Assembly: GCA_963767005.1 (NCBI GenBank) | Contig: CAVYCN010000003.1 | Location: forward strand, 64,001 to 128,000 | Reading direction: 5' to 3' | DNA from: an uncultured Actinomycetes bacterium | GTDB taxonomy: Bacteria; Actinomycetota; Thermoleophilia; UBA2241 | Length of the DNA: 64,000 nt | Made by a program: the position numbers and the translations under genes | Part shown: piece by piece, positions 1 through 64,000 of the stretch | Layout: each line of letters begins with the position of its first letter | Numbering within the stretch: the stretch's first letter is position 1 | The notes under the pieces: generated by a model | The model's input: only the letters and a program-made list of their open reading frames with translations | Database searches by the model: none | What the model was told of the DNA's origin: nothing

Positions 1-527
1 GTGTCGGCGTGGGCATCACGATGGCGACCACCGCCTCGGCCGCCCTCTCTGAGCTCTCGGCTGACAAGGCGGGCGTGGGCTCGGGCGTCCTGCAGGCCCT
101 CAAGAACGTGGGGGCGCCCTTCGGCGCGGCCGTGCTGGGCAGCGTGCTGGCCGCAAGCTACCGCAGCCACCTCGCTCTGCCCGGTCTGTCTGGCCCCATC
201 GCAGGCGCAGTGCGCGGCAGCGTCTTCGCCGGCCTGGCCGTTGCCGAGAAGCTGGGCACGCCGGCGCTCGCCGTCTCGGTGCGTGGCGCCTTTGTTAGTG
301 GTATGGATGCGGCCCTGTGGGTATCGGTAGGATTCGCTTTAGCCGGCAGCGTCCTGGCCCTGGCCTTCCTGCCCGCGCGAAACGCAGTGCGCGAGACCGC
401 AAGCAAAGGAGCAGACTCCGAAGATGAGCTCATCGTCGCAGAGCAAGCCGACCCGCCTCAGCCTGCGCGAGCGCAAGAAGCTCAAGACCCATCTCGCCAT
501 CCAGCGCCAGGCGCTTCGTCTCTTTAG
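1..527 (+). CDS. MFS (DHA2-type) efflux transporter, C-terminal part (truncated by window edge)
   Basis: Hydrophobic helices and the motif AGVGSGVLQALKNVGAPFGAAVLGSVL...AFVSGMDAALWV typical of 14-TMS MFS C-termini; followed by a TetR gene. Confidence 0.8.
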   Translation, partial: VGVGITMATTASAALSELSADKAGVGSGVLQALKNVGAPFGAAVLGSVLAASYRSHLALPGLSGPIAGAVRGSVFAGLAVAEKLGTPALAVSVRGAFVSGMDAALWVSVGFALAGSVLALAFLPARNAVRETASKGADSEDELIVAEQADPPQPARAQEAQDPSRHPAPGASSL

Positions 528-1032
528 AAAGCAAGGTTACGAGATGACCACGGTCGAGCAGATCGCCGCGGCCGCCGAGGTCTCACAGACCACCTTCTTT
601 CGCTACTTCGGCAGCAAGCAGGACGTCGTGCTCCACGACGCGCTTGACCCGCTGGCGATCGCGGCTCTGGAGGCCCAGCCGGCCGAGCTCTCGCCCGTGC
701 AGGCCCTGCGCCGCGCGGTGCGCGAGGTCTACGCTGGCCTTGACGCCCAGGAGCTTGCTTCAGAGCGCGAACGTCAGACGCTGATCCGCTCCACACCCGA
801 GCTGTGGACCGGCATGCTGAGCGACGTCACGGGCGCACTTGGCATGTTCTGCGAGGTGATCGCGCGGCGCACCGGGCGCAAGGCAGACGACATCGCCGTG
901 CTCACCTTGGCCGGCGCCGTCTTTGGCGCCGGCATCGCGGTCTGGCTCAGCCGCCCCGCCGAGGATGTGGATGACTTTCTCGAGCTCTTCGACGCCGCCT
1001 TAGCCCAGCTCGAGGCGGGCCTGGCCTTGTAA
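424..1032 (+). CDS. TetR family transcriptional regulator
   Basis: LRERKK...ALRLFRKQGYEMTTVEQIAAAAEVSQTTFFRYFGSK helix-turn-helix. Confidence 0.92.
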   Translation: MSSSSQSKPTRLSLRERKKLKTHLAIQRQALRLFRKQGYEMTTVEQIAAAAEVSQTTFFRYFGSKQDVVLHDALDPLAIAALEAQPAELSPVQALRRAVREVYAGLDAQELASERERQTLIRSTPELWTGMLSDVTGALGMFCEVIARRTGRKADDIAVLTLAGAVFGAGIAVWLSRPAEDVDDFLELFDAALAQLEAGLAL

Positions 1033-1225
1033 GGTAGCTCGCATGGTGGACCGCCGTCATGGGCTTGGGCGTGAGCAAGTGGGTCGGCACGCTCTTTGAC
1101 GCGACACTGGGTAACGTTGGCAGCGACGGAGACAGCGGCGCCAGTGACTCGCCGAGCGCCGTCCAGCAGCTCGCCACCGTGATCGGCGCCGCAGCGTGTA
1201 GCAGTAGGGAAGGGTCCGTGCACTC

Positions 1226-1888
1226 ATGAACGACAAGATGACGACGACCGATGGGAGCGTGTCACCCGAGCAGTTCTGGGATGCTCGCTACGGCCAATCC
1301 AACCCGATCTGGAGCGGAGAGCCCAACACTGTTCTCGTGCGTGAGGCGGCGAAGCTGTCGCCCGGAAGAGCCCTTGACCTGGGCTGCGGAGAGGGCGCCG
1401 ACGCCATCTGGCTCGCCCGGCAGGGCTGGCAGGTCACTGCCGTCGACATCTCGCAGATCGCCCTCGACCGCGCTGAGCAACACGCAGCAGCTGCCAGCGT
1501 CGGGCGTCTCATCGACTGGCAACGTTGTGACCTGGGGGCGTCCTTCCCGGCCGGCACCTTCGATCTGGTCTCCGCCCAGTTCCTGCAGTCCGAAGTCGAA
1601 CTGCCTCGCGAGGCGATCCTGAGCGCCGCCGCGGCAGCAGTGGCGCCTGGAGGCATTCTGCTCATCGTCGGGCACGCCGGGCCTCCCTCCTGGGTGAAGC
1701 CCAATCCCAACGTGCAACTGCCTACTTCGGAAGAGGTCATGGCGGCACTGGATCTGTCGATGGACCACTGGGAGCTTCTGCTCAGCGAGGAATACGAGCA
1801 GTGCCTGACGGACCCGGACGGGCAGCCCGCTACGCGCACGAACATCACTCTCGAACTGCGCCGTCTCACAATGAACCCTGTCGCGTAG
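1226..1888 (+). CDS. Class I SAM-dependent methyltransferase
   Basis: FWDARY...WSGEPN, ALDLGCGEGADAIWLA, FDLVSAQFL motifs. Confidence 0.9.
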   Translation: MNDKMTTTDGSVSPEQFWDARYGQSNPIWSGEPNTVLVREAAKLSPGRALDLGCGEGADAIWLARQGWQVTAVDISQIALDRAEQHAAAASVGRLIDWQRCDLGASFPAGTFDLVSAQFLQSEVELPREAILSAAAAAVAPGGILLIVGHAGPPSWVKPNPNVQLPTSEEVMAALDLSMDHWELLLSEEYEQCLTDPDGQPATRTNITLELRRLTMNPVA

Positions 1889-2109
1889 CGCAGGCGACTC
1901 CATGGACGAACGACAAGGCGGGACGCCGGACGGACGGCAAGACTTCTTGTTGAGTCCGACCGACGGGGCGTCGTTCCTTCAACCGACATCTCAGACAACG
2001 GCGACGAGATGTCATCAAGTACAGACAGCGACTCCCCTCTCTCGGTACCCGAGAAGGTGGCATCCTACGTGAGCGCACATCATCAGCTCCGCCCAATAGG
2101 TAGTCGTTC

Positions 2110-3315
2110 GTGAGCAACATGAACTGGTCTTCCCCCGCATCATCCGACTGGACAGACGACGCCTGCCGTCACTGGTTGTGGCGCACGCTCTATAGCGCAG
2201 ATGGCTCAACCTCGTACTGCCCAAGCTGCGAAACGAAGCGAACGTTTCATCGACTGCGCGGCCGGTCGGCTTACAGCTGCAGCGCCTGCGGTCATCAGAT
2301 TGCTCCGACCGCAGGAACGATCTTCCACAAGTCCAAGACCTCACTGGCACTGTGGTTTCGGGCAGTTGCGCTAGCCGCCGATAGTGACCGGCGCGTGACC
2401 GCTCGCGAACTCGCTCAGACGCTCGGCGTCAGCTACCGCACGGCGCGCAGAATGCTCGGAATCATCCGGAGTGAGCTTGCAAGGCGCGATCGAGAGGCTA
2501 ATCGCACTGGAGTCGATGATCCAGCGGGGTCGCCAGGGGCATCCGCGAGGTCTGGCAGCGATCGTGACTTGTTCGGGCTCATCTTAGACGAGTCTAGGTC
2601 TCCTGAACCATCGTGGGCGCAACGGGCAACAGGTCGCTCCGCCCCGAGTGAGCGACAGGGCAGCCCGTCGCGGTTCGCGTCAGTCCGCGACGCCACAAGA
2701 GAGCGAATCCTTGCCGCGACCTGTCGGGCGATAGTGGCAAAGGGCATGGCGGCCGTGCGCGTCAGCGATATCGCCAGGGACGCAGGACTTTCCACCGCAA
2801 CCGTTCACTACTACTTCGAGACCAGAGACGACGTCCTGTTCGCTGCAGCGAAATGGCATAACCTGCGCGAAACTCTGCGCCGTGCGGAAATCGTCGAGAG
2901 CAATCTCTCGCCTGTGGCCAAGTTGCTGTCGTTCCTTGAGGCCTCTATGCCACCAAACGGGTTCGGACGCGACGAGGCCTTGATCAGGTACGACTTGTGG
3001 GGCCGCGCGATGCGAGATGCCCGCTACCGAGAGATCCTCCAGCCCCTGCGCGAGGAGTGGCGGAGTCAGGTGGTGGCGATTCTCAACGAGGGAGTTCTCT
3101 CGGGCGACTTTCGCACAGAAGTGTCGTTTGATCTTGAAGTCGAGGAGTTCTTGGCCGTCCTTGACAGCTACTCGTTCCAGTACCTGATCGGCTACGAATG
3201 GATGACCGCCGAGCGCATGTGGGCCCTCCTCACGGACTTCACTCGTCGTCACCTTGGCATCTCAGATAGCAGGATGCGAGAGGCGAGAGCAAGCCTCGAA
3301 GACACGGACAGTTAA
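2110..3315 (+). CDS. Fusion regulator: IS1595-like Zn-ribbon/HTH N-terminus plus TetR/BetI-like C-terminus
   Basis: CPSC...CSACGHQIAPTAGTIFHKSKTSLALWF (IS1595 transposase N-terminal style), then RERILAATCRAIVAKGMAAVRVSDIARDAGLSTATVHYYFETRDD TetR HTH. Confidence 0.8.
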   Translation: MSNMNWSSPASSDWTDDACRHWLWRTLYSADGSTSYCPSCETKRTFHRLRGRSAYSCSACGHQIAPTAGTIFHKSKTSLALWFRAVALAADSDRRVTARELAQTLGVSYRTARRMLGIIRSELARRDREANRTGVDDPAGSPGASARSGSDRDLFGLILDESRSPEPSWAQRATGRSAPSERQGSPSRFASVRDATRERILAATCRAIVAKGMAAVRVSDIARDAGLSTATVHYYFETRDDVLFAAAKWHNLRETLRRAEIVESNLSPVAKLLSFLEASMPPNGFGRDEALIRYDLWGRAMRDARYREILQPLREEWRSQVVAILNEGVLSGDFRTEVSFDLEVEEFLAVLDSYSFQYLIGYEWMTAERMWALLTDFTRRHLGISDSRMREARASLEDTDS

Positions 3316-3346
3316 ACCAGACTCCGGCGCTCACGTGGTTTTGCCG

Positions 3347-3454
3347 TAACGTGGGTTAACTGTCACTCTCCCAGAATCTCCACCGGTCACTCAGACTTCG
3401 AACCGTGCACCCTGCTTCTGCCTGATTGACCTTTAACCCACGTTATACTAATCT
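3347..3454 (+). promoter_or_regulatory. Sigma70-type promoter with overlapping 13-bp inverted operator pair
   Basis: TTGACC (3426-3431), 17 bp, TAATCT (3449-3454); TAACGTGGGTTAA (3347-3359) and its reverse complement TTAACCCACGTTA (3433-3445). Confidence 0.6.
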
Positions 3455-3511
3455 TCGAGTCAGTCATTGTAGCTCGGTCTGCCGGACGAACCCACATGCC
3501 AAGGAGGGGAC

Positions 3512-3709
3512 ATGTTCAGCGTCTATGACGCGCAGATCATGAAAGAGGTGAAAGAGCGTCTGAGGCCGCCGTCAGAAGCCGAATACAACCGAGTGACCGC
3601 CACCTGGCTGTTTGGCAAGAACGCGGAAAAGATGCTCCAGTACGCACCGTTCAGTTTCATTCTCACGAAGCTCATGTGGCGAAGGGGTGAAGAGCCGTGG
3701 GCGAAGTAG
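3512..3709 (+). CDS. Small hypothetical protein (65 aa) leading the corrinoid/UroD operon
   Basis: Strong RBS AAGGAGGGG before ATG; overlaps the next gene start. Confidence 0.6.
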   Translation: MFSVYDAQIMKEVKERLRPPSEAEYNRVTATWLFGKNAEKMLQYAPFSFILTKLMWRRGEEPWAK

Positions 3710-4344
3710 CGCAGGCTATCGCGGCCCTCGACGCCGCATCCGCACGCTCCGCAACGAGACAAGCCTTGGACGCCGGCATCGACGCTATGTCGCTTCTGGA
3801 GGACGCTCGTCTCGGGCTGCAGGAAGTCGGTGATCGTTTCGACCGGGGCGAGTACTACCTGGTTGAGCTCGTGCGCGCGTCTCAAGTCTTCCAAGAGGTG
3901 GCGCAGCTCCTGAATCCGGAACTGCAGGCTCGGTACGGCAACGCAACGACTCGAGGCAAAGTGTTGCTTGGCACCGTGGCAGGCGACATCCACGACCTCG
4001 GCAAGAGCATCGTCAAGGTCTTGCTCGAGTGTCGTGGCGTCGAAGTGATGGACCTTGGCGTCGACGTGCCTGCCGAGAGGTTCATCGAAGCCGTGCGGGC
4101 GTTTCAGCCCCAGGTTGTTGGCATGTCGGCCCTTCTCACGGCGGCCATTCCCCAGTTTCGCTCGACTCTTGACGCCATGGCCGCCGCGGGAGTGCGAGAC
4201 AGCGTGAGAGTAATCGTGGGAGGGGGCACGGTCGCGGATCTCCACAAATCTGAGGTAGCTGCAGACCACGTCGCCAGTGACGCCAGCGAAGGTGTCGAGA
4301 AGATGCTGACCTGGCTCGATTCGGTACCCCCTACCGCCAGGTGA
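3697..4344 (+). CDS. Corrinoid (B12-binding) methyltransferase cognate protein
   Basis: GDIHDLGK (DxHxxG) motif, cap domain (VGDRFDRGEYYLVEL), VVGMSALLT, VIVGGG. Confidence 0.92.
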   Translation: MGEVAQAIAALDAASARSATRQALDAGIDAMSLLEDARLGLQEVGDRFDRGEYYLVELVRASQVFQEVAQLLNPELQARYGNATTRGKVLLGTVAGDIHDLGKSIVKVLLECRGVEVMDLGVDVPAERFIEAVRAFQPQVVGMSALLTAAIPQFRSTLDAMAAAGVRDSVRVIVGGGTVADLHKSEVAADHVASDASEGVEKMLTWLDSVPPTAR

Positions 4345-4354
4345 GGAGGCGGTC

Positions 4355-5515
4355 ATGCCAGAAACGATGTCGCACTACGAGCGCATGCGAGCGGCCTGGA
4401 ACTGCGAGATCCCTGATCGTGTTCCCGTCATGCCCATGACGCTCTTCGTCGTCGCCCGCCAAGGCGGGATAACCATAGGTGAGTTCATCCGAGAGCCCGA
4501 GAAGTTCTTACGGGCAGCCCTGGACTGCCTGGACTTCATCGGCGACGCGCAACACCCGGGCATCAATGGCGCCAATCACATGTCACTGCTCGGCCATGCG
4601 GGCTGGGACATGACGACACTGGACTGGCGGCTCTGGGACGAGTTCCCTCCAAACGGCAACCTGCCGAGCATCTACGAGAAGATTCTCATCGACGACTACG
4701 ACGATGTCATGGACCGTGGGTTTGCCACAGTCATCTTCTCGACTGCCATAGAGAACGGTGTGCACAATCGTTCCATTGACGACTTCCTCTACTACCAGTT
4801 TGAACACACCAAGGTGATCTCTTCGCTGTGGCACCGGTTCTACCAAGAGACCGGCATCCCCATCCTCATGGGTGCCCGCGCGGAGCATCCTCTGGACATG
4901 CTGCAGTCATATCGTGGCATCAATCAGCTTGTGGAAGACATGTACACCGTCCCAGACAAGCTGCTTGATTTCATGAGCTGGCTTGCTGACTACGAGGTCA
5001 TGCAGGCCACCCGAGAAGCTCTCACCATGGGTGCCGGCGAGTTGCCGGGTGCCGAGAACGTCTTCTTCTACAACGGCGCGCCCCCTGGGCTGCCACCGGG
5101 ACTCTACGACGAGCTCTATCTCCCCATAGCACGGAAGATGATCAACGCCTGGGTCGACCGCGGATTCAACGTCTGGTGCCATTTCGACAACGACCAGACC
5201 CCTCATCTGGAGAGCATCAAGACATTCGCCGATGGCATCCCCAGGGGAAGAGTGCTGCTTGACTTCGAGAAGACCAACATGAAGCAAGCCAAGGAAGTTC
5301 TCGGCGGCACGCTGGCAATCTGTGGCAACGTGCCGTCGATGCTGCTGGTCTATGGCACACCGGACGAGGTCGACGCCTACTGCAAGAAGCTCATCGAGGA
5401 CTGTGCGCCCGGAGGCGGCTACGTGCTGGGCGTCGAATGCGAAACTCCTTGGGACGCGAAACGCGAGAACATCGTCGCGATGAAAGAGGCTGCCACCAAG
5501 TACGGAATGTACTGA
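4355..5515 (+). CDS. Uroporphyrinogen decarboxylase-family methyltransferase (MtaA/CmuA-like)
   Basis: PDRVPV N-terminus, HFD, AKEVLGGTLAICGNVP, LLVYGTPDEVDAYCKKLIEDCAPGGGYVLGVEC; adjacent to a corrinoid protein. Confidence 0.85.
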   Translation: MPETMSHYERMRAAWNCEIPDRVPVMPMTLFVVARQGGITIGEFIREPEKFLRAALDCLDFIGDAQHPGINGANHMSLLGHAGWDMTTLDWRLWDEFPPNGNLPSIYEKILIDDYDDVMDRGFATVIFSTAIENGVHNRSIDDFLYYQFEHTKVISSLWHRFYQETGIPILMGARAEHPLDMLQSYRGINQLVEDMYTVPDKLLDFMSWLADYEVMQATREALTMGAGELPGAENVFFYNGAPPGLPPGLYDELYLPIARKMINAWVDRGFNVWCHFDNDQTPHLESIKTFADGIPRGRVLLDFEKTNMKQAKEVLGGTLAICGNVPSMLLVYGTPDEVDAYCKKLIEDCAPGGGYVLGVECETPWDAKRENIVAMKEAATKYGMY

Positions 5516-5531
5516 GTCGCAAGTGCATGCT

Positions 5532-5572
5532 CACGGGCGTGAGCTCGCCTAGAACGCGGGCTCACGCCCGTG
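5532..5572. terminator. Hairpin between convergent genes (probable bidirectional terminator)
   Basis: CACGGGCGTGAGC ... GCTCACGCCCGTG 13-bp inverted repeat. Confidence 0.55.
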
Positions 5573-6653
5573 TCTGTGCGCCAGAAGCCCCGCTCTTCAA
5601 GAGTTGGCCACGAACGGCCGGCATCTGCGCGTGGCGATCGCGACCGGCGGCAGACCCCGCCGCTACGGCGCCGGGCACGATGCGGGTGCCCGAGCGCCCG
5701 TCCATGGCCGGCACGACCTCGGTCAGGCCGGCGATGATCGAGGTGCCGCCCTCGCGGGCGAAGCGCAGGCAGGCGTTGACCTTGGGCCCCATCGAGCCGG
5801 CCTTGAAGTGGCCGGCGGCGGCGTACTCTTCCATCTCGGCGACCGTGACCTGGTCGAGGGCACGCTGCTCGGGCGTGTTGTACCCCAGGTAGACCTTGGG
5901 CACGTCGGTCAGGATGAGCAGCACGTCGGCGCCGACCTGGCGCGCGAGCAGGGCGGCGGCGAGATCCTTGTCGATGACCGCCGCGATGCCGTGGAGCTGG
6001 CCGCCCCGCTGGCGCACGACCGGTATGCCGCCGCCGCCCGAGCAGATCACGAGGCTGCCGGCCGCGATGAGGGCTGCGATCGCCGGGCCCGGTACGATCT
6101 CGCGGGGCTCGGGGCTGGGCACCACACGACGCCAGCCGCGGCCGGCGTCCTCGCGCATGGCCAGGCCCTCTTCGATCATCATCTTCTGGGCCTCGGCGGC
6201 GGTGTAGAACGGCCCGACCGGCTTTGACGGGTCGGCGAAGGCCGGGTCGGCGGCGTCGACCGCCACCTGCGTGAGCACCGTGGCGACCGGCGCGGCGAGC
6301 CGGCGCCGCGCCAGGTGGTTGCAGAGCGCCTGCTCGAGCATGTAGCCGATCTGGCCCTGGCTCTCGGCCCCGCAGACGTCCATGGGCATGGGCGCCACGG
6401 TCGAGGCGGCCAGGGCGTTCTGGATGAGCAGGTTGCCCACCTGCGGCCCGTTGCCGTGCGTCAGCACGACCTCCCAGCCCGCTTCGACGAGCTCGGCGAT
6501 GCGGCGCATCGCGGCGTCGACGTTGACGAGCTGCTCCTCGAAGGTGCCGAGCTGGCCGGGCTGCAGGATGGCGTTGCCGCCGAGGGCCACCACCACGGTC
6601 TTGCCGGCGCCTTTGCGGGCGCGCTGCGCTGCGGCTCCGACCGGCGGCGTCAT
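5562..6653 (-). CDS. arcC: Carbamate kinase
   Basis: VVALGGNA, THGNGPQVG, CGAESQGQIGY, EDAGRGWRRVVPSP, GGGGIPV, AVIDKD, GSMGPK. Confidence 0.96.
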   Translation of the reverse strand: MTPPVGAAAQRARKGAGKTVVVALGGNAILQPGQLGTFEEQLVNVDAAMRRIAELVEAGWEVVLTHGNGPQVGNLLIQNALAASTVAPMPMDVCGAESQGQIGYMLEQALCNHLARRRLAAPVATVLTQVAVDAADPAFADPSKPVGPFYTAAEAQKMMIEEGLAMREDAGRGWRRVVPSPEPREIVPGPAIAALIAAGSLVICSGGGGIPVVRQRGGQLHGIAAVIDKDLAAALLARQVGADVLLILTDVPKVYLGYNTPEQRALDQVTVAEMEEYAAAGHFKAGSMGPKVNACLRFAREGGTSIIAGLTEVVPAMDGRSGTRIVPGAVAAGSAAGRDRHAQMPAVRGQLLKSGASGAQTRA

Positions 6654-6720
6654 GAGACGCGCCTCGAGCCGCTGGACATCGTGCTGCGGCGGGCTGCTGC
6701 CATGGTCGCCGGCCCTGCGA

Positions 6721-6837
6721 TCAGGCGAGCAGGGCCGCGCCGACGTCGCGCAGCCGCGGGTCGGCCGGCAGCTCGTCGATGCCGATCAGCGCCAGCATGA
6801 GGCCCTTCTGGAAGTGCAGGCGGTTCTGCGCCTGCGG
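6721..6837 (-). pseudogene. C-terminal remnant of an ornithine/putrescine-type carbamoyltransferase
   Basis: Manual translation PQAQNRLHFQKGLMLALIGIDELPADPRLRDVGAALLA* matches the QAENRLH..K.L C-terminal motif; directly upstream of arcC. Confidence 0.7.
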
Positions 6838-6863
6838 ACTGCTGCCCAGAAGACGCATCGTCC

Positions 6864-8366
6864 TCAGGGAAGATCGGCCGACAGCAGCGCCCGCTCATAC
6901 GGGCCCCACTCGTCCTCAGCGATCAGACCGTTGCCGCGGTAGTAATCGCGTGCCTCAGAGAGAATCTGCTCAACCTCGGCTTCTTGTTCTGCGCTAAGGG
7001 GCGCAGCTCTGTGGCTGGCCAGGATGTCCCCGGCCTTCTCCCTGGCACGTTGCACGATGTCGGTCTTGCCGCCACGGACCCAGTCAACGTGAGTGCCCCA
7101 GTCCGCCACGAACGGGTTATAGCGGTTGTACGCCCAGTACTTCCTCGTCAAGGGTCGGTTCATGAAGCTGGCCGGCGCCGTGCCGACTTCAAGCGACTCA
7201 TCAAGAGCGAGCGTCTCGTCATCGATCTCGCTTCCCTGAAGGAAGCGACCGATCGAGCCAGCGATATCCTCATCGAGAACCTGAAGAACGTTGCTATAAC
7301 CCAGTTCTCCGGCGAAGCTGCCCTGCAGAGTGTGCAGGTGGCTTCCCGTCATGACGGAGAACAGCAGACCGAGAGACTTCTCCATGCCCGCCTGGTAGTC
7401 GAACATCTTGGCCTGTCCACAGAACCCTGCAGCAGTCGTCACAGGCAGTCCGAACTCTCGACACATCTGGTTGGCCATGGCACGCGCGTACCACGTCTCC
7501 GGGGCGCACGAGAGGCCATGGGCCCACTTGGTGTGCACCACACCGTCACAGGGGTGCAGGCCAAGCGGCGTCCCTCTGTGGATGAGCTGGGTAATCACGG
7601 CGAACGCAATGGTGCCGGCCCAAGACTGGACGATGACGCTGGGAAGGGGACCTGGCGCCGTTGCACCCGCACGACCACCGGGCGAAGCCCAGACACACCA
7701 ACCCAACTCAGCGAATCGCCAAATCGCCTCGAGAGCCTCGTCTCCGAACGCCACCGGTGGGGCAACGTCGATCTCGGCATCGAGCGTGGCGCCAACCGCT
7801 TGAGCCATCCTGATCGCAAACTGATCGGCATCTTTCATGTAGCCGAAGTGCTGCGGCTTGACCGAGTAGCGTAGACCGTTGGCCAGGCCTTCGAGCTGCT
7901 GCATGATGCCCGGCACGCCCTCCAAATCGGTGAAGCTAAAGAGGGCGTCCATGACGTGGACGTTGGGCAGGGCGTCGCCGACGATCTGCACCTCGGCATG
8001 CTCACGCAAGGTTGCCGGACGAAGCTCCCAGGTGTCGGGGTCGACATAGCGCATGCCCATGCCCTGAAGGAAGTGCACTCTATCGCCGCCAACGTGGACG
8101 TCGAAGCGTCGGTCGCGTGCCTTGATGTGATAGCCAGACGGAACGGCCGCAAGACACTCCTCGGCGAGCCCCGGCTCTATGCGGACCAGATCATTGGCCT
8201 GATCAACGGCACACCCGGCCTCACGAAGCAGCTCGATCGTGCGTGCATGCCGAACAAAGACGCCACCGCTCTGCAGGAGCTCAAGAGCATCCTGATGGAT
8301 ACAAGAAACCTCTCTCTTAGAGAGAACGTCGACGGGCGCGAAACGACGTACATAGCCGGACTGCAT
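6864..8366 (-). CDS. Trimethylamine methyltransferase (MttB) superfamily protein, non-pyrrolysine
   Basis: IHQDALELLQSGGV, GATAPGPL, APET, AKMFDYQAGMEK motifs; no in-frame TAG; next to a corrinoid protein. Confidence 0.88.
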   Translation of the reverse strand: MQSGYVRRFAPVDVLSKREVSCIHQDALELLQSGGVFVRHARTIELLREAGCAVDQANDLVRIEPGLAEECLAAVPSGYHIKARDRRFDVHVGGDRVHFLQGMGMRYVDPDTWELRPATLREHAEVQIVGDALPNVHVMDALFSFTDLEGVPGIMQQLEGLANGLRYSVKPQHFGYMKDADQFAIRMAQAVGATLDAEIDVAPPVAFGDEALEAIWRFAELGWCVWASPGGRAGATAPGPLPSVIVQSWAGTIAFAVITQLIHRGTPLGLHPCDGVVHTKWAHGLSCAPETWYARAMANQMCREFGLPVTTAAGFCGQAKMFDYQAGMEKSLGLLFSVMTGSHLHTLQGSFAGELGYSNVLQVLDEDIAGSIGRFLQGSEIDDETLALDESLEVGTAPASFMNRPLTRKYWAYNRYNPFVADWGTHVDWVRGGKTDIVQRAREKAGDILASHRAAPLSAEQEAEVEQILSEARDYYRGNGLIAEDEWGPYERALLSADLP

Positions 8367-8380
8367 CTTCAGGGCTCCTC

Positions 8381-9022
8381 TCAGACAGCGCCGACGAAGG
8401 ATTTGGCCAGCTCAACGGCTCCAGGTGCCGACGGTTCATAGCCGTCGGCGCCGATCTTGGCCGCGAAATCGGCGTTGATCGCACCCCCGCCCACCATGAC
8501 CTTGACCTTGTCACGCAGGCCAGCGTCCACGAGCATCTGGATCACTCGTCGGTCCTCAGCCGACGTGACGGTCAACAGTGCCGAAAGAGCCAGGACGTTG
8601 GCTTCGCCTTCACGCACCGCCTCGACGAAGCGCTCCGCGTCAACATCGATGCCGAGGTACTGCACATCGAACCCGGCGGCCAGTAGCAGCGTGCAAACCA
8701 TCTCGATGCCGATGGAGTGGATGTCGCCATGGACGGTCCCCGCGACGACCCTGCCCAGAGACTGCCTCTTGCCCCCCTCGGCCTTCAGAGCCTCTTCCAG
8801 GATGGGAGTCGCCGCCTTCATCGCATCAGCGGCTCCAATTAGATCCGGCAGCCATCGCGTCCCTGCCTCGAAGTCGTCGCCGATCGTCTTGATGGTCTGC
8901 GTCATGACGTCAAAGGCAGCGAGCGGATCGATGCCCTCGGCGATGGCGCCCTTGGCACACTCGGCAGCGGAAACCGCGTCATATTCATCTATGGCCTTTG
9001 CAAGGCCACTCAGCCTGTCCAC
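8381..9022 (-). CDS. Corrinoid methyltransferase cognate protein
   Basis: GDIHSIG motif, WLPDLIGAADAMK, LSALLT, VMVGGG, IGADGY. Confidence 0.93.
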   Translation of the reverse strand: MDRLSGLAKAIDEYDAVSAAECAKGAIAEGIDPLAAFDVMTQTIKTIGDDFEAGTRWLPDLIGAADAMKAATPILEEALKAEGGKRQSLGRVVAGTVHGDIHSIGIEMVCTLLLAAGFDVQYLGIDVDAERFVEAVREGEANVLALSALLTVTSAEDRRVIQMLVDAGLRDKVKVMVGGGAINADFAAKIGADGYEPSAPGAVELAKSFVGAV

Positions 9023-9178
9023 GAGGTCCCTCCACGATCAGCAGATTGGACGCCCACAATGCGTGGGGTCAGGGTGAGACGGTCTACCGCCGTGGCCCGA
9101 ATGGGCCACCTTGGCGCCGGCGGATTCGTCCAGCTGCGCCGACGAACCCAGACAGATGACTACTCGAAGGGCGCACGA

Positions 9179-9796
9179 TCAGAAGCGTCGCGCTGGTGTG
9201 TCGAAGATAAGCAGGACCGTGCGTTCACCGGAGGTGTTGGTCCAGCGGTGAGGTTCCCGCGGTTGATAGACATGGAGGTCACCGGCGCGCAGTTCCACCG
9301 TGCGTTCACCGTGATCGAACTCAATCTGCAACGCACCACGAATCACATAGACGAACGCGTAGTCGGCATCGACCGACCAGAAGCGGCGGTCTGGAGCTTG
9401 GCCTGGTTCCAGATGTTCCTCGAACACTTCGAAGCGCGACTCGTCCTTTGTGAGCAGGTAGTCAGTGACACCTTCGGCCTCGAAAGCAGGCGTGCGCGAG
9501 CTCAGGTCAGGGCCATCCAGGTCGGACTCAAACAACGACGCCACGGTCGTCTCGAGTGCCTTCGTCCATTGCAGCAGAGACGCCAACGAGGCCGACGACA
9601 GTCCGCGCTCCACCCTGCTTAGGAAGCCGCGACTGAGCCCGGTAGCCGCTCCGATGTCTGCCAGTGACATGCCGCGCTGAAGGCGAGCTTCTCTCAGACG
9701 ACTGCCGACCGATTCACCCTGATCGCCGCCACTCGGCCCAAGCTGACCGCCATCGCCGCTTGACCGCTCGTTTGGCATGTCCCCCTCGTTTACCAT
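9179..9796 (-). CDS. XRE-family HTH regulator with cupin domain (PuuR-like)
   Basis: LREARLQRGMSLADIGAATGLSRGFLSRVERG plus C-terminal cupin (PHRWTN). Confidence 0.9.
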   Translation of the reverse strand: MVNEGDMPNERSSGDGGQLGPSGGDQGESVGSRLREARLQRGMSLADIGAATGLSRGFLSRVERGLSSASLASLLQWTKALETTVASLFESDLDGPDLSSRTPAFEAEGVTDYLLTKDESRFEVFEEHLEPGQAPDRRFWSVDADYAFVYVIRGALQIEFDHGERTVELRAGDLHVYQPREPHRWTNTSGERTVLLIFDTPARRF

Positions 9797-9802
9797 CGGC
9801 AG

Positions 9803-10969
9803 CTAGACTTCCGAAGTGTCTTCTTTAACTGACAAGAGGATAGCCATGAAGTCGTCTTCGGTCATCGACCTTGGATTAACCTCACATGCCAAGTTGACCA
9901 TCGCTGCCTTTGAGAGATGGCTAAGGTCTTGTTCTTGCAGGCTGACTTGATGAAGTGGCACTCCGATATCCGCGATCAGTTCGCGGATCAGAGTTCCCAC
10001 GCGACGCGCCGCCTCGATGTCCGAGATCGCCCCACGCCGGAGGCCGAGAGCCTCGGCGATGCGTGCGTACTTGGCCGGAGCCGCGATCCAGTTGAAGTCA
10101 GTCACCGCAGCCAGGAAGAAGGCGTTGGCCACACCATGGGGTGTGTCATAGGTCCCCCCGAGAGCCTCGGATAGACAGTGCACGGCAGCCGTGCTGGAGA
10201 TTCCCACGGATATGCCGGCAAGACAGCTCGCGAGCATCATGCCCTCTCGGGCACGCCGGTTGTGGCCGTTTGCGCAAGCCTCACGCAGGTTCGCGGCCAC
10301 AAGCTCAATCGCAGTTATCGAGCAGGCGTCGGTGAGCGGCTGTGCGATCGTCGCGGTGTAGCTTTCGATTGCATGTGTCAGCGCATCGATGCCGGTCGAA
10401 GCCGTAAGCCAGGGTGGCAGATCGACGGTCAACTCCGGATCCACCAAGGCGACGGTCGGGGCGATCAGCGGGCTTCCGACGGAGAACTTGAAGCGTCTCT
10501 CGGTGTCACTTATCACGGCCCAGTAGGTGACTTCAGCACCGCTGCCGGCCGTGGTGGGGACCGCAAGGACCGGCCACGATTGTCGCGCGACGCGGTCCCA
10601 GCCTTCGTAGTCGGCCACGCGGCCGCCGTTTGCCAACACGAGTGCGCTCGCCTTCGCGGCGTCCATCGAGCTGCCTCCGCCGATGCCGACTAGGCAATCA
10701 CATTCGGCAGACCTCGCCGTTTCGACCGCCGCATCAACCTGCGCGGCGCGCGGGTTCGGGCTCAACTCCGAAAAGACCGTCGAGGCTACACCGGCTTCGC
10801 CCAAACAGCTCAGCACGCCGTCCACAAGCCCAGCGGAACGGATGCCAGGATCGCACACCACAAGGGCGTGTCGTCCGCCAAGGGCCCTTAACTGCTCGCC
10901 GGCCGTCTCGGACACGCCGTGGCCGAATTCGATCCTCGTGGGCAACTGGAATGTGAAACTCATGCTCAT
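9803..10969 (-). CDS. Iron-containing alcohol dehydrogenase
   Basis: GGGSSMDAAK, PTTAGSGAEVT, GIDALTHAIES, H...PHG motifs. Confidence 0.95.
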   Translation of the reverse strand: MSMSFTFQLPTRIEFGHGVSETAGEQLRALGGRHALVVCDPGIRSAGLVDGVLSCLGEAGVASTVFSELSPNPRAAQVDAAVETARSAECDCLVGIGGGSSMDAAKASALVLANGGRVADYEGWDRVARQSWPVLAVPTTAGSGAEVTYWAVISDTERRFKFSVGSPLIAPTVALVDPELTVDLPPWLTASTGIDALTHAIESYTATIAQPLTDACSITAIELVAANLREACANGHNRRAREGMMLASCLAGISVGISSTAAVHCLSEALGGTYDTPHGVANAFFLAAVTDFNWIAAPAKYARIAEALGLRRGAISDIEAARRVGTLIRELIADIGVPLHQVSLQEQDLSHLSKAAMVNLACEVNPRSMTEDDFMAILLSVKEDTSEV

Positions 10970-11101
10970 CTCGTATCACCTAGTCGGTTGTCAGCGTCTG
11001 AGTCGCGCCAACCGAGCGCGCTCCTCGAAGACCTGCGGCTTCAGTTCAGCCTCGCTCGTACTGCAGCGTCGAGACGGGAGACGCGGCCGTGCCTTGAGTC
11101 G

Positions 11102-12061
11102 CTAGCCAGAGACCAGCTGATAGCTCTTGACCTCCCCCTGCTCCAGAGCCACCACTACCCCATCCAGCACGCCATCCTGATAGCTGGATCCGGGGTTGAT
11201 GCAGACTGTCCTTCCCAACTTGCTCACGGCGCGCGACTCGTGGATGTGGCTGTGAAGCCCGAGGATCGGCTGACGGGCCTCAATTAATGAACGCACCGCG
11301 CGGCTTCCTACCGGCGCCTGCTGCGGCTGGCCACCGACCTTCTTGACTATGACCATCCCCTCCGCATCGACCCCGGCCACCTCCGGCCCGGTATCGAGGC
11401 CACTGTCAAACGGCGGAATATGCAAGTTGAACACGCTCGGTAGTTCGTCGTCGAGGCTCTCAGCGAGGCGCTCCAGCTTCTCCTGAAGCTGGTCTTCGGG
11501 CAGCTCACGAGGCGTGTTCCACGGTGACGGGTTGCCCCACGCACACGAGAGGAGCTGGTATTCCCCCATGCGCACCACTGTGCTCTCGACGTTGATCAGA
11601 TGTTCGCTGCGGAACGCATCATCGACGGCCTGCTCATCATCGTTACCTGCCATGCCGTAGACCACGACTTTGGTTCCGCTCAGCTTCTCATCGGCGATCG
11701 CCGCCCATCTGGCAGCCGTCTCGACCATGACGCCGTTCATGACCTCTTTGCGATAATCGACGTCACTATCTATCCTTGCTAGCTCATCACTTGAACAGCG
11801 GTACGGGTAGTAGCCGTTGAAGCGCAAGCGTTTCTCTAGGTCATCGAGCTGAGATCGATTCTTCGCAACTTCGATCTTACCGAATAACGATGCCAGATAA
11901 CGCCCAGGTTTATCCTCGAGAACTGGCACGAGAATCTTCCCGGTTATGTCACCACCTAGAATGAGAGCATCTACGTTGTAGAAAGACGCCGAGTTGAGGA
12001 ACTTCCGCCAGACACGCTCTGACCCATGCATGTCGGCAGCATAGAAGATCTGCACAGTCAA
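11102..12061 (-). CDS. Calcineurin-like metallophosphoesterase (Icc-related)
   Basis: DMHGS, GGDITGK, GNDD, HIPP, HSHIHES, NPGS. Confidence 0.88.
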   Translation of the reverse strand: MTVQIFYAADMHGSERVWRKFLNSASFYNVDALILGGDITGKILVPVLEDKPGRYLASLFGKIEVAKNRSQLDDLEKRLRFNGYYPYRCSSDELARIDSDVDYRKEVMNGVMVETAARWAAIADEKLSGTKVVVYGMAGNDDEQAVDDAFRSEHLINVESTVVRMGEYQLLSCAWGNPSPWNTPRELPEDQLQEKLERLAESLDDELPSVFNLHIPPFDSGLDTGPEVAGVDAEGMVIVKKVGGQPQQAPVGSRAVRSLIEARQPILGLHSHIHESRAVSKLGRTVCINPGSSYQDGVLDGVVVALEQGEVKSYQLVSG

Positions 12062-12145
12062 CCTCCGACAGTTACGGTTGTCGCATCAGTTCAAGACCAG
12101 TACTGTCAGATGCCATCTGATGCCGTACTGTATCGATTCCCACAC

Positions 12146-13777
12146 TCATTCTGGCGGAATTTCACGATAGTTGCGGCGCAAGTCTATCCCCTGCCTGTTG
12201 CGGACCGCAGATGACACGAAATAGACGCAGATGCCTGCCGCGTAGATTGCAAAGAAGGCAATGAACTGCGGGAAGTTGTGCCGAGGCGTGACGCCCATGT
12301 TGGCGTCCATGAGTGGCCGCCAGATCCACGTCACGGCCATGGGAATGGCGAGGATCGCAAGGACCGTGAGGTCCGGGACGCCAAACCAGGTGCGTGTGCC
12401 GGGTGACGACTTCCACACGTCCTTCTGCAGGTAGGGCAGCAGGCAGGCAGCAATCATGGCGGTGACCATGGGGATCATGAAGCCCCAGTTCGCCGAGATT
12501 GCCGTGAGATGTCCGTACGTAACGAGATAGCCGTACACAATCGAGGCGGCAGCGACGAGCCACGTCGCCACCCAGGGCTGATGAGAGCGAGCCGACACCT
12601 TCGAAACGGCGTCAGGCAGGACTCTGTCGATCGACCAAGCAAAGACGCAGCGCGAGGCCATGACCATGATCGCGCCGACCATGATCAGCGGATAGGTCAT
12701 GAAGCCAAGCATGAGCGGAATAGTCACCCAGCCGTGACCGATTGAACCACAGACGAGTGCGGCATAGCTTGGTGCGGCGGCAAGCCCGAAGGTTGAACTC
12801 GACATCGTGTTGCTGAGGTTCGCAAAGAACGGCGTCCCGAACAGTGAGCACATCCCGCCTATGACCAGCAGGGCCATCGCTGTCATGAACACGAGGGCGC
12901 CCACGCCCCCCATCATCTGATTGCGACCTGGGCTCTTCACCTCACCGCCGATGTACGCGCCGTAGAACGCCACAGCCAAGAAGACCAGTGGCCAGACGGT
13001 CGAGAAGTATGTCTGCGAGAAGGAGAAGTGCGGAGAACTCCCGGCAACGAGTTTCGAAGCACTGCCGAACTTCAACTGTGCGAAGAGCGGGTTGAGATGG
13101 GAGAGCGCTCCTGAGCGAGACGCTAGGAACGCGTAGAGAGCCATGACGATGAGCGAGGCAGCTCCTGCAATGACAAACACGGTCTGAGCCCTGTAGTAGA
13201 CCTTCGTCCCGAACGTCGTCATGACGAGCGCGAACACGACAATGAGCACAACGCAGGTGAGAAACGTCGCGTTGCGACCGCCAAACCATGTGCCGGCGCT
13301 GATCATCGAATGGCTGTTTAGTTGCACGCCGGCAATCTGCAGCATCGGTGAGAGACCGTAGCCGATGACATAGGCGCCGCCGACTCCGACGTAGAAGCAC
13401 GATCCCAGGACGAAGCAGAGGTTAGCGGCAAACCCTAATGCCGGGTGCAGGACCCGGGAGGCGTAGACGTACTCGCCGCCCGATCGGGGATAGATCGTCG
13501 ACAGCTTGATGTAGGCCAAGAGCACGGGAGCCATCATCAGGGACGCGAGCAGGATACTCAGGTACATGTTCGCCCCGACGTACAGCCAAGGGACGTAGAG
13601 CAGAATCCAGGCAAGGCCGAGGCCCATGACACCGTTGCTGGAGCTGATTCCAAAGGCGTCCCAGGCAGACACACTCCGGATCAACCCGCTCGCATTGCGC
13701 TTGTACTGTTTGGGTAGTGCCGATGGCTCAGTCGAGGGCGTTTGTGTCACGTGAGTTGGGTCAATCGTGGTTCCCAT
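12146..13777 (-). CDS. APC family amino acid/amine permease
   Basis: RNASGLIR, YPRSGGEYVYASR, GGEVKSP, multiple TM helices; start chosen at ATG with GGAGGGG RBS. Confidence 0.9.
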   Translation of the reverse strand: MGTTIDPTHVTQTPSTEPSALPKQYKRNASGLIRSVSAWDAFGISSSNGVMGLGLAWILLYVPWLYVGANMYLSILLASLMMAPVLLAYIKLSTIYPRSGGEYVYASRVLHPALGFAANLCFVLGSCFYVGVGGAYVIGYGLSPMLQIAGVQLNSHSMISAGTWFGGRNATFLTCVVLIVVFALVMTTFGTKVYYRAQTVFVIAGAASLIVMALYAFLASRSGALSHLNPLFAQLKFGSASKLVAGSSPHFSFSQTYFSTVWPLVFLAVAFYGAYIGGEVKSPGRNQMMGGVGALVFMTAMALLVIGGMCSLFGTPFFANLSNTMSSSTFGLAAAPSYAALVCGSIGHGWVTIPLMLGFMTYPLIMVGAIMVMASRCVFAWSIDRVLPDAVSKVSARSHQPWVATWLVAAASIVYGYLVTYGHLTAISANWGFMIPMVTAMIAACLLPYLQKDVWKSSPGTRTWFGVPDLTVLAILAIPMAVTWIWRPLMDANMGVTPRHNFPQFIAFFAIYAAGICVYFVSSAVRNRQGIDLRRNYREIPPE

Positions 13778-14296
13778 GCTCCCCTCCGGCTCAAGTGGGA
13801 CTACTTCTCGCCTGACGACGCCCCCACGACCGTCAGGCTTCAGTGAAACCGACGCGCCCCACAACTGCGTGGAGCGCCACGCTATCGTCTAAGTCGCTGG
13901 CGACATCATCCGCAATTGCTGGCCTCGCTCCGTCGCTCGTGGGTACCCCCGCTTTCTTCGGGCGCCACGACCGCCTCCCGCCGAAGTGGCCAAGTAGCCC
14001 TTTCGCTCATCGGTTGCGGCCCCCAAGTGGTCCGATAGGACTCACGAGCCGCACCCTAGCAGGTGTTGTCTATTTGTCAACAAGCGACGATGCTCTTCGC
14101 TGTCAGGCAAAGTACGACCTGAGTTTCCAAGCTAGGAAGAGGGCCGATGACCACCGGCAAATGACATAGAGTCAACACGCTGTTGCTTGTAACGAAACAC
14201 TGTCGTAGGGTAGTCGCGATATGCAGGCGCAGCGTCCCGCGCTAGCGCGCAGCGGTCGCTAGTTCGGCCTGACCAGTAGGAGAGGAGCCCCCTACC

Positions 14297-15232
14297 ATGC
14301 AGCACCACTTCCAGGGCAGAGACTTCCTGAAGCTCGCCGACTTCACCCCCGACGAGGTGCGCTTCATCGTCGACACGGCGATCGAGCTCAAGCGCAAGCG
14401 CCTGATCGGCGAGCTCTTCGAGCCGCTGCGCGGCAAGACCGTCGCCCTGATCTTCGAGAAGGCATCGACGCGCACCCGCCTGAGCTTTCAGGCGGGCATC
14501 GCCCAGCTCGGCGGCCAGACCTTCTACATGAGCCCCGACCAGATGCAGACCAGCCGCGGCGAGCCGATCTCAGACACGGCGCGCATCATCGACCGCTACT
14601 GCGAGGGCCTCTTCATCCGCACCTTCGGCCAGGAGGTCGTCGAGGAGTTCGCCCGCTACATGCTCAACCCGGTGATCAACGCGCTGACCAACGAGACCCA
14701 CCCCTGCCAAGGCCTCTGCGACCTGATGACGATCAAAGAGAAGAAGGGCCACTACAAGGGCCTCAAGGTCGCCTACCTGGGCGACATCTGGAACGTCTGC
14801 CACTCGCTCATGATGGGCTCCGCCATGCTCGGCATGGACTTCTACGCCGCCCAGCCCAACGAGAGCTATCAGCCCAACGCCGAGCAGCTCGCGATCGCCC
14901 AGAAGTGGGCCGCCCTCTCGGGGTCGAAGATCGTCTATACGCCCGACCTCGAAGAGGTCGCCGGCCAGGCCGACGTGATCTACGGCAACACCTGGCACTC
15001 GATGGCCACCGAGAACCGCGAGCAGCGCCTCAAGGACTTCGCCCCCTACCAGGTCAACATGCGCGTGATCGAGATGGCCAAGCCTGACGTGATCTACATG
15101 CACTGCCTGCCGGGCTACCGCGGCGAGGACATGGTCGACGAGGTCATCGAGAGCCCCTACTGCGCCTTCTGGGACCAGGGTGAGAACCGCATGCACACCG
15201 AGAAGGCCGTCGCCGCGCTCTTTCTCGGCTGA
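14297..15232 (+). CDS. Ornithine carbamoyltransferase-family transcarbamylase (atypical substrate loop)
   Basis: FEKASTRTR, HPCQ, HCLP, QGENRMH; the usual DxxxSMG loop reads GNTWHSMA. Confidence 0.9.
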   Translation: MQHHFQGRDFLKLADFTPDEVRFIVDTAIELKRKRLIGELFEPLRGKTVALIFEKASTRTRLSFQAGIAQLGGQTFYMSPDQMQTSRGEPISDTARIIDRYCEGLFIRTFGQEVVEEFARYMLNPVINALTNETHPCQGLCDLMTIKEKKGHYKGLKVAYLGDIWNVCHSLMMGSAMLGMDFYAAQPNESYQPNAEQLAIAQKWAALSGSKIVYTPDLEEVAGQADVIYGNTWHSMATENREQRLKDFAPYQVNMRVIEMAKPDVIYMHCLPGYRGEDMVDEVIESPYCAFWDQGENRMHTEKAVAALFLG

Positions 15233-15328
15233 AGGAGCACGGCCCTTCGAATGATTCAGGGTCACCGCAGGGTCAACACGACGTCAATCACTGAAGCGCG
15301 GTCTGCTGCAAAGACGAGGAGGACAACA

Positions 15329-16252
15329 TTGGACACTCTCACAGAGTCTGCTGCATCAACACCCGTCAGCGAGCGATTCCCGGACGGATGGGGAGCATTC
15401 AGCAAGATCGGCTTGCTGCGGGACGTACTTCTCGGGGATCCAAGCTACTTCAGCTGGCACCCGACGAGCGCGATCTCACGGGCAACCCTGACCAACCTCG
15501 CAACCCGAGGCGTGGTCTACGACTCCGAGCTTGCCAAGCGACAGCACGAAGCCATGGTTCAGGTCTACCGGGAAGCCGGCGTGCGAGTTCACTTTGCCCG
15601 AGGCGACAAGGATGCTCCCTACTCGGTCTTCACCCGTGACTCAAGCGTGATGACCCCCTGGGGCCCTGTGATCATGAGCCTGCAGCCTGCGGTGCGTCGT
15701 CGCGACCACAGCACCGCGGTCGACTTCTACCACGCCGCTGGCATCCCGATCTGGAAGTGGATCACGGCTGGGCACATGGAGGGCGGCGACGTCGTCATCA
15801 TCGAGCCAGGTGTCGTGATGATCGGCTACTGCGAAGAGCGTTCACAGCAGTCTGGCGCAGAGCAGTTGGCTGGCTGGTTCAGAGAAGAGGGCTGGGAAGC
15901 TCTTGTGGTGGCCAACCCCGCCCACTTCGTTCACATGGACGCGCTCGTTCTGCCGGCCGCTCCCAAGACCGTCGTTCTCTGTCGCGATGCCCTTGAGGAC
16001 TACGTCACGGACTTCTTGAAAGCCCATGGCTATGACTTCATCGATGTGCCCTACAAGGACTGCGTTCGACTGGGTTGCAACGTCATGCCTTTGGGAAACG
16101 AGCGGATTCTCTCGCTCGAAAGCAACGACACCCTGAACAAGAAGCTGGGCGCTCTGGGTCTGAGTGTGTCTGCGGTCGACATGTCGATGTACGCCCTGGG
16201 TGGCGGCGGCGTGCATTGCCTCTCGATGGAGATCCGCCGAGAGGCAGAGTGA
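15329..16252 (+). CDS. Guanidino-group hydrolase, arginine deiminase/amidinotransferase/DDAH superfamily
   Basis: SVFTRDS, HMEGGD, HMD, GCN, GGGGVHCLS (catalytic Cys/His/Asp pentein motifs); TTG start after GAGGAGG. Confidence 0.88.
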   Translation: MDTLTESAASTPVSERFPDGWGAFSKIGLLRDVLLGDPSYFSWHPTSAISRATLTNLATRGVVYDSELAKRQHEAMVQVYREAGVRVHFARGDKDAPYSVFTRDSSVMTPWGPVIMSLQPAVRRRDHSTAVDFYHAAGIPIWKWITAGHMEGGDVVIIEPGVVMIGYCEERSQQSGAEQLAGWFREEGWEALVVANPAHFVHMDALVLPAAPKTVVLCRDALEDYVTDFLKAHGYDFIDVPYKDCVRLGCNVMPLGNERILSLESNDTLNKKLGALGLSVSAVDMSMYALGGGGVHCLSMEIRREAE

Positions 16253-16346
16253 GACCGGCTGACGATCTGCCTCTCAGATTCGGTACTGCGCCAACCGTTC
16301 GCCAGCAACTGTCGGAAAGCCAAAGTGGAAAGGGGGGAATCGAACC

Positions 16347-17765
16347 GTGAGCACCTCAGCATCCACCGTCCGGAAGACCCTGCCCGAGCGGCCGGGCGTC
16401 TTTGTGGCCTACGAGCGCGCCATGAAGGGGCCCAAGGTCGACGAGAAGGACTGGGACTATCACGTCATTCCCGAGACCGCTAAGCGCCTCAAGGAAAAGT
16501 ACGGGATCGCGATGGACAAACACGTCATGATCCCGACCGACCCCGACCTCATGAAGCGCCTCTATCAGGCCGGCCTTGAGATGCTGGTCGAGTGCGGCAT
16601 CTACTGCATCGACACGGGCCGCGTCATCAAGTGGAGCGAAGAGGAAGTGCTCTGGGGCGTCGCCCACGCTCCCAGGGCGGCAGTCATCGGCGAGGGCCTG
16701 CACGGCCGGCCGCTCGTGCCACGCCACGCAAACGACCCGCGACCGCCGCTCGTGCAGGGCGGTCCCACCGGCGCGCCCTGCAGCGAGAAGCACTTCTTCG
16801 GCATCCACTACTCCTACGCCAAGGAGGGCATCGTCGACTGCATTGTCGACGGCGTGCTGGAGACGATCGACGGCTACAACCCCGCGCCGGACAGCCCCTG
16901 GGAGGTGATGGCCGGCAAGCAGGAGGTGCTCTACGTGCGCCAGGCTCAGGCTCGAGCCAACCGCTCGGGCATGGGGTTATAGGGCCCCGAGACGCCGCTC
17001 GCCCCAGCCTCCGTCATTGCGGCGGACTTCCCCGGTGGCATGCGGGCGTCGGACAACCACGAGGTGTCGCAGCTCAATGAGCTGAAGTGCGACGCAGGGG
17101 CGTTGACCTTCACGGCTCATTACAACCAAGCGGCAGACATCATCATGGTTGAGCAGATGCCGATCTATGGCGGCTTCGCCGGTGGCCTCGAGGAGAGCAC
17201 CATCGTCGACTGCGCCACCCATCTGAACTCGTTCGTCATGTACGGCGGCACCTGGCACTTGGACGGCCCGGTCCACATGCGCTGGGGCATCACGACGACA
17301 AGAGAGGCTCTGGCCATCGCGGGCCACGCCAACCGCGCCATCGAGGAGGCCCATCCCCACTTGCTGACCGGCAACCAGTACTACACCCTGGCCGGCCCCT
17401 GCACCGTGATGTGTCTTCTGGAGACCGCCGCGCAAGCGATCACCGATACCGGCAGCGGCCGCGAGATCATGTCCGGAGTGGCAGCCGCCAAGGGCGTCAT
17501 TATCAACAAGACGACCGGCATGGAGGCACGCTTCATGGGCGAGTGCGCCCACGCCGTGGCCGGCCTGCCGATCGAGCAGGTCAACGAGATCCTCGACGCC
17601 CTGGTCGCCCGCTACGAGGGCAACTACAAGGCGGCCCCCGAAGGCAAGCCCTACGAGGACTGCTACGACACCGTCAAGGTGGTGCCCACCGACGAGTACC
17701 TCGGCGTCTACGACGCAGCCGTCACGGAGCTCGAGGGTCTCGGCGTCCACTACAAGCTCTGGTGA
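16347..17765 (+). CDS. mtmB: Monomethylamine:corrinoid methyltransferase with in-frame UAG (pyrrolysine, residue 212)
   Basis: ORFs 16347-16982 and 17040-17765 are in the same frame, joined by one TAG at 16980-16982 in the context RSGMGL-TAG-GPETPLA...DNHEVSQLNELK, matching the MtmB Pyl site (RPGMGV-O-GPETSLS...DSHEVSQLNELK); read-through gives 472 aa. Confidence 0.93.
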
Positions 17766-17846
17766 CGAGGGCAGGTGAGTCGACCATGGATGGCCTTGGG
17801 GCTCTACCTGTCGGACCCTGGGAGCCGTGAGGAGGACGAGCGAGCG

Positions 17847-18497
<651 letters not shown>

Positions 18498-18591
18498 GAC
18501 GACCGAAGCCCTCTAATCGGCTGGTTGCTCCACTACCACCACGATCGTCGTTCGGTCGTGCCCCCAGGGTGGTGTGTCAACCAGCGCCGGC

Positions 18592-18626
18592 GCCGCAGGC
18601 CCCCTGGCCTCCCAGGGGCCTGCGGC
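18592..18626 (+). terminator. GC-rich hairpin after the mtmBC operon
   Basis: GCCGCAGGCCCC...GGGGCCTGCGGC inverted repeat. Confidence 0.5.
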
Positions 18627-18793
18627 TCCCCGGCCCTTCACGCTGAGATGGCGATCGCAGCCGTCATCGGCAGACAACGGACGCCACTTCGAAGATCCAG
18701 CACGACGACCCTGCGTGGCCTTGTGCAGTCAATGAATGCGTGCGCTCTCGACCTACCGCCGGGAATCAGCTGCCCGCGTTCTCTCCGCACCGG

Positions 18794-18810
18794 TGCTTAA
18801 GAACTTCGAA
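18794..18810. repeat. Dispersed repeat copy 1 (TGCTTAAGAACTTCGA)
   Basis: Same 16-mer at 48977-48992 and 51033-51048. Confidence 0.8.
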
Positions 18811-18817
18811 TTATGTC

Positions 18818-18919
18818 CTTGAGAAGGTCGGCCGGGCCGCGTCGCGCGACGAGACGCGGCCGATCCTCACGGGCGTGCTCGTCACGATCGGCGCCGGCAA
18901 GCTCAAGATGGTCGCCACC
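18818..18919 (+). pseudogene. dnaN: Internal fragment of DNA polymerase III beta clamp
   Basis: LEKVGRAASRDETRPILTGVLVTIGAGKLKMVAT matches the conserved DnaN A..DETRP.LTGV...L.MVATD segment. Confidence 0.75.
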
Positions 18920-19296
18920 GGCGCGTGAACAGCGCAACGTGCTGGCCGTTGTCCTAAGACGCCGACGCGGAGCCGACGCGACCAGACCGCGGCAGATTGG
19001 CCCTTCTTGCGGAGTCAGCTAGCGGACGTCTCGGGTCGCCCCCGCGAGAGGGAAGCAATGCGTCAGAGGTCTTCAGCCAACTTCGTAGTAGTCGCAAAAG
19101 TCGGCCTCACCTATTTCGCCTACCGGCGCGTACTTGGCCCAGAGATCGCCGCAGTCGCGACCTCCACTTCCGGTGGCGAGCAAGCGACTAGCCCTCACTG
19201 GGGCCATCATCGCCAAATCCGACGCGGTGCTTGATGTCGTAGTTGGAGTCTCCTGGCTCACGCGACTGAGACGCGGTGCGGCGCCTGCCTGATCGA

Positions 19297-19788
19297 CTAT
19301 GCGACCACCACATCCATGTACTCGACCAGACGCCGAGAGTGATCGAAGTAGCCAATCACGTCACCAATGCTAGCCGTCGGATTCCCCCCGTGCGCGAAGT
19401 CGTTCCGCGCGTCAACCAGCGACTGAAGAGAGGCCAATAGCTGGATCTTGTCTTGGTCGCCGTCAACCGTTCTCTTGAACAAGAGATGCCAATCTTCGTC
19501 GAAGTCCTTCAGATGACTGCACATGTTGGTGTAGGAAGGATTGGAGGACGACTCCCGGACCCGCACGCGAAGAAACCGCTTGACCTGCTTCTTGCTGCGA
19601 TGGGAGCAGTAGTCTGCAATCAGCGCCTTGAAGGCCTGCTCAAGAGACCCGCACGCCCTGACAATCGCGTACTTCGTCAGGTACGGCACGACTGCGCTGG
19701 CTGGACCTAGTGACTTGATGAGTATCGCGAGATCGTCGAGCTCCCTGGCGCAGTCATCCAGCCCTTGCTCGACAACCTTGTTGTTCAT
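19297..19788 (-). CDS. HEPN domain protein (RiboL-PSP/MAE_28990-like)
   Basis: LVDARNDFAHG (RxxxxH) motif; translationally coupled to the DUF262 gene. Confidence 0.78.
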   Translation of the reverse strand: MNNKVVEQGLDDCARELDDLAILIKSLGPASAVVPYLTKYAIVRACGSLEQAFKALIADYCSHRSKKQVKRFLRVRVRESSSNPSYTNMCSHLKDFDEDWHLLFKRTVDGDQDKIQLLASLQSLVDARNDFAHGGNPTASIGDVIGYFDHSRRLVEYMDVVVA

Positions 19789-20909
19789 TCGCGGACTCCG
19801 AAGAGGTAACGGGCCGCCATGTTCACCCGCGCATCAATGCAGGTCCGCGACATGGTTTCCTTTGTGATGGCAAACCGGTATTGCTCGTTCTTCAGAAGTG
19901 CGCGGCGCTCCGACTCGGGGTGCTCCGGCATCTCGTAGCCGACGGACAGAGCGCGGTCCGCGGCGATGAGCAGCGAATCACAGAGCGTGGGGCTGAACTT
20001 GGGGACGAGCCTGTCGGGATCTGACGGCGATACGTTGTGGAAGGCAGTTCGGCCGAACTCTGCGTGTACCAGGTGGACACTCTTGAGAAAGCGTTGACGC
20101 AAATCCTCGAGCCCCGCTACGTCCGGATCGATGTGCGCCTTCATGTACGTGTCGAGGAATCGCTTCAACGACAGCCGTTCTGTCTCGCCGTCGCCATACT
20201 CTGAGGAGCTGAGAGCGAAGAACCTGAGGATGAACTCCATATCTCGCATCCGGCACTCCGGCTCGCGCAGCCCGAATAGCTCCCGCCAGTTCAAGTCGCG
20301 GTTGAGTTCGAATAGCAGTCCGTTAAGACCGCCCTGGGCGACGCAGTTCCGAATCTCCTGAGGCAACAGAGTGCGGCCGCTGGTGTTGATTCGCTCGAAG
20401 ACCTGAAAGAGGCTGGTGTCGTCATCCTCAGGATGCTTCTGCACGAAGATGATGGCGTGGATGGTGGTGTTGCGAATTCGCCGCTGCTTCTCTTCGTCTA
20501 GCTCCGCGAACGACTTACCTTGCCAGCGGGCGTTCACCTTCTGAGAACGGGAAAGGCGAAACGCACGGCCATCCCCAGAGAAGACTCCCCGGACGTAGTC
20601 GCGGACCGTCATGATCCGCTGATATCCATCGACGATCAGCAATTTCTCGTCGTCAGTCTGGGCAAGAAAGATGCTCGGCACAGGCAACCCGAGTAGGAGC
20701 GAGTCAATGAAGCGTGACGCCTCAATCCTGTCCCAGACGTAGTTTCTTTGAAGTTCGGGCTTTACGAGCTCATCGTCGTCATACCGTTGGATGAGCTCGC
20801 GAAAGGAGAGGTCGGCCCCCCACGATGAGATTCTGAAGAGGCTGTCGTCTGAGTAGCTGTCCGACTCCTCCTCCCGAATGTGTTGGATGACGTCACGCTG
20901 TTGAGCCAC
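19785..20909 (-). CDS. DUF262 (ParB/GmrS-like) domain protein
   Basis: PELQRNYVW, SRFIDSLLLGLPVPSIF, IVDGYQR, FERINTSG motifs. Confidence 0.9.
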   Translation of the reverse strand: MAQQRDVIQHIREEESDSYSDDSLFRISSWGADLSFRELIQRYDDDELVKPELQRNYVWDRIEASRFIDSLLLGLPVPSIFLAQTDDEKLLIVDGYQRIMTVRDYVRGVFSGDGRAFRLSRSQKVNARWQGKSFAELDEEKQRRIRNTTIHAIIFVQKHPEDDDTSLFQVFERINTSGRTLLPQEIRNCVAQGGLNGLLFELNRDLNWRELFGLREPECRMRDMEFILRFFALSSSEYGDGETERLSLKRFLDTYMKAHIDPDVAGLEDLRQRFLKSVHLVHAEFGRTAFHNVSPSDPDRLVPKFSPTLCDSLLIAADRALSVGYEMPEHPESERRALLKNEQYRFAITKETMSRTCIDARVNMAARYLFGVRE

Positions 20910-21112
20910 TCCCGCCTCCCCGAATACGCGCGCATGTTCAGAAGTCCACCGCCTTCTCAACCTGAGCGTACGACCGGACGGCAGTCCCGTCCAGGAACGA
21001 CCAGACGGCTCACCAATTCAGGATGACCCTTCGCACGAGAGCACTCTCGCATGCCGTGCGAACAACATTGCAGGGGCTGGTCTGGGCGACACCCAGCGCC
21101 AAGTCGCGCCGA

Positions 21113-21133
21113 ATGTCGGCACCAATGTCGGCA
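21113..21133. repeat. Tandem ATGTCGGCA pair (putative integrase arm-type sites)
   Basis: ATGTCGGCA at 21113 and 21125 (12-bp period); equivalent pairs at 21342/21354 and 61877/61889. Confidence 0.65.
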
Positions 21134-21188
21134 TCAGGCACCTACGAAAGCGATCGGAGAGAAGCGAGAGGATTGATTAGCAGGAGGG

Positions 21189-21237
21189 TCTTCTGGAGGC
21201 GGCGACCGGAGTCGAACCGGTGATTAAGGTTTTGCAG
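21189..21237 (-). repeat. att site: 49-bp duplicate of the tRNA-Cys 3' half
   Basis: TCTTCTGGAGGCGGCGACCGGAGTCGAACCGGTGATTAAGGTTTTGCAG identical to 61953-62001. Confidence 0.95.
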
Positions 21238-21341
21238 TCAGTCTCAACCATCCAGACGATGTCCAGCACCGCAAGACCAGGCTGCACAGGGCCAGTTTCT
21301 TCCTCTAGCCGCGGATCCTAACTGGGTTAGCGGGGCGGCCG

Positions 21342-21362
21342 ATGTCGGCAGGCATGTCGGCA
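21342..21362. repeat. Tandem ATGTCGGCA pair inside the island left end
   Basis: ATGTCGGCA at 21342 and 21354. Confidence 0.65.
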
Positions 21363-21590
21363 AGCAGGGGGATTAACTGGCAGCAACTGGCAGGATCCGG
21401 GGCATCCGCGCCTACGTGAGCTCGCTGTCTTGCCGCGGACTCAAGCTGCGCGAGCATGACAAGCTTATGGCGCTTTGCAGGACTTCTCCACCCCCGAAGC
21501 GCCGCGTGACGGACTCCTGATGTTGCCCCTCTGCCCCGCCAGCAGCCGCCCGACTCCGCCAGTTCCAGGCTCGGGGGCTGTCGCCAGATG

Positions 21591-22847
21591 CTATGACTGT
21601 TTGTCCTGAGCAGCCGTTGTGGCCCGTAGCCTGCGCATGCGCAGCTTCGCCGCCGTCTGTTTGCGCTCGCGATAGGCGGCATCCTCGTCGAGGCGCCGCG
21701 TGCGCTTGGCGTGCTCCTGACAGGCCGTCGAGCAGTAGCGCCGGTCGGAGCGCGTCGTCGCAAACAGTCGTCCGCAACCGCAGCGCGCGCAGTGACCGAA
21801 ACGCACCCCACCCTTGATGTCGAAGAAGGCCATGGCCGCCAGCGTGGCGATCAGCGAAGGTGAGGCAAAGCGCGCGACCGGCGTCTTCTTCTCGAAGACG
21901 ATCTCGAGCGAGACCGGGGCGAGCAGCTCGTTGAGACCGTCGAGATCCTGCACTTTCTGCCCAGTGCCGCCATCCTGCAGGCCGCCCAGCGCCTCGGCCA
22001 AGGTCACAGCGTAGCGAGCAAAGCTAACGACGTCCTCCGAGTAGTCCTGCCAAAACAGCGGCGAGTGGGGCTCCGGAAAGGAGCCACCGCGTGTGTCGCC
22101 CAGATAGGCGCCCTTGACCTCGCCAAGCTCCGCAAGATCGAGAGCCGCCGGCAAGCCGGCCCTGGCCGGCAGAACGCGGTGCAGCACCGTGCCGCCTTTG
22201 AGATGTGACTCATCGAGGGGCCAGTCGCCATGCGCTACGAGCCAGTCGATCGAGCGACGCGACAGGCCCGGGCGACTGCCCTTGGGAACCTGCTCGCGCT
22301 GCCTTCGGGTGAACGTGCGCCAGTCGGAGCCGCTGCGCTCGTAGCGCACATAGCTTGAGATCAGGTCGTCTTTGGCGAGCTCGTCGGGCAGGTCGAGCAG
22401 GACCTCGGGCCGCGCTCCGGCGTTCAGCGCGAGGGTCTCCTGAGCGAAGATGCCAAGCAGACCGTAGCGCCCACAGAAGGCGAGCATAGGCTCGGCGATC
22501 TCGGCGGGCAGCTGCTGCGATGCGCTGTACCCGCCCGACAAGGCGACCTGCGCCTGAGTGGTGTAGTCGACAAGCTCGGCGAGCGTCGGATCTTGCGGTA
22601 CCGGCACCCTCTCCTGGAAGGTGGCGATGCTCTCCCTAACCTGGCGCTCGTACCAGTCGGTTATCTGTTCGCCGAGTCGGGCGAGCTCGACGTAGGGCGG
22701 CTGCCCTTTGCCTTTGTCCGCCCAGGGGTCGTATGGCGCAAGGCGCGCGCCGCGAGCCCGGCAGATGCGCCGCCCCACCAGCTGGTAGGCAGCAAAGCGC
22801 CACCAGGTCCCCGTCAGTAATCTCGCGTCGCTTCTCGCAGTTCTCAT
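21591..22847 (-). CDS. Hypothetical protein with C-terminal CGNR-type zinc finger
   Basis: HCARCGCGRLFATTRSDRRYCSTACQ. Confidence 0.65.
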   Translation of the reverse strand: MRTARSDARLLTGTWWRFAAYQLVGRRICRARGARLAPYDPWADKGKGQPPYVELARLGEQITDWYERQVRESIATFQERVPVPQDPTLAELVDYTTQAQVALSGGYSASQQLPAEIAEPMLAFCGRYGLLGIFAQETLALNAGARPEVLLDLPDELAKDDLISSYVRYERSGSDWRTFTRRQREQVPKGSRPGLSRRSIDWLVAHGDWPLDESHLKGGTVLHRVLPARAGLPAALDLAELGEVKGAYLGDTRGGSFPEPHSPLFWQDYSEDVVSFARYAVTLAEALGGLQDGGTGQKVQDLDGLNELLAPVSLEIVFEKKTPVARFASPSLIATLAAMAFFDIKGGVRFGHCARCGCGRLFATTRSDRRYCSTACQEHAKRTRRLDEDAAYRERKQTAAKLRMRRLRATTAAQDKQS

Positions 22848-22937
22848 GTTCGCCCCCGGAAAGTTACCGAGTATTGGACATCCGGCGGGCGAACCCTGCT
22901 TGCAACGGCCTCAAAAGCAAGCAGAAGGGACAGCGCC

Positions 22938-24224
22938 ATGACCACCCACAAGCAGGTCCACGCCGACGACGGCAACAGCGCTCTCGGCATTGAGTACTGG
23001 CCGATCGACCGACCTCAGCCCTACGCCAACAACCCGCGCACGATCCCGCCAAGCGCCATCGCCAAGGTGGCGCGTAGCATCGCCGAGTTCGGCTTCCGCC
23101 AGCCGATCGTGGTCGACGACAAGGACATCGTCATCGTCGGTCATGTGCGCCTGGCAGCCGCCAAGCAGCTCGACCTGACGTCGGTCCCGGTCCATGTCGC
23201 CGGTGGCTTGAGCGCGGCCCAGGTCAAGGCCTACCGACTGGCCGACAACCGGAGTGCCCAGGAGACCGACTGGGACGCTACCCTGCTGGGGCTCGAGCTC
23301 ACAGATCTTGCGGCCCTCGGCCTGGAGTTGGACTTCACCGGCTTTGAGGCAGACGAACTGGCCGCCTACCTGGGTCCCGACAAGGTCGGCCTGACCGACC
23401 CCGACTTCGTGCCCGCCCCGCCGGCCGAGCCGCGCAGCAAGCCCGGCGACCTCTGGGGACTGGGTGAGCACCGCCTGCTCTGCGGCGACAGCACAAACCC
23501 CGATGATGTGCAGCGCCTGATGGCCGGCGAGCGCGCCACGGCCATGGTGACCGACCCGCCCTACTTAGTCGACTATCGCGGCGACAACCGCCCGCCGACC
23601 TGGGCGAACGGCGGCAAGGCCGGCCATCAGAAGGTCAGAGCCTGGGACGAATACACCGACCCCAAGACCGCCCAGGCCTTCTACGAGGGTTTCCTGCGGG
23701 CCGCCCTGGAGTGCGCCCTGGCCGAGCGCGCGCCCGTCTACCAGTTCTTCGCCGCCCTGCGGGCGCCGCTGCTCTTCGGCGCCTGGGAGCAGGTCGGGCT
23801 GCTCGCCCACGAGGTGCTGATCTGGTACAAGAGCCGGCGCCCGATCGGCCGCTCCGACTATGTGTGGACCTACGAGCCGATCGCCTACGGCTGGCGCAAG
23901 GGGTATCGTCCGCCTCCCTCGCGGCGACCCCCGGCGGGCAGCTCGGCGGTCTGGGAGATTCCCTCGGCAATCGAGGACGGTGCTGGCGGCGTGCATCCCA
24001 CGATGAAGCCGGTCGAGTGCTACCGCAGGCCGCTGCTCTATCACACACGCGCAGGTGAGGCAGTCTATGAGAGCTTCGCCGGCTCGGGAACAGCGCTGAT
24101 CGCCTGCGAGCAGCTTGGCCGGCGTTGTTACGCGATCGAGATCTCGCCCGTCTTTTGCGACGTGGTGATCCGGCGCTACGAACTGTTCGCCGGCAAGCAG
24201 GCCGTGCTGCTCGATCACGCCTGA
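22938..24224 (+). CDS. Phage-type ParB-like domain / N6-N4 DNA methyltransferase
   Basis: PYANNPR, SIAEFGFRQPIVVD, YRLADNR, GEHRLLCGDST, TDPPY, HPTMKP, FAGSGT. Confidence 0.92.
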   Translation: MTTHKQVHADDGNSALGIEYWPIDRPQPYANNPRTIPPSAIAKVARSIAEFGFRQPIVVDDKDIVIVGHVRLAAAKQLDLTSVPVHVAGGLSAAQVKAYRLADNRSAQETDWDATLLGLELTDLAALGLELDFTGFEADELAAYLGPDKVGLTDPDFVPAPPAEPRSKPGDLWGLGEHRLLCGDSTNPDDVQRLMAGERATAMVTDPPYLVDYRGDNRPPTWANGGKAGHQKVRAWDEYTDPKTAQAFYEGFLRAALECALAERAPVYQFFAALRAPLLFGAWEQVGLLAHEVLIWYKSRRPIGRSDYVWTYEPIAYGWRKGYRPPPSRRPPAGSSAVWEIPSAIEDGAGGVHPTMKPVECYRRPLLYHTRAGEAVYESFAGSGTALIACEQLGRRCYAIEISPVFCDVVIRRYELFAGKQAVLLDHA

Positions 24225-24244
24225 GCAGGCCCAAGGACATCGTC

Positions 24245-24760
24245 ATGGCCAAAGAACAAGAACACCTCACGCGGGCCCAACGCGAGCAACGCATCGCCGA
24301 GATCTATCCGCTCGTGGTCGACGGCTTCCACTTCGCCCAGATCAGAGAGATCGTCGCCAAGAAGTGCGACTGGTCAGTACCGGAGCGCACGCTCTGGCGC
24401 TACATCGCCGAGGCGCGCGAGCTGGTGCGCGCCCAGGCCGACTTTCGCCGCCAGGAGAAGCTCGCCGAGGCGGCCGCCTTTCTCGAGCGTCTGCGCCTGC
24501 GGGCCTCGATGGCTGGCGAGCTCGGCACCGCGCTGCGCGTGCAGTGCGAGCTCAACCGCCTCTACGACCTGCTCGCCCCGCAGAAGCTCGAGCTCTACGA
24601 CTTCTCCAACCTATCCGATCAACAGTTAGCCGCCGAGGTGGCACGTGAACTTCCCGAACTCATCAGAGAGGCAGAGCGCCTTGCGGGCGGAACTGCTCAG
24701 ACGCACACAGAACAAGACGACCGGCCTGACCCGCTGGATCCCCCACACCCCGACGCCTAA
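24245..24760 (+). CDS. Putative terminase small subunit / HTH protein
   Basis: HTH-like (WSVPERTLWRYI), DFSNLSDQQL tail; between methylase and terminase large subunit. Confidence 0.55.
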   Translation: MAKEQEHLTRAQREQRIAEIYPLVVDGFHFAQIREIVAKKCDWSVPERTLWRYIAEARELVRAQADFRRQEKLAEAAAFLERLRLRASMAGELGTALRVQCELNRLYDLLAPQKLELYDFSNLSDQQLAAEVARELPELIREAERLAGGTAQTHTEQDDRPDPLDPPHPDA

Positions 24761-26168
24761 GCAGCAACTCTTCTTAGACTGCCCCGCCAAGGAGGCCTTC
24801 TACGGCGGCGCCGCCGGCGGCGGCAAGACCGACGCCCTGCTGATGGCCGCCCTGCAGTTCGTCGATGTGCCGGGCTATGCCGCCCTGCTGTTTCGCCGCA
24901 GCTTCGCCGATTTGAACTTACCCGGCGCCCTGATGGACCGCGCCCACTCCTGGCTGGGAGCAACCGCGGCCCACTGGAACGCCCACGACCACGTCTGGAC
25001 CTTCCCCAGTGGCGCCACCTTGACCTTCGGCTATCTGGAGAGCGAGCGCGACAAGTACCGCTACCAGTCCTCGGAGGTGCAGTACATCGGCTTCGATGAG
25101 CTCACCCAGTTCGCCGAGAGCCAGTACCTCTATCTCTTCAGTCGTCTGCGCCGCCTGGCGACGAGCGAGCTGCCACTGCGCATGAGAAGCGCCTCCAACC
25201 CGGGCGGCGAGGGCCATGAGTGGGTACGGGCCCGCTTCGTCGATGAGAGGAGCAACGAGAGCCGTGTCTTTGTGCCGGCCCGCCTGGCCGACAACCCCCA
25301 CTTAGACCAGCTCGGCTATGCTGCCAATCTGGCCGAGCTTGACGCCGTGACCCGGGCCCAGCTGCTCGAAGGTGACTGGCAGGTACGACCCGAGGGGGTG
25401 ATGTTCAAAAGAGAGTGGCTGACGATCGTCGAGCAGGGACCCGCCAAGGCCAGCCGGGTGCGCTACTGGGACAAGGCGGCTACCGAGGGCGGCGGCGCGC
25501 GCACGGCCGGCGTGCTCATCGCCCGCACCCCGGAGAAGCTCTACTACGTAGAAGACGTGATCTGCGGCCACTGGTCGGCCTTACGTCGCGAACAGATCAT
25601 GCGCACCACGGCGGTGCGCGACGGTGAGGAGGTGCGGATCTGGATCGAACAGGAGCCGGGTTCCGGGGGCAAGGAGTCGGCCGAGGCCTCGATTCGCAAC
25701 CTGGCAGGCTATGTGGTGCACTCAGACCGGGTGACCGGCGACAAGGTCAGCCGGGCCCAGCCCTTGGCCGCCCAATGCGAGGCCGGTAACGTCAAGGTCG
25801 TGCGGGCTGCCTGGAACCAGGACTACCTGGAGGAACTCTGCAGCTTTCCGCTGGGCGTTCTCAAGGACCAGGTCGATGCCTCCTCGGGGGCTTTCAACAA
25901 ACTCAGCCGCGGGGCGGCCGCCGAGTGGACACCCGAAGAGATAGCGCGTGTGGGACGACGCTGGAGCGGCGAGCTACGCGGCGGCGAGAGCTATCTCGCG
26001 CAGCAGCGCCGCCTGCGTAAGGCACGCGAGGCCGAGACGGCCGGGCTGTCGGAGGAGCTGATCCCGCTCAGCGCGGAGGAGCGTGCCGTCCAGCGCTGGC
26101 GCGATTACGAGCGCGAGGTCGAGGAGATCAACCGGCGGGCCCTGCTGCGGGCACGGGGCGGTCGCTAG
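24645..26168 (+). CDS. Phage terminase large subunit
   Basis: YGGAAGGGKT Walker A, FDELTQF Walker B, ASNPGG, RYWDKA, EQEPGSGGK, DQVDA nuclease motifs. Confidence 0.93.
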   Translation: MNFPNSSERQSALRAELLRRTQNKTTGLTRWIPHTPTPKQQLFLDCPAKEAFYGGAAGGGKTDALLMAALQFVDVPGYAALLFRRSFADLNLPGALMDRAHSWLGATAAHWNAHDHVWTFPSGATLTFGYLESERDKYRYQSSEVQYIGFDELTQFAESQYLYLFSRLRRLATSELPLRMRSASNPGGEGHEWVRARFVDERSNESRVFVPARLADNPHLDQLGYAANLAELDAVTRAQLLEGDWQVRPEGVMFKREWLTIVEQGPAKASRVRYWDKAATEGGGARTAGVLIARTPEKLYYVEDVICGHWSALRREQIMRTTAVRDGEEVRIWIEQEPGSGGKESAEASIRNLAGYVVHSDRVTGDKVSRAQPLAAQCEAGNVKVVRAAWNQDYLEELCSFPLGVLKDQVDASSGAFNKLSRGAAAEWTPEEIARVGRRWSGELRGGESYLAQQRRLRKAREAETAGLSEELIPLSAEERAVQRWRDYEREVEEINRRALLRARGGR

Positions 26169-26198
26169 GAGGGCGGTCGGTACCTCTACGATACCGAG

Positions 26199-26632
26199 TT
26201 AGGCATTGACTCGTGTGGGTTTGGCTATCCGCATGACCGTCCTGTGCGTCGGGAGCGGCGCTGCTCTAACGGCGAGCGTGACCCTCTGGGAGGGCCGCTC
26301 ATAGTGCCATCGCGCATGCTTCTCGCGCGGGCGGCCCGGCGCGCTCGTCGCGGCGTCCTTTGAAATGGGAGCTTTCAGGCGTCCATGGTCGCCAGGCTCC
26401 AGCACCAGCCGGCCAGCTCGCGGGCCACGGCCACGGCGGCCACCGGGGATCGTTTGCCGCGCGCACCGAAGGCAGCCCAGCGTCGCTGCAGGCGCCGGCC
26501 CGCCGCCTCGGCGCGCACACGCACCTCGGCCGGCTGCCCCTCCCGGCGGCGCGCCAGCTCTCGGCGCCGGCCAGGACCTGCTGGCCGCGAGCAGCTGCCG
26601 CTGGTCATCGCTTCACGCTGCGCGGGGCTCAT
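26199..26632 (-). mobile_element. IS110-family remnant: transposase C-terminus and 3' non-coding end
   Basis: ARGKRSPVAAVAVARELAGWCWSLA C-terminal motif, followed by ~175 nt non-coding sequence. Confidence 0.7.
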
Positions 26633-26892
26633 CCGGGTGCTACCTCAGGTGAAGCCGGCAAAGACACGACCCGAGATCTACGACACCGAGCACCATGTCT
26701 TCTCGCCCGCTCGATGCCCTGCGCTATCTGCTCGTCAACCACGTGCTGGCGCCCAACATGGACATCGTCTGCTGGGACGCCGACGCGCCGAGCCCCTGCG
26801 AGACGCGGCAACAGGCGGAGCAGCGGTCGCTGATGAGCCGCTACCGAATCGCAGGTCGCAAACGGAGTCGACTGCCATCGTCCGCCGTCTGA
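26625..26892 (+). pseudogene. Possible frameshifted C-terminal remnant of a second terminase large subunit
   Basis: ...EIYDTEHHVFS / LDALRYLLVN resembles the terminase (D/H)xxDALRY motif. Confidence 0.4.
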
Positions 26893-27217
26893 GTGGCCAA
26901 GCATCCAAGTGTAGCAAGAACACCAGCACCCTTCAGACGGAGGCGCCCGGACGATCATGGCGATTCGCGAGCTGTTCGACGAGTCGCGCCTCGGGGGAAC
27001 TGAGGCTATCGAGCCTGCGCTCGAGCCGGCAATCCGGGTCCTCGTCGTGGCCGCCGAAGGCCTAGCAGACGCAGGCATGGCCATCGACTCCTGCTGCCAG
27101 CTCTGGGGCGGGTCTCTCTACCGCCAACGCTCCACCTGCTCGCATCGTCTTGAGATGGGAAGAGTGCGCCAAGACCGTCACGTGTGTGTGGGGCGAATCG
27201 CACACAAAGGAGGGACC

Positions 27218-27559
27218 ATGGCTATTCTCAGTGGCTCGATTGAGGCAGACGTACCGATCGCCTTCGCCGACCGCGAGTGGACCGAGTTTGTGTTTCGCAA
27301 CCTCTACGGCAACTATGCCAAGGGCTTCGAGGATGTCGCCACCTCGATCAACGAGACCGACGCCGACTCCGGCACGGTGCAGTTCGAGACCGAGGGCGAG
27401 CGCCTGGTCAAGGTGTCGGTCGAGCTCGAGTACACGCCTCACGGCGCCGATTTCGAGGCCGAGGTCGTCCGCGCCCAAGCGCGCCTGAACGCAGACCTCG
27501 AGAAGTACCGCGCCTTCCTGCTCAAGCGTTGCGAGCAGGAGAGCTGCCGGCCAAGCTAG
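27218..27559 (+). CDS. SRPBCC/cyclase-like small protein
   Basis: SIEADVP...GTVQFE...VSVELEY...DLEKYRAFL; RBS AAGGAGG. Confidence 0.65.
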   Translation: MAILSGSIEADVPIAFADREWTEFVFRNLYGNYAKGFEDVATSINETDADSGTVQFETEGERLVKVSVELEYTPHGADFEAEVVRAQARLNADLEKYRAFLLKRCEQESCRPS

Positions 27560-27592
27560 ATCTGCCGGGTTTGCGTCAACCCCGACCGCGGG

Positions 27593-28408
27593 TCAGTCCT
27601 GGTCGTCGAGCTCGCTGTGCCAGCGCTTGCGGGTACCCACGCGAGCTCGCATGCGAAAACGAAGGCTCTTGGGCGCCTCGTCGATCGCGGCAATCAGGTG
27701 CAGCACACCGCGGTGTGTGCGAGTCATCTGGGCCTCGCTTAAGTCGAAGCTGGCGGCACCTCCATCGACGCGTTGCAGGTTCAGGGCGACGTCGTAGAAG
27801 AGGCCCCAGTCGTCGCTGCAGAGTCTGCCGATGTAGCCCGCGTCAATCATCCCGGGACCGCCCTGTTCACCGACCTCGGTGTCGGCCAGGATGGTGATGA
27901 TGTCGCGCAGATCCTTCTCGTTCAGCCGGAAGATCTGTAGCTTTGTGAGGAGCAGATCGGCGAGTGAGAGTGTGTAGGGCTCGACCTCCAGGCGCTGCTC
28001 GAGCGAGATCTCGTGGTCCATGCGGAAGGTGCCCAGAAAGACGTCGATGTGGTCGTCGCCGTGGGCGCGGTCACCTTCCGGTCCGCCGCTGTGCCGGCAA
28101 GGGCGCACGAACTGCAATTCGCCGTCGGCCGTCGCCGTGCTCACCTCGTGATTCTCGGCGTAGCCGAAATCCTTGAACAACGCCACCAGGCGGCGCACCT
28201 GTTTGGCGGAGGCGACCATGTCCAGGTCGGAGTAGTCACGCGCGCAAAGCTCAAGGGTATGGCAGTGCTCACGCACGCCCAGGCCGCCGAGCAGGCGCAG
28301 CGTAAGGCCCTTGGCGCGGGCCGCATCGATCAGCCGCCGGCCCTCGTCGGCCATGTCGTGACGAACGCGCTCGGTGCCTTGCGCGACGGATGTCGGCTTA
28401 CTTGCCAT
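27593..28408 (-). CDS. Uncharacterised nucleotidyltransferase-like protein
   Basis: LRLLGGLGV, DYSDLD, IDVF, LLLTKLQI..LNEKD; paralog of 33924-34736. Confidence 0.65.
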   Translation of the reverse strand: MASKPTSVAQGTERVRHDMADEGRRLIDAARAKGLTLRLLGGLGVREHCHTLELCARDYSDLDMVASAKQVRRLVALFKDFGYAENHEVSTATADGELQFVRPCRHSGGPEGDRAHGDDHIDVFLGTFRMDHEISLEQRLEVEPYTLSLADLLLTKLQIFRLNEKDLRDIITILADTEVGEQGGPGMIDAGYIGRLCSDDWGLFYDVALNLQRVDGGAASFDLSEAQMTRTHRGVLHLIAAIDEAPKSLRFRMRARVGTRKRWHSELDDQD

Positions 28409-28615
28409 GCCCTCTTGTCACCGTCGGAGACCCGCGAGAAACTCTTCGGTCTCATTTGCACGTCGAGGGAGTGACAAGCTTCTGGGCCACTCGGTGCAAT
28501 GCTCTAGGCGGCACACGTCCGACTGACCGAGTTCGCGCCGGGACAGCGGCTGCTTTCGGTTATCCCGCGCACCGGACTGCTCGTTACCCGCTTTGGCGAT
28601 GACTGCAGTTCGCAT

Positions 28616-30100
28616 TCATGGAATCATGACGTCTGGGTCCAAGGCTCGTGTAGCCGCCACGAATGTCTTCCAGAGCTGGCGACGTTCGATTCGCTCACCC
28701 TCTTGCAGGCGGGGCTCGAAGCGCCGGCTAAAGGACGCCCGGGCAGCCAGCCCTGGAAGGTCCAATTCTCCAAGCCCAATGGCCGCCAAGCCGGCTGCGC
28801 CGGCAGCCGTCCCCTCACGCTCCGCCGAGGCAAGGATAGGTCGGCCACTTAGGTCAGCCTCAAGCTGCAGCAGGACATCGCTCGCGCTCAGCCCCCCATC
28901 GACACGAATCTCCGTCGGCAAAGCCTGCACCTCGCCAATCGCGTCCAATACGTCCACCACCCGATGGGCAATCCCCTCCAACACGGCGAAGGCCAAGTCA
29001 CTCTTCTGACTGGACGCCCTCAAACCGGCGAAGACCCCAGCAGCACCTGCTCTCCACCAAGGCGCACCAACCCCACTCAAAGCTGGGAGGAAGAAGACTC
29101 TCCGCGGAATGCCCGACTCGGCCAGTTTGTCTAGGTCAGACGCAGTGTCGGCAAGCCCGAGGCCGACCGCCCAATCGACGGCCGTCCCTCCCGAAAACAC
29201 GCCACCTTCTACGGCATAGGACATCTCCCCGGAGGGCAACGCCCAAGCGAATATCGGCATCAACCCGTGCTCAGGCCGCACGGGTTCAGGGCCGGCATTC
29301 GCGTCAATGAAACAGCCTGTCCCATGCGTTACCTTCATGTCACCAGTCTTTACAGCGCCAATGGCGGCAAGTGCCGACGGTTGATCACAAATCGATGCGG
29401 CGATTGGTGCACCACACGTTGTTTTGATTGGTTCCTCCAGAACCGTCTTTCGCATGTCTGCAAGCCAGGTGATATCAATGCCGAAGATTTCAGCACACGA
29501 TTCCTCGAACTGCAGACTGTCTAGACTCATCAACTGGGTGCGACAGGCTGTCGAAGGATCGGTCGCAAATTCCTTTCCATCGCTCAAGCGAAAAGTGAAG
29601 TAGCTATCAAGAGTGCCAACCGCTAATGTACCATTCTTTGACGCATCACTCACAGCATCGATATTGCGAAGCATCCACGCCATCTTACCAGCTGAATAGT
29701 ATGGGTCAAGAGGCAAACCGGTTACTTGCTCAACCAATCTCTGGTCAGATGTACCGGCCATGCTCTCAATGATATCTGTTGATCGTCGATCCGACCACAA
29801 TACTACGGGAGATAATGGGGCACCGCTAATGCGGTCAAAAGCGACGACGCTCTCGCCTTGATTTGCAAGACCAATCCCGGCGAGTTCTGCTCCGTCAGCA
29901 TGATTGAGCGCCTCCGCAAGCGTCACCTCGATTGACTGGACGAGCTCCTCTGCGTCCTGTTCATTCCAGCCAGGAGCCGGATGCTGCGTCCGGGTACGGC
30001 GGTAGCTGGTGGTGATGAACCGTCCCTTGGTATCGTACAGATTGGTCCTAGTGCCGGTCGTTCCCTGGTCTATTCCGGCAAACACACGGGACACGCTCAT
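28616..30100 (-). CDS. FGGY family carbohydrate kinase (glycerol kinase-like)
   Basis: GIDQGTTGT, ANQGES, DPYYSAGK, TDPSTACRT, DQPSAL, RVDGG. Confidence 0.92.
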   Translation of the reverse strand: MSVSRVFAGIDQGTTGTRTNLYDTKGRFITTSYRRTRTQHPAPGWNEQDAEELVQSIEVTLAEALNHADGAELAGIGLANQGESVVAFDRISGAPLSPVVLWSDRRSTDIIESMAGTSDQRLVEQVTGLPLDPYYSAGKMAWMLRNIDAVSDASKNGTLAVGTLDSYFTFRLSDGKEFATDPSTACRTQLMSLDSLQFEESCAEIFGIDITWLADMRKTVLEEPIKTTCGAPIAASICDQPSALAAIGAVKTGDMKVTHGTGCFIDANAGPEPVRPEHGLMPIFAWALPSGEMSYAVEGGVFSGGTAVDWAVGLGLADTASDLDKLAESGIPRRVFFLPALSGVGAPWWRAGAAGVFAGLRASSQKSDLAFAVLEGIAHRVVDVLDAIGEVQALPTEIRVDGGLSASDVLLQLEADLSGRPILASAEREGTAAGAAGLAAIGLGELDLPGLAARASFSRRFEPRLQEGERIERRQLWKTFVAATRALDPDVMIP

Positions 30101-30573
30101 CAGTTCCTCCTGCTTGCTAGATGGACATGAGATCGCTCTTGTGGCAACGCCCGACCGATGAGGGCACATTGCCCATGTGGCCCCCGGGACCGCTACCTAG
30201 ACCACTCCGCTTCAGAATTCAGCGAATACGCTCAGGGAGGTGTTCGCTGGATCACTGCTGAACCCGAGCGCGAGCGACGTGCAGGCCAGACTGAACATCA
30301 GAAGTGCATCCAGGCTCCGTGGTGGTCCGAGCGACCGCCACGCCGGTACCTTCGCGAACCGCGGTGCTCCGCGAAGACTGACGCGGCGGCTAGGCATGGT
30401 ACGACGCAGTGTTGATCAAATACGTCTGGCTCGTGGGCAACAAATCGCCACTAGCTGGAGAAACTTGAGCTCCGGCTGCGCGAACGGCACGAAGGGTACG
30501 CGAGCGGCAGATGTCCTTGCCGCTCGCGCACCCAGAGTCGTTAAGCTCTGCTCAATTGCCTGCTATCGCTGCT

Positions 30574-32220
30574 TCACTCAGGCGGTACCTCAAGGAACGC
30601 ATAGGAAAGGTCGATTCCTTTGCCCTTCTGATACCACCGTTGAATTACATAGTACACAAGGACGACGACAAACACGCCAGACACGATCAGGTACGGTGTT
30701 GTGCCAGTAAGGCCGTAGCCCTTCTTCAGCAAGAAGGCGACCTCAGCAGACGTAGCAAACACCGCACCGATGACTCCGAATATGGTCACGAGCGGCACTC
30801 CGAAGAGCTTGTACTGCGCCCCTGGGGCAGCCTCGTAGAGGGCCTTGGCACGGTAAGGCAGCAGGGCTGCGGCGAGCGCGCTGAAGACGAAGACGTAGCC
30901 GCCAGCGAACGTCACGCCCAACGTTATCGTGGCCCACTTATGGAGATATGTGTAGCCGAAGATGACCGGCAAAGTCGCGAGGAAGTAGACGACCTGGACG
31001 TTGACGGGGGTGCGAAACCGCCCATTGATCTTCGATAGCCAAGCCGGCAGGGTGCGGTCGAGCGACATGCCAATCATGATGCGGGTGCAACCAATGTAGC
31101 CGTTAGCCATGAGCTGAAACGAGGCGAGCATGAACCCCACGGAAGCGAGGACGACGATGATTGGGTTGGGCGAGATGATGATGGCGAACATGCCCGGGAA
31201 CGGCAGCACGGCGCCTATGCCTTTGCCCGAGGCGCTCACGCCGCCATAGTACGACGCCGACGCAGCATTGAAGAAGCCTGTGCCGATCGCGTGCTGCTCG
31301 GTCCACGCGATGAGGGCGAGGGTGACACCGACAGCGATAAGCGCGCCCACGATGATGAACATTTGGTTCCTGAAGACGCGAGCGCCCTTGATTTCGCCGC
31401 CCTGCTCCACAGAGTAAGTCGCCCACATCGTGCTAGTCCAGGCAATCGGGGCGGCGAGCAGCGTGGCGCCCAGCGCGAACTTCGGGAAGAGGTTCCAGCC
31501 CGTCGAGCTCACGTCATGCTGCAGCCACGTGTAGTAGTGCGGGTTGCTGTCGACGATGCCGTTGAAGTGGTTGATGGCGGTGGCGAAGGACGCCGGGCTC
31601 GTGCGCAAGAACTGGACCAGCATGATGATGACGAGGATCGCGGTGCCGGCGAATATCGCGTGTTGCAGGCGGACGTAATTCTTGAAGCCGGTAATAAGCA
31701 AGAACGCCGCGGCTCCACAGGCGATCGTGCTCACGATGACGACGCCCTGATGGCTCTCGGACCAGATGCCGGCGTTGATCAGGCTGGTGCTGTGGTAGTG
31801 CACGCCGAGGCCCATGAAGAGCGGAACAAGACCGAGATTGCAGAAGAGCCAGCCTGACAGGCCACCAATCCACTGAAGCATCCACACCACGAAACCGCTC
31901 ATCACGATCGGAAAGCCGATTGCGCCCCCGAGCATGCGGCTCTGAAACACGTAGTCGCCGCCGCTTCTCGGCATTCCGCTTGCCATCCAGACGTAGGCGA
32001 GGGCGATGGGCAGCTCCATCAGCGTGGCGAACAGACAGGCCATCCAGACTGAGCAGCCCGGGAAAGCCTCAGGCGCCCAGACGAACGTCCAGGGGAAGAT
32101 CACCCCCATCGTAAGGAAGTTGTACGCGAACGCAGACCAAGGCGACATCACCCTGGACAGCCCCGAGGCCTTGCGGCTGAAGACTTCGGGCCTGGCGACA
32201 CTGGACTCCATCGATGTCAC
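30574..32220 (-). CDS. APC family amino acid/amine permease
   Basis: RKASGL, MPRSGGDYVFQSR, GGEIK; paralog of 12146-13777. Confidence 0.9.
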   Translation of the reverse strand: MTSMESSVARPEVFSRKASGLSRVMSPWSAFAYNFLTMGVIFPWTFVWAPEAFPGCSVWMACLFATLMELPIALAYVWMASGMPRSGGDYVFQSRMLGGAIGFPIVMSGFVVWMLQWIGGLSGWLFCNLGLVPLFMGLGVHYHSTSLINAGIWSESHQGVVIVSTIACGAAAFLLITGFKNYVRLQHAIFAGTAILVIIMLVQFLRTSPASFATAINHFNGIVDSNPHYYTWLQHDVSSTGWNLFPKFALGATLLAAPIAWTSTMWATYSVEQGGEIKGARVFRNQMFIIVGALIAVGVTLALIAWTEQHAIGTGFFNAASASYYGGVSASGKGIGAVLPFPGMFAIIISPNPIIVVLASVGFMLASFQLMANGYIGCTRIMIGMSLDRTLPAWLSKINGRFRTPVNVQVVYFLATLPVIFGYTYLHKWATITLGVTFAGGYVFVFSALAAALLPYRAKALYEAAPGAQYKLFGVPLVTIFGVIGAVFATSAEVAFLLKKGYGLTGTTPYLIVSGVFVVVLVYYVIQRWYQKGKGIDLSYAFLEVPPE

Positions 32221-32908
32221 CCCCTCGACCGAAGATATGAAGACGCCTCCAGGATCGGCTCCTTGTCGACCTGTCTTACGCTCGTCTGACCCATGACGCC
32301 CCTTTCAGAGACAATCGACAGGTCGGGAGGTTATCACTCAGGATCGCTCATGTAAAGCACAATAGTGCCTCTTTCTGCTAGCTCAGTGAAACGGGAGTTA
32401 GACAGCACACGTCGCTGGGGCAGGACGTCGCTGCGATCTGTCTCGAGATCTCAACGCTTGCGAAAGAAAGTGACGATTTGCAGGTACTAACAACATCTCA
32501 TCGGGGCGTCGCCCTGAAGACCCCTAACTCGCCCATAGACATTCTGATACTCACTTCGGGCCGAGAACACATCTGGCTGGGGGAGTCATCTCCGATGTGG
32601 GGCAATCCCACCAGCGCGCACGTGACTGGCCTCTGCTCGCTTCTGACTGTCGCTGTCAGTCGCGTGGCGCCCCTGCGATGCGGGTGGAGAGGTATGGCGC
32701 AGGCGCGCGCCCCCTGACCGATAGCACATCGTACCCGAGCGCGCGCCTCAGCGTTCTCGCATGTCCGTAAGCTCCCTGATCAGCTCATGAAGAAGCGATG
32801 CAGGCGCGACTTGGAAAGCGGCCGCCGGAAGGGAGCCGAGCACGACTGCAGAGCGCGAGGTGAGGTCGTGGCGCCAGGCAGTCGTGAAACGGCGGTAAAC
32901 GAGTTGAT

Positions 32909-33907
32909 CTAGCCTGACGTCATCTGATAGCCCACCACCTTGCCGGGCTCGAGCGTGATGATGCAGCCCCGGATGATGCCCTCGCCGTACTCGCTGCCGG
33001 GGTTGATGACGGTCGTGCGACCGAGGTTCACAAGGCCGCGCGACTCGTGGATGTGTCCCGTAAGGGCGAGCAGGGGCGCGTGCTTCTCGATGATCTTGCG
33101 CACCGCCGTGCTGCCGGCCGGCGCCGACTGCGGCACGCCGGCGATGACGATGGGCGAGGGCGGGTCGGTCGACCAGTCGAGCTTGGGGCAGTCGTCGAGC
33201 GTGCAGTCGTAGGGCGGCACGTGCATGTTGAAGATGGCGCTCGTGAAGTCGTCGATGCCGTCGACCGCCTGCTCGAGCAGCGTGTAGAGGGACTCCTCAT
33301 CGGTCTCGCGCGGCGTCGCCCAGGGCGTCGGGTTGCTGTGGCCGCAGTTGGCCATGGGGTAGAAGTCGTCGAACAGCACGACCCGGCCCTCGCAGTTGAC
33401 TACATGCTCGCTCTGCACCTCGTCGAAGACGGTGAGCACGTCGGGCGGGTCGTCGTTGCCGCCGGTCACGTACCACTTGATCGGCGTGTCGGCGAGGCGC
33501 TCGTCGGCCAGCGCGATCCAGCGCTCGATGCGCTCGCGCGCCAGGCGATGGAACGTGCCGTCGACCTGTGACTGGTCCGCCTGCATGGCGTGGAGCTCGT
33601 CCTCGGCCATCGTCACGTGGTAGAAGCCGAGCGTCTCGATGCGCTCCTTGATGGCGGCCAGGGCGTCGTCGCCCTCGATGTGCTCGGTCGTGCCCTGGAG
33701 CGTCACGCGGTAGTGGCTGTCGTGCTCATGGACGATGGGCACGAGGAACTTGCCCATGATGTCGCCGCCCATGATGATGTGGTCGACCTTGTAGAACTTG
33801 GCGCAGTTCACGAACTTGCGGAACGTGCGCTCCGAGCCGTGCACGTCGGTCGCATAGAACAGGCGCACGCGTTTGGCCCCGCCGTCCTTCTTCTTGAACA
33901 GTCCCAT
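32909..33907 (-). CDS. Calcineurin-like metallophosphoesterase
   Basis: DVHGS, GGDIMGK, GNDD, GHIHES, NPGSEY; paralog of 11102-12061. Confidence 0.88.
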   Translation of the reverse strand: MGLFKKKDGGAKRVRLFYATDVHGSERTFRKFVNCAKFYKVDHIIMGGDIMGKFLVPIVHEHDSHYRVTLQGTTEHIEGDDALAAIKERIETLGFYHVTMAEDELHAMQADQSQVDGTFHRLARERIERWIALADERLADTPIKWYVTGGNDDPPDVLTVFDEVQSEHVVNCEGRVVLFDDFYPMANCGHSNPTPWATPRETDEESLYTLLEQAVDGIDDFTSAIFNMHVPPYDCTLDDCPKLDWSTDPPSPIVIAGVPQSAPAGSTAVRKIIEKHAPLLALTGHIHESRGLVNLGRTTVINPGSEYGEGIIRGCIITLEPGKVVGYQMTSG

Positions 33908-33923
33908 GGCGTGACCCGTCCTC

Positions 33924-34736
33924 TCAGTCGATCTCGTTGTACCACTTGACCTTGTCGCCGACCTTGGAGCGCAGGCGCCAGCGGGTGCCCTTGGGCTCAT
34001 CGTCCATCGCCTTGAGCAGCTCGCCGACGCGCTGCGCCACGACGGCGCGGTCTTCGTCGGACAGGTCGACGTGCGGCAGGTAGTCGCGTACCTTGCCGAG
34101 GTTCATCGAGCTCGTGCGCCACAGGCCCCACTCGCCGGCGCACAGGGTGGCGATCCGGGCCGCGTTTATGTGATCGGCGTCGTCGCGCGCGATCTCGTGC
34201 TCGCGCAGCAGCATGATGGTGTCGATGATGTCCTTCTCGTTGATCTTGACGATCTGCATCTTCTCCAGGACGAGCTCGGCCAGCGGGATGGTGGGGCTGT
34301 CGACGGCGAGCCGGTCCTTCCAGGGGATGGGGTGGCAGAAGTCGAGCCGGTCCATGAAGACGTCGACGTGGATGTGCTTGACCGGGTGGTTGAAGATCAG
34401 GCGCCCGGCCTCGGCGTGGAAGCTGTTGATCTCGACGTCCTCGTCGTAGCCGAGCGCGATGAAGAGGTCGCGGATCGGCTTTGACTGCTTGCCGTAGCCG
34501 GCGAAGTCGATGTCGGTGTACACGCGGTTGAGCTTGGCCTGGATCCAGCCGAACTGCGGGCAGTGATGGTGGAAGGCAAGGGCGCCGATCACGCGCAGCG
34601 CCACGCCGGCCTGCTGACCCGCCTGGACGACCCGCAGGGCCTCGTCCTCGAACACCCGCGCGAGGTCGGCGTCGGGCTGGCCGACGCCGACCTGCGCGCC
34701 GACCTCGCCGGCGGGGTGGGTGCCTTCGTCACTCAT
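33924..34736 (-). CDS. Uncharacterised nucleotidyltransferase-like protein
   Basis: LRVIGAL, YTDIDF, VDVF, LEKMQIVKINEKD. Confidence 0.65.
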   Translation of the reverse strand: MSDEGTHPAGEVGAQVGVGQPDADLARVFEDEALRVVQAGQQAGVALRVIGALAFHHHCPQFGWIQAKLNRVYTDIDFAGYGKQSKPIRDLFIALGYDEDVEINSFHAEAGRLIFNHPVKHIHVDVFMDRLDFCHPIPWKDRLAVDSPTIPLAELVLEKMQIVKINEKDIIDTIMLLREHEIARDDADHINAARIATLCAGEWGLWRTSSMNLGKVRDYLPHVDLSDEDRAVVAQRVGELLKAMDDEPKGTRWRLRSKVGDKVKWYNEID

Positions 34737-35264
34737 AGCTTGCTCCCACATGTCTCGAGACGATGACCAGCTCGCTCGCGGTGCTCCAATCGTGAGCGTC
34801 CAGAACCAAGAACGATGCGAGCAGATGGCCGCCCAACGTCTGCTTGGAGGTAAACTGATCAGTGTCGTGCATGGTAACGGAAAGTTGAGCGAAGTTGACG
34901 ACAGTCTAGGCTCTCCTTGCTACTCGTCAAGCTCAGCCAGTTCTTCCATCGCGGGTTTGAGGTCACTGTCCGGGCTTGTGGGGCCGCGGGCTCGCAGTCT
35001 TGAGGTGGAGCGACGGCGGCATCGCCGCCGCTCCACCGTTCGGACAGCTGGCTTGCACTCTGGGGGCAGCACGCAAGTTGTCCGCACTCGCCAGCAACCG
35101 GGGGAGACAGAGGCTGCTGGCAAGCTTTGCCTTGTTGTTGGGAGGTTTGGTCGCGTCGGGAGGCTGACCAGGGGCACGCCAACCCAGCGATGTACCCCGA
35201 CGGCACCTCAGGAACCCCGCCGTCCGTGCATTGCTCGCAAGTGTGGCGCGTTCCAGGACACGGA

Positions 35265-36644
35265 TCAGACGAGACCCTGGTCGAGCATGCTGTCGGCGAC
35301 CTTGACGAAACCGGCGATGTTCGCGCCGTTCACGTAGTTGCCGGGCGTGTCGTACTCGTTGGCCGCGTCGACGCACTGCTTGTGGATGGCCTTCATGATC
35401 CCGTGGAGACGGGTGTCGACCTCTTCGCGCGTCCAGGCCAGGCGCAGGCTGTTCTGGCTCATCTCGAGACCGGAGGTGGCCACGCCGCCGGCGTTGGCGG
35501 CCTTGCCGGGGCCGTAGAGGATGCCGGCCTTGACGAACTGCTCGACGCCTTCGGGGACCGTCGGCATGTTGGCGCCTTCGGAGACCACGTACACGCCGTT
35601 CTTCAGCAGGTTGGCGGCGTCCTTGGCGTTGATCTCGTTCTGGACGGCGCTCGGGAAGGCCGCGTCGGCCTTGATGTCCCACAGCGGGTTGTGGTCGGCG
35701 TTCCTGTCGATCGGGTAGAACTTGGCGCCGAACTTGTCGGCGTACTCCTTGATGCGGCCGCGCTTGACGTTCTTGAGCTCGAGCAGGAAGGCGAGCTTCT
35801 CGCGATCGATGCCCTCGGCGTCATGAATGAAGCCGCTCGAGTCGGACAGCGTGACGGCCTTGCCGCCCAGGTCGAGGATCTTCTCGACGGTGTACTGGGC
35901 GACGTTGCCCGAACCGCTGACCAGGCAGGTCTTGCCCTCGAGGGTGTCGTCGCGCGTGTTCAGCATCTCCTCGGCGAAGTAGACCGCGCCGTAGCCGGTC
36001 GCCTCGGGACGGATCAGCGAGCCGCCCCAGTTGAGGCCCTTGCCCGTCAGCACGCCGACGAACTCGTTGCGGATGCGCTTGTACTGGCCGAACATGAAGC
36101 CGATCTCGCGACCGCCGACGCCGATGTCGCCGGCGGGGACATCGGTGAACTGGCCGATGTGCCGGCTGAGCTCGGTCATGAAGCTCTGGCAGAAGCGCAT
36201 GACCTCGCCGTCGCTCTTGCCCTTGGGGTCGAAGTTCGAGCCGCCCTTGCCGCCGCCCATGGGGAGCGTGGTGAGAGCGTTCTTGAAGACCTGCTCGAAG
36301 GCGAGGAACTTGAGCATGCCGAGGTAGACGGTCGGATGGAAGCGCAGGCCGCCCTTGTAGGGGCCGATGGCGCTGTTCATCTCGATGCGGAAGCCCTTCT
36401 GGATCTGGATCTCGCCCTTGTCGTCGACCCAGGGGACACGGAACATGATGACGCGCTCGGGCTCGATGATGCGCTCGAGGATCTTGGCTTCGCGGTACTT
36501 GGGATGGCGCGCGAGCACGGGCTCGAGCGACTCGGCGACTTCCTGGACGGCCTGGTGGAACTCGAGCTCGCCCTGGTTCTTGGCCACGACGTCGGCCATG
36601 AGCTTCTTCACGTACTCGGTCTTCGGTGCGGTAACCACGCTCAC
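35265..36644 (-). CDS. gdhA: NADP-specific glutamate dehydrogenase
   Basis: GPYKGGLRFHP, LPMGGGKGGS, DVPAGDIGVG, RPEATGYG, SGSGNVA, EGANMP. Confidence 0.97.
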   Translation of the reverse strand: MSVVTAPKTEYVKKLMADVVAKNQGELEFHQAVQEVAESLEPVLARHPKYREAKILERIIEPERVIMFRVPWVDDKGEIQIQKGFRIEMNSAIGPYKGGLRFHPTVYLGMLKFLAFEQVFKNALTTLPMGGGKGGSNFDPKGKSDGEVMRFCQSFMTELSRHIGQFTDVPAGDIGVGGREIGFMFGQYKRIRNEFVGVLTGKGLNWGGSLIRPEATGYGAVYFAEEMLNTRDDTLEGKTCLVSGSGNVAQYTVEKILDLGGKAVTLSDSSGFIHDAEGIDREKLAFLLELKNVKRGRIKEYADKFGAKFYPIDRNADHNPLWDIKADAAFPSAVQNEINAKDAANLLKNGVYVVSEGANMPTVPEGVEQFVKAGILYGPGKAANAGGVATSGLEMSQNSLRLAWTREEVDTRLHGIMKAIHKQCVDAANEYDTPGNYVNGANIAGFVKVADSMLDQGLV

Positions 36645-36975
36645 TTCAGAGCCCTCCATTTTTGAACAGCAAGAGCTGATCTAGCCTGCGACATAGCATT
36701 GCGGCACCGCCGCGCCGCCCACAAGACTGGCCTATGCCGCCGTTCGCTCTTCTCCAACCTGCACTCAAAACTCTCATGAGTTGGCAGTGTCGAGAAAAGA
36801 GTTAGCCACAATCGAAGGGCACGGGCCGGCGATCATCGCTATGTCGCTTGTTCTGACGTGAGCGATCAGGCTGACGTGCTGATGATTGGGATGCGCATAC
36901 TCTCACGGGTCCAGACGGAAGCGACCCAACCACTATCACATGGCCGACTGCCTTGCCCGAGATCAGACGGACGCG

Positions 36976-38196
<1,221 letters not shown>

Positions 38197-38210
38197 CTAA
38201 CTCGTGCTGG

Positions 38211-39329
38211 TTACTCAAGGGACGCGGCTTTCAAATCATCCAGAGTGCCGCTTAACTCAAACAGCATGGACTCGCAGTCGTCGGCGGTGATGCATCCCAT
38301 AGTAGCTACTTGGAACATGTTCTGGCCTTCGAACACGCCCTTGCCTGGGTAGACAATGAATCCTCGTTCCTCAAACCTGTCGATGAACTCGTCGAGAGAC
38401 ACGCCTTGAGGGAGGAACGCCGACGTGACTGTGTTGCTTGAGAGCTCCTCTGGAAGAAGCAGGCGCAACCCAAGCGATGATAACCCGTCTCTCACAACTT
38501 TGCGGCATCCTTGATACCGTTTAATCCTCGTATCTAAGCCTTCGTCTAGCAAGTCTTCGACAGCCTGGTCAAGAGCGATAATCATTGTGACTGACGGTGT
38601 GTTTGGTGTCTGTTCGCATCGCTCTGCCCACATAATATGTGACTGCAAGTTAAGATATATATTGCGACGACGTATTCCGCTATCTGCATCAGGAATACTG
38701 CTACGCTTAGCTATCACGAATGACGTGCCGGTCATTCCACCGATAGCTTTATTGCCGACACCCGTCAATATATCTATCTGGTCCCTGATCACATCTATGT
38801 CTTCGCCGCCGACAGCACTGACACAATCTAGGAAAGTTCTGCATCCGTGGCGTTTCGCGATACTGGTTACGGAGGCAATCGGATTGCGCATCCCGGAACT
38901 AGTCTCGTGGTAGACCATGCAGACTAGATTTACTCGAGGATGTTTCTCAAGAGCGGCCTCGATATCGTCGACCGCAGGAGGTTCGCCCCAAGCATACTCA
39001 AGCCGGTAGACGCTCATGTCGTAGCATGTAAGGATGTCGTCGAGCCGCTGTCCAAAGGCACCGTTCTTTATCAGAAGAACTTCATCGGAGTCTCTGACAA
39101 TCGACGAAAGCGCGGTCTCATTGGCTGCAGTCCCGGAACCGCTGATGACCACGGCAGTGTAGTTCTCGTCGGCTCTGACGAGGCGAAGCAGGTTCTTTCG
39201 AAGCCGAGCGAGGATGGCTTCGAAATCCGACCGCCTATGTGCCATGTCTGGGTGGCACAGGGCTCGCTTCAAAGCACCCGTCGTCATGACGGGTCCGGGC
39301 GTAAAGAGTGTCTTCGCGTTCGTAATCAT
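38211..39329 (-). CDS. Class V PLP aminotransferase (PhnW/2-aminoethylphosphonate transaminase-like)
   Basis: LFTPGP, SGSGTAA, NGAFG, HETSSG, DCVSAVGG, GNKAIGG, IVYPGK. Confidence 0.85.
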   Translation of the reverse strand: MITNAKTLFTPGPVMTTGALKRALCHPDMAHRRSDFEAILARLRKNLLRLVRADENYTAVVISGSGTAANETALSSIVRDSDEVLLIKNGAFGQRLDDILTCYDMSVYRLEYAWGEPPAVDDIEAALEKHPRVNLVCMVYHETSSGMRNPIASVTSIAKRHGCRTFLDCVSAVGGEDIDVIRDQIDILTGVGNKAIGGMTGTSFVIAKRSSIPDADSGIRRRNIYLNLQSHIMWAERCEQTPNTPSVTMIIALDQAVEDLLDEGLDTRIKRYQGCRKVVRDGLSSLGLRLLLPEELSSNTVTSAFLPQGVSLDEFIDRFEERGFIVYPGKGVFEGQNMFQVATMGCITADDCESMLFELSGTLDDLKAASLE

Positions 39330-39619
39330 AGTTCACCTAGCAAACCTTCAAGCCGGCGAGCTCTTCGCGCGCGCCGCCGCGTCGGGAATCGCACCGGCGT
39401 CCGCCCAACGATCAATGCCTTCGCGGCAACCCTTCTCATGCGAACCACCATGCCTTCGTAGCCGACCTCGAGCGCCGCCGACCTCGGGGATCGAAGACCC
39501 CTCTTGTCGGCTCGCCGGCATTACAACACGCAGATTCGGTCATGTCAACTTTTGTTATGATTGATAACGCGCGAAGCGTCTGGTGAGTCAGCGGCGGCCG
39601 AGGCGGTGCTCGGGGGATG

Positions 39620-40090
39620 GTGCAGGGAGATCTGGCAGAAGCCGGATGCACGCTCGATGTCGCCGCGCTGAACGCGGGCACCGGCGCAGCAGCGCCAGCA
39701 TCAACGACCTCGGGGGCTACGAGCCTTCGTGGCGGCGCTGCGGCCGCTTGCGCGGGCGTGCGTGCTGCTCGCCCGCGAGCTCGGCGGCGCCGGCCTGGCC
39801 GTGGCCGACGTCAACTCGCACCGGTGCGCAACCTCGCCCACGCCGTGGCACGCTCGCCAAGACCGACCACCTCGATACACGCCTGCTCGCCGAGCTTGCC
39901 GTCCGTGCTTTGCGCCTGCGAGGACCTCGCCCGCTTCCTGCGCCCGTGAGTCGGGCGTCTGGCGCGAACGCCGGAGGGTCGGGCGGCCGTGACCAGGTGT
40001 GCCGCACGCTCTACATGGCCACCCTGCGGCGTCGCGCTACCATCCCACCATCCGCGCCTTCTACGAGCGGCTTGTTGGCGGCCAGCAAGC
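39620..40090 (+). pseudogene. Degraded IS110-family transposase
   Basis: Fragments GGYE, AKTDHLDTRLLA, GGRDQVCRTLYMATL, HPTIRAFYERL in shifting frames. Confidence 0.7.
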
Positions 40091-40392
40091 TCTGGAGTGT
40101 CCTGCGCCAGCGCTCGCCATGGCGTAACACATACGAAGAGGGGCACGGTCAGGCCAGACTGACCCAAACTCATGAGTCGGCGTCTCAATGGGAGTCGTTA
40201 CGTCGCGCTGGGCTCTCAGGTCAGAGCTGATCGCTGGTCTTGTGGCCAGCCTAGTCGACGTGGGCGACCCTGGTCCCGGATGTTCGTAAGACGGTGGTTG
40301 AGCCGGCGCTGTAGCCGTCCCACCTCTCACGGTCGGTCCTCCTACGCACTCGCTCGTAGTAGCCAGCTCGAGGGCACGTCTACAGCCCATCA

Positions 40393-40429
40393 GGGGTGAC
40401 GACGTTCCTCTTCACAACGCCGTCACCCC
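40393..40429 (-). terminator. Hairpin downstream of the MtmB-like gene
   Basis: GGGGTGACGACGTT...AACGCCGTCACCCC. Confidence 0.45.
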
Positions 40430-40503
40430 CTCAAGGGCGTCCTTTTGGGCAAAGGCTCGCGCCATGGCAGAGACGCTAATCGGGCTCTGCACTCGGCGGT
40501 CAT

Positions 40504-41922
40504 TCAGGCCAACGCGTATCCCAACTCGCGCAGCTCTCGACGAGCGTCTTGGAGCGTAGCTTCGTAGTCGGGGTTGACCATGCGGCCCGTCGTTCGGTCG
40601 TACACCTCTCCGAAGATCCAGCCCGACTCTCCTTGCTCAAGCCGGTCGCTGTACTCCGAGTAAAGGCGGCTCACCACCTCGTTGGCCCGCTCGCGTGAGA
40701 ACGAGGCAGCTGCGATGCCGATCTCGGCCTGGAGCTGATGGTCGTCAGGAAGCAAGGAATCCATCTTAGCCGCTCTGGCGGGGTGGCCGGTGTATACCTG
40801 CGCCCCCGACGCCACGACCGAAGTCAAGTAGGCAGCGTCTTCGAGATGCGACATCCGGCTCCCGGCCTCGCCAGCAAGATAGGAGGTATTGAAGATAGAC
40901 ATGTTCATGTTGCGAGTCGCCGCCTGATTGGCCAGGGAGTTCGCCCAGATGATGGGGTGCGCCGTCGATACCAAGAGGCGCTGGTGAAGAGCCATGTTGA
41001 AGTGGTAGCGGGCCCTGAAAATCATCCAGCCGCCGATGATGTAGGCGGTGCACAAGATCGCAACGTTCTCGGCACCACCGGCGTACCCACCATACATTGG
41101 AGCCCCGACCGTGGCCACCGCTGCACCGAGACTGGCATAGAAAGCGGCGCGTTGCAGCGAAGCGTAGTTGACGACCATCTCGGATACGAAATCGATGAGA
41201 TAGCCGTCGGTAAGGCGCGCGCCGAACGCCGGATGACTGGCTGCGAACATAGAGCTGGACGCGATGGCGCTCGAGACGCAGTTGATAATGGGCATCCCCG
41301 GACGTCCTGCCCGGCGCAGACCCTCACGTGCTACGGACATGGCGCGAATTGCCGCCAGGATCTCCTGAGGCGAGCCGACCCTTGCCGGCACCCCATCGAC
41401 CGTCGGCAGCGAGGGTGCAGCTAGCGAGTCGGCAATCGGGATCGAGGCCATCTTCTCGACCATGCGGAGGCACGTAATCTCATCCGAGTGGTTCATGCCG
41501 CCGCCGACGTGAACCCACGGCCGCTGCTTGCTGTCCGGGCGACGAGGGATCATCGTCTTGCGGTCGACACCTTCCCCGAAGCCCACGGAGGGGAGCATGC
41601 TGGCGACGGCGCTCTCGATCTCGGCCTTGGTGAACTCCATGACCCGGTTCGTGTCGGAGCAGTAGAAGCCGACGAGCGAAATGAGCTCGACGGCGGCAGC
41701 GAACACCCGATCCGCCAGCTCGTCATCGCTGTTGACGAAGGCCTTGTGGTCCCACTCGATGCCGTTGTTCTTCACGGCCGATTTCAGCCCGGGAAGCAGG
41801 CGCGAAGAGATGAAGTCCTCCTGCCTAGTCAGGGGTCCTTCTTCGGCCCGTGCGAAGACCTCCGACAAGCTCATCCCATGCGTCACCGGCGACTTCTCTG
41901 GCAACGAGACGACGGACATCAC
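40504..41922 (-). CDS. MtmB-family methyltransferase without pyrrolysine
   Basis: RAEEGP, DELADRVFAAA, GFYCSDTNRV, RAGRPGMPIINC at the Pyl-equivalent site, PMYGGYAGG; no in-frame TAG. Confidence 0.85.
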   Translation of the reverse strand: MMSVVSLPEKSPVTHGMSLSEVFARAEEGPLTRQEDFISSRLLPGLKSAVKNNGIEWDHKAFVNSDDELADRVFAAAVELISLVGFYCSDTNRVMEFTKAEIESAVASMLPSVGFGEGVDRKTMIPRRPDSKQRPWVHVGGGMNHSDEITCLRMVEKMASIPIADSLAAPSLPTVDGVPARVGSPQEILAAIRAMSVAREGLRRAGRPGMPIINCVSSAIASSSMFAASHPAFGARLTDGYLIDFVSEMVVNYASLQRAAFYASLGAAVATVGAPMYGGYAGGAENVAILCTAYIIGGWMIFRARYHFNMALHQRLLVSTAHPIIWANSLANQAATRNMNMSIFNTSYLAGEAGSRMSHLEDAAYLTSVVASGAQVYTGHPARAAKMDSLLPDDHQLQAEIGIAAASFSRERANEVVSRLYSEYSDRLEQGESGWIFGEVYDRTTGRMVNPDYEATLQDARRELRELGYALA

Positions 41923-42590
41923 CGACCTCCTGCCTGCGTCTTAGGTCGAAACAGTTGCTTGGCCATCTCCACGGCTTCATATGCCGTGGCGGAGAAGCCG
42001 TCAGCCCCGATGGCCTCTGCCCACTCCGCGGTCGTGGCTCCCCCACCTACGATCACTTTGTAGGCGCCGCGCTTGCCACTCCCTGCCAAGACATCGATGA
42101 CGTCCTTCTGACCGGACAGCGTCGTTGTCAGCAAGGCCGAGCATGCGATGATGTCGGCGTCGACCTCTTCGGCCTTCGAGACGAAGTCGAAGGGTGCCAC
42201 ATCGACGCCCAGATCATGAACGGAGAAGCCGGCAATACGGAGCAACAGCCCGAGGATGTTCTTGCCGATCGAGTGTATGTCGCCCCGAACCGTGCCGAGG
42301 ACGACGACACCCGCCTTGACCACCGACTGACCTGAGGCTTCAAGAGCCGGCTCAAGCAGCGACATAGCTCGCTCAAAGGCGACCGCAGATTGCATCATCT
42401 CCGGAAGGAACAGCTCATCCGCCAGGAAGAGTCGTCCCACTTCGTCCATCGCGGGCACCAGTGCGTCATCTATGATCTCCCTGGGACCGATGCCGGCTGC
42501 CAAGGACTCTCGCACGCACGTCTCAACGGCCTCCGCATCTCCAGCGATTACGGCCCTGCGCGTGCCGCTCTCTGGCTCCTTTGCGCTCAT
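41919..42590 (-). CDS. Corrinoid methyltransferase cognate protein
   Basis: LFLPEM, GTVRGDIHSIGKNI, CSALLTTT, IGADG. Confidence 0.93.
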   Translation of the reverse strand: MSAKEPESGTRRAVIAGDAEAVETCVRESLAAGIGPREIIDDALVPAMDEVGRLFLADELFLPEMMQSAVAFERAMSLLEPALEASGQSVVKAGVVVLGTVRGDIHSIGKNILGLLLRIAGFSVHDLGVDVAPFDFVSKAEEVDADIIACSALLTTTLSGQKDVIDVLAGSGKRGAYKVIVGGGATTAEWAEAIGADGFSATAYEAVEMAKQLFRPKTQAGGR

Positions 42591-42888
42591 TCAGCTCATC
42601 ACCCTCTCTCACGCCACGCCAGCGGATTACCGGCGTACTCCGTCTCCGCGCATTGAAGCACATCAATATCACTCACGTCAATCAGTATTCTGCTCGATTC
42701 CGACTGATGCACAGGCCAAGTTCCGGCCGTGAAGTGGCCGGAAACGAGACTAGAACGATCGTCGATGACGATAGGGATGAGCACCGATTGCATGGGGTGC
42801 CGACGCTGCACCGACCGTCGCCACGCGTCAGACACCCTCAAGACGAGGGGGGACCGAAGAAAGGTGCCTTCAGAAGCCGTCCAGTGGG

Positions 42889-43686
42889 TTATTGTGCGGA
42901 TGCGACCTGGTCGTCGGTCGGAAACACAAAATCCACGCCTGCGCTCTTCAGCGCTTCTCGGAAGTCTGAGGGTAGCGATGTGGCCACAAGTTCGTCGACT
43001 TCCGACCAGTCAAGGATCCTGACCCGAGCATCTCGTCCTACCTTGCCCGACGATGCGAGGACCACCGTTCGGTCCGCATGTCGGGACATGGCTCGAGCCA
43101 CCGCCGCGTCCTCGACGCTGTTCGAGCGGACCCCTCCGTCCATAGTCACTCCGTCGACGCCTATCGCCGCGACGTCGGCATGCAGCACGCCAATCGCATC
43201 GACGGCAAGCGGCCCGTCTGTGCCGAAGGAAGTCCCTCTGAGGCTGCCGCCGATCACAATCACTTCGATCTTCGAGAAGGCCGACAGGAACTGAGCGATG
43301 TTAAGACCCGAGGTGATGACGGTCAAGCTGCGACGTGACAGCCATTGGGCCATCGCGTAGGTCGAGCTTCCGTCATTGAGGAAGATCGTGGCCCCCTCGG
43401 GAATTCGATCCACGGCCAGCTTGCCGACTAGGAGCTTCTCGCGACGATCCCGTCCTCGACGGATCTCGAACTCCTCGTCAAGACTGCTCTGCCTGGTGAT
43501 CACTCTTGCCCCCCCTCTGGTCCGGTGCAGGCTCCCTTGGCTCTCCAGGAGCACAAGATCCCGGCGAGCCGTCGCCTCACTGGAGTGGGTGAGCTGCATG
43601 ACCTCGGCAATGGACGCGAAGCTTTGATGGCTGAGGAGGTCGAGGATACTCTGTCTTCTCTCTTCGGCGACTACACGATCGCTCAC
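42889..43686 (-). CDS. DeoR/GlpR family regulator
   Basis: EERRQSIL...SEATARRDL...RTRGGA, IFLNDGSST; start approximate. Confidence 0.92.
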   Translation of the reverse strand: MSDRVVAEERRQSILDLLSHQSFASIAEVMQLTHSSEATARRDLVLLESQGSLHRTRGGARVITRQSSLDEEFEIRRGRDRREKLLVGKLAVDRIPEGATIFLNDGSSTYAMAQWLSRRSLTVITSGLNIAQFLSAFSKIEVIVIGGSLRGTSFGTDGPLAVDAIGVLHADVAAIGVDGVTMDGGVRSNSVEDAAVARAMSRHADRTVVLASSGKVGRDARVRILDWSEVDELVATSLPSDFREALKSAGVDFVFPTDDQVASAQ

Positions 43687-44212
43687 GCCGGACTTCCTTG
43701 GTGTGCGGTTCAGGGTGCCGAGGCTCAGACGCATGAGGGCCTCAGCCTTGATCACCAACACGTCAGGGGCCAATCTACCGGCCCGGGCCCGCAGCGTCCA
43801 GTGGCGCGCAATCAAGCTGAGCGCTCAGCCCTCGGAATCGACCGCGGCAGTCACCCGACGAGCTGATTTACGCACATTACGCACAAGTGGCTGGCTGTCC
43901 TTTCGTCGAAGTCCGAACCGTCTAGCGAAGCGAGCTCGTTTACGCCGGCTACGTCAAGCCTCCCATGCCACCTACGGCGCCGCCTCGGCTGCCGTGCGCC
44001 CTCGTTCCGGAGATGAGACGATTATGCTCGCCGTTAGCTCCGCCTCGAGTTGGAGCGAGACGGCGCTTGAGCTCAGATCATCGTTCGCTAACTCCCGCAG
44101 GACAGAGTCTGAAACTCAGCGACTGCATTGAGCCGCCCCGGGTTCAGCGGAGACTCCCTCGTTTGAGTCTTTCCTCTTCAATCGTTGCGGTGGTGATGGC
44201 CGACTTCTGAGC

Positions 44213-45025
44213 TCAAACCTCGAAGTCCGCCACGATCGGCACATGGTCCGACATCGCGAACCGCTCGTCGCAGGCCAGCGCCTCACAGCGTACGAGCATC
44301 GCTGCCAGGGCCGCTGAGGCAAACAGGTAGTCAGTCTGGTAGGCGGTCTCCGGGTGTGCCCGGTCGGTGCGCGTGCGCACGTGAAGGCAGTGTTCGCCAT
44401 CGAGACACTGACAGCCCTTGAGCCGACCTGGAGGACGTTCGGCCAGCAGACAGTCGACGAGGCCGAGCGATTCGATGCGCTCAAGGACGCTGCGATCTCG
44501 TGCGTTCCAGCGCGCGTCCCGCGCCGGCCACTGCGTGCTGGTGTTGAGGTCGCCGCCGAGGAGCACGAGCTGGTTGTAGCGGGGGTCGTCGAGGACGGGA
44601 CTGAGCTCGGATAGCGAGCGGTGGACCGAGGCGTCGGAGAGCTCGTCCATCAGGCCGTAGAGCGAGATCGCGCTGACCGGTCCGATCGGAGTCTCCACAA
44701 GGGCCGCCACCCAGGAGCCCGGTCGCGAGCACTCGAATGGCACACCGCGCCTGCGTCCGCGAAACTCGGGCCGTGCGTCTGTGATGCAGGAGAGCGGCAG
44801 GTCGCTCATCACGGCCGCACTCCAGGCCCGCCGCCCCAGGTCTCGACCCTGCGTGCCGGCCCTGTTCCAGACTCCCATGCTGCCCGCCGGGACGATCGCT
44901 TCGTTTAGCAGGGCGATATCGGGCGCAAGAGACGCGAGGGGCTGCCAGGCCGACTGCCTCTGCGCCACGTTCCAGACCACGACCCGCAGAATCCCGTCGT
45001 GCGAACGGGCGGTCTGTGCCTCCAC
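44213..45025 (-). CDS. Endonuclease/exonuclease/phosphatase family protein
   Basis: VVWNV, LLNE, GGDLN, DYLF, SDHVP. Confidence 0.85.
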   Translation of the reverse strand: MEAQTARSHDGILRVVVWNVAQRQSAWQPLASLAPDIALLNEAIVPAGSMGVWNRAGTQGRDLGRRAWSAAVMSDLPLSCITDARPEFRGRRRGVPFECSRPGSWVAALVETPIGPVSAISLYGLMDELSDASVHRSLSELSPVLDDPRYNQLVLLGGDLNTSTQWPARDARWNARDRSVLERIESLGLVDCLLAERPPGRLKGCQCLDGEHCLHVRTRTDRAHPETAYQTDYLFASAALAAMLVRCEALACDERFAMSDHVPIVADFEV

Positions 45026-45026
45026 G

Positions 45027-46316
45027 TCAGCTCCCAGATCCGGTTGCCGCAAGAAGCGCGTCCCGAGACGCGTCTGTGTGCACCCACACAGTCTCGGTCG
45101 CGCCGATGGTCTCGACCAGCCGCTTGAGGTCCTCCGGCCAGGCGTGCCCGCCGCTGTGCGCGAAGCGCGGTTCCACGCCCTCACGCGTCGCCCAGTCGCG
45201 CAGTGCGCTGCTGCGCTCCCAGTAGCCACGCCACAGCGACCAGACCAGCACGGCGTGTTCGGATCCGACCTTGTCCAGAAGCTTGGTGAGCTTCGAGCTG
45301 CCGCGGGTGCACAGCAGGAAGCGCCCGGGCTGGGCGGCGAGCTCGTCACTGGTCACATGCCCCTCGTCGCGCATCTGGCAGACGAGGCGCATGAGGCCGG
45401 CCTGGCGCAGGCGCTCGACCTGGTGATGCAGGAAGGTGACCCGCACCGCGTCCCAGGAGAACTGCGGGATGTTGGCCGAGAGCGGCGCGAGCCTCATCAG
45501 CACGTAGGCCTGGTAGGCGTCGATCACGAGCTGACGACCGGAGCGCCGCGCGGCCTTGTAGCAGGAGACCAGACGATCGACGTTCTGGCCTGAGGCGGCC
45601 ACCGCGAGGAGCTTGTCGCCGTTGGCACGGGCCAGGCCGAGCAACTCCTCCTCGACGTCGAGTTCGCTAGGCAGCCCGTGGCTGCCGCCCGAGCTGCCCA
45701 GCGTCGTGCCCTCGCAGAGCAGCCAGTCGACGCCGCGGAGGCGCTCGTCTGCGAGCAGCCGCTCGAAGCGAAAGCCGGTGCGGCCGTGGGCCCGCAGGTC
45801 GCCGGTGTAGAGCAGCCGCTGACCGTCGCCCTCGACGAGCAAAGCACGCGAGTCGGGCGCGGCGTGGTCGACGGGGATGGCGGTCACGGTGAGACCGCCG
45901 AGCACGACCGGCTCGTCGGTCGGCAGTTCGAGCAGCGTGCCCGGCAGCCCGGCGTCGGGGAAGAAGACGCGGCCGACCTCGAGGATCGCGATTGTGCCCC
46001 GGCTGGCGAAGACGGGGATGGCCGGGTGGGCGTGGTGGGCGAGGCCGTAGTGATCGAGGTGGGCGTGGGTGAGCACGATCGCATCGACATCTGGCGCCGT
46101 CGGGTCGTGCGGATGGAGGCCGGGGACATCCGGCAGGACACCCTCAGCGATCAGCTCCTGCGCGGGCCGCTGCGCCGTGCCGCGGGGAAAGTCGCCGCCG
46201 TCGGGCGCCACGAGCGGCATGCCGAGGTCGAACAGGATGCGGGTGCCGTCATCGGCTGCGACCTCGATGCACATATGCCCGATCTCGTGCTGACCGCTGC
46301 GGATCTGGTAGTTCAC
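45027..46316 (-). CDS. MBL-fold (beta-CASP/RNase J-like) hydrolase
   Basis: THAHLDH, VDHAAPD, YTGDLRAHG, EGT, HSGGH, VH motifs. Confidence 0.88.
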   Translation of the reverse strand: MNYQIRSGQHEIGHMCIEVAADDGTRILFDLGMPLVAPDGGDFPRGTAQRPAQELIAEGVLPDVPGLHPHDPTAPDVDAIVLTHAHLDHYGLAHHAHPAIPVFASRGTIAILEVGRVFFPDAGLPGTLLELPTDEPVVLGGLTVTAIPVDHAAPDSRALLVEGDGQRLLYTGDLRAHGRTGFRFERLLADERLRGVDWLLCEGTTLGSSGGSHGLPSELDVEEELLGLARANGDKLLAVAASGQNVDRLVSCYKAARRSGRQLVIDAYQAYVLMRLAPLSANIPQFSWDAVRVTFLHHQVERLRQAGLMRLVCQMRDEGHVTSDELAAQPGRFLLCTRGSSKLTKLLDKVGSEHAVLVWSLWRGYWERSSALRDWATREGVEPRFAHSGGHAWPEDLKRLVETIGATETVWVHTDASRDALLAATGSGS

Positions 46317-47293
46317 TAGACGAGCACCCGCCGGTGCTCCTCGAACGCTGCCAGGTCGAGCACCTCGTCTCGGCGCAGCCGAAGCTCCGCATCCACATCG
46401 TCTGCTCGCGGCAGCTGGACGAAGCGCAGCAGTTCAAGACCCTCGGGGTGCTTCCCGGCGGCGGCCAGGAGCCGGGCCAGTGGCGTGCGCAACGAGGCAT
46501 CACGGGCGTCGAAACCAGCGAAGACTATGAAGTACAGCGGCGACTGCGGCGAGAACCCCTCGAAGGGCAGGTCCGCAGACAGCAGACCGAGGCGCTTCTT
46601 CTGCTCGACGACTCCCTCAAGCTCTCGCCTGATCTTCTCGACGTGCCGGCCTTCCTCGGCACCAAGCAGCGCCGCGAAGTCGGTGCCGTGGCCCTCGAGG
46701 CCGCACTTGCCATCGATGGCGCCCCGGTTGCACTTCAGCTCGGCGAGCACGAGGCGGGGTCGCGGCAGCTCGTGCATGTCGATCAGGACCAGGTCGAAGC
46801 GGATACGGGCATAGCCGTACTCGATGTCGACCACCACGAAATCGCCGGCTTCGGCCAGGGTGCGCGCGTCGTTGGCGCGGGCGATAGCCTGCTCGCAGCG
46901 CAGCTCTTCGTGGCGGTGGGCGTCCTTGTCGTGCGCCTGCATGTCTGCCTGACGTCTCGGCAAAGCCGCGACCAGTCGAGCCACGTCCTCGGCGCTTCTC
47001 AACGGCGATGACTCCGGCCCGCTGCCTGCGATGTAGCGCGAGTCGAAGACCTCCTCGAAGTGCTGGGGGTCACGGCCCTGCAGCCTGAGCAGGCTGCCGC
47101 CGCCGAAGTAGAGGTTGGCTTTGGCAGGCCTGATCTCGAGCCGCACCTCGTCGTGAGCGAGCACGTAGTCGAGAAGAGGCCGAAGATGTCCCCCGCTCAG
47201 CGCCTTCATCTGCGGCTCACTGAGCCTGCGGCGAGCCTTCCTGTATTTCGACCAGCCGAACTGGTCCTTGGGGCACGACTTGTTGGTCGCCAC
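46316..47293 (-). CDS. Hypothetical protein with PD-(D/E)xK-like nuclease motif
   Basis: VVDIEY...FDLV...LAELK; coupled to the MBL gene. Confidence 0.55.
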   Translation of the reverse strand: MATNKSCPKDQFGWSKYRKARRRLSEPQMKALSGGHLRPLLDYVLAHDEVRLEIRPAKANLYFGGGSLLRLQGRDPQHFEEVFDSRYIAGSGPESSPLRSAEDVARLVAALPRRQADMQAHDKDAHRHEELRCEQAIARANDARTLAEAGDFVVVDIEYGYARIRFDLVLIDMHELPRPRLVLAELKCNRGAIDGKCGLEGHGTDFAALLGAEEGRHVEKIRRELEGVVEQKKRLGLLSADLPFEGFSPQSPLYFIVFAGFDARDASLRTPLARLLAAAGKHPEGLELLRFVQLPRADDVDAELRLRRDEVLDLAAFEEHRRVLV

Positions 47294-47473
47294 GATTCGA
47301 CCTCCTGGAGCACCGACTGCACATGGTAGGTAATCGGGCCGCTCGTCTCGTCGCTTGAGGCACGGGCGGCAGTCTGACCCTCAGAACGCCCCTCCAGGAT
47401 CCCATCAGGCGCGCAGGGCACCGCCGAGCAGGCAGGTGGATCGGCGCGCGCCAAACAGCGTAGAACGCAACCT

Positions 47474-47878
47474 CTAGTGGCCCATCAGGAGGGCAGAAGG
47501 CGACCCCTTGGCCGCGTCGATCTCCCACGCGAAGTAGTCGACGAGCTGAATTGGCCAGTCGTTGGCGGCGTCGAGGGTGCGCAGCTCTTCGGCAAGCTGG
47601 CGCAGTCGCGCAAGGTATCGTCGATACTCGGGCAGCTCGAACATCGACTGCTCCTCGTCGAAGAGCTGGCGCCATCCTCGGAAGTCGATGACCGCGTAGT
47701 CTCCCGGATAGCAGAGAGCCCGGATGGCAGAGGCCACGCCCATGCCCACGCCAGGCAGCACACGCAGCAGGCTGACGCGAGCCTCCATCTCGAAGTCGGG
47801 GTCTGCGTCACGGAAGCCGAGTGCGACTGCGGTGAGGCGCTCCACTCGCGCAGGGGGGCTCTGGGTGTCCGTCGACAC
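47474..47878 (-). CDS. Hypothetical protein with HhH-like motif (possibly truncated)
   Basis: LPGVGMGVASAI...PGDYAVIDFR. Confidence 0.45.
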   Translation of the reverse strand: MSTDTQSPPARVERLTAVALGFRDADPDFEMEARVSLLRVLPGVGMGVASAIRALCYPGDYAVIDFRGWRQLFDEEQSMFELPEYRRYLARLRQLAEELRTLDAANDWPIQLVDYFAWEIDAAKGSPSALLMGH

Positions 47879-47991
47879 GACGCCGACCGTCCGGGTGGCG
47901 GTGGGGCCGCCGCCCAGAGACAGGCTGACCGACGGTTAGCCCTATCGTCGTAGTGTGATGCTCGTCGCCTCCGGGTATCTCGTCGTACGTC

Positions 47992-48963
47992 ATGATGAAG
48001 ACGCCGCGACGGGTCCTGGTCGCGCTGATCACCGCCTCGTTCCTGGTGACTGGCGTGAGCGGCCTCGTCCTTGCCTTTCCCGGGCGACTCCTCCCGCTGG
48101 TCGGCGGCTCGCTGCTGACCTGGCGCTCGATCCACGAGTGGAGCGCGCTCGCCTTCGCGGTCACCGTCGCGGCGCACCTGGCGCTGAACCGCCGCCGTAT
48201 CGTCGAGCTGTTCTACACGCGCGAGGCGTCTGGACGGCCCGGTCGGGCCGCTGCTGCGTCCAGGCCACGGCCGGTCGTTGTCGAGAGGCCCGAGGAGATG
48301 GCCGACGAGGCGGCCTATGTGCGGTACCGCCAGCGCCTCAGCCGGCGCCGTTTCCTGCTCGTCGCGGGCGGCGCCGCTACGGCCCTGGTCGCGGCCGTCT
48401 TCTTCGGCCGCGGCAGGTCGCACCACAGCGGGTCGCAGACAGTCGACCCGCTTGCCGGCTTCCCCGTGCTCAACATCGAATCCGATCCGCCGGCGGTTAG
48501 TGCGGCCGACTGGCAGCTCACCGTCGATGGACTGGTGACCACGCCGCTGCAGCTCGACCATGCCGCCTGGCTTGCCCTGCCGCGCACCACCGAGACGCGC
48601 GACTTCCACTGTGTCGAGGGCTGGAGCGTCGACAAGCTGAGCTGGTCAGGGGTGGCTGTGGCGGAGCTGCTCCGGCGCGCTGCGCCCCAGGCCCAAGGCC
48701 AGTTCGTCACCTTCCACGCCTACGGCGGCGGCTACTCGGACAGTCTCACGCTGGCCGAGGCGCAGGCGCCCGACACGCTGCTGGCAGACAGCGTCGACGG
48801 CGGGGCGCTGCCGGCTGCCCACGGTGGGCCGCTGCGCCTCGTGATCCCGACGCAGCTCGGCTACAAGAACGTCAAGTGGGTCGTGCGTCTCGAGGTCACT
48901 GCCACCCGGGCGCAGGGCTACTGGGAGACCAACGGCGACTACCCGTCAGAGGCGAGAGTCTGA
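47992..48963 (+). CDS. Molybdopterin-dependent oxidoreductase (sulfite oxidase/MsrP-like) with N-terminal membrane domain
   Basis: DFHCVEGWS, HGGPLRLVIP, GYKNVKW, GYWE; internal SRRRFL Tat-like motif. Confidence 0.88.
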   Translation: MMKTPRRVLVALITASFLVTGVSGLVLAFPGRLLPLVGGSLLTWRSIHEWSALAFAVTVAAHLALNRRRIVELFYTREASGRPGRAAAASRPRPVVVERPEEMADEAAYVRYRQRLSRRRFLLVAGGAATALVAAVFFGRGRSHHSGSQTVDPLAGFPVLNIESDPPAVSAADWQLTVDGLVTTPLQLDHAAWLALPRTTETRDFHCVEGWSVDKLSWSGVAVAELLRRAAPQAQGQFVTFHAYGGGYSDSLTLAEAQAPDTLLADSVDGGALPAAHGGPLRLVIPTQLGYKNVKWVVRLEVTATRAQGYWETNGDYPSEARV

Positions 48964-48974
48964 GGCAACGAGGG

Positions 48975-48992
48975 GCTGCTTAAGAACTTCGA
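48975..48992. repeat. Dispersed repeat copy 2 (GCTGCTTAAGAACTTCGA)
   Basis: Identical 18-mer at 51031-51048. Confidence 0.8.
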
Positions 48993-49123
48993 CTCATGCA
49001 AGCCGACCAGAAGACCTGCTCACCCGAGCTTGGCCGACCGGACGCCGACGAGACGTTGAGCCCGGCGGGTGCGGCTCAGGTACTTGTCTCTAGTCCACTA
49101 GGGTGTCCCGGGGCGACCGCGCC

Positions 49124-50821
49124 CTACTTGTTGATCCAGTAGTGCTCGTAGTCGTAGATCCAGACCGGGTGGAAGTAGAAGCCACCGACGCGCTTGGTGC
49201 GCAGCGTCGAGTCCAGCGGTTGGTAGAGCGGCACGATCGGCGCCTGACTCATGATGTAGGTCTGCATCCGGTCGAAGAGCGCAAGCCGGGCGGTCGGATC
49301 GGACATGAGTTGCGCGGCAGCGAGTTGCCTCTCCACTTTCGGATCCCACCAGAAGCTCGGATCGCTGCCCCCGTTGATCGCCTCGCCCTTGCTGAACATG
49401 CCATAGACGAAGTCGAAGGGATCGGGATAGTCCATGTACCAGTAGTTCAAGCCGACGCCGATGGCGCCCGGCTTGGTGATGAGCGTCGCATACGAGGGCT
49501 GGTCCATGAGCTTGAGGTTGGCCTTGATCCCGATTAGGGCGAGATCGTATTGGACGGACTGGATCAGGGTAGGCCAGGGCGCCACGTTGTAGGAGTAGAG
49601 CGTCGTTGAGAAGCCGTGGGGGAAACCGGCCTGAGCGAGAAGCTGCTTGGCCTTGGCCGGGTCGTAGCCGTAGAAGCTACCGGCCGCGCCCGGGACGTAG
49701 CCCGGCATGCCGGACGGGTAGATCTGGTTGAGCGCCTGCGCGGTGCCCGAGAGCAGCTTGACGATCTTGTCGCGATCGACGGCCCAGGCGATCGCCTGGC
49801 GCACCAGGAGGTTGTTGAAGGGCTTCACCGTCATGTTCATGAACAGACAGTCGATCGCGATGGCTGGTTCGGTCACCACCTGGCTCTTCCACTGCGGGCT
49901 GGCGATCAGGCCGGGGTAGTCCGAGGGCGGGATGTAGTCGCCGAGGAGATCCACATCGCCGTCTTGTACCTTCAAGACTGCCGTGGTCGGCGTGATCGAG
50001 AACTCGAAATGGACGGCGTCGAGGTAGCCCGCCGTCGTTCCCGTGTAGTTCGGATTGCGCCTGATGAGGAGGTCCTCAGACGGAGTCCAGTGGTCGAACA
50101 TGTACGGGCCGGTCCCCAGGGGATGCCGGCCGACGTGTGCACCCCATTTGGCGACCCACTCCTTGGCCACCGGCGCAGTGAACGGCATGGCCATGATCTC
50201 CAGAAAGGTGGCGAGCGGTTGCTCGAGTCTGACCTCGAGCGTGTACTTGCCGATCGCCTCATAGCCGCTGATTGTCTTGGCCTTGCCGTCCAGGAAGGCC
50301 TGCGCCCCGACGATATCTGTGTAGAAACCCTTCCCCGGCGCCGTGGGCAGTCTCATCATGCGCTGGAAGCTGTAGACGAAGTCGGCCGCCGTGCACTCCC
50401 GGCTCACCGGCGGGGCGAACCTGATGCCGGGCCTGAGGTGGAAGGTGTAAGTCTTGCCGCCGTTGGTGATGCCGCCGTTGGTCACGGTCGGCACCGCGGT
50501 CGCCATGTCGGGCACCAGTACCGCGCCTGCGGTCCCGGGCGCGGTCGCGTAGTTGAGCAGGTTGCCGAAGATGGCGTGCTCGATGGCCCAGCCGTTGGTC
50601 TCCCAGTCGATCGCCGGGTCGAGCGTCTGCGGCTCGCCCTGGTAGGTCACGACCAGCGTGCCGCCTCGTTGCGGTGCGCTGGATTGGACCGAACTCGCAC
50701 CGCCACCGCTGCTCCCGCCGCAAGCCGACAGCCCTGCGACAAGCACGGCCGCCAAGACCAGGAGGAGTCCAGCGAGTGCGGCCCGATGCGGCGTCGAGTG
50801 TGGGAATGCGGTGCGCTTCAT
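49124..50821 (-). CDS. ABC transporter family-5 (peptide/nickel) substrate-binding lipoprotein
   Basis: Lipobox LSAC, TLDPA, YTFHLRPG, GTGPY, VRQAIAWAVDR; no permease genes nearby. Confidence 0.92.
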   Translation of the reverse strand: MKRTAFPHSTPHRAALAGLLLVLAAVLVAGLSACGGSSGGGASSVQSSAPQRGGTLVVTYQGEPQTLDPAIDWETNGWAIEHAIFGNLLNYATAPGTAGAVLVPDMATAVPTVTNGGITNGGKTYTFHLRPGIRFAPPVSRECTAADFVYSFQRMMRLPTAPGKGFYTDIVGAQAFLDGKAKTISGYEAIGKYTLEVRLEQPLATFLEIMAMPFTAPVAKEWVAKWGAHVGRHPLGTGPYMFDHWTPSEDLLIRRNPNYTGTTAGYLDAVHFEFSITPTTAVLKVQDGDVDLLGDYIPPSDYPGLIASPQWKSQVVTEPAIAIDCLFMNMTVKPFNNLLVRQAIAWAVDRDKIVKLLSGTAQALNQIYPSGMPGYVPGAAGSFYGYDPAKAKQLLAQAGFPHGFSTTLYSYNVAPWPTLIQSVQYDLALIGIKANLKLMDQPSYATLITKPGAIGVGLNYWYMDYPDPFDFVYGMFSKGEAINGGSDPSFWWDPKVERQLAAAQLMSDPTARLALFDRMQTYIMSQAPIVPLYQPLDSTLRTKRVGGFYFHPVWIYDYEHYWINK

Positions 50822-50954
50822 GAAGCCCCCCCCATCAGTGGCGACTCGGCGCGATAATGAGGTCCCATTATAGGACGAGCTTCCGGGCGATTGGGATGCC
50901 ACGACGGTGCATAACCGACTGACGATGAGCCACTCCCTCTGCTCTGCGACCTTG

Positions 50955-50995
50955 GCGAAGCCGCCGCGATGTCTCTGCCATCGCGGCGGCTTCGC
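50955..50995. other. Perfect 17-bp inverted repeat hairpin
   Basis: GCGAAGCCGCCGCGATG ... CATCGCGGCGGCTTCGC. Confidence 0.7.
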
Positions 50996-51030
50996 TGTCG
51001 GCTAACGGCCTCTTGGGGACTGGTCAGTCA

Positions 51031-51048
51031 GCTGCTTAAGAACTTCGA
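51031..51048. repeat. Dispersed repeat copy 3 (GCTGCTTAAGAACTTCGA)
   Basis: Direct repeat of 48975-48992. Confidence 0.8.
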
Positions 51049-51211
51049 AACCTCGGCCGGTCTGGAAGACTGAGGATTTGCAGCAGCACGGCCAAATGCG
51101 CCGACAAACAGCCGACACGCTAGAGACGCTAGGTTGCGAAGCGCGATAACCCTGTCCCGGCCACGAGGCCACCAAGTCGTGCCGGACCGCCCATCTGGGT
51201 GCACCCGGCGG

Positions 51212-51727
51212 CTAGCCGACCTCTGGTTCCGCAGCGACTACAGCAGCGGGCTGGGCCATCCGCGTGGCAGCCAGTGAGCCCGCAGTCCCGGCCGCGGCCG
51301 CTGCGGCCAACCAGACAAGACCCGAGCGTTCAATGCCGAGAGCGCGATCGAGCGACCAGCACCCCGGTCCTACCTCGGCCAGCCCCAGCAGGGCGCTGAT
51401 CAGCACGATGTTGTACTCATAGCCGCCGTTGGTGGCCCAGGGTCCCTTCTTCCAGTGCACGGTGCGGATCGCGGTCAGCATCACCGAGACAAGCACCGCT
51501 TCTGCCAGCGGCGTAGCCAGTCCCGAGGCAAGCAGCGCGCCGCCGCCACTTTCGGCCAGTCCGGCGACCAGGGCGTTGCGGCGGCCGGGCACCAGCCCGA
51601 TCGCTTCGAAGCCCTTACCGGTGGCATCCAGACCACCACCCCCAAACCAGCCGAAGAGCTTCTGCGTTCCGTGGCCGATGAACAGAACACCAATCACAGA
51701 GCGCACGAGCAATCGTCCCACACCCAT
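51212..51727 (-). CDS. DoxX family membrane protein
   Basis: HGTQKLFGWFGGGG, GGYEYN, GPGCWSLD. Confidence 0.9.
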   Translation of the reverse strand: MGVGRLLVRSVIGVLFIGHGTQKLFGWFGGGGLDATGKGFEAIGLVPGRRNALVAGLAESGGGALLASGLATPLAEAVLVSVMLTAIRTVHWKKGPWATNGGYEYNIVLISALLGLAEVGPGCWSLDRALGIERSGLVWLAAAAAAGTAGSLAATRMAQPAAVVAAEPEVG

Positions 51728-51906
51728 GAGACCCCCTTCGCAGTAGATGAGGCCGCTTTCCCCGCCAGACCCTGCGGAGAAACCCGGCCCCAACGTACGT
51801 GTAGAGGGAGCCTTGTCGTCACGCCGGTGACGGATGATCAGGCGTGTCGGCTAGGCCCGCCAGCACGACTCTAGAGACCAGCGTCGGCAACTCGACAGCG
51901 GCAGGT

Positions 51907-52926
<1,020 letters not shown>

Positions 52927-53129
52927 CTGGAGACCTCCTGAACGGCGGATAGCACGTCGGCCTTCTGGCCTGTCGGCCGCCACGGCCAGACCGGCTCACG
53001 CACCGCGCCCCGCGCCGGCGTTGCCCTGCCGCGAACCCGCCCCGATCCATGGTGGGGTCGGTCCATCGTGGGCGCGTTGTTTCATTGCTCCCCTCGAGGA
53101 GGAGCGGACTCGACAAACGACTGCGAGCG

Positions 53130-53603
53130 TCAGCGAGCGACCGGCAGTCGCACTTCCGTGACGTAGTCGGCCGGCGCTGCACCGCTGTCGCTGCCCACCA
53201 GATAGACCTCACTGGCCGGGCCGGCGACCCCATAGCCCAGGGCGTTCAGTTCTTCAGTGAGCGCGGCGTAGCCTGCACCGATCTCCTCGTAGGGGCCCTT
53301 GTGGGTGGTCACGAGGGCGTAGTGAGCGGGCATCGTGTCAGAGCGCACGTCTGTGGCGTTGTCGGGCATCATGCCGTTGGGACCGAGGGCGATCGGGACG
53401 GCGACCTCATAGTCGGCGTCGTCGGGATCAGCGAGGTTCAGATCGAAGCGCGCCATCGGCGGCCCGGCTGTCGACAGGCCAGCCTTGGCGAGGGCGGCGA
53501 AGAGTCGCGCAAAGGGCTCTCGCATTTGTCGCACCGAACCGTGCACGGACAGGTAGGCAATAGGTTGTTCGGGTATCGCGATGAGTTCGACTGCGTTGGA
53601 CAC
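53130..53603 (-). CDS. GyrI-like small-molecule-binding protein
   Basis: AGPPMA, HKGPYEEIGAGY, EVYL...TEVRLP. Confidence 0.8.
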   Translation of the reverse strand: MSNAVELIAIPEQPIAYLSVHGSVRQMREPFARLFAALAKAGLSTAGPPMARFDLNLADPDDADYEVAVPIALGPNGMMPDNATDVRSDTMPAHYALVTTHKGPYEEIGAGYAALTEELNALGYGVAGPASEVYLVGSDSGAAPADYVTEVRLPVAR

Positions 53604-53641
53604 CAGGGCTCCTCTGCGCGAGCGACGTGTTGTTGGCCCCC

Positions 53642-54055
53642 TCAAGCGGCCGCTTCGACCATCTTCTTGAACTCCTCGAGACCCCGCTCGACGCGGCGGT
53701 TCATCCAGTGGCGTACGGTGTCGGCTTTGCCCTCCCAAGCCTTCGGGTCGTACTCGAGCTGGTAGGTCACCTTCGTTTTGTCGGCACCGAGCTTCTCGAA
53801 ACGGACCTCGCCGGTCTCGCGACCGTCGATTGCCCGCCAGGAGACTTTCTCGTCGGGCACGTGCTCGACGACGTCGGCATCCCACTCATAGGTGTCGTCC
53901 TCGACCACGGCTACCCAGTGGATGCGGTCCTCCTGGACGAGCGTCACCGTCTCGATGGTCTCCATGAAGCTCGGATAGTCCTCGAAAGCCGTCCAGGCCC
54001 CATAGACGTCCTGGACGTCTGCCGCTATCTCGGTTGTCTTGTCTACGAGCGCCAT
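53642..54055 (-). CDS. SRPBCC/polyketide cyclase family protein
   Basis: VYGAWTAFEDYPSFM, WDADVVEHVPDEKVSW, LEYDP. Confidence 0.88.
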   Translation of the reverse strand: MALVDKTTEIAADVQDVYGAWTAFEDYPSFMETIETVTLVQEDRIHWVAVVEDDTYEWDADVVEHVPDEKVSWRAIDGRETGEVRFEKLGADKTKVTYQLEYDPKAWEGKADTVRHWMNRRVERGLEEFKKMVEAAA

Positions 54056-54266
54056 ATCCCCTCCTAGCCGTGCCGCAAAGTGCCACGAAGGTACCCTTGA
54101 ACGGTGCCTGCAAATCTGGGCTGGTGTTCGCGGGGAAGTGACGGGGAAGTGACCCTACGGCGCAGTCCTCGGGCGTCGGAACGCGTGGCGCCCATGACTC
54201 CACGACCTGGGGGCCTTTGTACCTTGCTGCACCAGTCGCCTGTGCCGACGCGCCGCCGCCGCCCCG

Positions 54267-54728
54267 TTAGACGGAGGTGCCCTCGTGGCCGAGTTCCACG
54301 ACGGTCCTGTAGCGGTGCTCCACCAGGAAGCGCCGGATGCGTGCCTCGATCTCGTCGCGCGCCTGGCGGAACCTCTCCAGACGCTCCTCGGCGCTGCCCT
54401 CGGTCGTCCCGGGGTCTTCAAGAGGCCAGTACTCGCGCGTACCCGGGCCTGGGAACATGGGGCAGTCCTTCTCGGCTCGGTCGCAGACCGTGATGAGAAA
54501 CTCAAAGCGCGCCTTGCCCATGAACTCCTGCAGGCCCTTCGGCCGCTGGTCGGCGATATCGATCCCGCGTTCGGCCATGACGGCGATCGCCAAGGGGTCG
54601 ACGGCGCACGGCGCGGTGCCGGCGCTGTAGGCCGCAAAGGCATCTCCGGCCAGGGCCCCCAGGAAGCCCTCGGCCATCTGGCTGCGCGCGCTGTTGGCGC
54701 TGGAGAGAAAGAGGACCTTCTTGACCAC
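54267..54728 (-). CDS. ArsC/LMW-PTP family protein (catalytic Cys replaced by Ser)
   Basis: FLSSANSARSQMAEG, SAGT, TVCD...CP, EDP, FRQARDEI. Confidence 0.85.
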   Translation of the reverse strand: MVKKVLFLSSANSARSQMAEGFLGALAGDAFAAYSAGTAPCAVDPLAIAVMAERGIDIADQRPKGLQEFMGKARFEFLITVCDRAEKDCPMFPGPGTREYWPLEDPGTTEGSAEERLERFRQARDEIEARIRRFLVEHRYRTVVELGHEGTSV

Positions 54729-55212
54729 GTCTGCCTCCGCTGGATGGACCCGGTGAGGAGCATCCTACTCGTCCCCGACCAGATGCGACGGCGCGCAGGC
54801 AAGCGAAAGCCCGCCGCAACCTCGGGGGCGCTAGCAAGCCAGCCGTGCTAAGACGTGCCTGCCTTGTCGCGCTTCAGACGTGTCACGCCGAGCCGCGATT
54901 CGGTTCGTCGTGCCACGCCTTGCCATACCGATGGCTACAACGGGCACCTGAAGTATTCGCGCAACAGCCCACTTCTACACGCGTTGTCGCGGCCGATTGC
55001 TCTACGGATGACGGCGACCCCGGCGGATCGCGGCGCGCAGTGATGCCGGCTGTTTCCGGCAAACACAGGTCACGCGAACCGGTGCGACCTCCAAGTCCCC
55101 TGCTGACGAGCCTGCGGCTGACAGGCTGCCGACGCCTCCCAGGGTCGGCACAAGCCGGATGGGGGAGAATTGAGGCAAGAGACCGCCCAGGCACAGCCCG
55201 AAGGGAGCCGCC

Positions 55213-56154
55213 ATGACCACCACCGAGCTCTTCCCAAGCCGATGGCAACCCCAGGTCGTGTTGATGGCGGCCCTGCGGGTCGGCTTGATCGCCGAGTTGC
55301 TCGACGAGCCGCACACACCCGGCGATGTGGCGGCTGCCCTCTCCCTGGACGAGCGCGCCACCCTGCGCGTGGTCGCCGTGCTGCTCGATGCGGGCTGGCT
55401 CGAACGTCGTGGCGATGGCCTTGTCGTGGCCCCCGAGGTCCGGCCACTGCTCGACCGCCGCAGCGAGGAGTACATGGGCGACCGCCTGCTCCATCTCCAC
55501 GACCTGCTCGGCCGCTGGGTGCAGCTACCGGAGGTGCTGCATCACGGCGGCCCGGCGAGCTTCGAGCGGACCGCGGAGTCGCTGCAAGCCTTCATCGGCT
55601 CGATGCGCGCCGGCGCCCGCGAACGCGCCGAGCCACTGGCCGAACGTCTCGCGACGCTCTTTCCGCGAGTCAGGACCGTGTTGGATGTCGGCGGCGGGCC
55701 CGGTACCCAGGCCTTCGCCTTCAAGCGGCGGGGCTGGCAGGCGACGGTACTCGACTTTCCCGAGGTGATCGAGCTCATGGCAGACGACCTCGCAAGGGCC
55801 GGCATCGCCACGATCAAGGCGGACGCGACGCAGGGCATCCCGGCGGCGGGCTTCGACCTCGTCTTCTGCGGCAACCTCTTTCACTCGATGTCGCCGAGCC
55901 AGTGCGCCGCCGTGGTGGCGAGCTGCGCCGGTGTGCTCGATGCCGGCGGGGTACTGGCCATCCTCGACTTCCTGCGCGGTGAGGGTCTGCACGCCTCGCT
56001 CTTTGGGGTCAACATGCTGGTGGCCACAAGCGCCGGCGACGCCTACGGCGAGGACGACTATCGTCGCTGGTGTGAGGATGCCGGACTGGAGAGCTTCACC
56101 GTCCAGCAGACGCCCGGGCAGGGCCAGAAGCTGCTGACCGCCATCAAGTCCTGA
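55213..56154 (+). CDS. O-methyltransferase family SAM methyltransferase with dimerisation domain
   Basis: LDVGGGPG, DFPEV, FDLVFCGNLFH. Confidence 0.88.
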   Translation: MTTTELFPSRWQPQVVLMAALRVGLIAELLDEPHTPGDVAAALSLDERATLRVVAVLLDAGWLERRGDGLVVAPEVRPLLDRRSEEYMGDRLLHLHDLLGRWVQLPEVLHHGGPASFERTAESLQAFIGSMRAGARERAEPLAERLATLFPRVRTVLDVGGGPGTQAFAFKRRGWQATVLDFPEVIELMADDLARAGIATIKADATQGIPAAGFDLVFCGNLFHSMSPSQCAAVVASCAGVLDAGGVLAILDFLRGEGLHASLFGVNMLVATSAGDAYGEDDYRRWCEDAGLESFTVQQTPGQGQKLLTAIKS

Positions 56155-56374
56155 TTGCGGGGCATAGGTCTGCCGGTTCTGTGGGCGCGTGAGAAGCGCA
56201 GCACTGAGCGGATGCTGCCGACTGAACGCCGACGCTGCGAGCCAGCACTGTGCCCCTGACGTGTCGGTTCGTCTCGGTACTCCTTCTCCACCTTTCCGGT
56301 GCCTCGACTCGCCTTGCTCGGGCTTCCGACCCGAGTGCATGTCTTCCTGTCGGCACAAGGTCAGGAGGAACATC

Positions 56375-57610
56375 ATGCAAGGTCACATCAGGCGTCGCGG
56401 CAAGGGCGGCAGTCTCGAGTACATCATCGACATCGGCGAGGCTCAGGCGCAGCGCTGCCAGGAGTGCGGGCGGCGCTTCTGGCTGGAGCGCCAGCCGCTC
56501 GCGGCCTGCCCGCGCTGCGGCGGCAAGCTGCAGCTCGGCGCGGAGCGCCGCCGCCAGACGAAGGCGGGCTTCGCCACTCGCAAGGAGGCGCGGACGGCGA
56601 TGAACAAGGTGCTGGCGGCGGTGTCAGAGCGCAGCTACGTGGTACCGACCAAGGTCACGCTCGAGCAGTTCCTCACCGACGAGTGGCTGCCGGCGATCGA
56701 GTCCACGGTGCGCCTCACCACCTACCGCTCCTACGTGCAGCACGTGAAGTGGCACATCGCACCGCACCTCGGGGAGGTGGCGCTGTCGTCGCTCTCAGGC
56801 GCCCAGATCAACGGTCTCTATGCGACCCTGGCCAGTCACGGGCGGCGGGGCGGTAAGGCCGGCCTTTCACCCCAGACCGTGCGCCACGTGCACGCCGTGC
56901 TGCACCGCGCGCTGCGCGACGCGGTGCGCTGGGGGCTGATCGGTCGCAACCCGATCGACTCAGCCGACCCACCGCGGCCTTCAAGCTCTCGCGAGATGCA
57001 CACCTGGAACCCCCGGCAGCTTGAGGCCTTCCTGGCCTTCACCGCGAGCGACCGCCTCCACGCGATGTGGCAGCTACTGTCGTTGACCGGCATGCGCCGA
57101 GGCGAGGCCTGCGGGTTGCGCTGGTGTGACTGTGACTTGGAGCAGGGACGGATCGCCGTCTGCCGCGCCCTGGTACCGGTGGCCCGCACCGTGCTCGTCA
57201 CAGAACCGAAGACGGCGCGCGGCAGGCGCTCGATCGCCCTCGATGAGAAGACGGTGGCGGAGCTACGGGCGCACGCCGAACGCCAGGTAGCCGAGCGTGG
57301 GTCCGCCAAGAGCTGGACCGAGACGGGACTTGTCTTTGCCGGCAAGGACGGGCAGGCGCTGCCGCCCAACTCGGTGAGCCGGTGCTTCGTGCGGGCGGTC
57401 AAGCAGGCCAAGCTGCCGCAGATCCGCCTACACGACCTGCGGCACAGTCACGCCACGCTTGCACTGCGAGCGGGCATCCATCCTAAGGTCATCTCCGAGC
57501 GGCTTGGCCATGCCACGGTGGCAATCACGCTGGACACCTACTCACACGCCATTCCGGCACTGCAGGAAGAGGCGGCGACACGGATCGCAAGACTGGTGTT
57601 CAGTAGGTGA
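56375..57610 (+). CDS. Tyrosine recombinase/integrase (ICE/phage type)
   Basis: TGMRRGE, EPKT, RLHDLRH, SERLGH, TLDTYSH; RBS AGGAGG. Confidence 0.95.
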   Translation: MQGHIRRRGKGGSLEYIIDIGEAQAQRCQECGRRFWLERQPLAACPRCGGKLQLGAERRRQTKAGFATRKEARTAMNKVLAAVSERSYVVPTKVTLEQFLTDEWLPAIESTVRLTTYRSYVQHVKWHIAPHLGEVALSSLSGAQINGLYATLASHGRRGGKAGLSPQTVRHVHAVLHRALRDAVRWGLIGRNPIDSADPPRPSSSREMHTWNPRQLEAFLAFTASDRLHAMWQLLSLTGMRRGEACGLRWCDCDLEQGRIAVCRALVPVARTVLVTEPKTARGRRSIALDEKTVAELRAHAERQVAERGSAKSWTETGLVFAGKDGQALPPNSVSRCFVRAVKQAKLPQIRLHDLRHSHATLALRAGIHPKVISERLGHATVAITLDTYSHAIPALQEEAATRIARLVFSR

Positions 57611-57820
57611 GCGCACGACGAAGGTCCGCCCCTACCCGTCGCAGGAGTGGCGCATTCTGCGACACTCACGACACTAGACGTGATGCGGGGAAGCTGGATC
57701 GAGGCCGCGTTGGAGCCTGGTCGCCACGCTCCCGCCGACGATGAAGATTCGGGAGGCACTACAGAATCCGACCGGAGTAGAGTACAAGTGCCGATTGGCC
57801 GTCTAAGGGGGAGGTGGCTA

Positions 57821-59662
57821 GTGCCGCAGGTTCCCTACGAAGCGATCGTCTCTTCGACCGACCGACCCACGCTCGTCTTGGCCGGGCCGGGGGCTGGGAA
57901 GACGTACCTCCTGGGCGATCGAGTCAGCCGTCTACTCAGCGACGGCAGCGATCACGGAGCGATGACGCTCCTCACGTTCGCGAAAGACGCCACACAGAAC
58001 ATGCGGACCAAGTTGCAGGACCGGGCTCATGGATTCGGCATCCCTCATGATCAGCTTCCTCACGTCTCCACGTTGCACGCGCTCGGATACGAGATCGTCG
58101 GTAGGGACCCGCACGCGGTCAACCTCCGGAAGACGAACCTGGGCGTTCAGCCAGATCAACACGTTGCTGACCTCATCTTCAGAGACGCGGCGATGGCCGA
58201 AGGCCTGTCGGGGAGTCTCGCCGGCGATGCAAAGATGTGCAAGGCGCACGGCGACTGCACCCCGAGCACGTCCGAACAACGGTGCGCCGTATGTCGCTCG
58301 TACTGGCGAATCATGTCGAAATGCAACCGCGTCGACTACGACGATCAGGTACTTCTCGCCTGCCGGATCCTCGAAGCCAACGACAGCCTCCTGGGCGAGT
58401 ACCAAGCCCGGTGTCATCACCTGCTCGTTGACGAGTATCAGGACATCAACGCGGCCCAGTTCAGGCTCATCAAGCTGCTCAGCGGGGAGAACGTCGCTGG
58501 ACTCTTCGCCGTCGGCGATGACGCTCAAAGCATCTATAGCTTTCGCGGCGCCAGCCCCGACTTCATACTCAGGTTTGCAGAAGACTTCTCAGACGCCTGG
58601 ACGCCGCCTTTGGCCTACAGCCGTCGGTGCCACGAGGGCATCCTTGACGTCGCCCAATCCACCCTTCATTGCTTGTGTCCAGGGTGGAGCCCACCGCCCG
58701 ACATCGAGTACACCGTGGAGAGTGAACGCGGGCCGAGGGTCTGGAAGGCGCGCAGCGAGAAGGCCGAGGCGATGTGGGTTGCGCGCCTCGCTCGGCAAGC
58801 CGTGACAGAACACAAGACCGTCCTGGTGCTCGTGCCGAAGAGAGCGTTCTTCCCCCTTATCTCGGCCACCCTTGCCAGGTTTGGCGTGGCGCACGACTGC
58901 CAGGACGACCTGCTCTCGAACTCCACCCGTCAGAGGCTAACGGTCGCATGCCAGCTTCTCCGCTGGGTGCGGAATCCGGAGGACAACTTCGCAACGCGAC
59001 TGGCCATCGAGTGCGTCTTGGACCATGCGATGGTTCGCGTGCCTGGCGCCGGAGGGAGAGGTCGACTGAAGAAAGAGACCATCGAACGGCGAATCGCAGT
59101 TGAGAAAGAGATTGGCGATCTCTGGCGTCGCGTCTCGTCTCGCAGAAAGCTGATCGGGGTTCTGGATGGGCTCGACGACCCTTCGGCTGATCTTGCAGCC
59201 ATCCGCGCAGCGCTCAGTCTGCTCCGGACTACATACGGCGAGCGCGAGGGCGACTTCGCCAAGGCCCTGGCTCAGGCCTGCGGTGAGTGGATGAGGCCGC
59301 AAGACCTGGCTGCCGACCTGCTTGCTCTTGAGGCTGAGATCGACGGTGCTGCTATCCCTGGCTTCAGCTCAGTCCAGCTGATGACGCTACGAAAATCAAA
59401 GGGGCTGGAGGCGGATGTCGTCGTGCTAGTTGGTCTGGAGGACGACATCATGCCCGCTGAAGACGGCGACGAGGAGGAGCAAGCCAGGCTCTTCTACGTC
59501 GGGATGACCCGTGCCAAGCACGAGGTTCACATGATCCATTCAATCAGACGCCCGAGGAACGTCTCCTTTGGGCAGGACATCACCAACAAGCCACGGAGCC
59601 GATTCCTGGACGCCGCAGGAATCGAGAGCGATTGGACCCCTTACGACCTCGACACCGCGTGA
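57821..59662 (+). CDS. UvrD/Rep-like SF1 helicase
   Basis: AGPGAGKT, TLH, VDEYQD, VGDDAQSIYSFRGA, KSKGLE, RLFYVGMTRA. Confidence 0.92.
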   Translation: MPQVPYEAIVSSTDRPTLVLAGPGAGKTYLLGDRVSRLLSDGSDHGAMTLLTFAKDATQNMRTKLQDRAHGFGIPHDQLPHVSTLHALGYEIVGRDPHAVNLRKTNLGVQPDQHVADLIFRDAAMAEGLSGSLAGDAKMCKAHGDCTPSTSEQRCAVCRSYWRIMSKCNRVDYDDQVLLACRILEANDSLLGEYQARCHHLLVDEYQDINAAQFRLIKLLSGENVAGLFAVGDDAQSIYSFRGASPDFILRFAEDFSDAWTPPLAYSRRCHEGILDVAQSTLHCLCPGWSPPPDIEYTVESERGPRVWKARSEKAEAMWVARLARQAVTEHKTVLVLVPKRAFFPLISATLARFGVAHDCQDDLLSNSTRQRLTVACQLLRWVRNPEDNFATRLAIECVLDHAMVRVPGAGGRGRLKKETIERRIAVEKEIGDLWRRVSSRRKLIGVLDGLDDPSADLAAIRAALSLLRTTYGEREGDFAKALAQACGEWMRPQDLAADLLALEAEIDGAAIPGFSSVQLMTLRKSKGLEADVVVLVGLEDDIMPAEDGDEEEQARLFYVGMTRAKHEVHMIHSIRRPRNVSFGQDITNKPRSRFLDAAGIESDWTPYDLDTA

Positions 59663-59896
59663 TACCGAAGCCGGGTGGGGTCCGCGTAAGATGATGGGCT
59701 CGCCGAGGATCACGGCGCGCAATGCCTGACAAAGCTACCCCCTGAATCGCAGGACTCTGCTATCTGGCGCATCCGGCTGGCGCTCGCCTCATTCGCCGAC
59801 ATCCCTGATGCCTTCACTCTCGACGGAGCGTCCGCGACCGCGACACCGCTTGGCGAACAGCCGAACGGCGGCTCGCTGGTCCGGGTCGATCTCACC

Positions 59897-60802
59897 GTGA
59901 CTGCCGCGACTGTGAGAGATGCTCTGACGTGCGCAATCGACCTAAATGACGCCCTTCAGGATCGCGTCGCCTATCTGACCTTCGGTCCTGCGGCTTCCAC
60001 CATTCTGTCCGTGACGCCGCCGAGAGCGAGATATGGGGAGCCGTTTCCCATCGCCGTTCCCATCCCTGGGTACCGTCGAAGCCGCGTCGTCTTGACGCCG
60101 GCGGATATCTCGGCCTTGGACGCTGAAGTAACCGCAGAAGTCGCGACTGCGCTCAGATCTTTCCGTCAGGGCGTGAACTCGCCACTGCCCTTCGACTACT
60201 TCATCAACCTCTGGTCGGGCGTCGAGGCGCTCGCCAACGCTGACGCAGTCGCGGCCGACGACTACGTCCTCTCCGCTTGCCCAAACTGTGGCGCTGAAAT
60301 CAAGGGTGGACCGGCAAGCCACCAGCAAATCCGGCGCATGTTCACTGAAGGAGTCCCGGACGGCCTAAGGCCACCGAGGAGACTTGCGGACGAGACGCGG
60401 AAGACACGAGGGGCACTGGCTCACGGCGGAAGACGCCACACCTCTGACTTCCTCGAGGACGTGTCCGCCAAGGGTACAGGTCTGCAATCGGTGCTCGCGT
60501 CGACGCTTTCGACGCGTCTCGCTGCATCGCCTGTGGCCGGTACTTCCCCGCGAGTTGAGACCCCTTGGGGCCTCCTCACAATCTCGGTCCCCGGCCCAGT
60601 CGGCTCCGACTTCCAGGTGTCGCCTCTGGAGGTCGACTGTCGCTTCGGTCTTGCGATCGTGCCAGACGGTCGACACCGGGGACAGCTCGTCGACGCCAAG
60701 ATCGGCGCCTTCTTCCCGATCCCGGTCCAAGCGCTTGCTCTTCCCGACTTCGAACCGTCAGGCGGCAGGTCCGCTGTTCAAGGAGACGACCCTCAACGCT
60801 AG
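59897..60802 (+). CDS. Hypothetical protein, possible HEPN/ApeA-like domain with Zn ribbon
   Basis: FINLWSGVEALA, CPNC, RGALAHG (RxxxxH); start uncertain. Confidence 0.5.
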   Translation: MTAATVRDALTCAIDLNDALQDRVAYLTFGPAASTILSVTPPRARYGEPFPIAVPIPGYRRSRVVLTPADISALDAEVTAEVATALRSFRQGVNSPLPFDYFINLWSGVEALANADAVAADDYVLSACPNCGAEIKGGPASHQQIRRMFTEGVPDGLRPPRRLADETRKTRGALAHGGRRHTSDFLEDVSAKGTGLQSVLASTLSTRLAASPVAGTSPRVETPWGLLTISVPGPVGSDFQVSPLEVDCRFGLAIVPDGRHRGQLVDAKIGAFFPIPVQALALPDFEPSGGRSAVQGDDPQR

Positions 60803-60926
60803 CCATGGTGCGAGTCCCCGCCAGCGATGCAGTGCCAGACGACCGGACTCACCTTCACTCTCCCCGCGAGCCTCGGCTCCGTCAGACCCCAGTGATACGC
60901 TGGCTTTCATCGAGCAGGGGGGCTGC

Positions 60927-61718
60927 ATGGCCGACGACGACACTCCAACCGAACCGCCGGTCGACGACGACGTCGCGGCTGAGCCGTCAACCGACGAGGA
61001 GTCCTCCCGAGGCGACGACGAGCCAGAGGCCCCGAGCGCCGACGCAAAGCCGTGTCCCGAGGCGGCCGACCCGGTGCGTACCTTCGCGAATCTCTACCGC
61101 GGCGCCATGCAGGATCCGGCGAAGTTCTCACTGTTCGGCCTCGACAAGGTCGGATTGCAGAAGCTCGCTGGGGCTGACCCGACGCTGTTCAAGCGAGTCA
61201 CCGGCGTCAACGACGCACTCCTGAAGCTCGGCCAACTCGGGGCAATCAAGAACGTCGGGATCAGCAACGCTGCCATCAAGGCCATGAGCCAAGCGGGCAA
61301 GTTCAAGACACCCGGCCTGATCGACCCCAAGCTGTTCGCGAAGGTCGCCGCGATGCCCCGGACACCAGCGTTCGATTCGGACGCCACCAACTCGCTTCTG
61401 CGGGGCTACGACCCCCACCCCGAGTACAAGCTCCTCCGAGAACAGACCACCCTCCTTGAGGTCATGACCGACCTTCAGAGGAATTCCCTCGAGCTCATGA
61501 GCAAGACGGGCGACATGAACGAGGAGACGCTCTCGATCAACCGGCAGATGGCGAGCAGCTCCAAGTGGATGATGCGCCTAACGATCGTCGTCTGTATCGC
61601 CACGCTGTTCACGTTGGCCGTATCTGCCGCAACGTGTTCGCGGACCTCGCAGACGGTCGTCGTGCGGCCGGTCGTGACACTCGCACCGTCGGCAGTCCCG
61701 AGCGCCTCCCAGCCGTAA
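60927..61718 (+). CDS. Hypothetical protein with C-terminal transmembrane helix
   Basis: Acidic N-terminus, coding-like codon use, TM segment LTIVVCIATLFTLAVSAA. Confidence 0.55.
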   Translation: MADDDTPTEPPVDDDVAAEPSTDEESSRGDDEPEAPSADAKPCPEAADPVRTFANLYRGAMQDPAKFSLFGLDKVGLQKLAGADPTLFKRVTGVNDALLKLGQLGAIKNVGISNAAIKAMSQAGKFKTPGLIDPKLFAKVAAMPRTPAFDSDATNSLLRGYDPHPEYKLLREQTTLLEVMTDLQRNSLELMSKTGDMNEETLSINRQMASSSKWMMRLTIVVCIATLFTLAVSAATCSRTSQTVVVRPVVTLAPSAVPSASQP

Positions 61719-61876
61719 CGTCGCGGACAACCGTTACCGCGAGCGGGGGTTCTTCGCCGACAGCTCAGACCGGCTTCAGGACCGGAGGAGCCGCGTCGCA
61801 TTCGAACACGCCGAGTCGCGCCGACTCAGGCGCTCCTCCTGCCGACAGGGAGCCGCACACGGGCAGCTAGCGACAG

Positions 61877-61897
61877 ATGTCGGCGCGAATGTCGGCA
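61877..61897. repeat. Tandem ATGTCGGC pair (putative arm-type sites) next to right att
   Basis: ATGTCGGCG at 61877 and ATGTCGGCA at 61889. Confidence 0.65.
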
Positions 61898-61957
61898 TAT
61901 TGCCCTCTGCCGAGCGTGCACCGGTCCGAGAAGATGGCCGGGTGCAGGAAATTCTTC

Positions 61958-62031
<74 letters not shown>

Positions 62032-62151
62032 TCGGCGCTCTGGCTGTGTGCGCAGCCGGCCGCCAGTGGCGGCCGGCCCGCCGCTCCCCCCGCCAGACGA
62101 TAGGCAGACGCCGGCGCCGATACGCCGTCGTCTGCTCATGCGAAGCGAATC

Positions 62152-62228
62152 TGGAGCGGGTGAAGGGACTTGAACCCTCGACCTTCTGCATGGCAAGCAG
62201 ACGCTCTAGCCAACTGAGCTACACCCGC
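62152..62228 (-). tRNA. tRNA-Gly (GCC)
   Basis: GCGGGTGTAGCTCAGTTGGCTAGAGCGTCTGCTTGCCATGCAGAAGGTCGAGGGTTCAAGTCCCTTCACCCGCTCCA. Confidence 0.97.
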
Positions 62229-62349
62229 GCAGACGGGTAGTGTACACGACCCCGGCGCGGCCCGGCAAATCGCGCAGACGGCCCGGCGGAGCGTGAGCGA
62301 GAGGGCGCCGAGAGGACCGCCGAGAGCGCCCGTGTGCGTGCTGTTCAGG

Positions 62350-63918
62350 TCAGCGAGCGGCGCCGTCGAGCGCCCTGTTCACCAGGCGGTCGGCCTCGGC
62401 GTTCTCTTCGCGGCGCACGCACTTGATCTCGACTTCCTGGAACTGCTCGAGCAGGGCGCGCGCCTGGGCATGGTAGCCGCGCATGTTCTCGTCCTTCACC
62501 TTGTAGCGCCCGGTGAGCTGACGGCAGATGAGCTCGCTGTCGGAGCAGACCGTGAGCTTGCGCACCCGGCGGTCGAGCGCCAGCTCGAGGCCTGCGATCA
62601 TGGCCTGATACTCGGCGACGTTGTTGGTGGCGACGCCGATCGTGTCGGCGAACTCCTCTTCGACCTCGCCCGCGGGGTTGAGCAGCCGTCCGCCGATCGC
62701 CGCCGGTCCGGGGTTGCCCCGCGAGCCGCCGTCGACGTACAGCAGCAGGTGGTCGTCGCTGTGGTTGTGCCTGGGGGCGAGGCCGTCCGTGGCCTCGCCG
62801 GCCTCGGCCGTCACGGCCAGGCGGCGCCACACGCGGCGGGGCTGCTCGAGAAAGCTCACCTTGACGTGCCCGGGTCGCAGCTCGTCGGCGAGCTGCCGAC
62901 ACCAGCGCTCCATCGCGAAGCTCTCGACGACCTCGTGCGGCACGTCGATCAGGGCGAGGCCCAGACGCTCGGCGCGCTCGGCGTCGTGGTACTTGATGTC
63001 GCCGGTCACGAGCGCGCCGACCCCGGCGGCCGCGGCCCGATCGATCAGCGAGGCGCCCGAGCCCGGCACCACCGCCACGCCCTCGATCAGCTGCTCGGGC
63101 TCGCCGGTGTGACGGATCGCCGGCAGGCCGAACAGCGCCGCGACGTCGGCGGCGAAGGCCGCGAGCTCCCGGGGCGCCGGCAGAAACCCGATGCGGCCGA
63201 GGCCCAGCGTGCGCACCTCGTCCTCGACCGGGTAGACGTCGAAGGCCGGCTCCTCGTAGGAGTGGGCCGCGACGAACGCGTCGACCACCCGCTGGCGCAG
63301 CGCGCGCGGGAACACGCTCTCGAGACGGAGCTCGCTCGTGGTCTGCTCGACGCCGATCTCGCCGACGGCCGGGTGCGAGCGGTCGCCGGGACGGAACGTC
63401 CCCTGACCGGGGATGCCGAAGGAAACGTGGATGTACTCACCGATCGTGCCGGCGCCGGCCGCGAAGATGGCGGCGCGCACGGACTCGATGTCGCCCTCGG
63501 GCACGAAGCCGACGAGCTTGAGCCAGTCCACGCGGGCCGGCGCGAGCGGCACGACGCCCTCGAGGTCGAGAGCCGCGCAGACGATCTCGGCCAGGCCACC
63601 GTGGGCCTTGTCGACGTTGGTGTGGGCGGCGACCACCGCCACGCCCGCGCGCGCCGCGCGCAGCACGAGCTCGCCGGGCCAGACATCGGCCGTGACGGCG
63701 ACAAGTGGGTCGCGCACGAGCGGGTGATGGACGAGCAGGAGCTGGCAGTCGCGCCGCGCGGCGTGGTCGACCGCGGCGACCGTGGAGTCGAGGGTCACGA
63801 GGATCCCATGCACCTCGCTCTCGCGGTCGCCGACCTGCAGCCCCACGCTGTCCCAAGGCTCGGCGAGCTCGAAGGGAGCAAGGCGGTCGACGGCGGCGAG
63901 GACGTCCGCGAGTTTCAT
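62350..63918 (-). CDS. Nif3/YqfO-like metal-centre protein (PII-like insert) fused to ribonuclease HI
   Basis: AEPWDSVGLQVG, HHP, AHTNVD, AHSYEEPAFD, TGDIKYH; C-terminal DGGSRGNPGPA, TNNVAEY, SDSEL, NAEADRL. Confidence 0.9.
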   Translation of the reverse strand: MKLADVLAAVDRLAPFELAEPWDSVGLQVGDRESEVHGILVTLDSTVAAVDHAARRDCQLLLVHHPLVRDPLVAVTADVWPGELVLRAARAGVAVVAAHTNVDKAHGGLAEIVCAALDLEGVVPLAPARVDWLKLVGFVPEGDIESVRAAIFAAGAGTIGEYIHVSFGIPGQGTFRPGDRSHPAVGEIGVEQTTSELRLESVFPRALRQRVVDAFVAAHSYEEPAFDVYPVEDEVRTLGLGRIGFLPAPRELAAFAADVAALFGLPAIRHTGEPEQLIEGVAVVPGSGASLIDRAAAAGVGALVTGDIKYHDAERAERLGLALIDVPHEVVESFAMERWCRQLADELRPGHVKVSFLEQPRRVWRRLAVTAEAGEATDGLAPRHNHSDDHLLLYVDGGSRGNPGPAAIGGRLLNPAGEVEEEFADTIGVATNNVAEYQAMIAGLELALDRRVRKLTVCSDSELICRQLTGRYKVKDENMRGYHAQARALLEQFQEVEIKCVRREENAEADRLVNRALDGAAR

Positions 63919-64000
63919 GGCCGGAGTCTACCACCCGGGGAGCGTGCCCAAGCGGTCGCGCCAGAGTAGACTCGGGGACCGGCGTGCTTGCGGGGGGTCG

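Follow-up and report, generated by a model that had tools for sequence, protein, structure and literature searches.

The window, a 64,000-nucleotide stretch of contig C3 of an uncultured bacterium, contains a gene for monomethylamine:corrinoid methyltransferase, mtmB, whose reading frame is crossed by a single TAG codon (Table 1). As the initial annotation described, two ORFs lie in one frame with this TAG as the sole internal stop, and reading through it gives a product of 472 residues in which the TAG is residue 212, with NRSGMGL before it and GPETPLAPAS after it. The start codon is GTG, preceded by a purine-rich stretch (16327-16337). Under translation table 11, the gene is divided into ORFs 16347-16982 and 17040-17765.

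Directly after mtmB comes an MtmC-like corrinoid protein gene, an arrangement seen with the cognate corrinoid gene in most homologous loci. Genes for ornithine carbamoyltransferase (OTC) and an ADI/DDAH-fold hydrolase precede mtmB, and the gaps in this run are 18 bp (OTC-hydrolase), 94 bp (hydrolase-mtmB), and 81 bp (mtmB-mtmC). The window also holds a TAG-less MtmB paralog (40504-41922, minus strand) with its own corrinoid gene (41919-42590, minus strand). This paralog is 24% identical to the Pyl enzyme and is without the active-site set described below; two further TAG-less paralogs lie on C2 and C19, and 8 of 11 congeners have paralogs of this kind.

Table 1. Features of the window, numbered from its first nucleotide
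Feature	Position	Strand	Basis or remark
URO-D-family protein, possible second-step methyltransferase	4355..5515	+	weak match; no NCBIfam hit at 1e-10
Carbamate kinase	5562-6653	-	profile match
Interior near-identical to chromosomal paralog, carbamate kinase	5668-6837
Non-Pyl MttB-family methyltransferase	6864-8366	-	profile match
Corrinoid protein	8381-9022	-	profile match
APC-family amino acid permease	12146..13864	-	profile match; divergent from the OTC-hydrolase-mtmB-mtmC run
Interior near-identical to chromosomal paralog, OTC	14280-15223
Ornithine carbamoyltransferase (OTC)	14297..15232	+	profile match; interior probably overwritten by chromosomal paralog at assembly
ADI/DDAH-superfamily amidinotransferase-fold hydrolase	15251..16252	+	intact Cys-His-Asp type motifs; below every NCBIfam curated cut-off
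mtmB, monomethylamine:corrinoid methyltransferase, 472 aa by read-through	16347..17765	+	Pfam and PDB matches
In-frame TAG at codon 212, the counterpart of Pyl202 in M. barkeri MtmB1	16980..16982	+	PDB alignment; homologous loci
Weak Rfam PYLIS_1 match, probably coding-sequence homology only	16980..17079	+	46.1 bits, many non-standard pairs
Corrinoid protein, MtmC-like, 216 aa	17847..18497	+	TIGR02370 above cut-off (ORF 17775-18497); AGGAGG upstream
Att-like 49-bp exact copy of part of tRNA-Cys, right border of the ~37-kb mtmB element	21189..21237	+	repeat search
Interior near-identical to chromosomal paralog, gene pair	32911-34736
Interior near-identical to chromosomal paralog, glutamate dehydrogenase	35261-36657
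Interior near-identical to chromosomal paralog, GAPDH	37007-37998
tRNA-Cys, target of the tandem element array	61958..62031	-	GC climbs past it, from about 0.65 to 0.72

The mtmB reading frame and its TAG

The read-through product matches the Pfam MtmB family (PF05369) at 665 bits over nearly the full profile (3-449 of 450), and the PDB entries 1l2q, 1nth, and 1tv2 at about 530 bits. Residue 212 pairs with the X/K at position 202 in 'grpgmgvxgpetsls', which places the TAG in the pyrrolysine (Pyl) column, as had been proposed. Positions matching E205, E229, E259, Q333, and Y335 of M. barkeri, which we take to be active-site residues of MtmB, are all present; a literature search on Glu259 gave no hit. 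The same set is found in 24 of 26 TAG-type rows, the exceptions being one truncated row and one E205Q substitution. None of the 12 rows for TAG-less paralogs has it.

The TAG occupies the identical column in 27 of 27 homologous loci, which are 50-89% identical and span GC contents of 0.39-0.67. These comprise 15 metagenome loci plus loci from the family or class; the count leaves out the window's locus, a duplicate, and a hit restricted to residues 232-444, and two rows come from one genome. Within the alignment of 17 homologous loci, there is no stop besides TAG. In five of five pairs, dN/dS lies at 0.13-0.34 both before and after the TAG, indicating purifying selection on both halves.

This pattern is hard to reconcile with the rival explanation, in which the TAG arose as a nonsense mutation or sequencing error or genuinely ends the first of two separate half-proteins. 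TAG commonly ends genes in this genome (959 of the 2950 called), the C-terminal half of mtmB stands in databases as a separate 240-aa protein, and the assembly bears signs of error elsewhere, namely frameshifted neighbours and homogenised paralogs. Nevertheless, chance or error would have to have produced the same codon in the same column across the 27 loci and their range of GC, and that column is the Pyl of a solved enzyme. The ATG at 17040, which would start the second half-protein, is not kept: several homologs have CTC, CTT, CTG, or TTG there. Contigs from four public runs, belonging to four studies, span the site, and among the differences listed for them, positions 16979 and 17006 differ and none falls at 16980-82. 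We give this explanation a negligible probability. The two ORFs are one intact mtmB, and its TAG is neither a chance stop nor a sequencing error.

A structured PYLIS hairpin downstream of the TAG was rejected on two grounds. The match to PYLIS_1 (RF01982) scores below the gathering threshold of 70 bits, and there is no excess folding 3' of the UAG (folding z +0.79; synonymous-shuffle mean z of 0.09, 0.07, and -0.69 for 45, 60, and 90 nt in 28 rows). Because folding is not in excess, the match probably reflects mere homology of the coding sequence.

Predicted pyrrolysine decoding in the host

The genome assembly, 3.44 Mb in 19 contigs with 100% completeness and 4.87% contamination, contains all six bacterial Pyl decoding genes. 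The search that the initial annotation had called for found pylT, pylSc, pylSn, and pylBCD on mtmB's own contig, about 155-166 kb away. PylSc (298 bits; gene at C3:236048-236911), PylSn (122), PylB (428), PylC (279), and PylD (195) are all above NCBIfam cut-offs. The pylT assignment rests on ARAGORN and folding: the called tRNA-Pyl has a CUA anticodon and a cloverleaf fold, and it scores below the Rfam gathering threshold. Bacterial pyl genes are described in one passage of PMC11467909 as a compact cluster. Here pylSc, pylSn, and pylBCD-T are spread over about 10.5 kb on both strands with unrelated genes between them, which is a variant of layout in which no part is missing. A second pylB (56%) and pylD (47%), without a second pylC, adjoin a Pyl-mttB in a lower-GC stretch at C4:551818-554312.

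One TAG is present in 8 of 8 MtbB and 7 of 41 MttB matches, at one aligned motif per family, giving 16 TAG-containing methylamine methyltransferases in the genome with mtmB included. The methyltransferase repertoire is very large, as 34 of the 41 MttB-family matches, some of which are fragments, are without TAG. Corrinoid proteins number at least a dozen genome-wide. The genome also has a tRNA-Sec (C4:389248-389345) and a CAR-TGA-H motif (C19:163121), presumably formate-dehydrogenase-like, and selenocysteine is probably in use in this host alongside pyrrolysine.

The claim that the host recodes UAG as Pyl stands as ambiguous decoding and falls as a genome-wide statement, since TAG is a common stop and release factor RF1 is present above cut-off. 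In this genome, TAG terminates 32.5% of the genes called by the codon-model caller that we built for this analysis; in genetic code 34, by comparison, TAG is unused as a stop. Genome-wide reassignment of TAG to Pyl, as a bacterial counterpart of archaeal code 34, would agree with the 16 Pyl-type genes, the second pylB/pylD pair, and the near fixation of the machinery in the family, and yet the stop usage and RF1 make it exceedingly improbable. The synthetase genes point the same way: pylSc ends in TAG, TGA, or TAA in 22, 19, and 6 of 47 rows (some rows being one genome twice), with no conserved extension.

A read-through screen also gave no convincing case outside the methyltransferases. It returned 61 TAG sites that are coding-like on both sides, and among the 38 listed sites judged by eye, only MttB and MtbB rows resembled read-through, so that extra Pyl proteins of other kinds were set aside. 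The screen is insensitive, because the list that was judged contained 4 of the 16 known sites, mtmB being absent from it.

Three further candidates were rejected. Both pylSc and pylSn terminate with TAG in this genome, and pylSn does so in 9 of 37 rows; autoregulation through these stops was discarded because the stops vary freely and the extensions are unconserved. An apparent TAG inside PylSc of another genome is merely its terminal stop, and an apparent TGA inside MttB on C10 lies upstream of the true start.

We conclude with high confidence that mtmB is intact and that its TAG, at the Pyl column, is likely decoded as Pyl by the host tRNA-Pyl and split PylSn plus PylSc, yielding a predicted methyltransferase. 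We infer Pyl insertion at residue 212, and homology assigns monomethylamine as the probable substrate. PylBCD would make Pyl from lysine, and Pyl-tRNA(CUA) would compete with RF1 at the UAG to give full-length and truncated products. Because TAG is a frequent stop, RF1 is present, and stops interchange, decoding is best read as such a competition, which a section of PMC12626013 argues for M. acetivorans.

Pyl212 would then bind methylamine, and the methyl group would pass to the adjacent corrinoid protein, which may be reactivated by a RACo/RamA-type protein encoded on C4. From there, it would move through a methyl-THF:corrinoid methyltransferase into the folate C1 branch, with release of ammonium. 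RACo, MTHFR, and FTHFS are present, and a methyl-THF:corrinoid methyltransferase is above cut-off. The search for acetyl-CoA synthase found none in this genome and gave matches in 7 of 11 congeners, some of them fragments. Because none was found, the methyl group is more likely oxidised through the folate branch than used for acetogenesis.

The element that carries mtmB

The gene lies within a lower-GC stretch, C3:1-126 kb (GC 0.61-0.68 versus about 0.71), that is cut by direct repeats of part of tRNA-Cys at C3:10838, 47930, and 85189 and by the tRNA itself. The left border of the ~37-kb mtmB element is at C3:47930-48006, outside the window. Together, window 21189-62031 and C3:10838-85237 form a tandem array of three bounded elements of 37-41 kb. 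Each has a terminase-large-subunit-like gene at one end, in two cases after a ParB/DNA-methylase gene, and two have a tyrosine integrase at the opposite end, with metabolic cargo between. No capsid gene was seen among the ORFs scanned in these elements, which presumably resemble cargo-carrying satellite elements.

Neither an integrase nor a pyl gene was found in the mtmB element. A Pyl-dependent gene therefore moves as cargo that relies on the code of its host. Since TAG-type mtmB is absent from all 11 congeners (searched with this mtmB as query) and the gene sits on a lower-GC element without a detected integrase, mtmB may be recent. These observations would also suit a Pyl-type mtmB that is silent or decaying cargo here, unexpressed or inefficiently read through, as would its GC3 of 0.89, at the 6th percentile when set against the remaining genome, and a scan of 13800-19300 (expecting fewer than one hit by chance) that found no sigma-70-type promoter. 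We nonetheless consider silence or decay very unlikely, given that the gene keeps an intact frame, start, set of active-site positions, and partner gene, that both halves are under purifying selection versus their nearest relatives, and that the host has the whole decoding set.

Other parts of the element deserve mention. At its right end, a GmrSD N-terminal domain and RiboL-PSP-HEPN pair (19297-20960, minus strand) is probably a defence module. A short frame at 18820-18930 (plus strand) reads SRDETRPILTGVLVTI, which we take to resemble part of DnaN, the DNA sliding clamp.

Several ORFs in the window have interiors 99-100% identical to chromosomal paralogs, and their starts, ends, and flanks differ from them (Table 1). 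In one public run, pieces beside OTC show 0 differences and a piece inside OTC shows 68 in 585. Because the differences are confined to the interior of OTC, the only gene examined in this way, homogenisation during assembly is likelier than gene conversion. It also fits better than the capture of host genes through exact copying of their ORFs into the elements, which we rejected.

The genes around mtmB-mtmC, with OTC and the hydrolase ahead of it and the permease, non-Pyl MttB, corrinoid protein, and carbamate kinase on the opposite strand, hint at a deiminase-type route that would supply MtmB with methylamine. In such a module, the permease, guanidino hydrolase, OTC, and carbamate kinase would make ATP from an N-methylated arginine-like compound, Pyl-MtmB/MtmC would scavenge the methylamine, and the elements would exploit the family-fixed Pyl decoding. 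We regard this idea as doubtful. In its favour, contigs in two runs from two studies span the OTC-hydrolase junction, and a 99% hydrolase match and a 92% match to an MtmB half each come from a contig of 27,530 bases, possibly one and the same. FVED and HLK are DDAH-type motifs, and FTRD and HxD are ADI-type. Against the module, none of the contigs listed bridges the hydrolase-mtmB gap, and the hydrolase has ADI-type motifs (FTRD and HMD) and occurs in 1 of 89 family genomes; it scores 74 bits as a DDAH, with a cut-off of 340.

A conserved OTC-hydrolase-mtmB linkage, which would also favour the module, was rejected, being absent from two sets of mtmB loci (17 and 16), many of which have short flanks. 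A literature search returned nothing joining an ADI/DDAH-fold hydrolase with MtmB, and plasmid homologs of the hydrolase show no methylamine context in the two records viewed out of 18. Three Pyl-mtbB genes lie about 7 kb from a chromosomal cluster (C18:84737-89695) that comprises a second ADI/DDAH-fold hydrolase, a CN hydrolase, a nucleobase permease, a cyclase, and an OTC.

Distribution in Thermoleophilia and comparison with known systems

Marker-gene comparison places the host in Actinomycetota, class Thermoleophilia: its RpoB is 97% identical to that of a Thermoleophilia MAG, 92-98% to isolate bog_752, and 85% to Thermoleophilia UBA6103. The assembly has no 16S rRNA gene. Because RpoB is near that of bog_752, and Bog-752 is assigned to the Thermoleophilia family UBA2241 in the PMC10805028 supplement, the host family is probably UBA2241.

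PylSc occurs in 81 of 89 family genomes, covering all 11 genera, and PylSn in 82 of 89. In a sample of the class, 51 of 55 genomes of the family have PylSc, against 9 of 55 in a second family and none of 190 in the remaining ten families; in an even sample of the phylum, it was found in 1 of 400 other genomes. The same amidase gene precedes pylSc in 11 of 11 named loci. For the five of these loci with RpoB compared, the identities of PylSc and RpoB fall together (87/96-97, 84/97, 84/92-98, 65/85, and 63/76-84%). This synteny, with PylSc identity tracking RpoB, points to vertical inheritance. TAG-type mtmB is patchy, in 12 of 89 family genomes, and the other mtmB loci lie beside their own corrinoid gene and often near mtbB, permeases, or RACo. 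With the same high confidence as the decoding of the TAG, and jointly with it, we read the decoding machinery as an old chromosomal trait of the family and the mtmB-mtmC pair as accessory cargo that depends on it.

An actinobacterial carrier had been flagged as notable. The host is indeed of this phylum, and the novelty is smaller than supposed, since such hosts are already reported in passages of PMC9630628 and PMC10805028. An excerpt of Guo et al. 2022 (PMC9630628) records PylRS in two Actinobacteria, rows of its supplement list the PylSc of a Thermoleophilia MAG, and a passage of PMC11764691 repeats the PylRS report. Ellenbogen et al. 2023 (PMC10805028) describe, in one part of the paper, Actinobacteriota peat MAGs that express Pyl-mttB and mtbB, and Bog-752 is named there among the most active methylotrophs. 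The first 30 of 54 raw BLAST rows of that study include the MtmB of a UBA2241 MAG, split into two parts (residues 2-201 and 230-458), and mtmB is unmentioned in its main text (0 hits). As far as these portions go, the Pyl systems of the two papers belong to the same class and probably the same family, UBA2241.

In the portions of PMC9630628 and PMC10805028 considered here, we found no mention that nearly the whole family has the trait, that the pyl locus is scattered yet syntenic, or that mtmB sits on a mobile element. Passages of PMC13695967 contain nothing further on this lineage. A search of mostly non-subscription literature found no paper stating a family-wide Pyl distribution. What is added here is the near family-wide occurrence of PylSc and the mobile location of mtmB; the gene type itself is known.

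This mtmB is a textbook gene type that gene callers split, and methylamine use by peat and soil Thermoleophilia is therefore under-annotated. About nine in ten family genomes encode the Pyl synthetase within constant chromosomal surroundings, with TAG making up about a third of stops in this genome. The family is thus a natural test case for bacterial tolerance of an ambiguous amber codon and can supply high-GC PylRS/tRNA pairs for expanding the genetic code. Its members are candidate competitors of methylotrophic methanogens for wetland methylamines.

The closest characterised counterpart is MtmB1 of Methanosarcina barkeri (PDB 1L2Q, 1NTH, 1TV2-4), with which our protein shares a full-length match and the amber codon at the Pyl202 column. 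As with MtmB1/MtmC/pylTSBCD, a corrinoid protein is adjacent, and the Pyl biosynthesis and decoding genes are in the genome. Unlike in M. barkeri, the host is bacterial, the synthetase is split into PylSn and PylSc, and the pyl genes are far from mtmB; in addition, the predicted methyl acceptor is THF rather than CoM, and a PYLIS structure is unsupported.

Outside the lineage, the nearest named relatives are Firmicutes Pyl-MtmB proteins, 71-72% identical over the C-terminal half, from Sporomusa acidovorans, S. silvacetica, Desulfosporosinus hippei, and Peptococcaceae SCADC1_2_3. In a FastTree phylogeny containing no archaeal sequence, the Firmicutes branch stands next to the Thermoleophilia-type clade (connecting-node support 0.69-0.75). 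Unlike these carriers, ours is a high-GC actinobacterium. Bacterial Pyl is described as confined to a few methyltransferases and one dehydratase in part of a preprint (bioRxiv 10.1101/2024.09.30.615893). Finally, archaeal code 34 (Kivenson et al.) resembles the present system in having Pyl machinery and TAG as a sense codon in methyltransferases, whereas here TAG stays a frequent stop.
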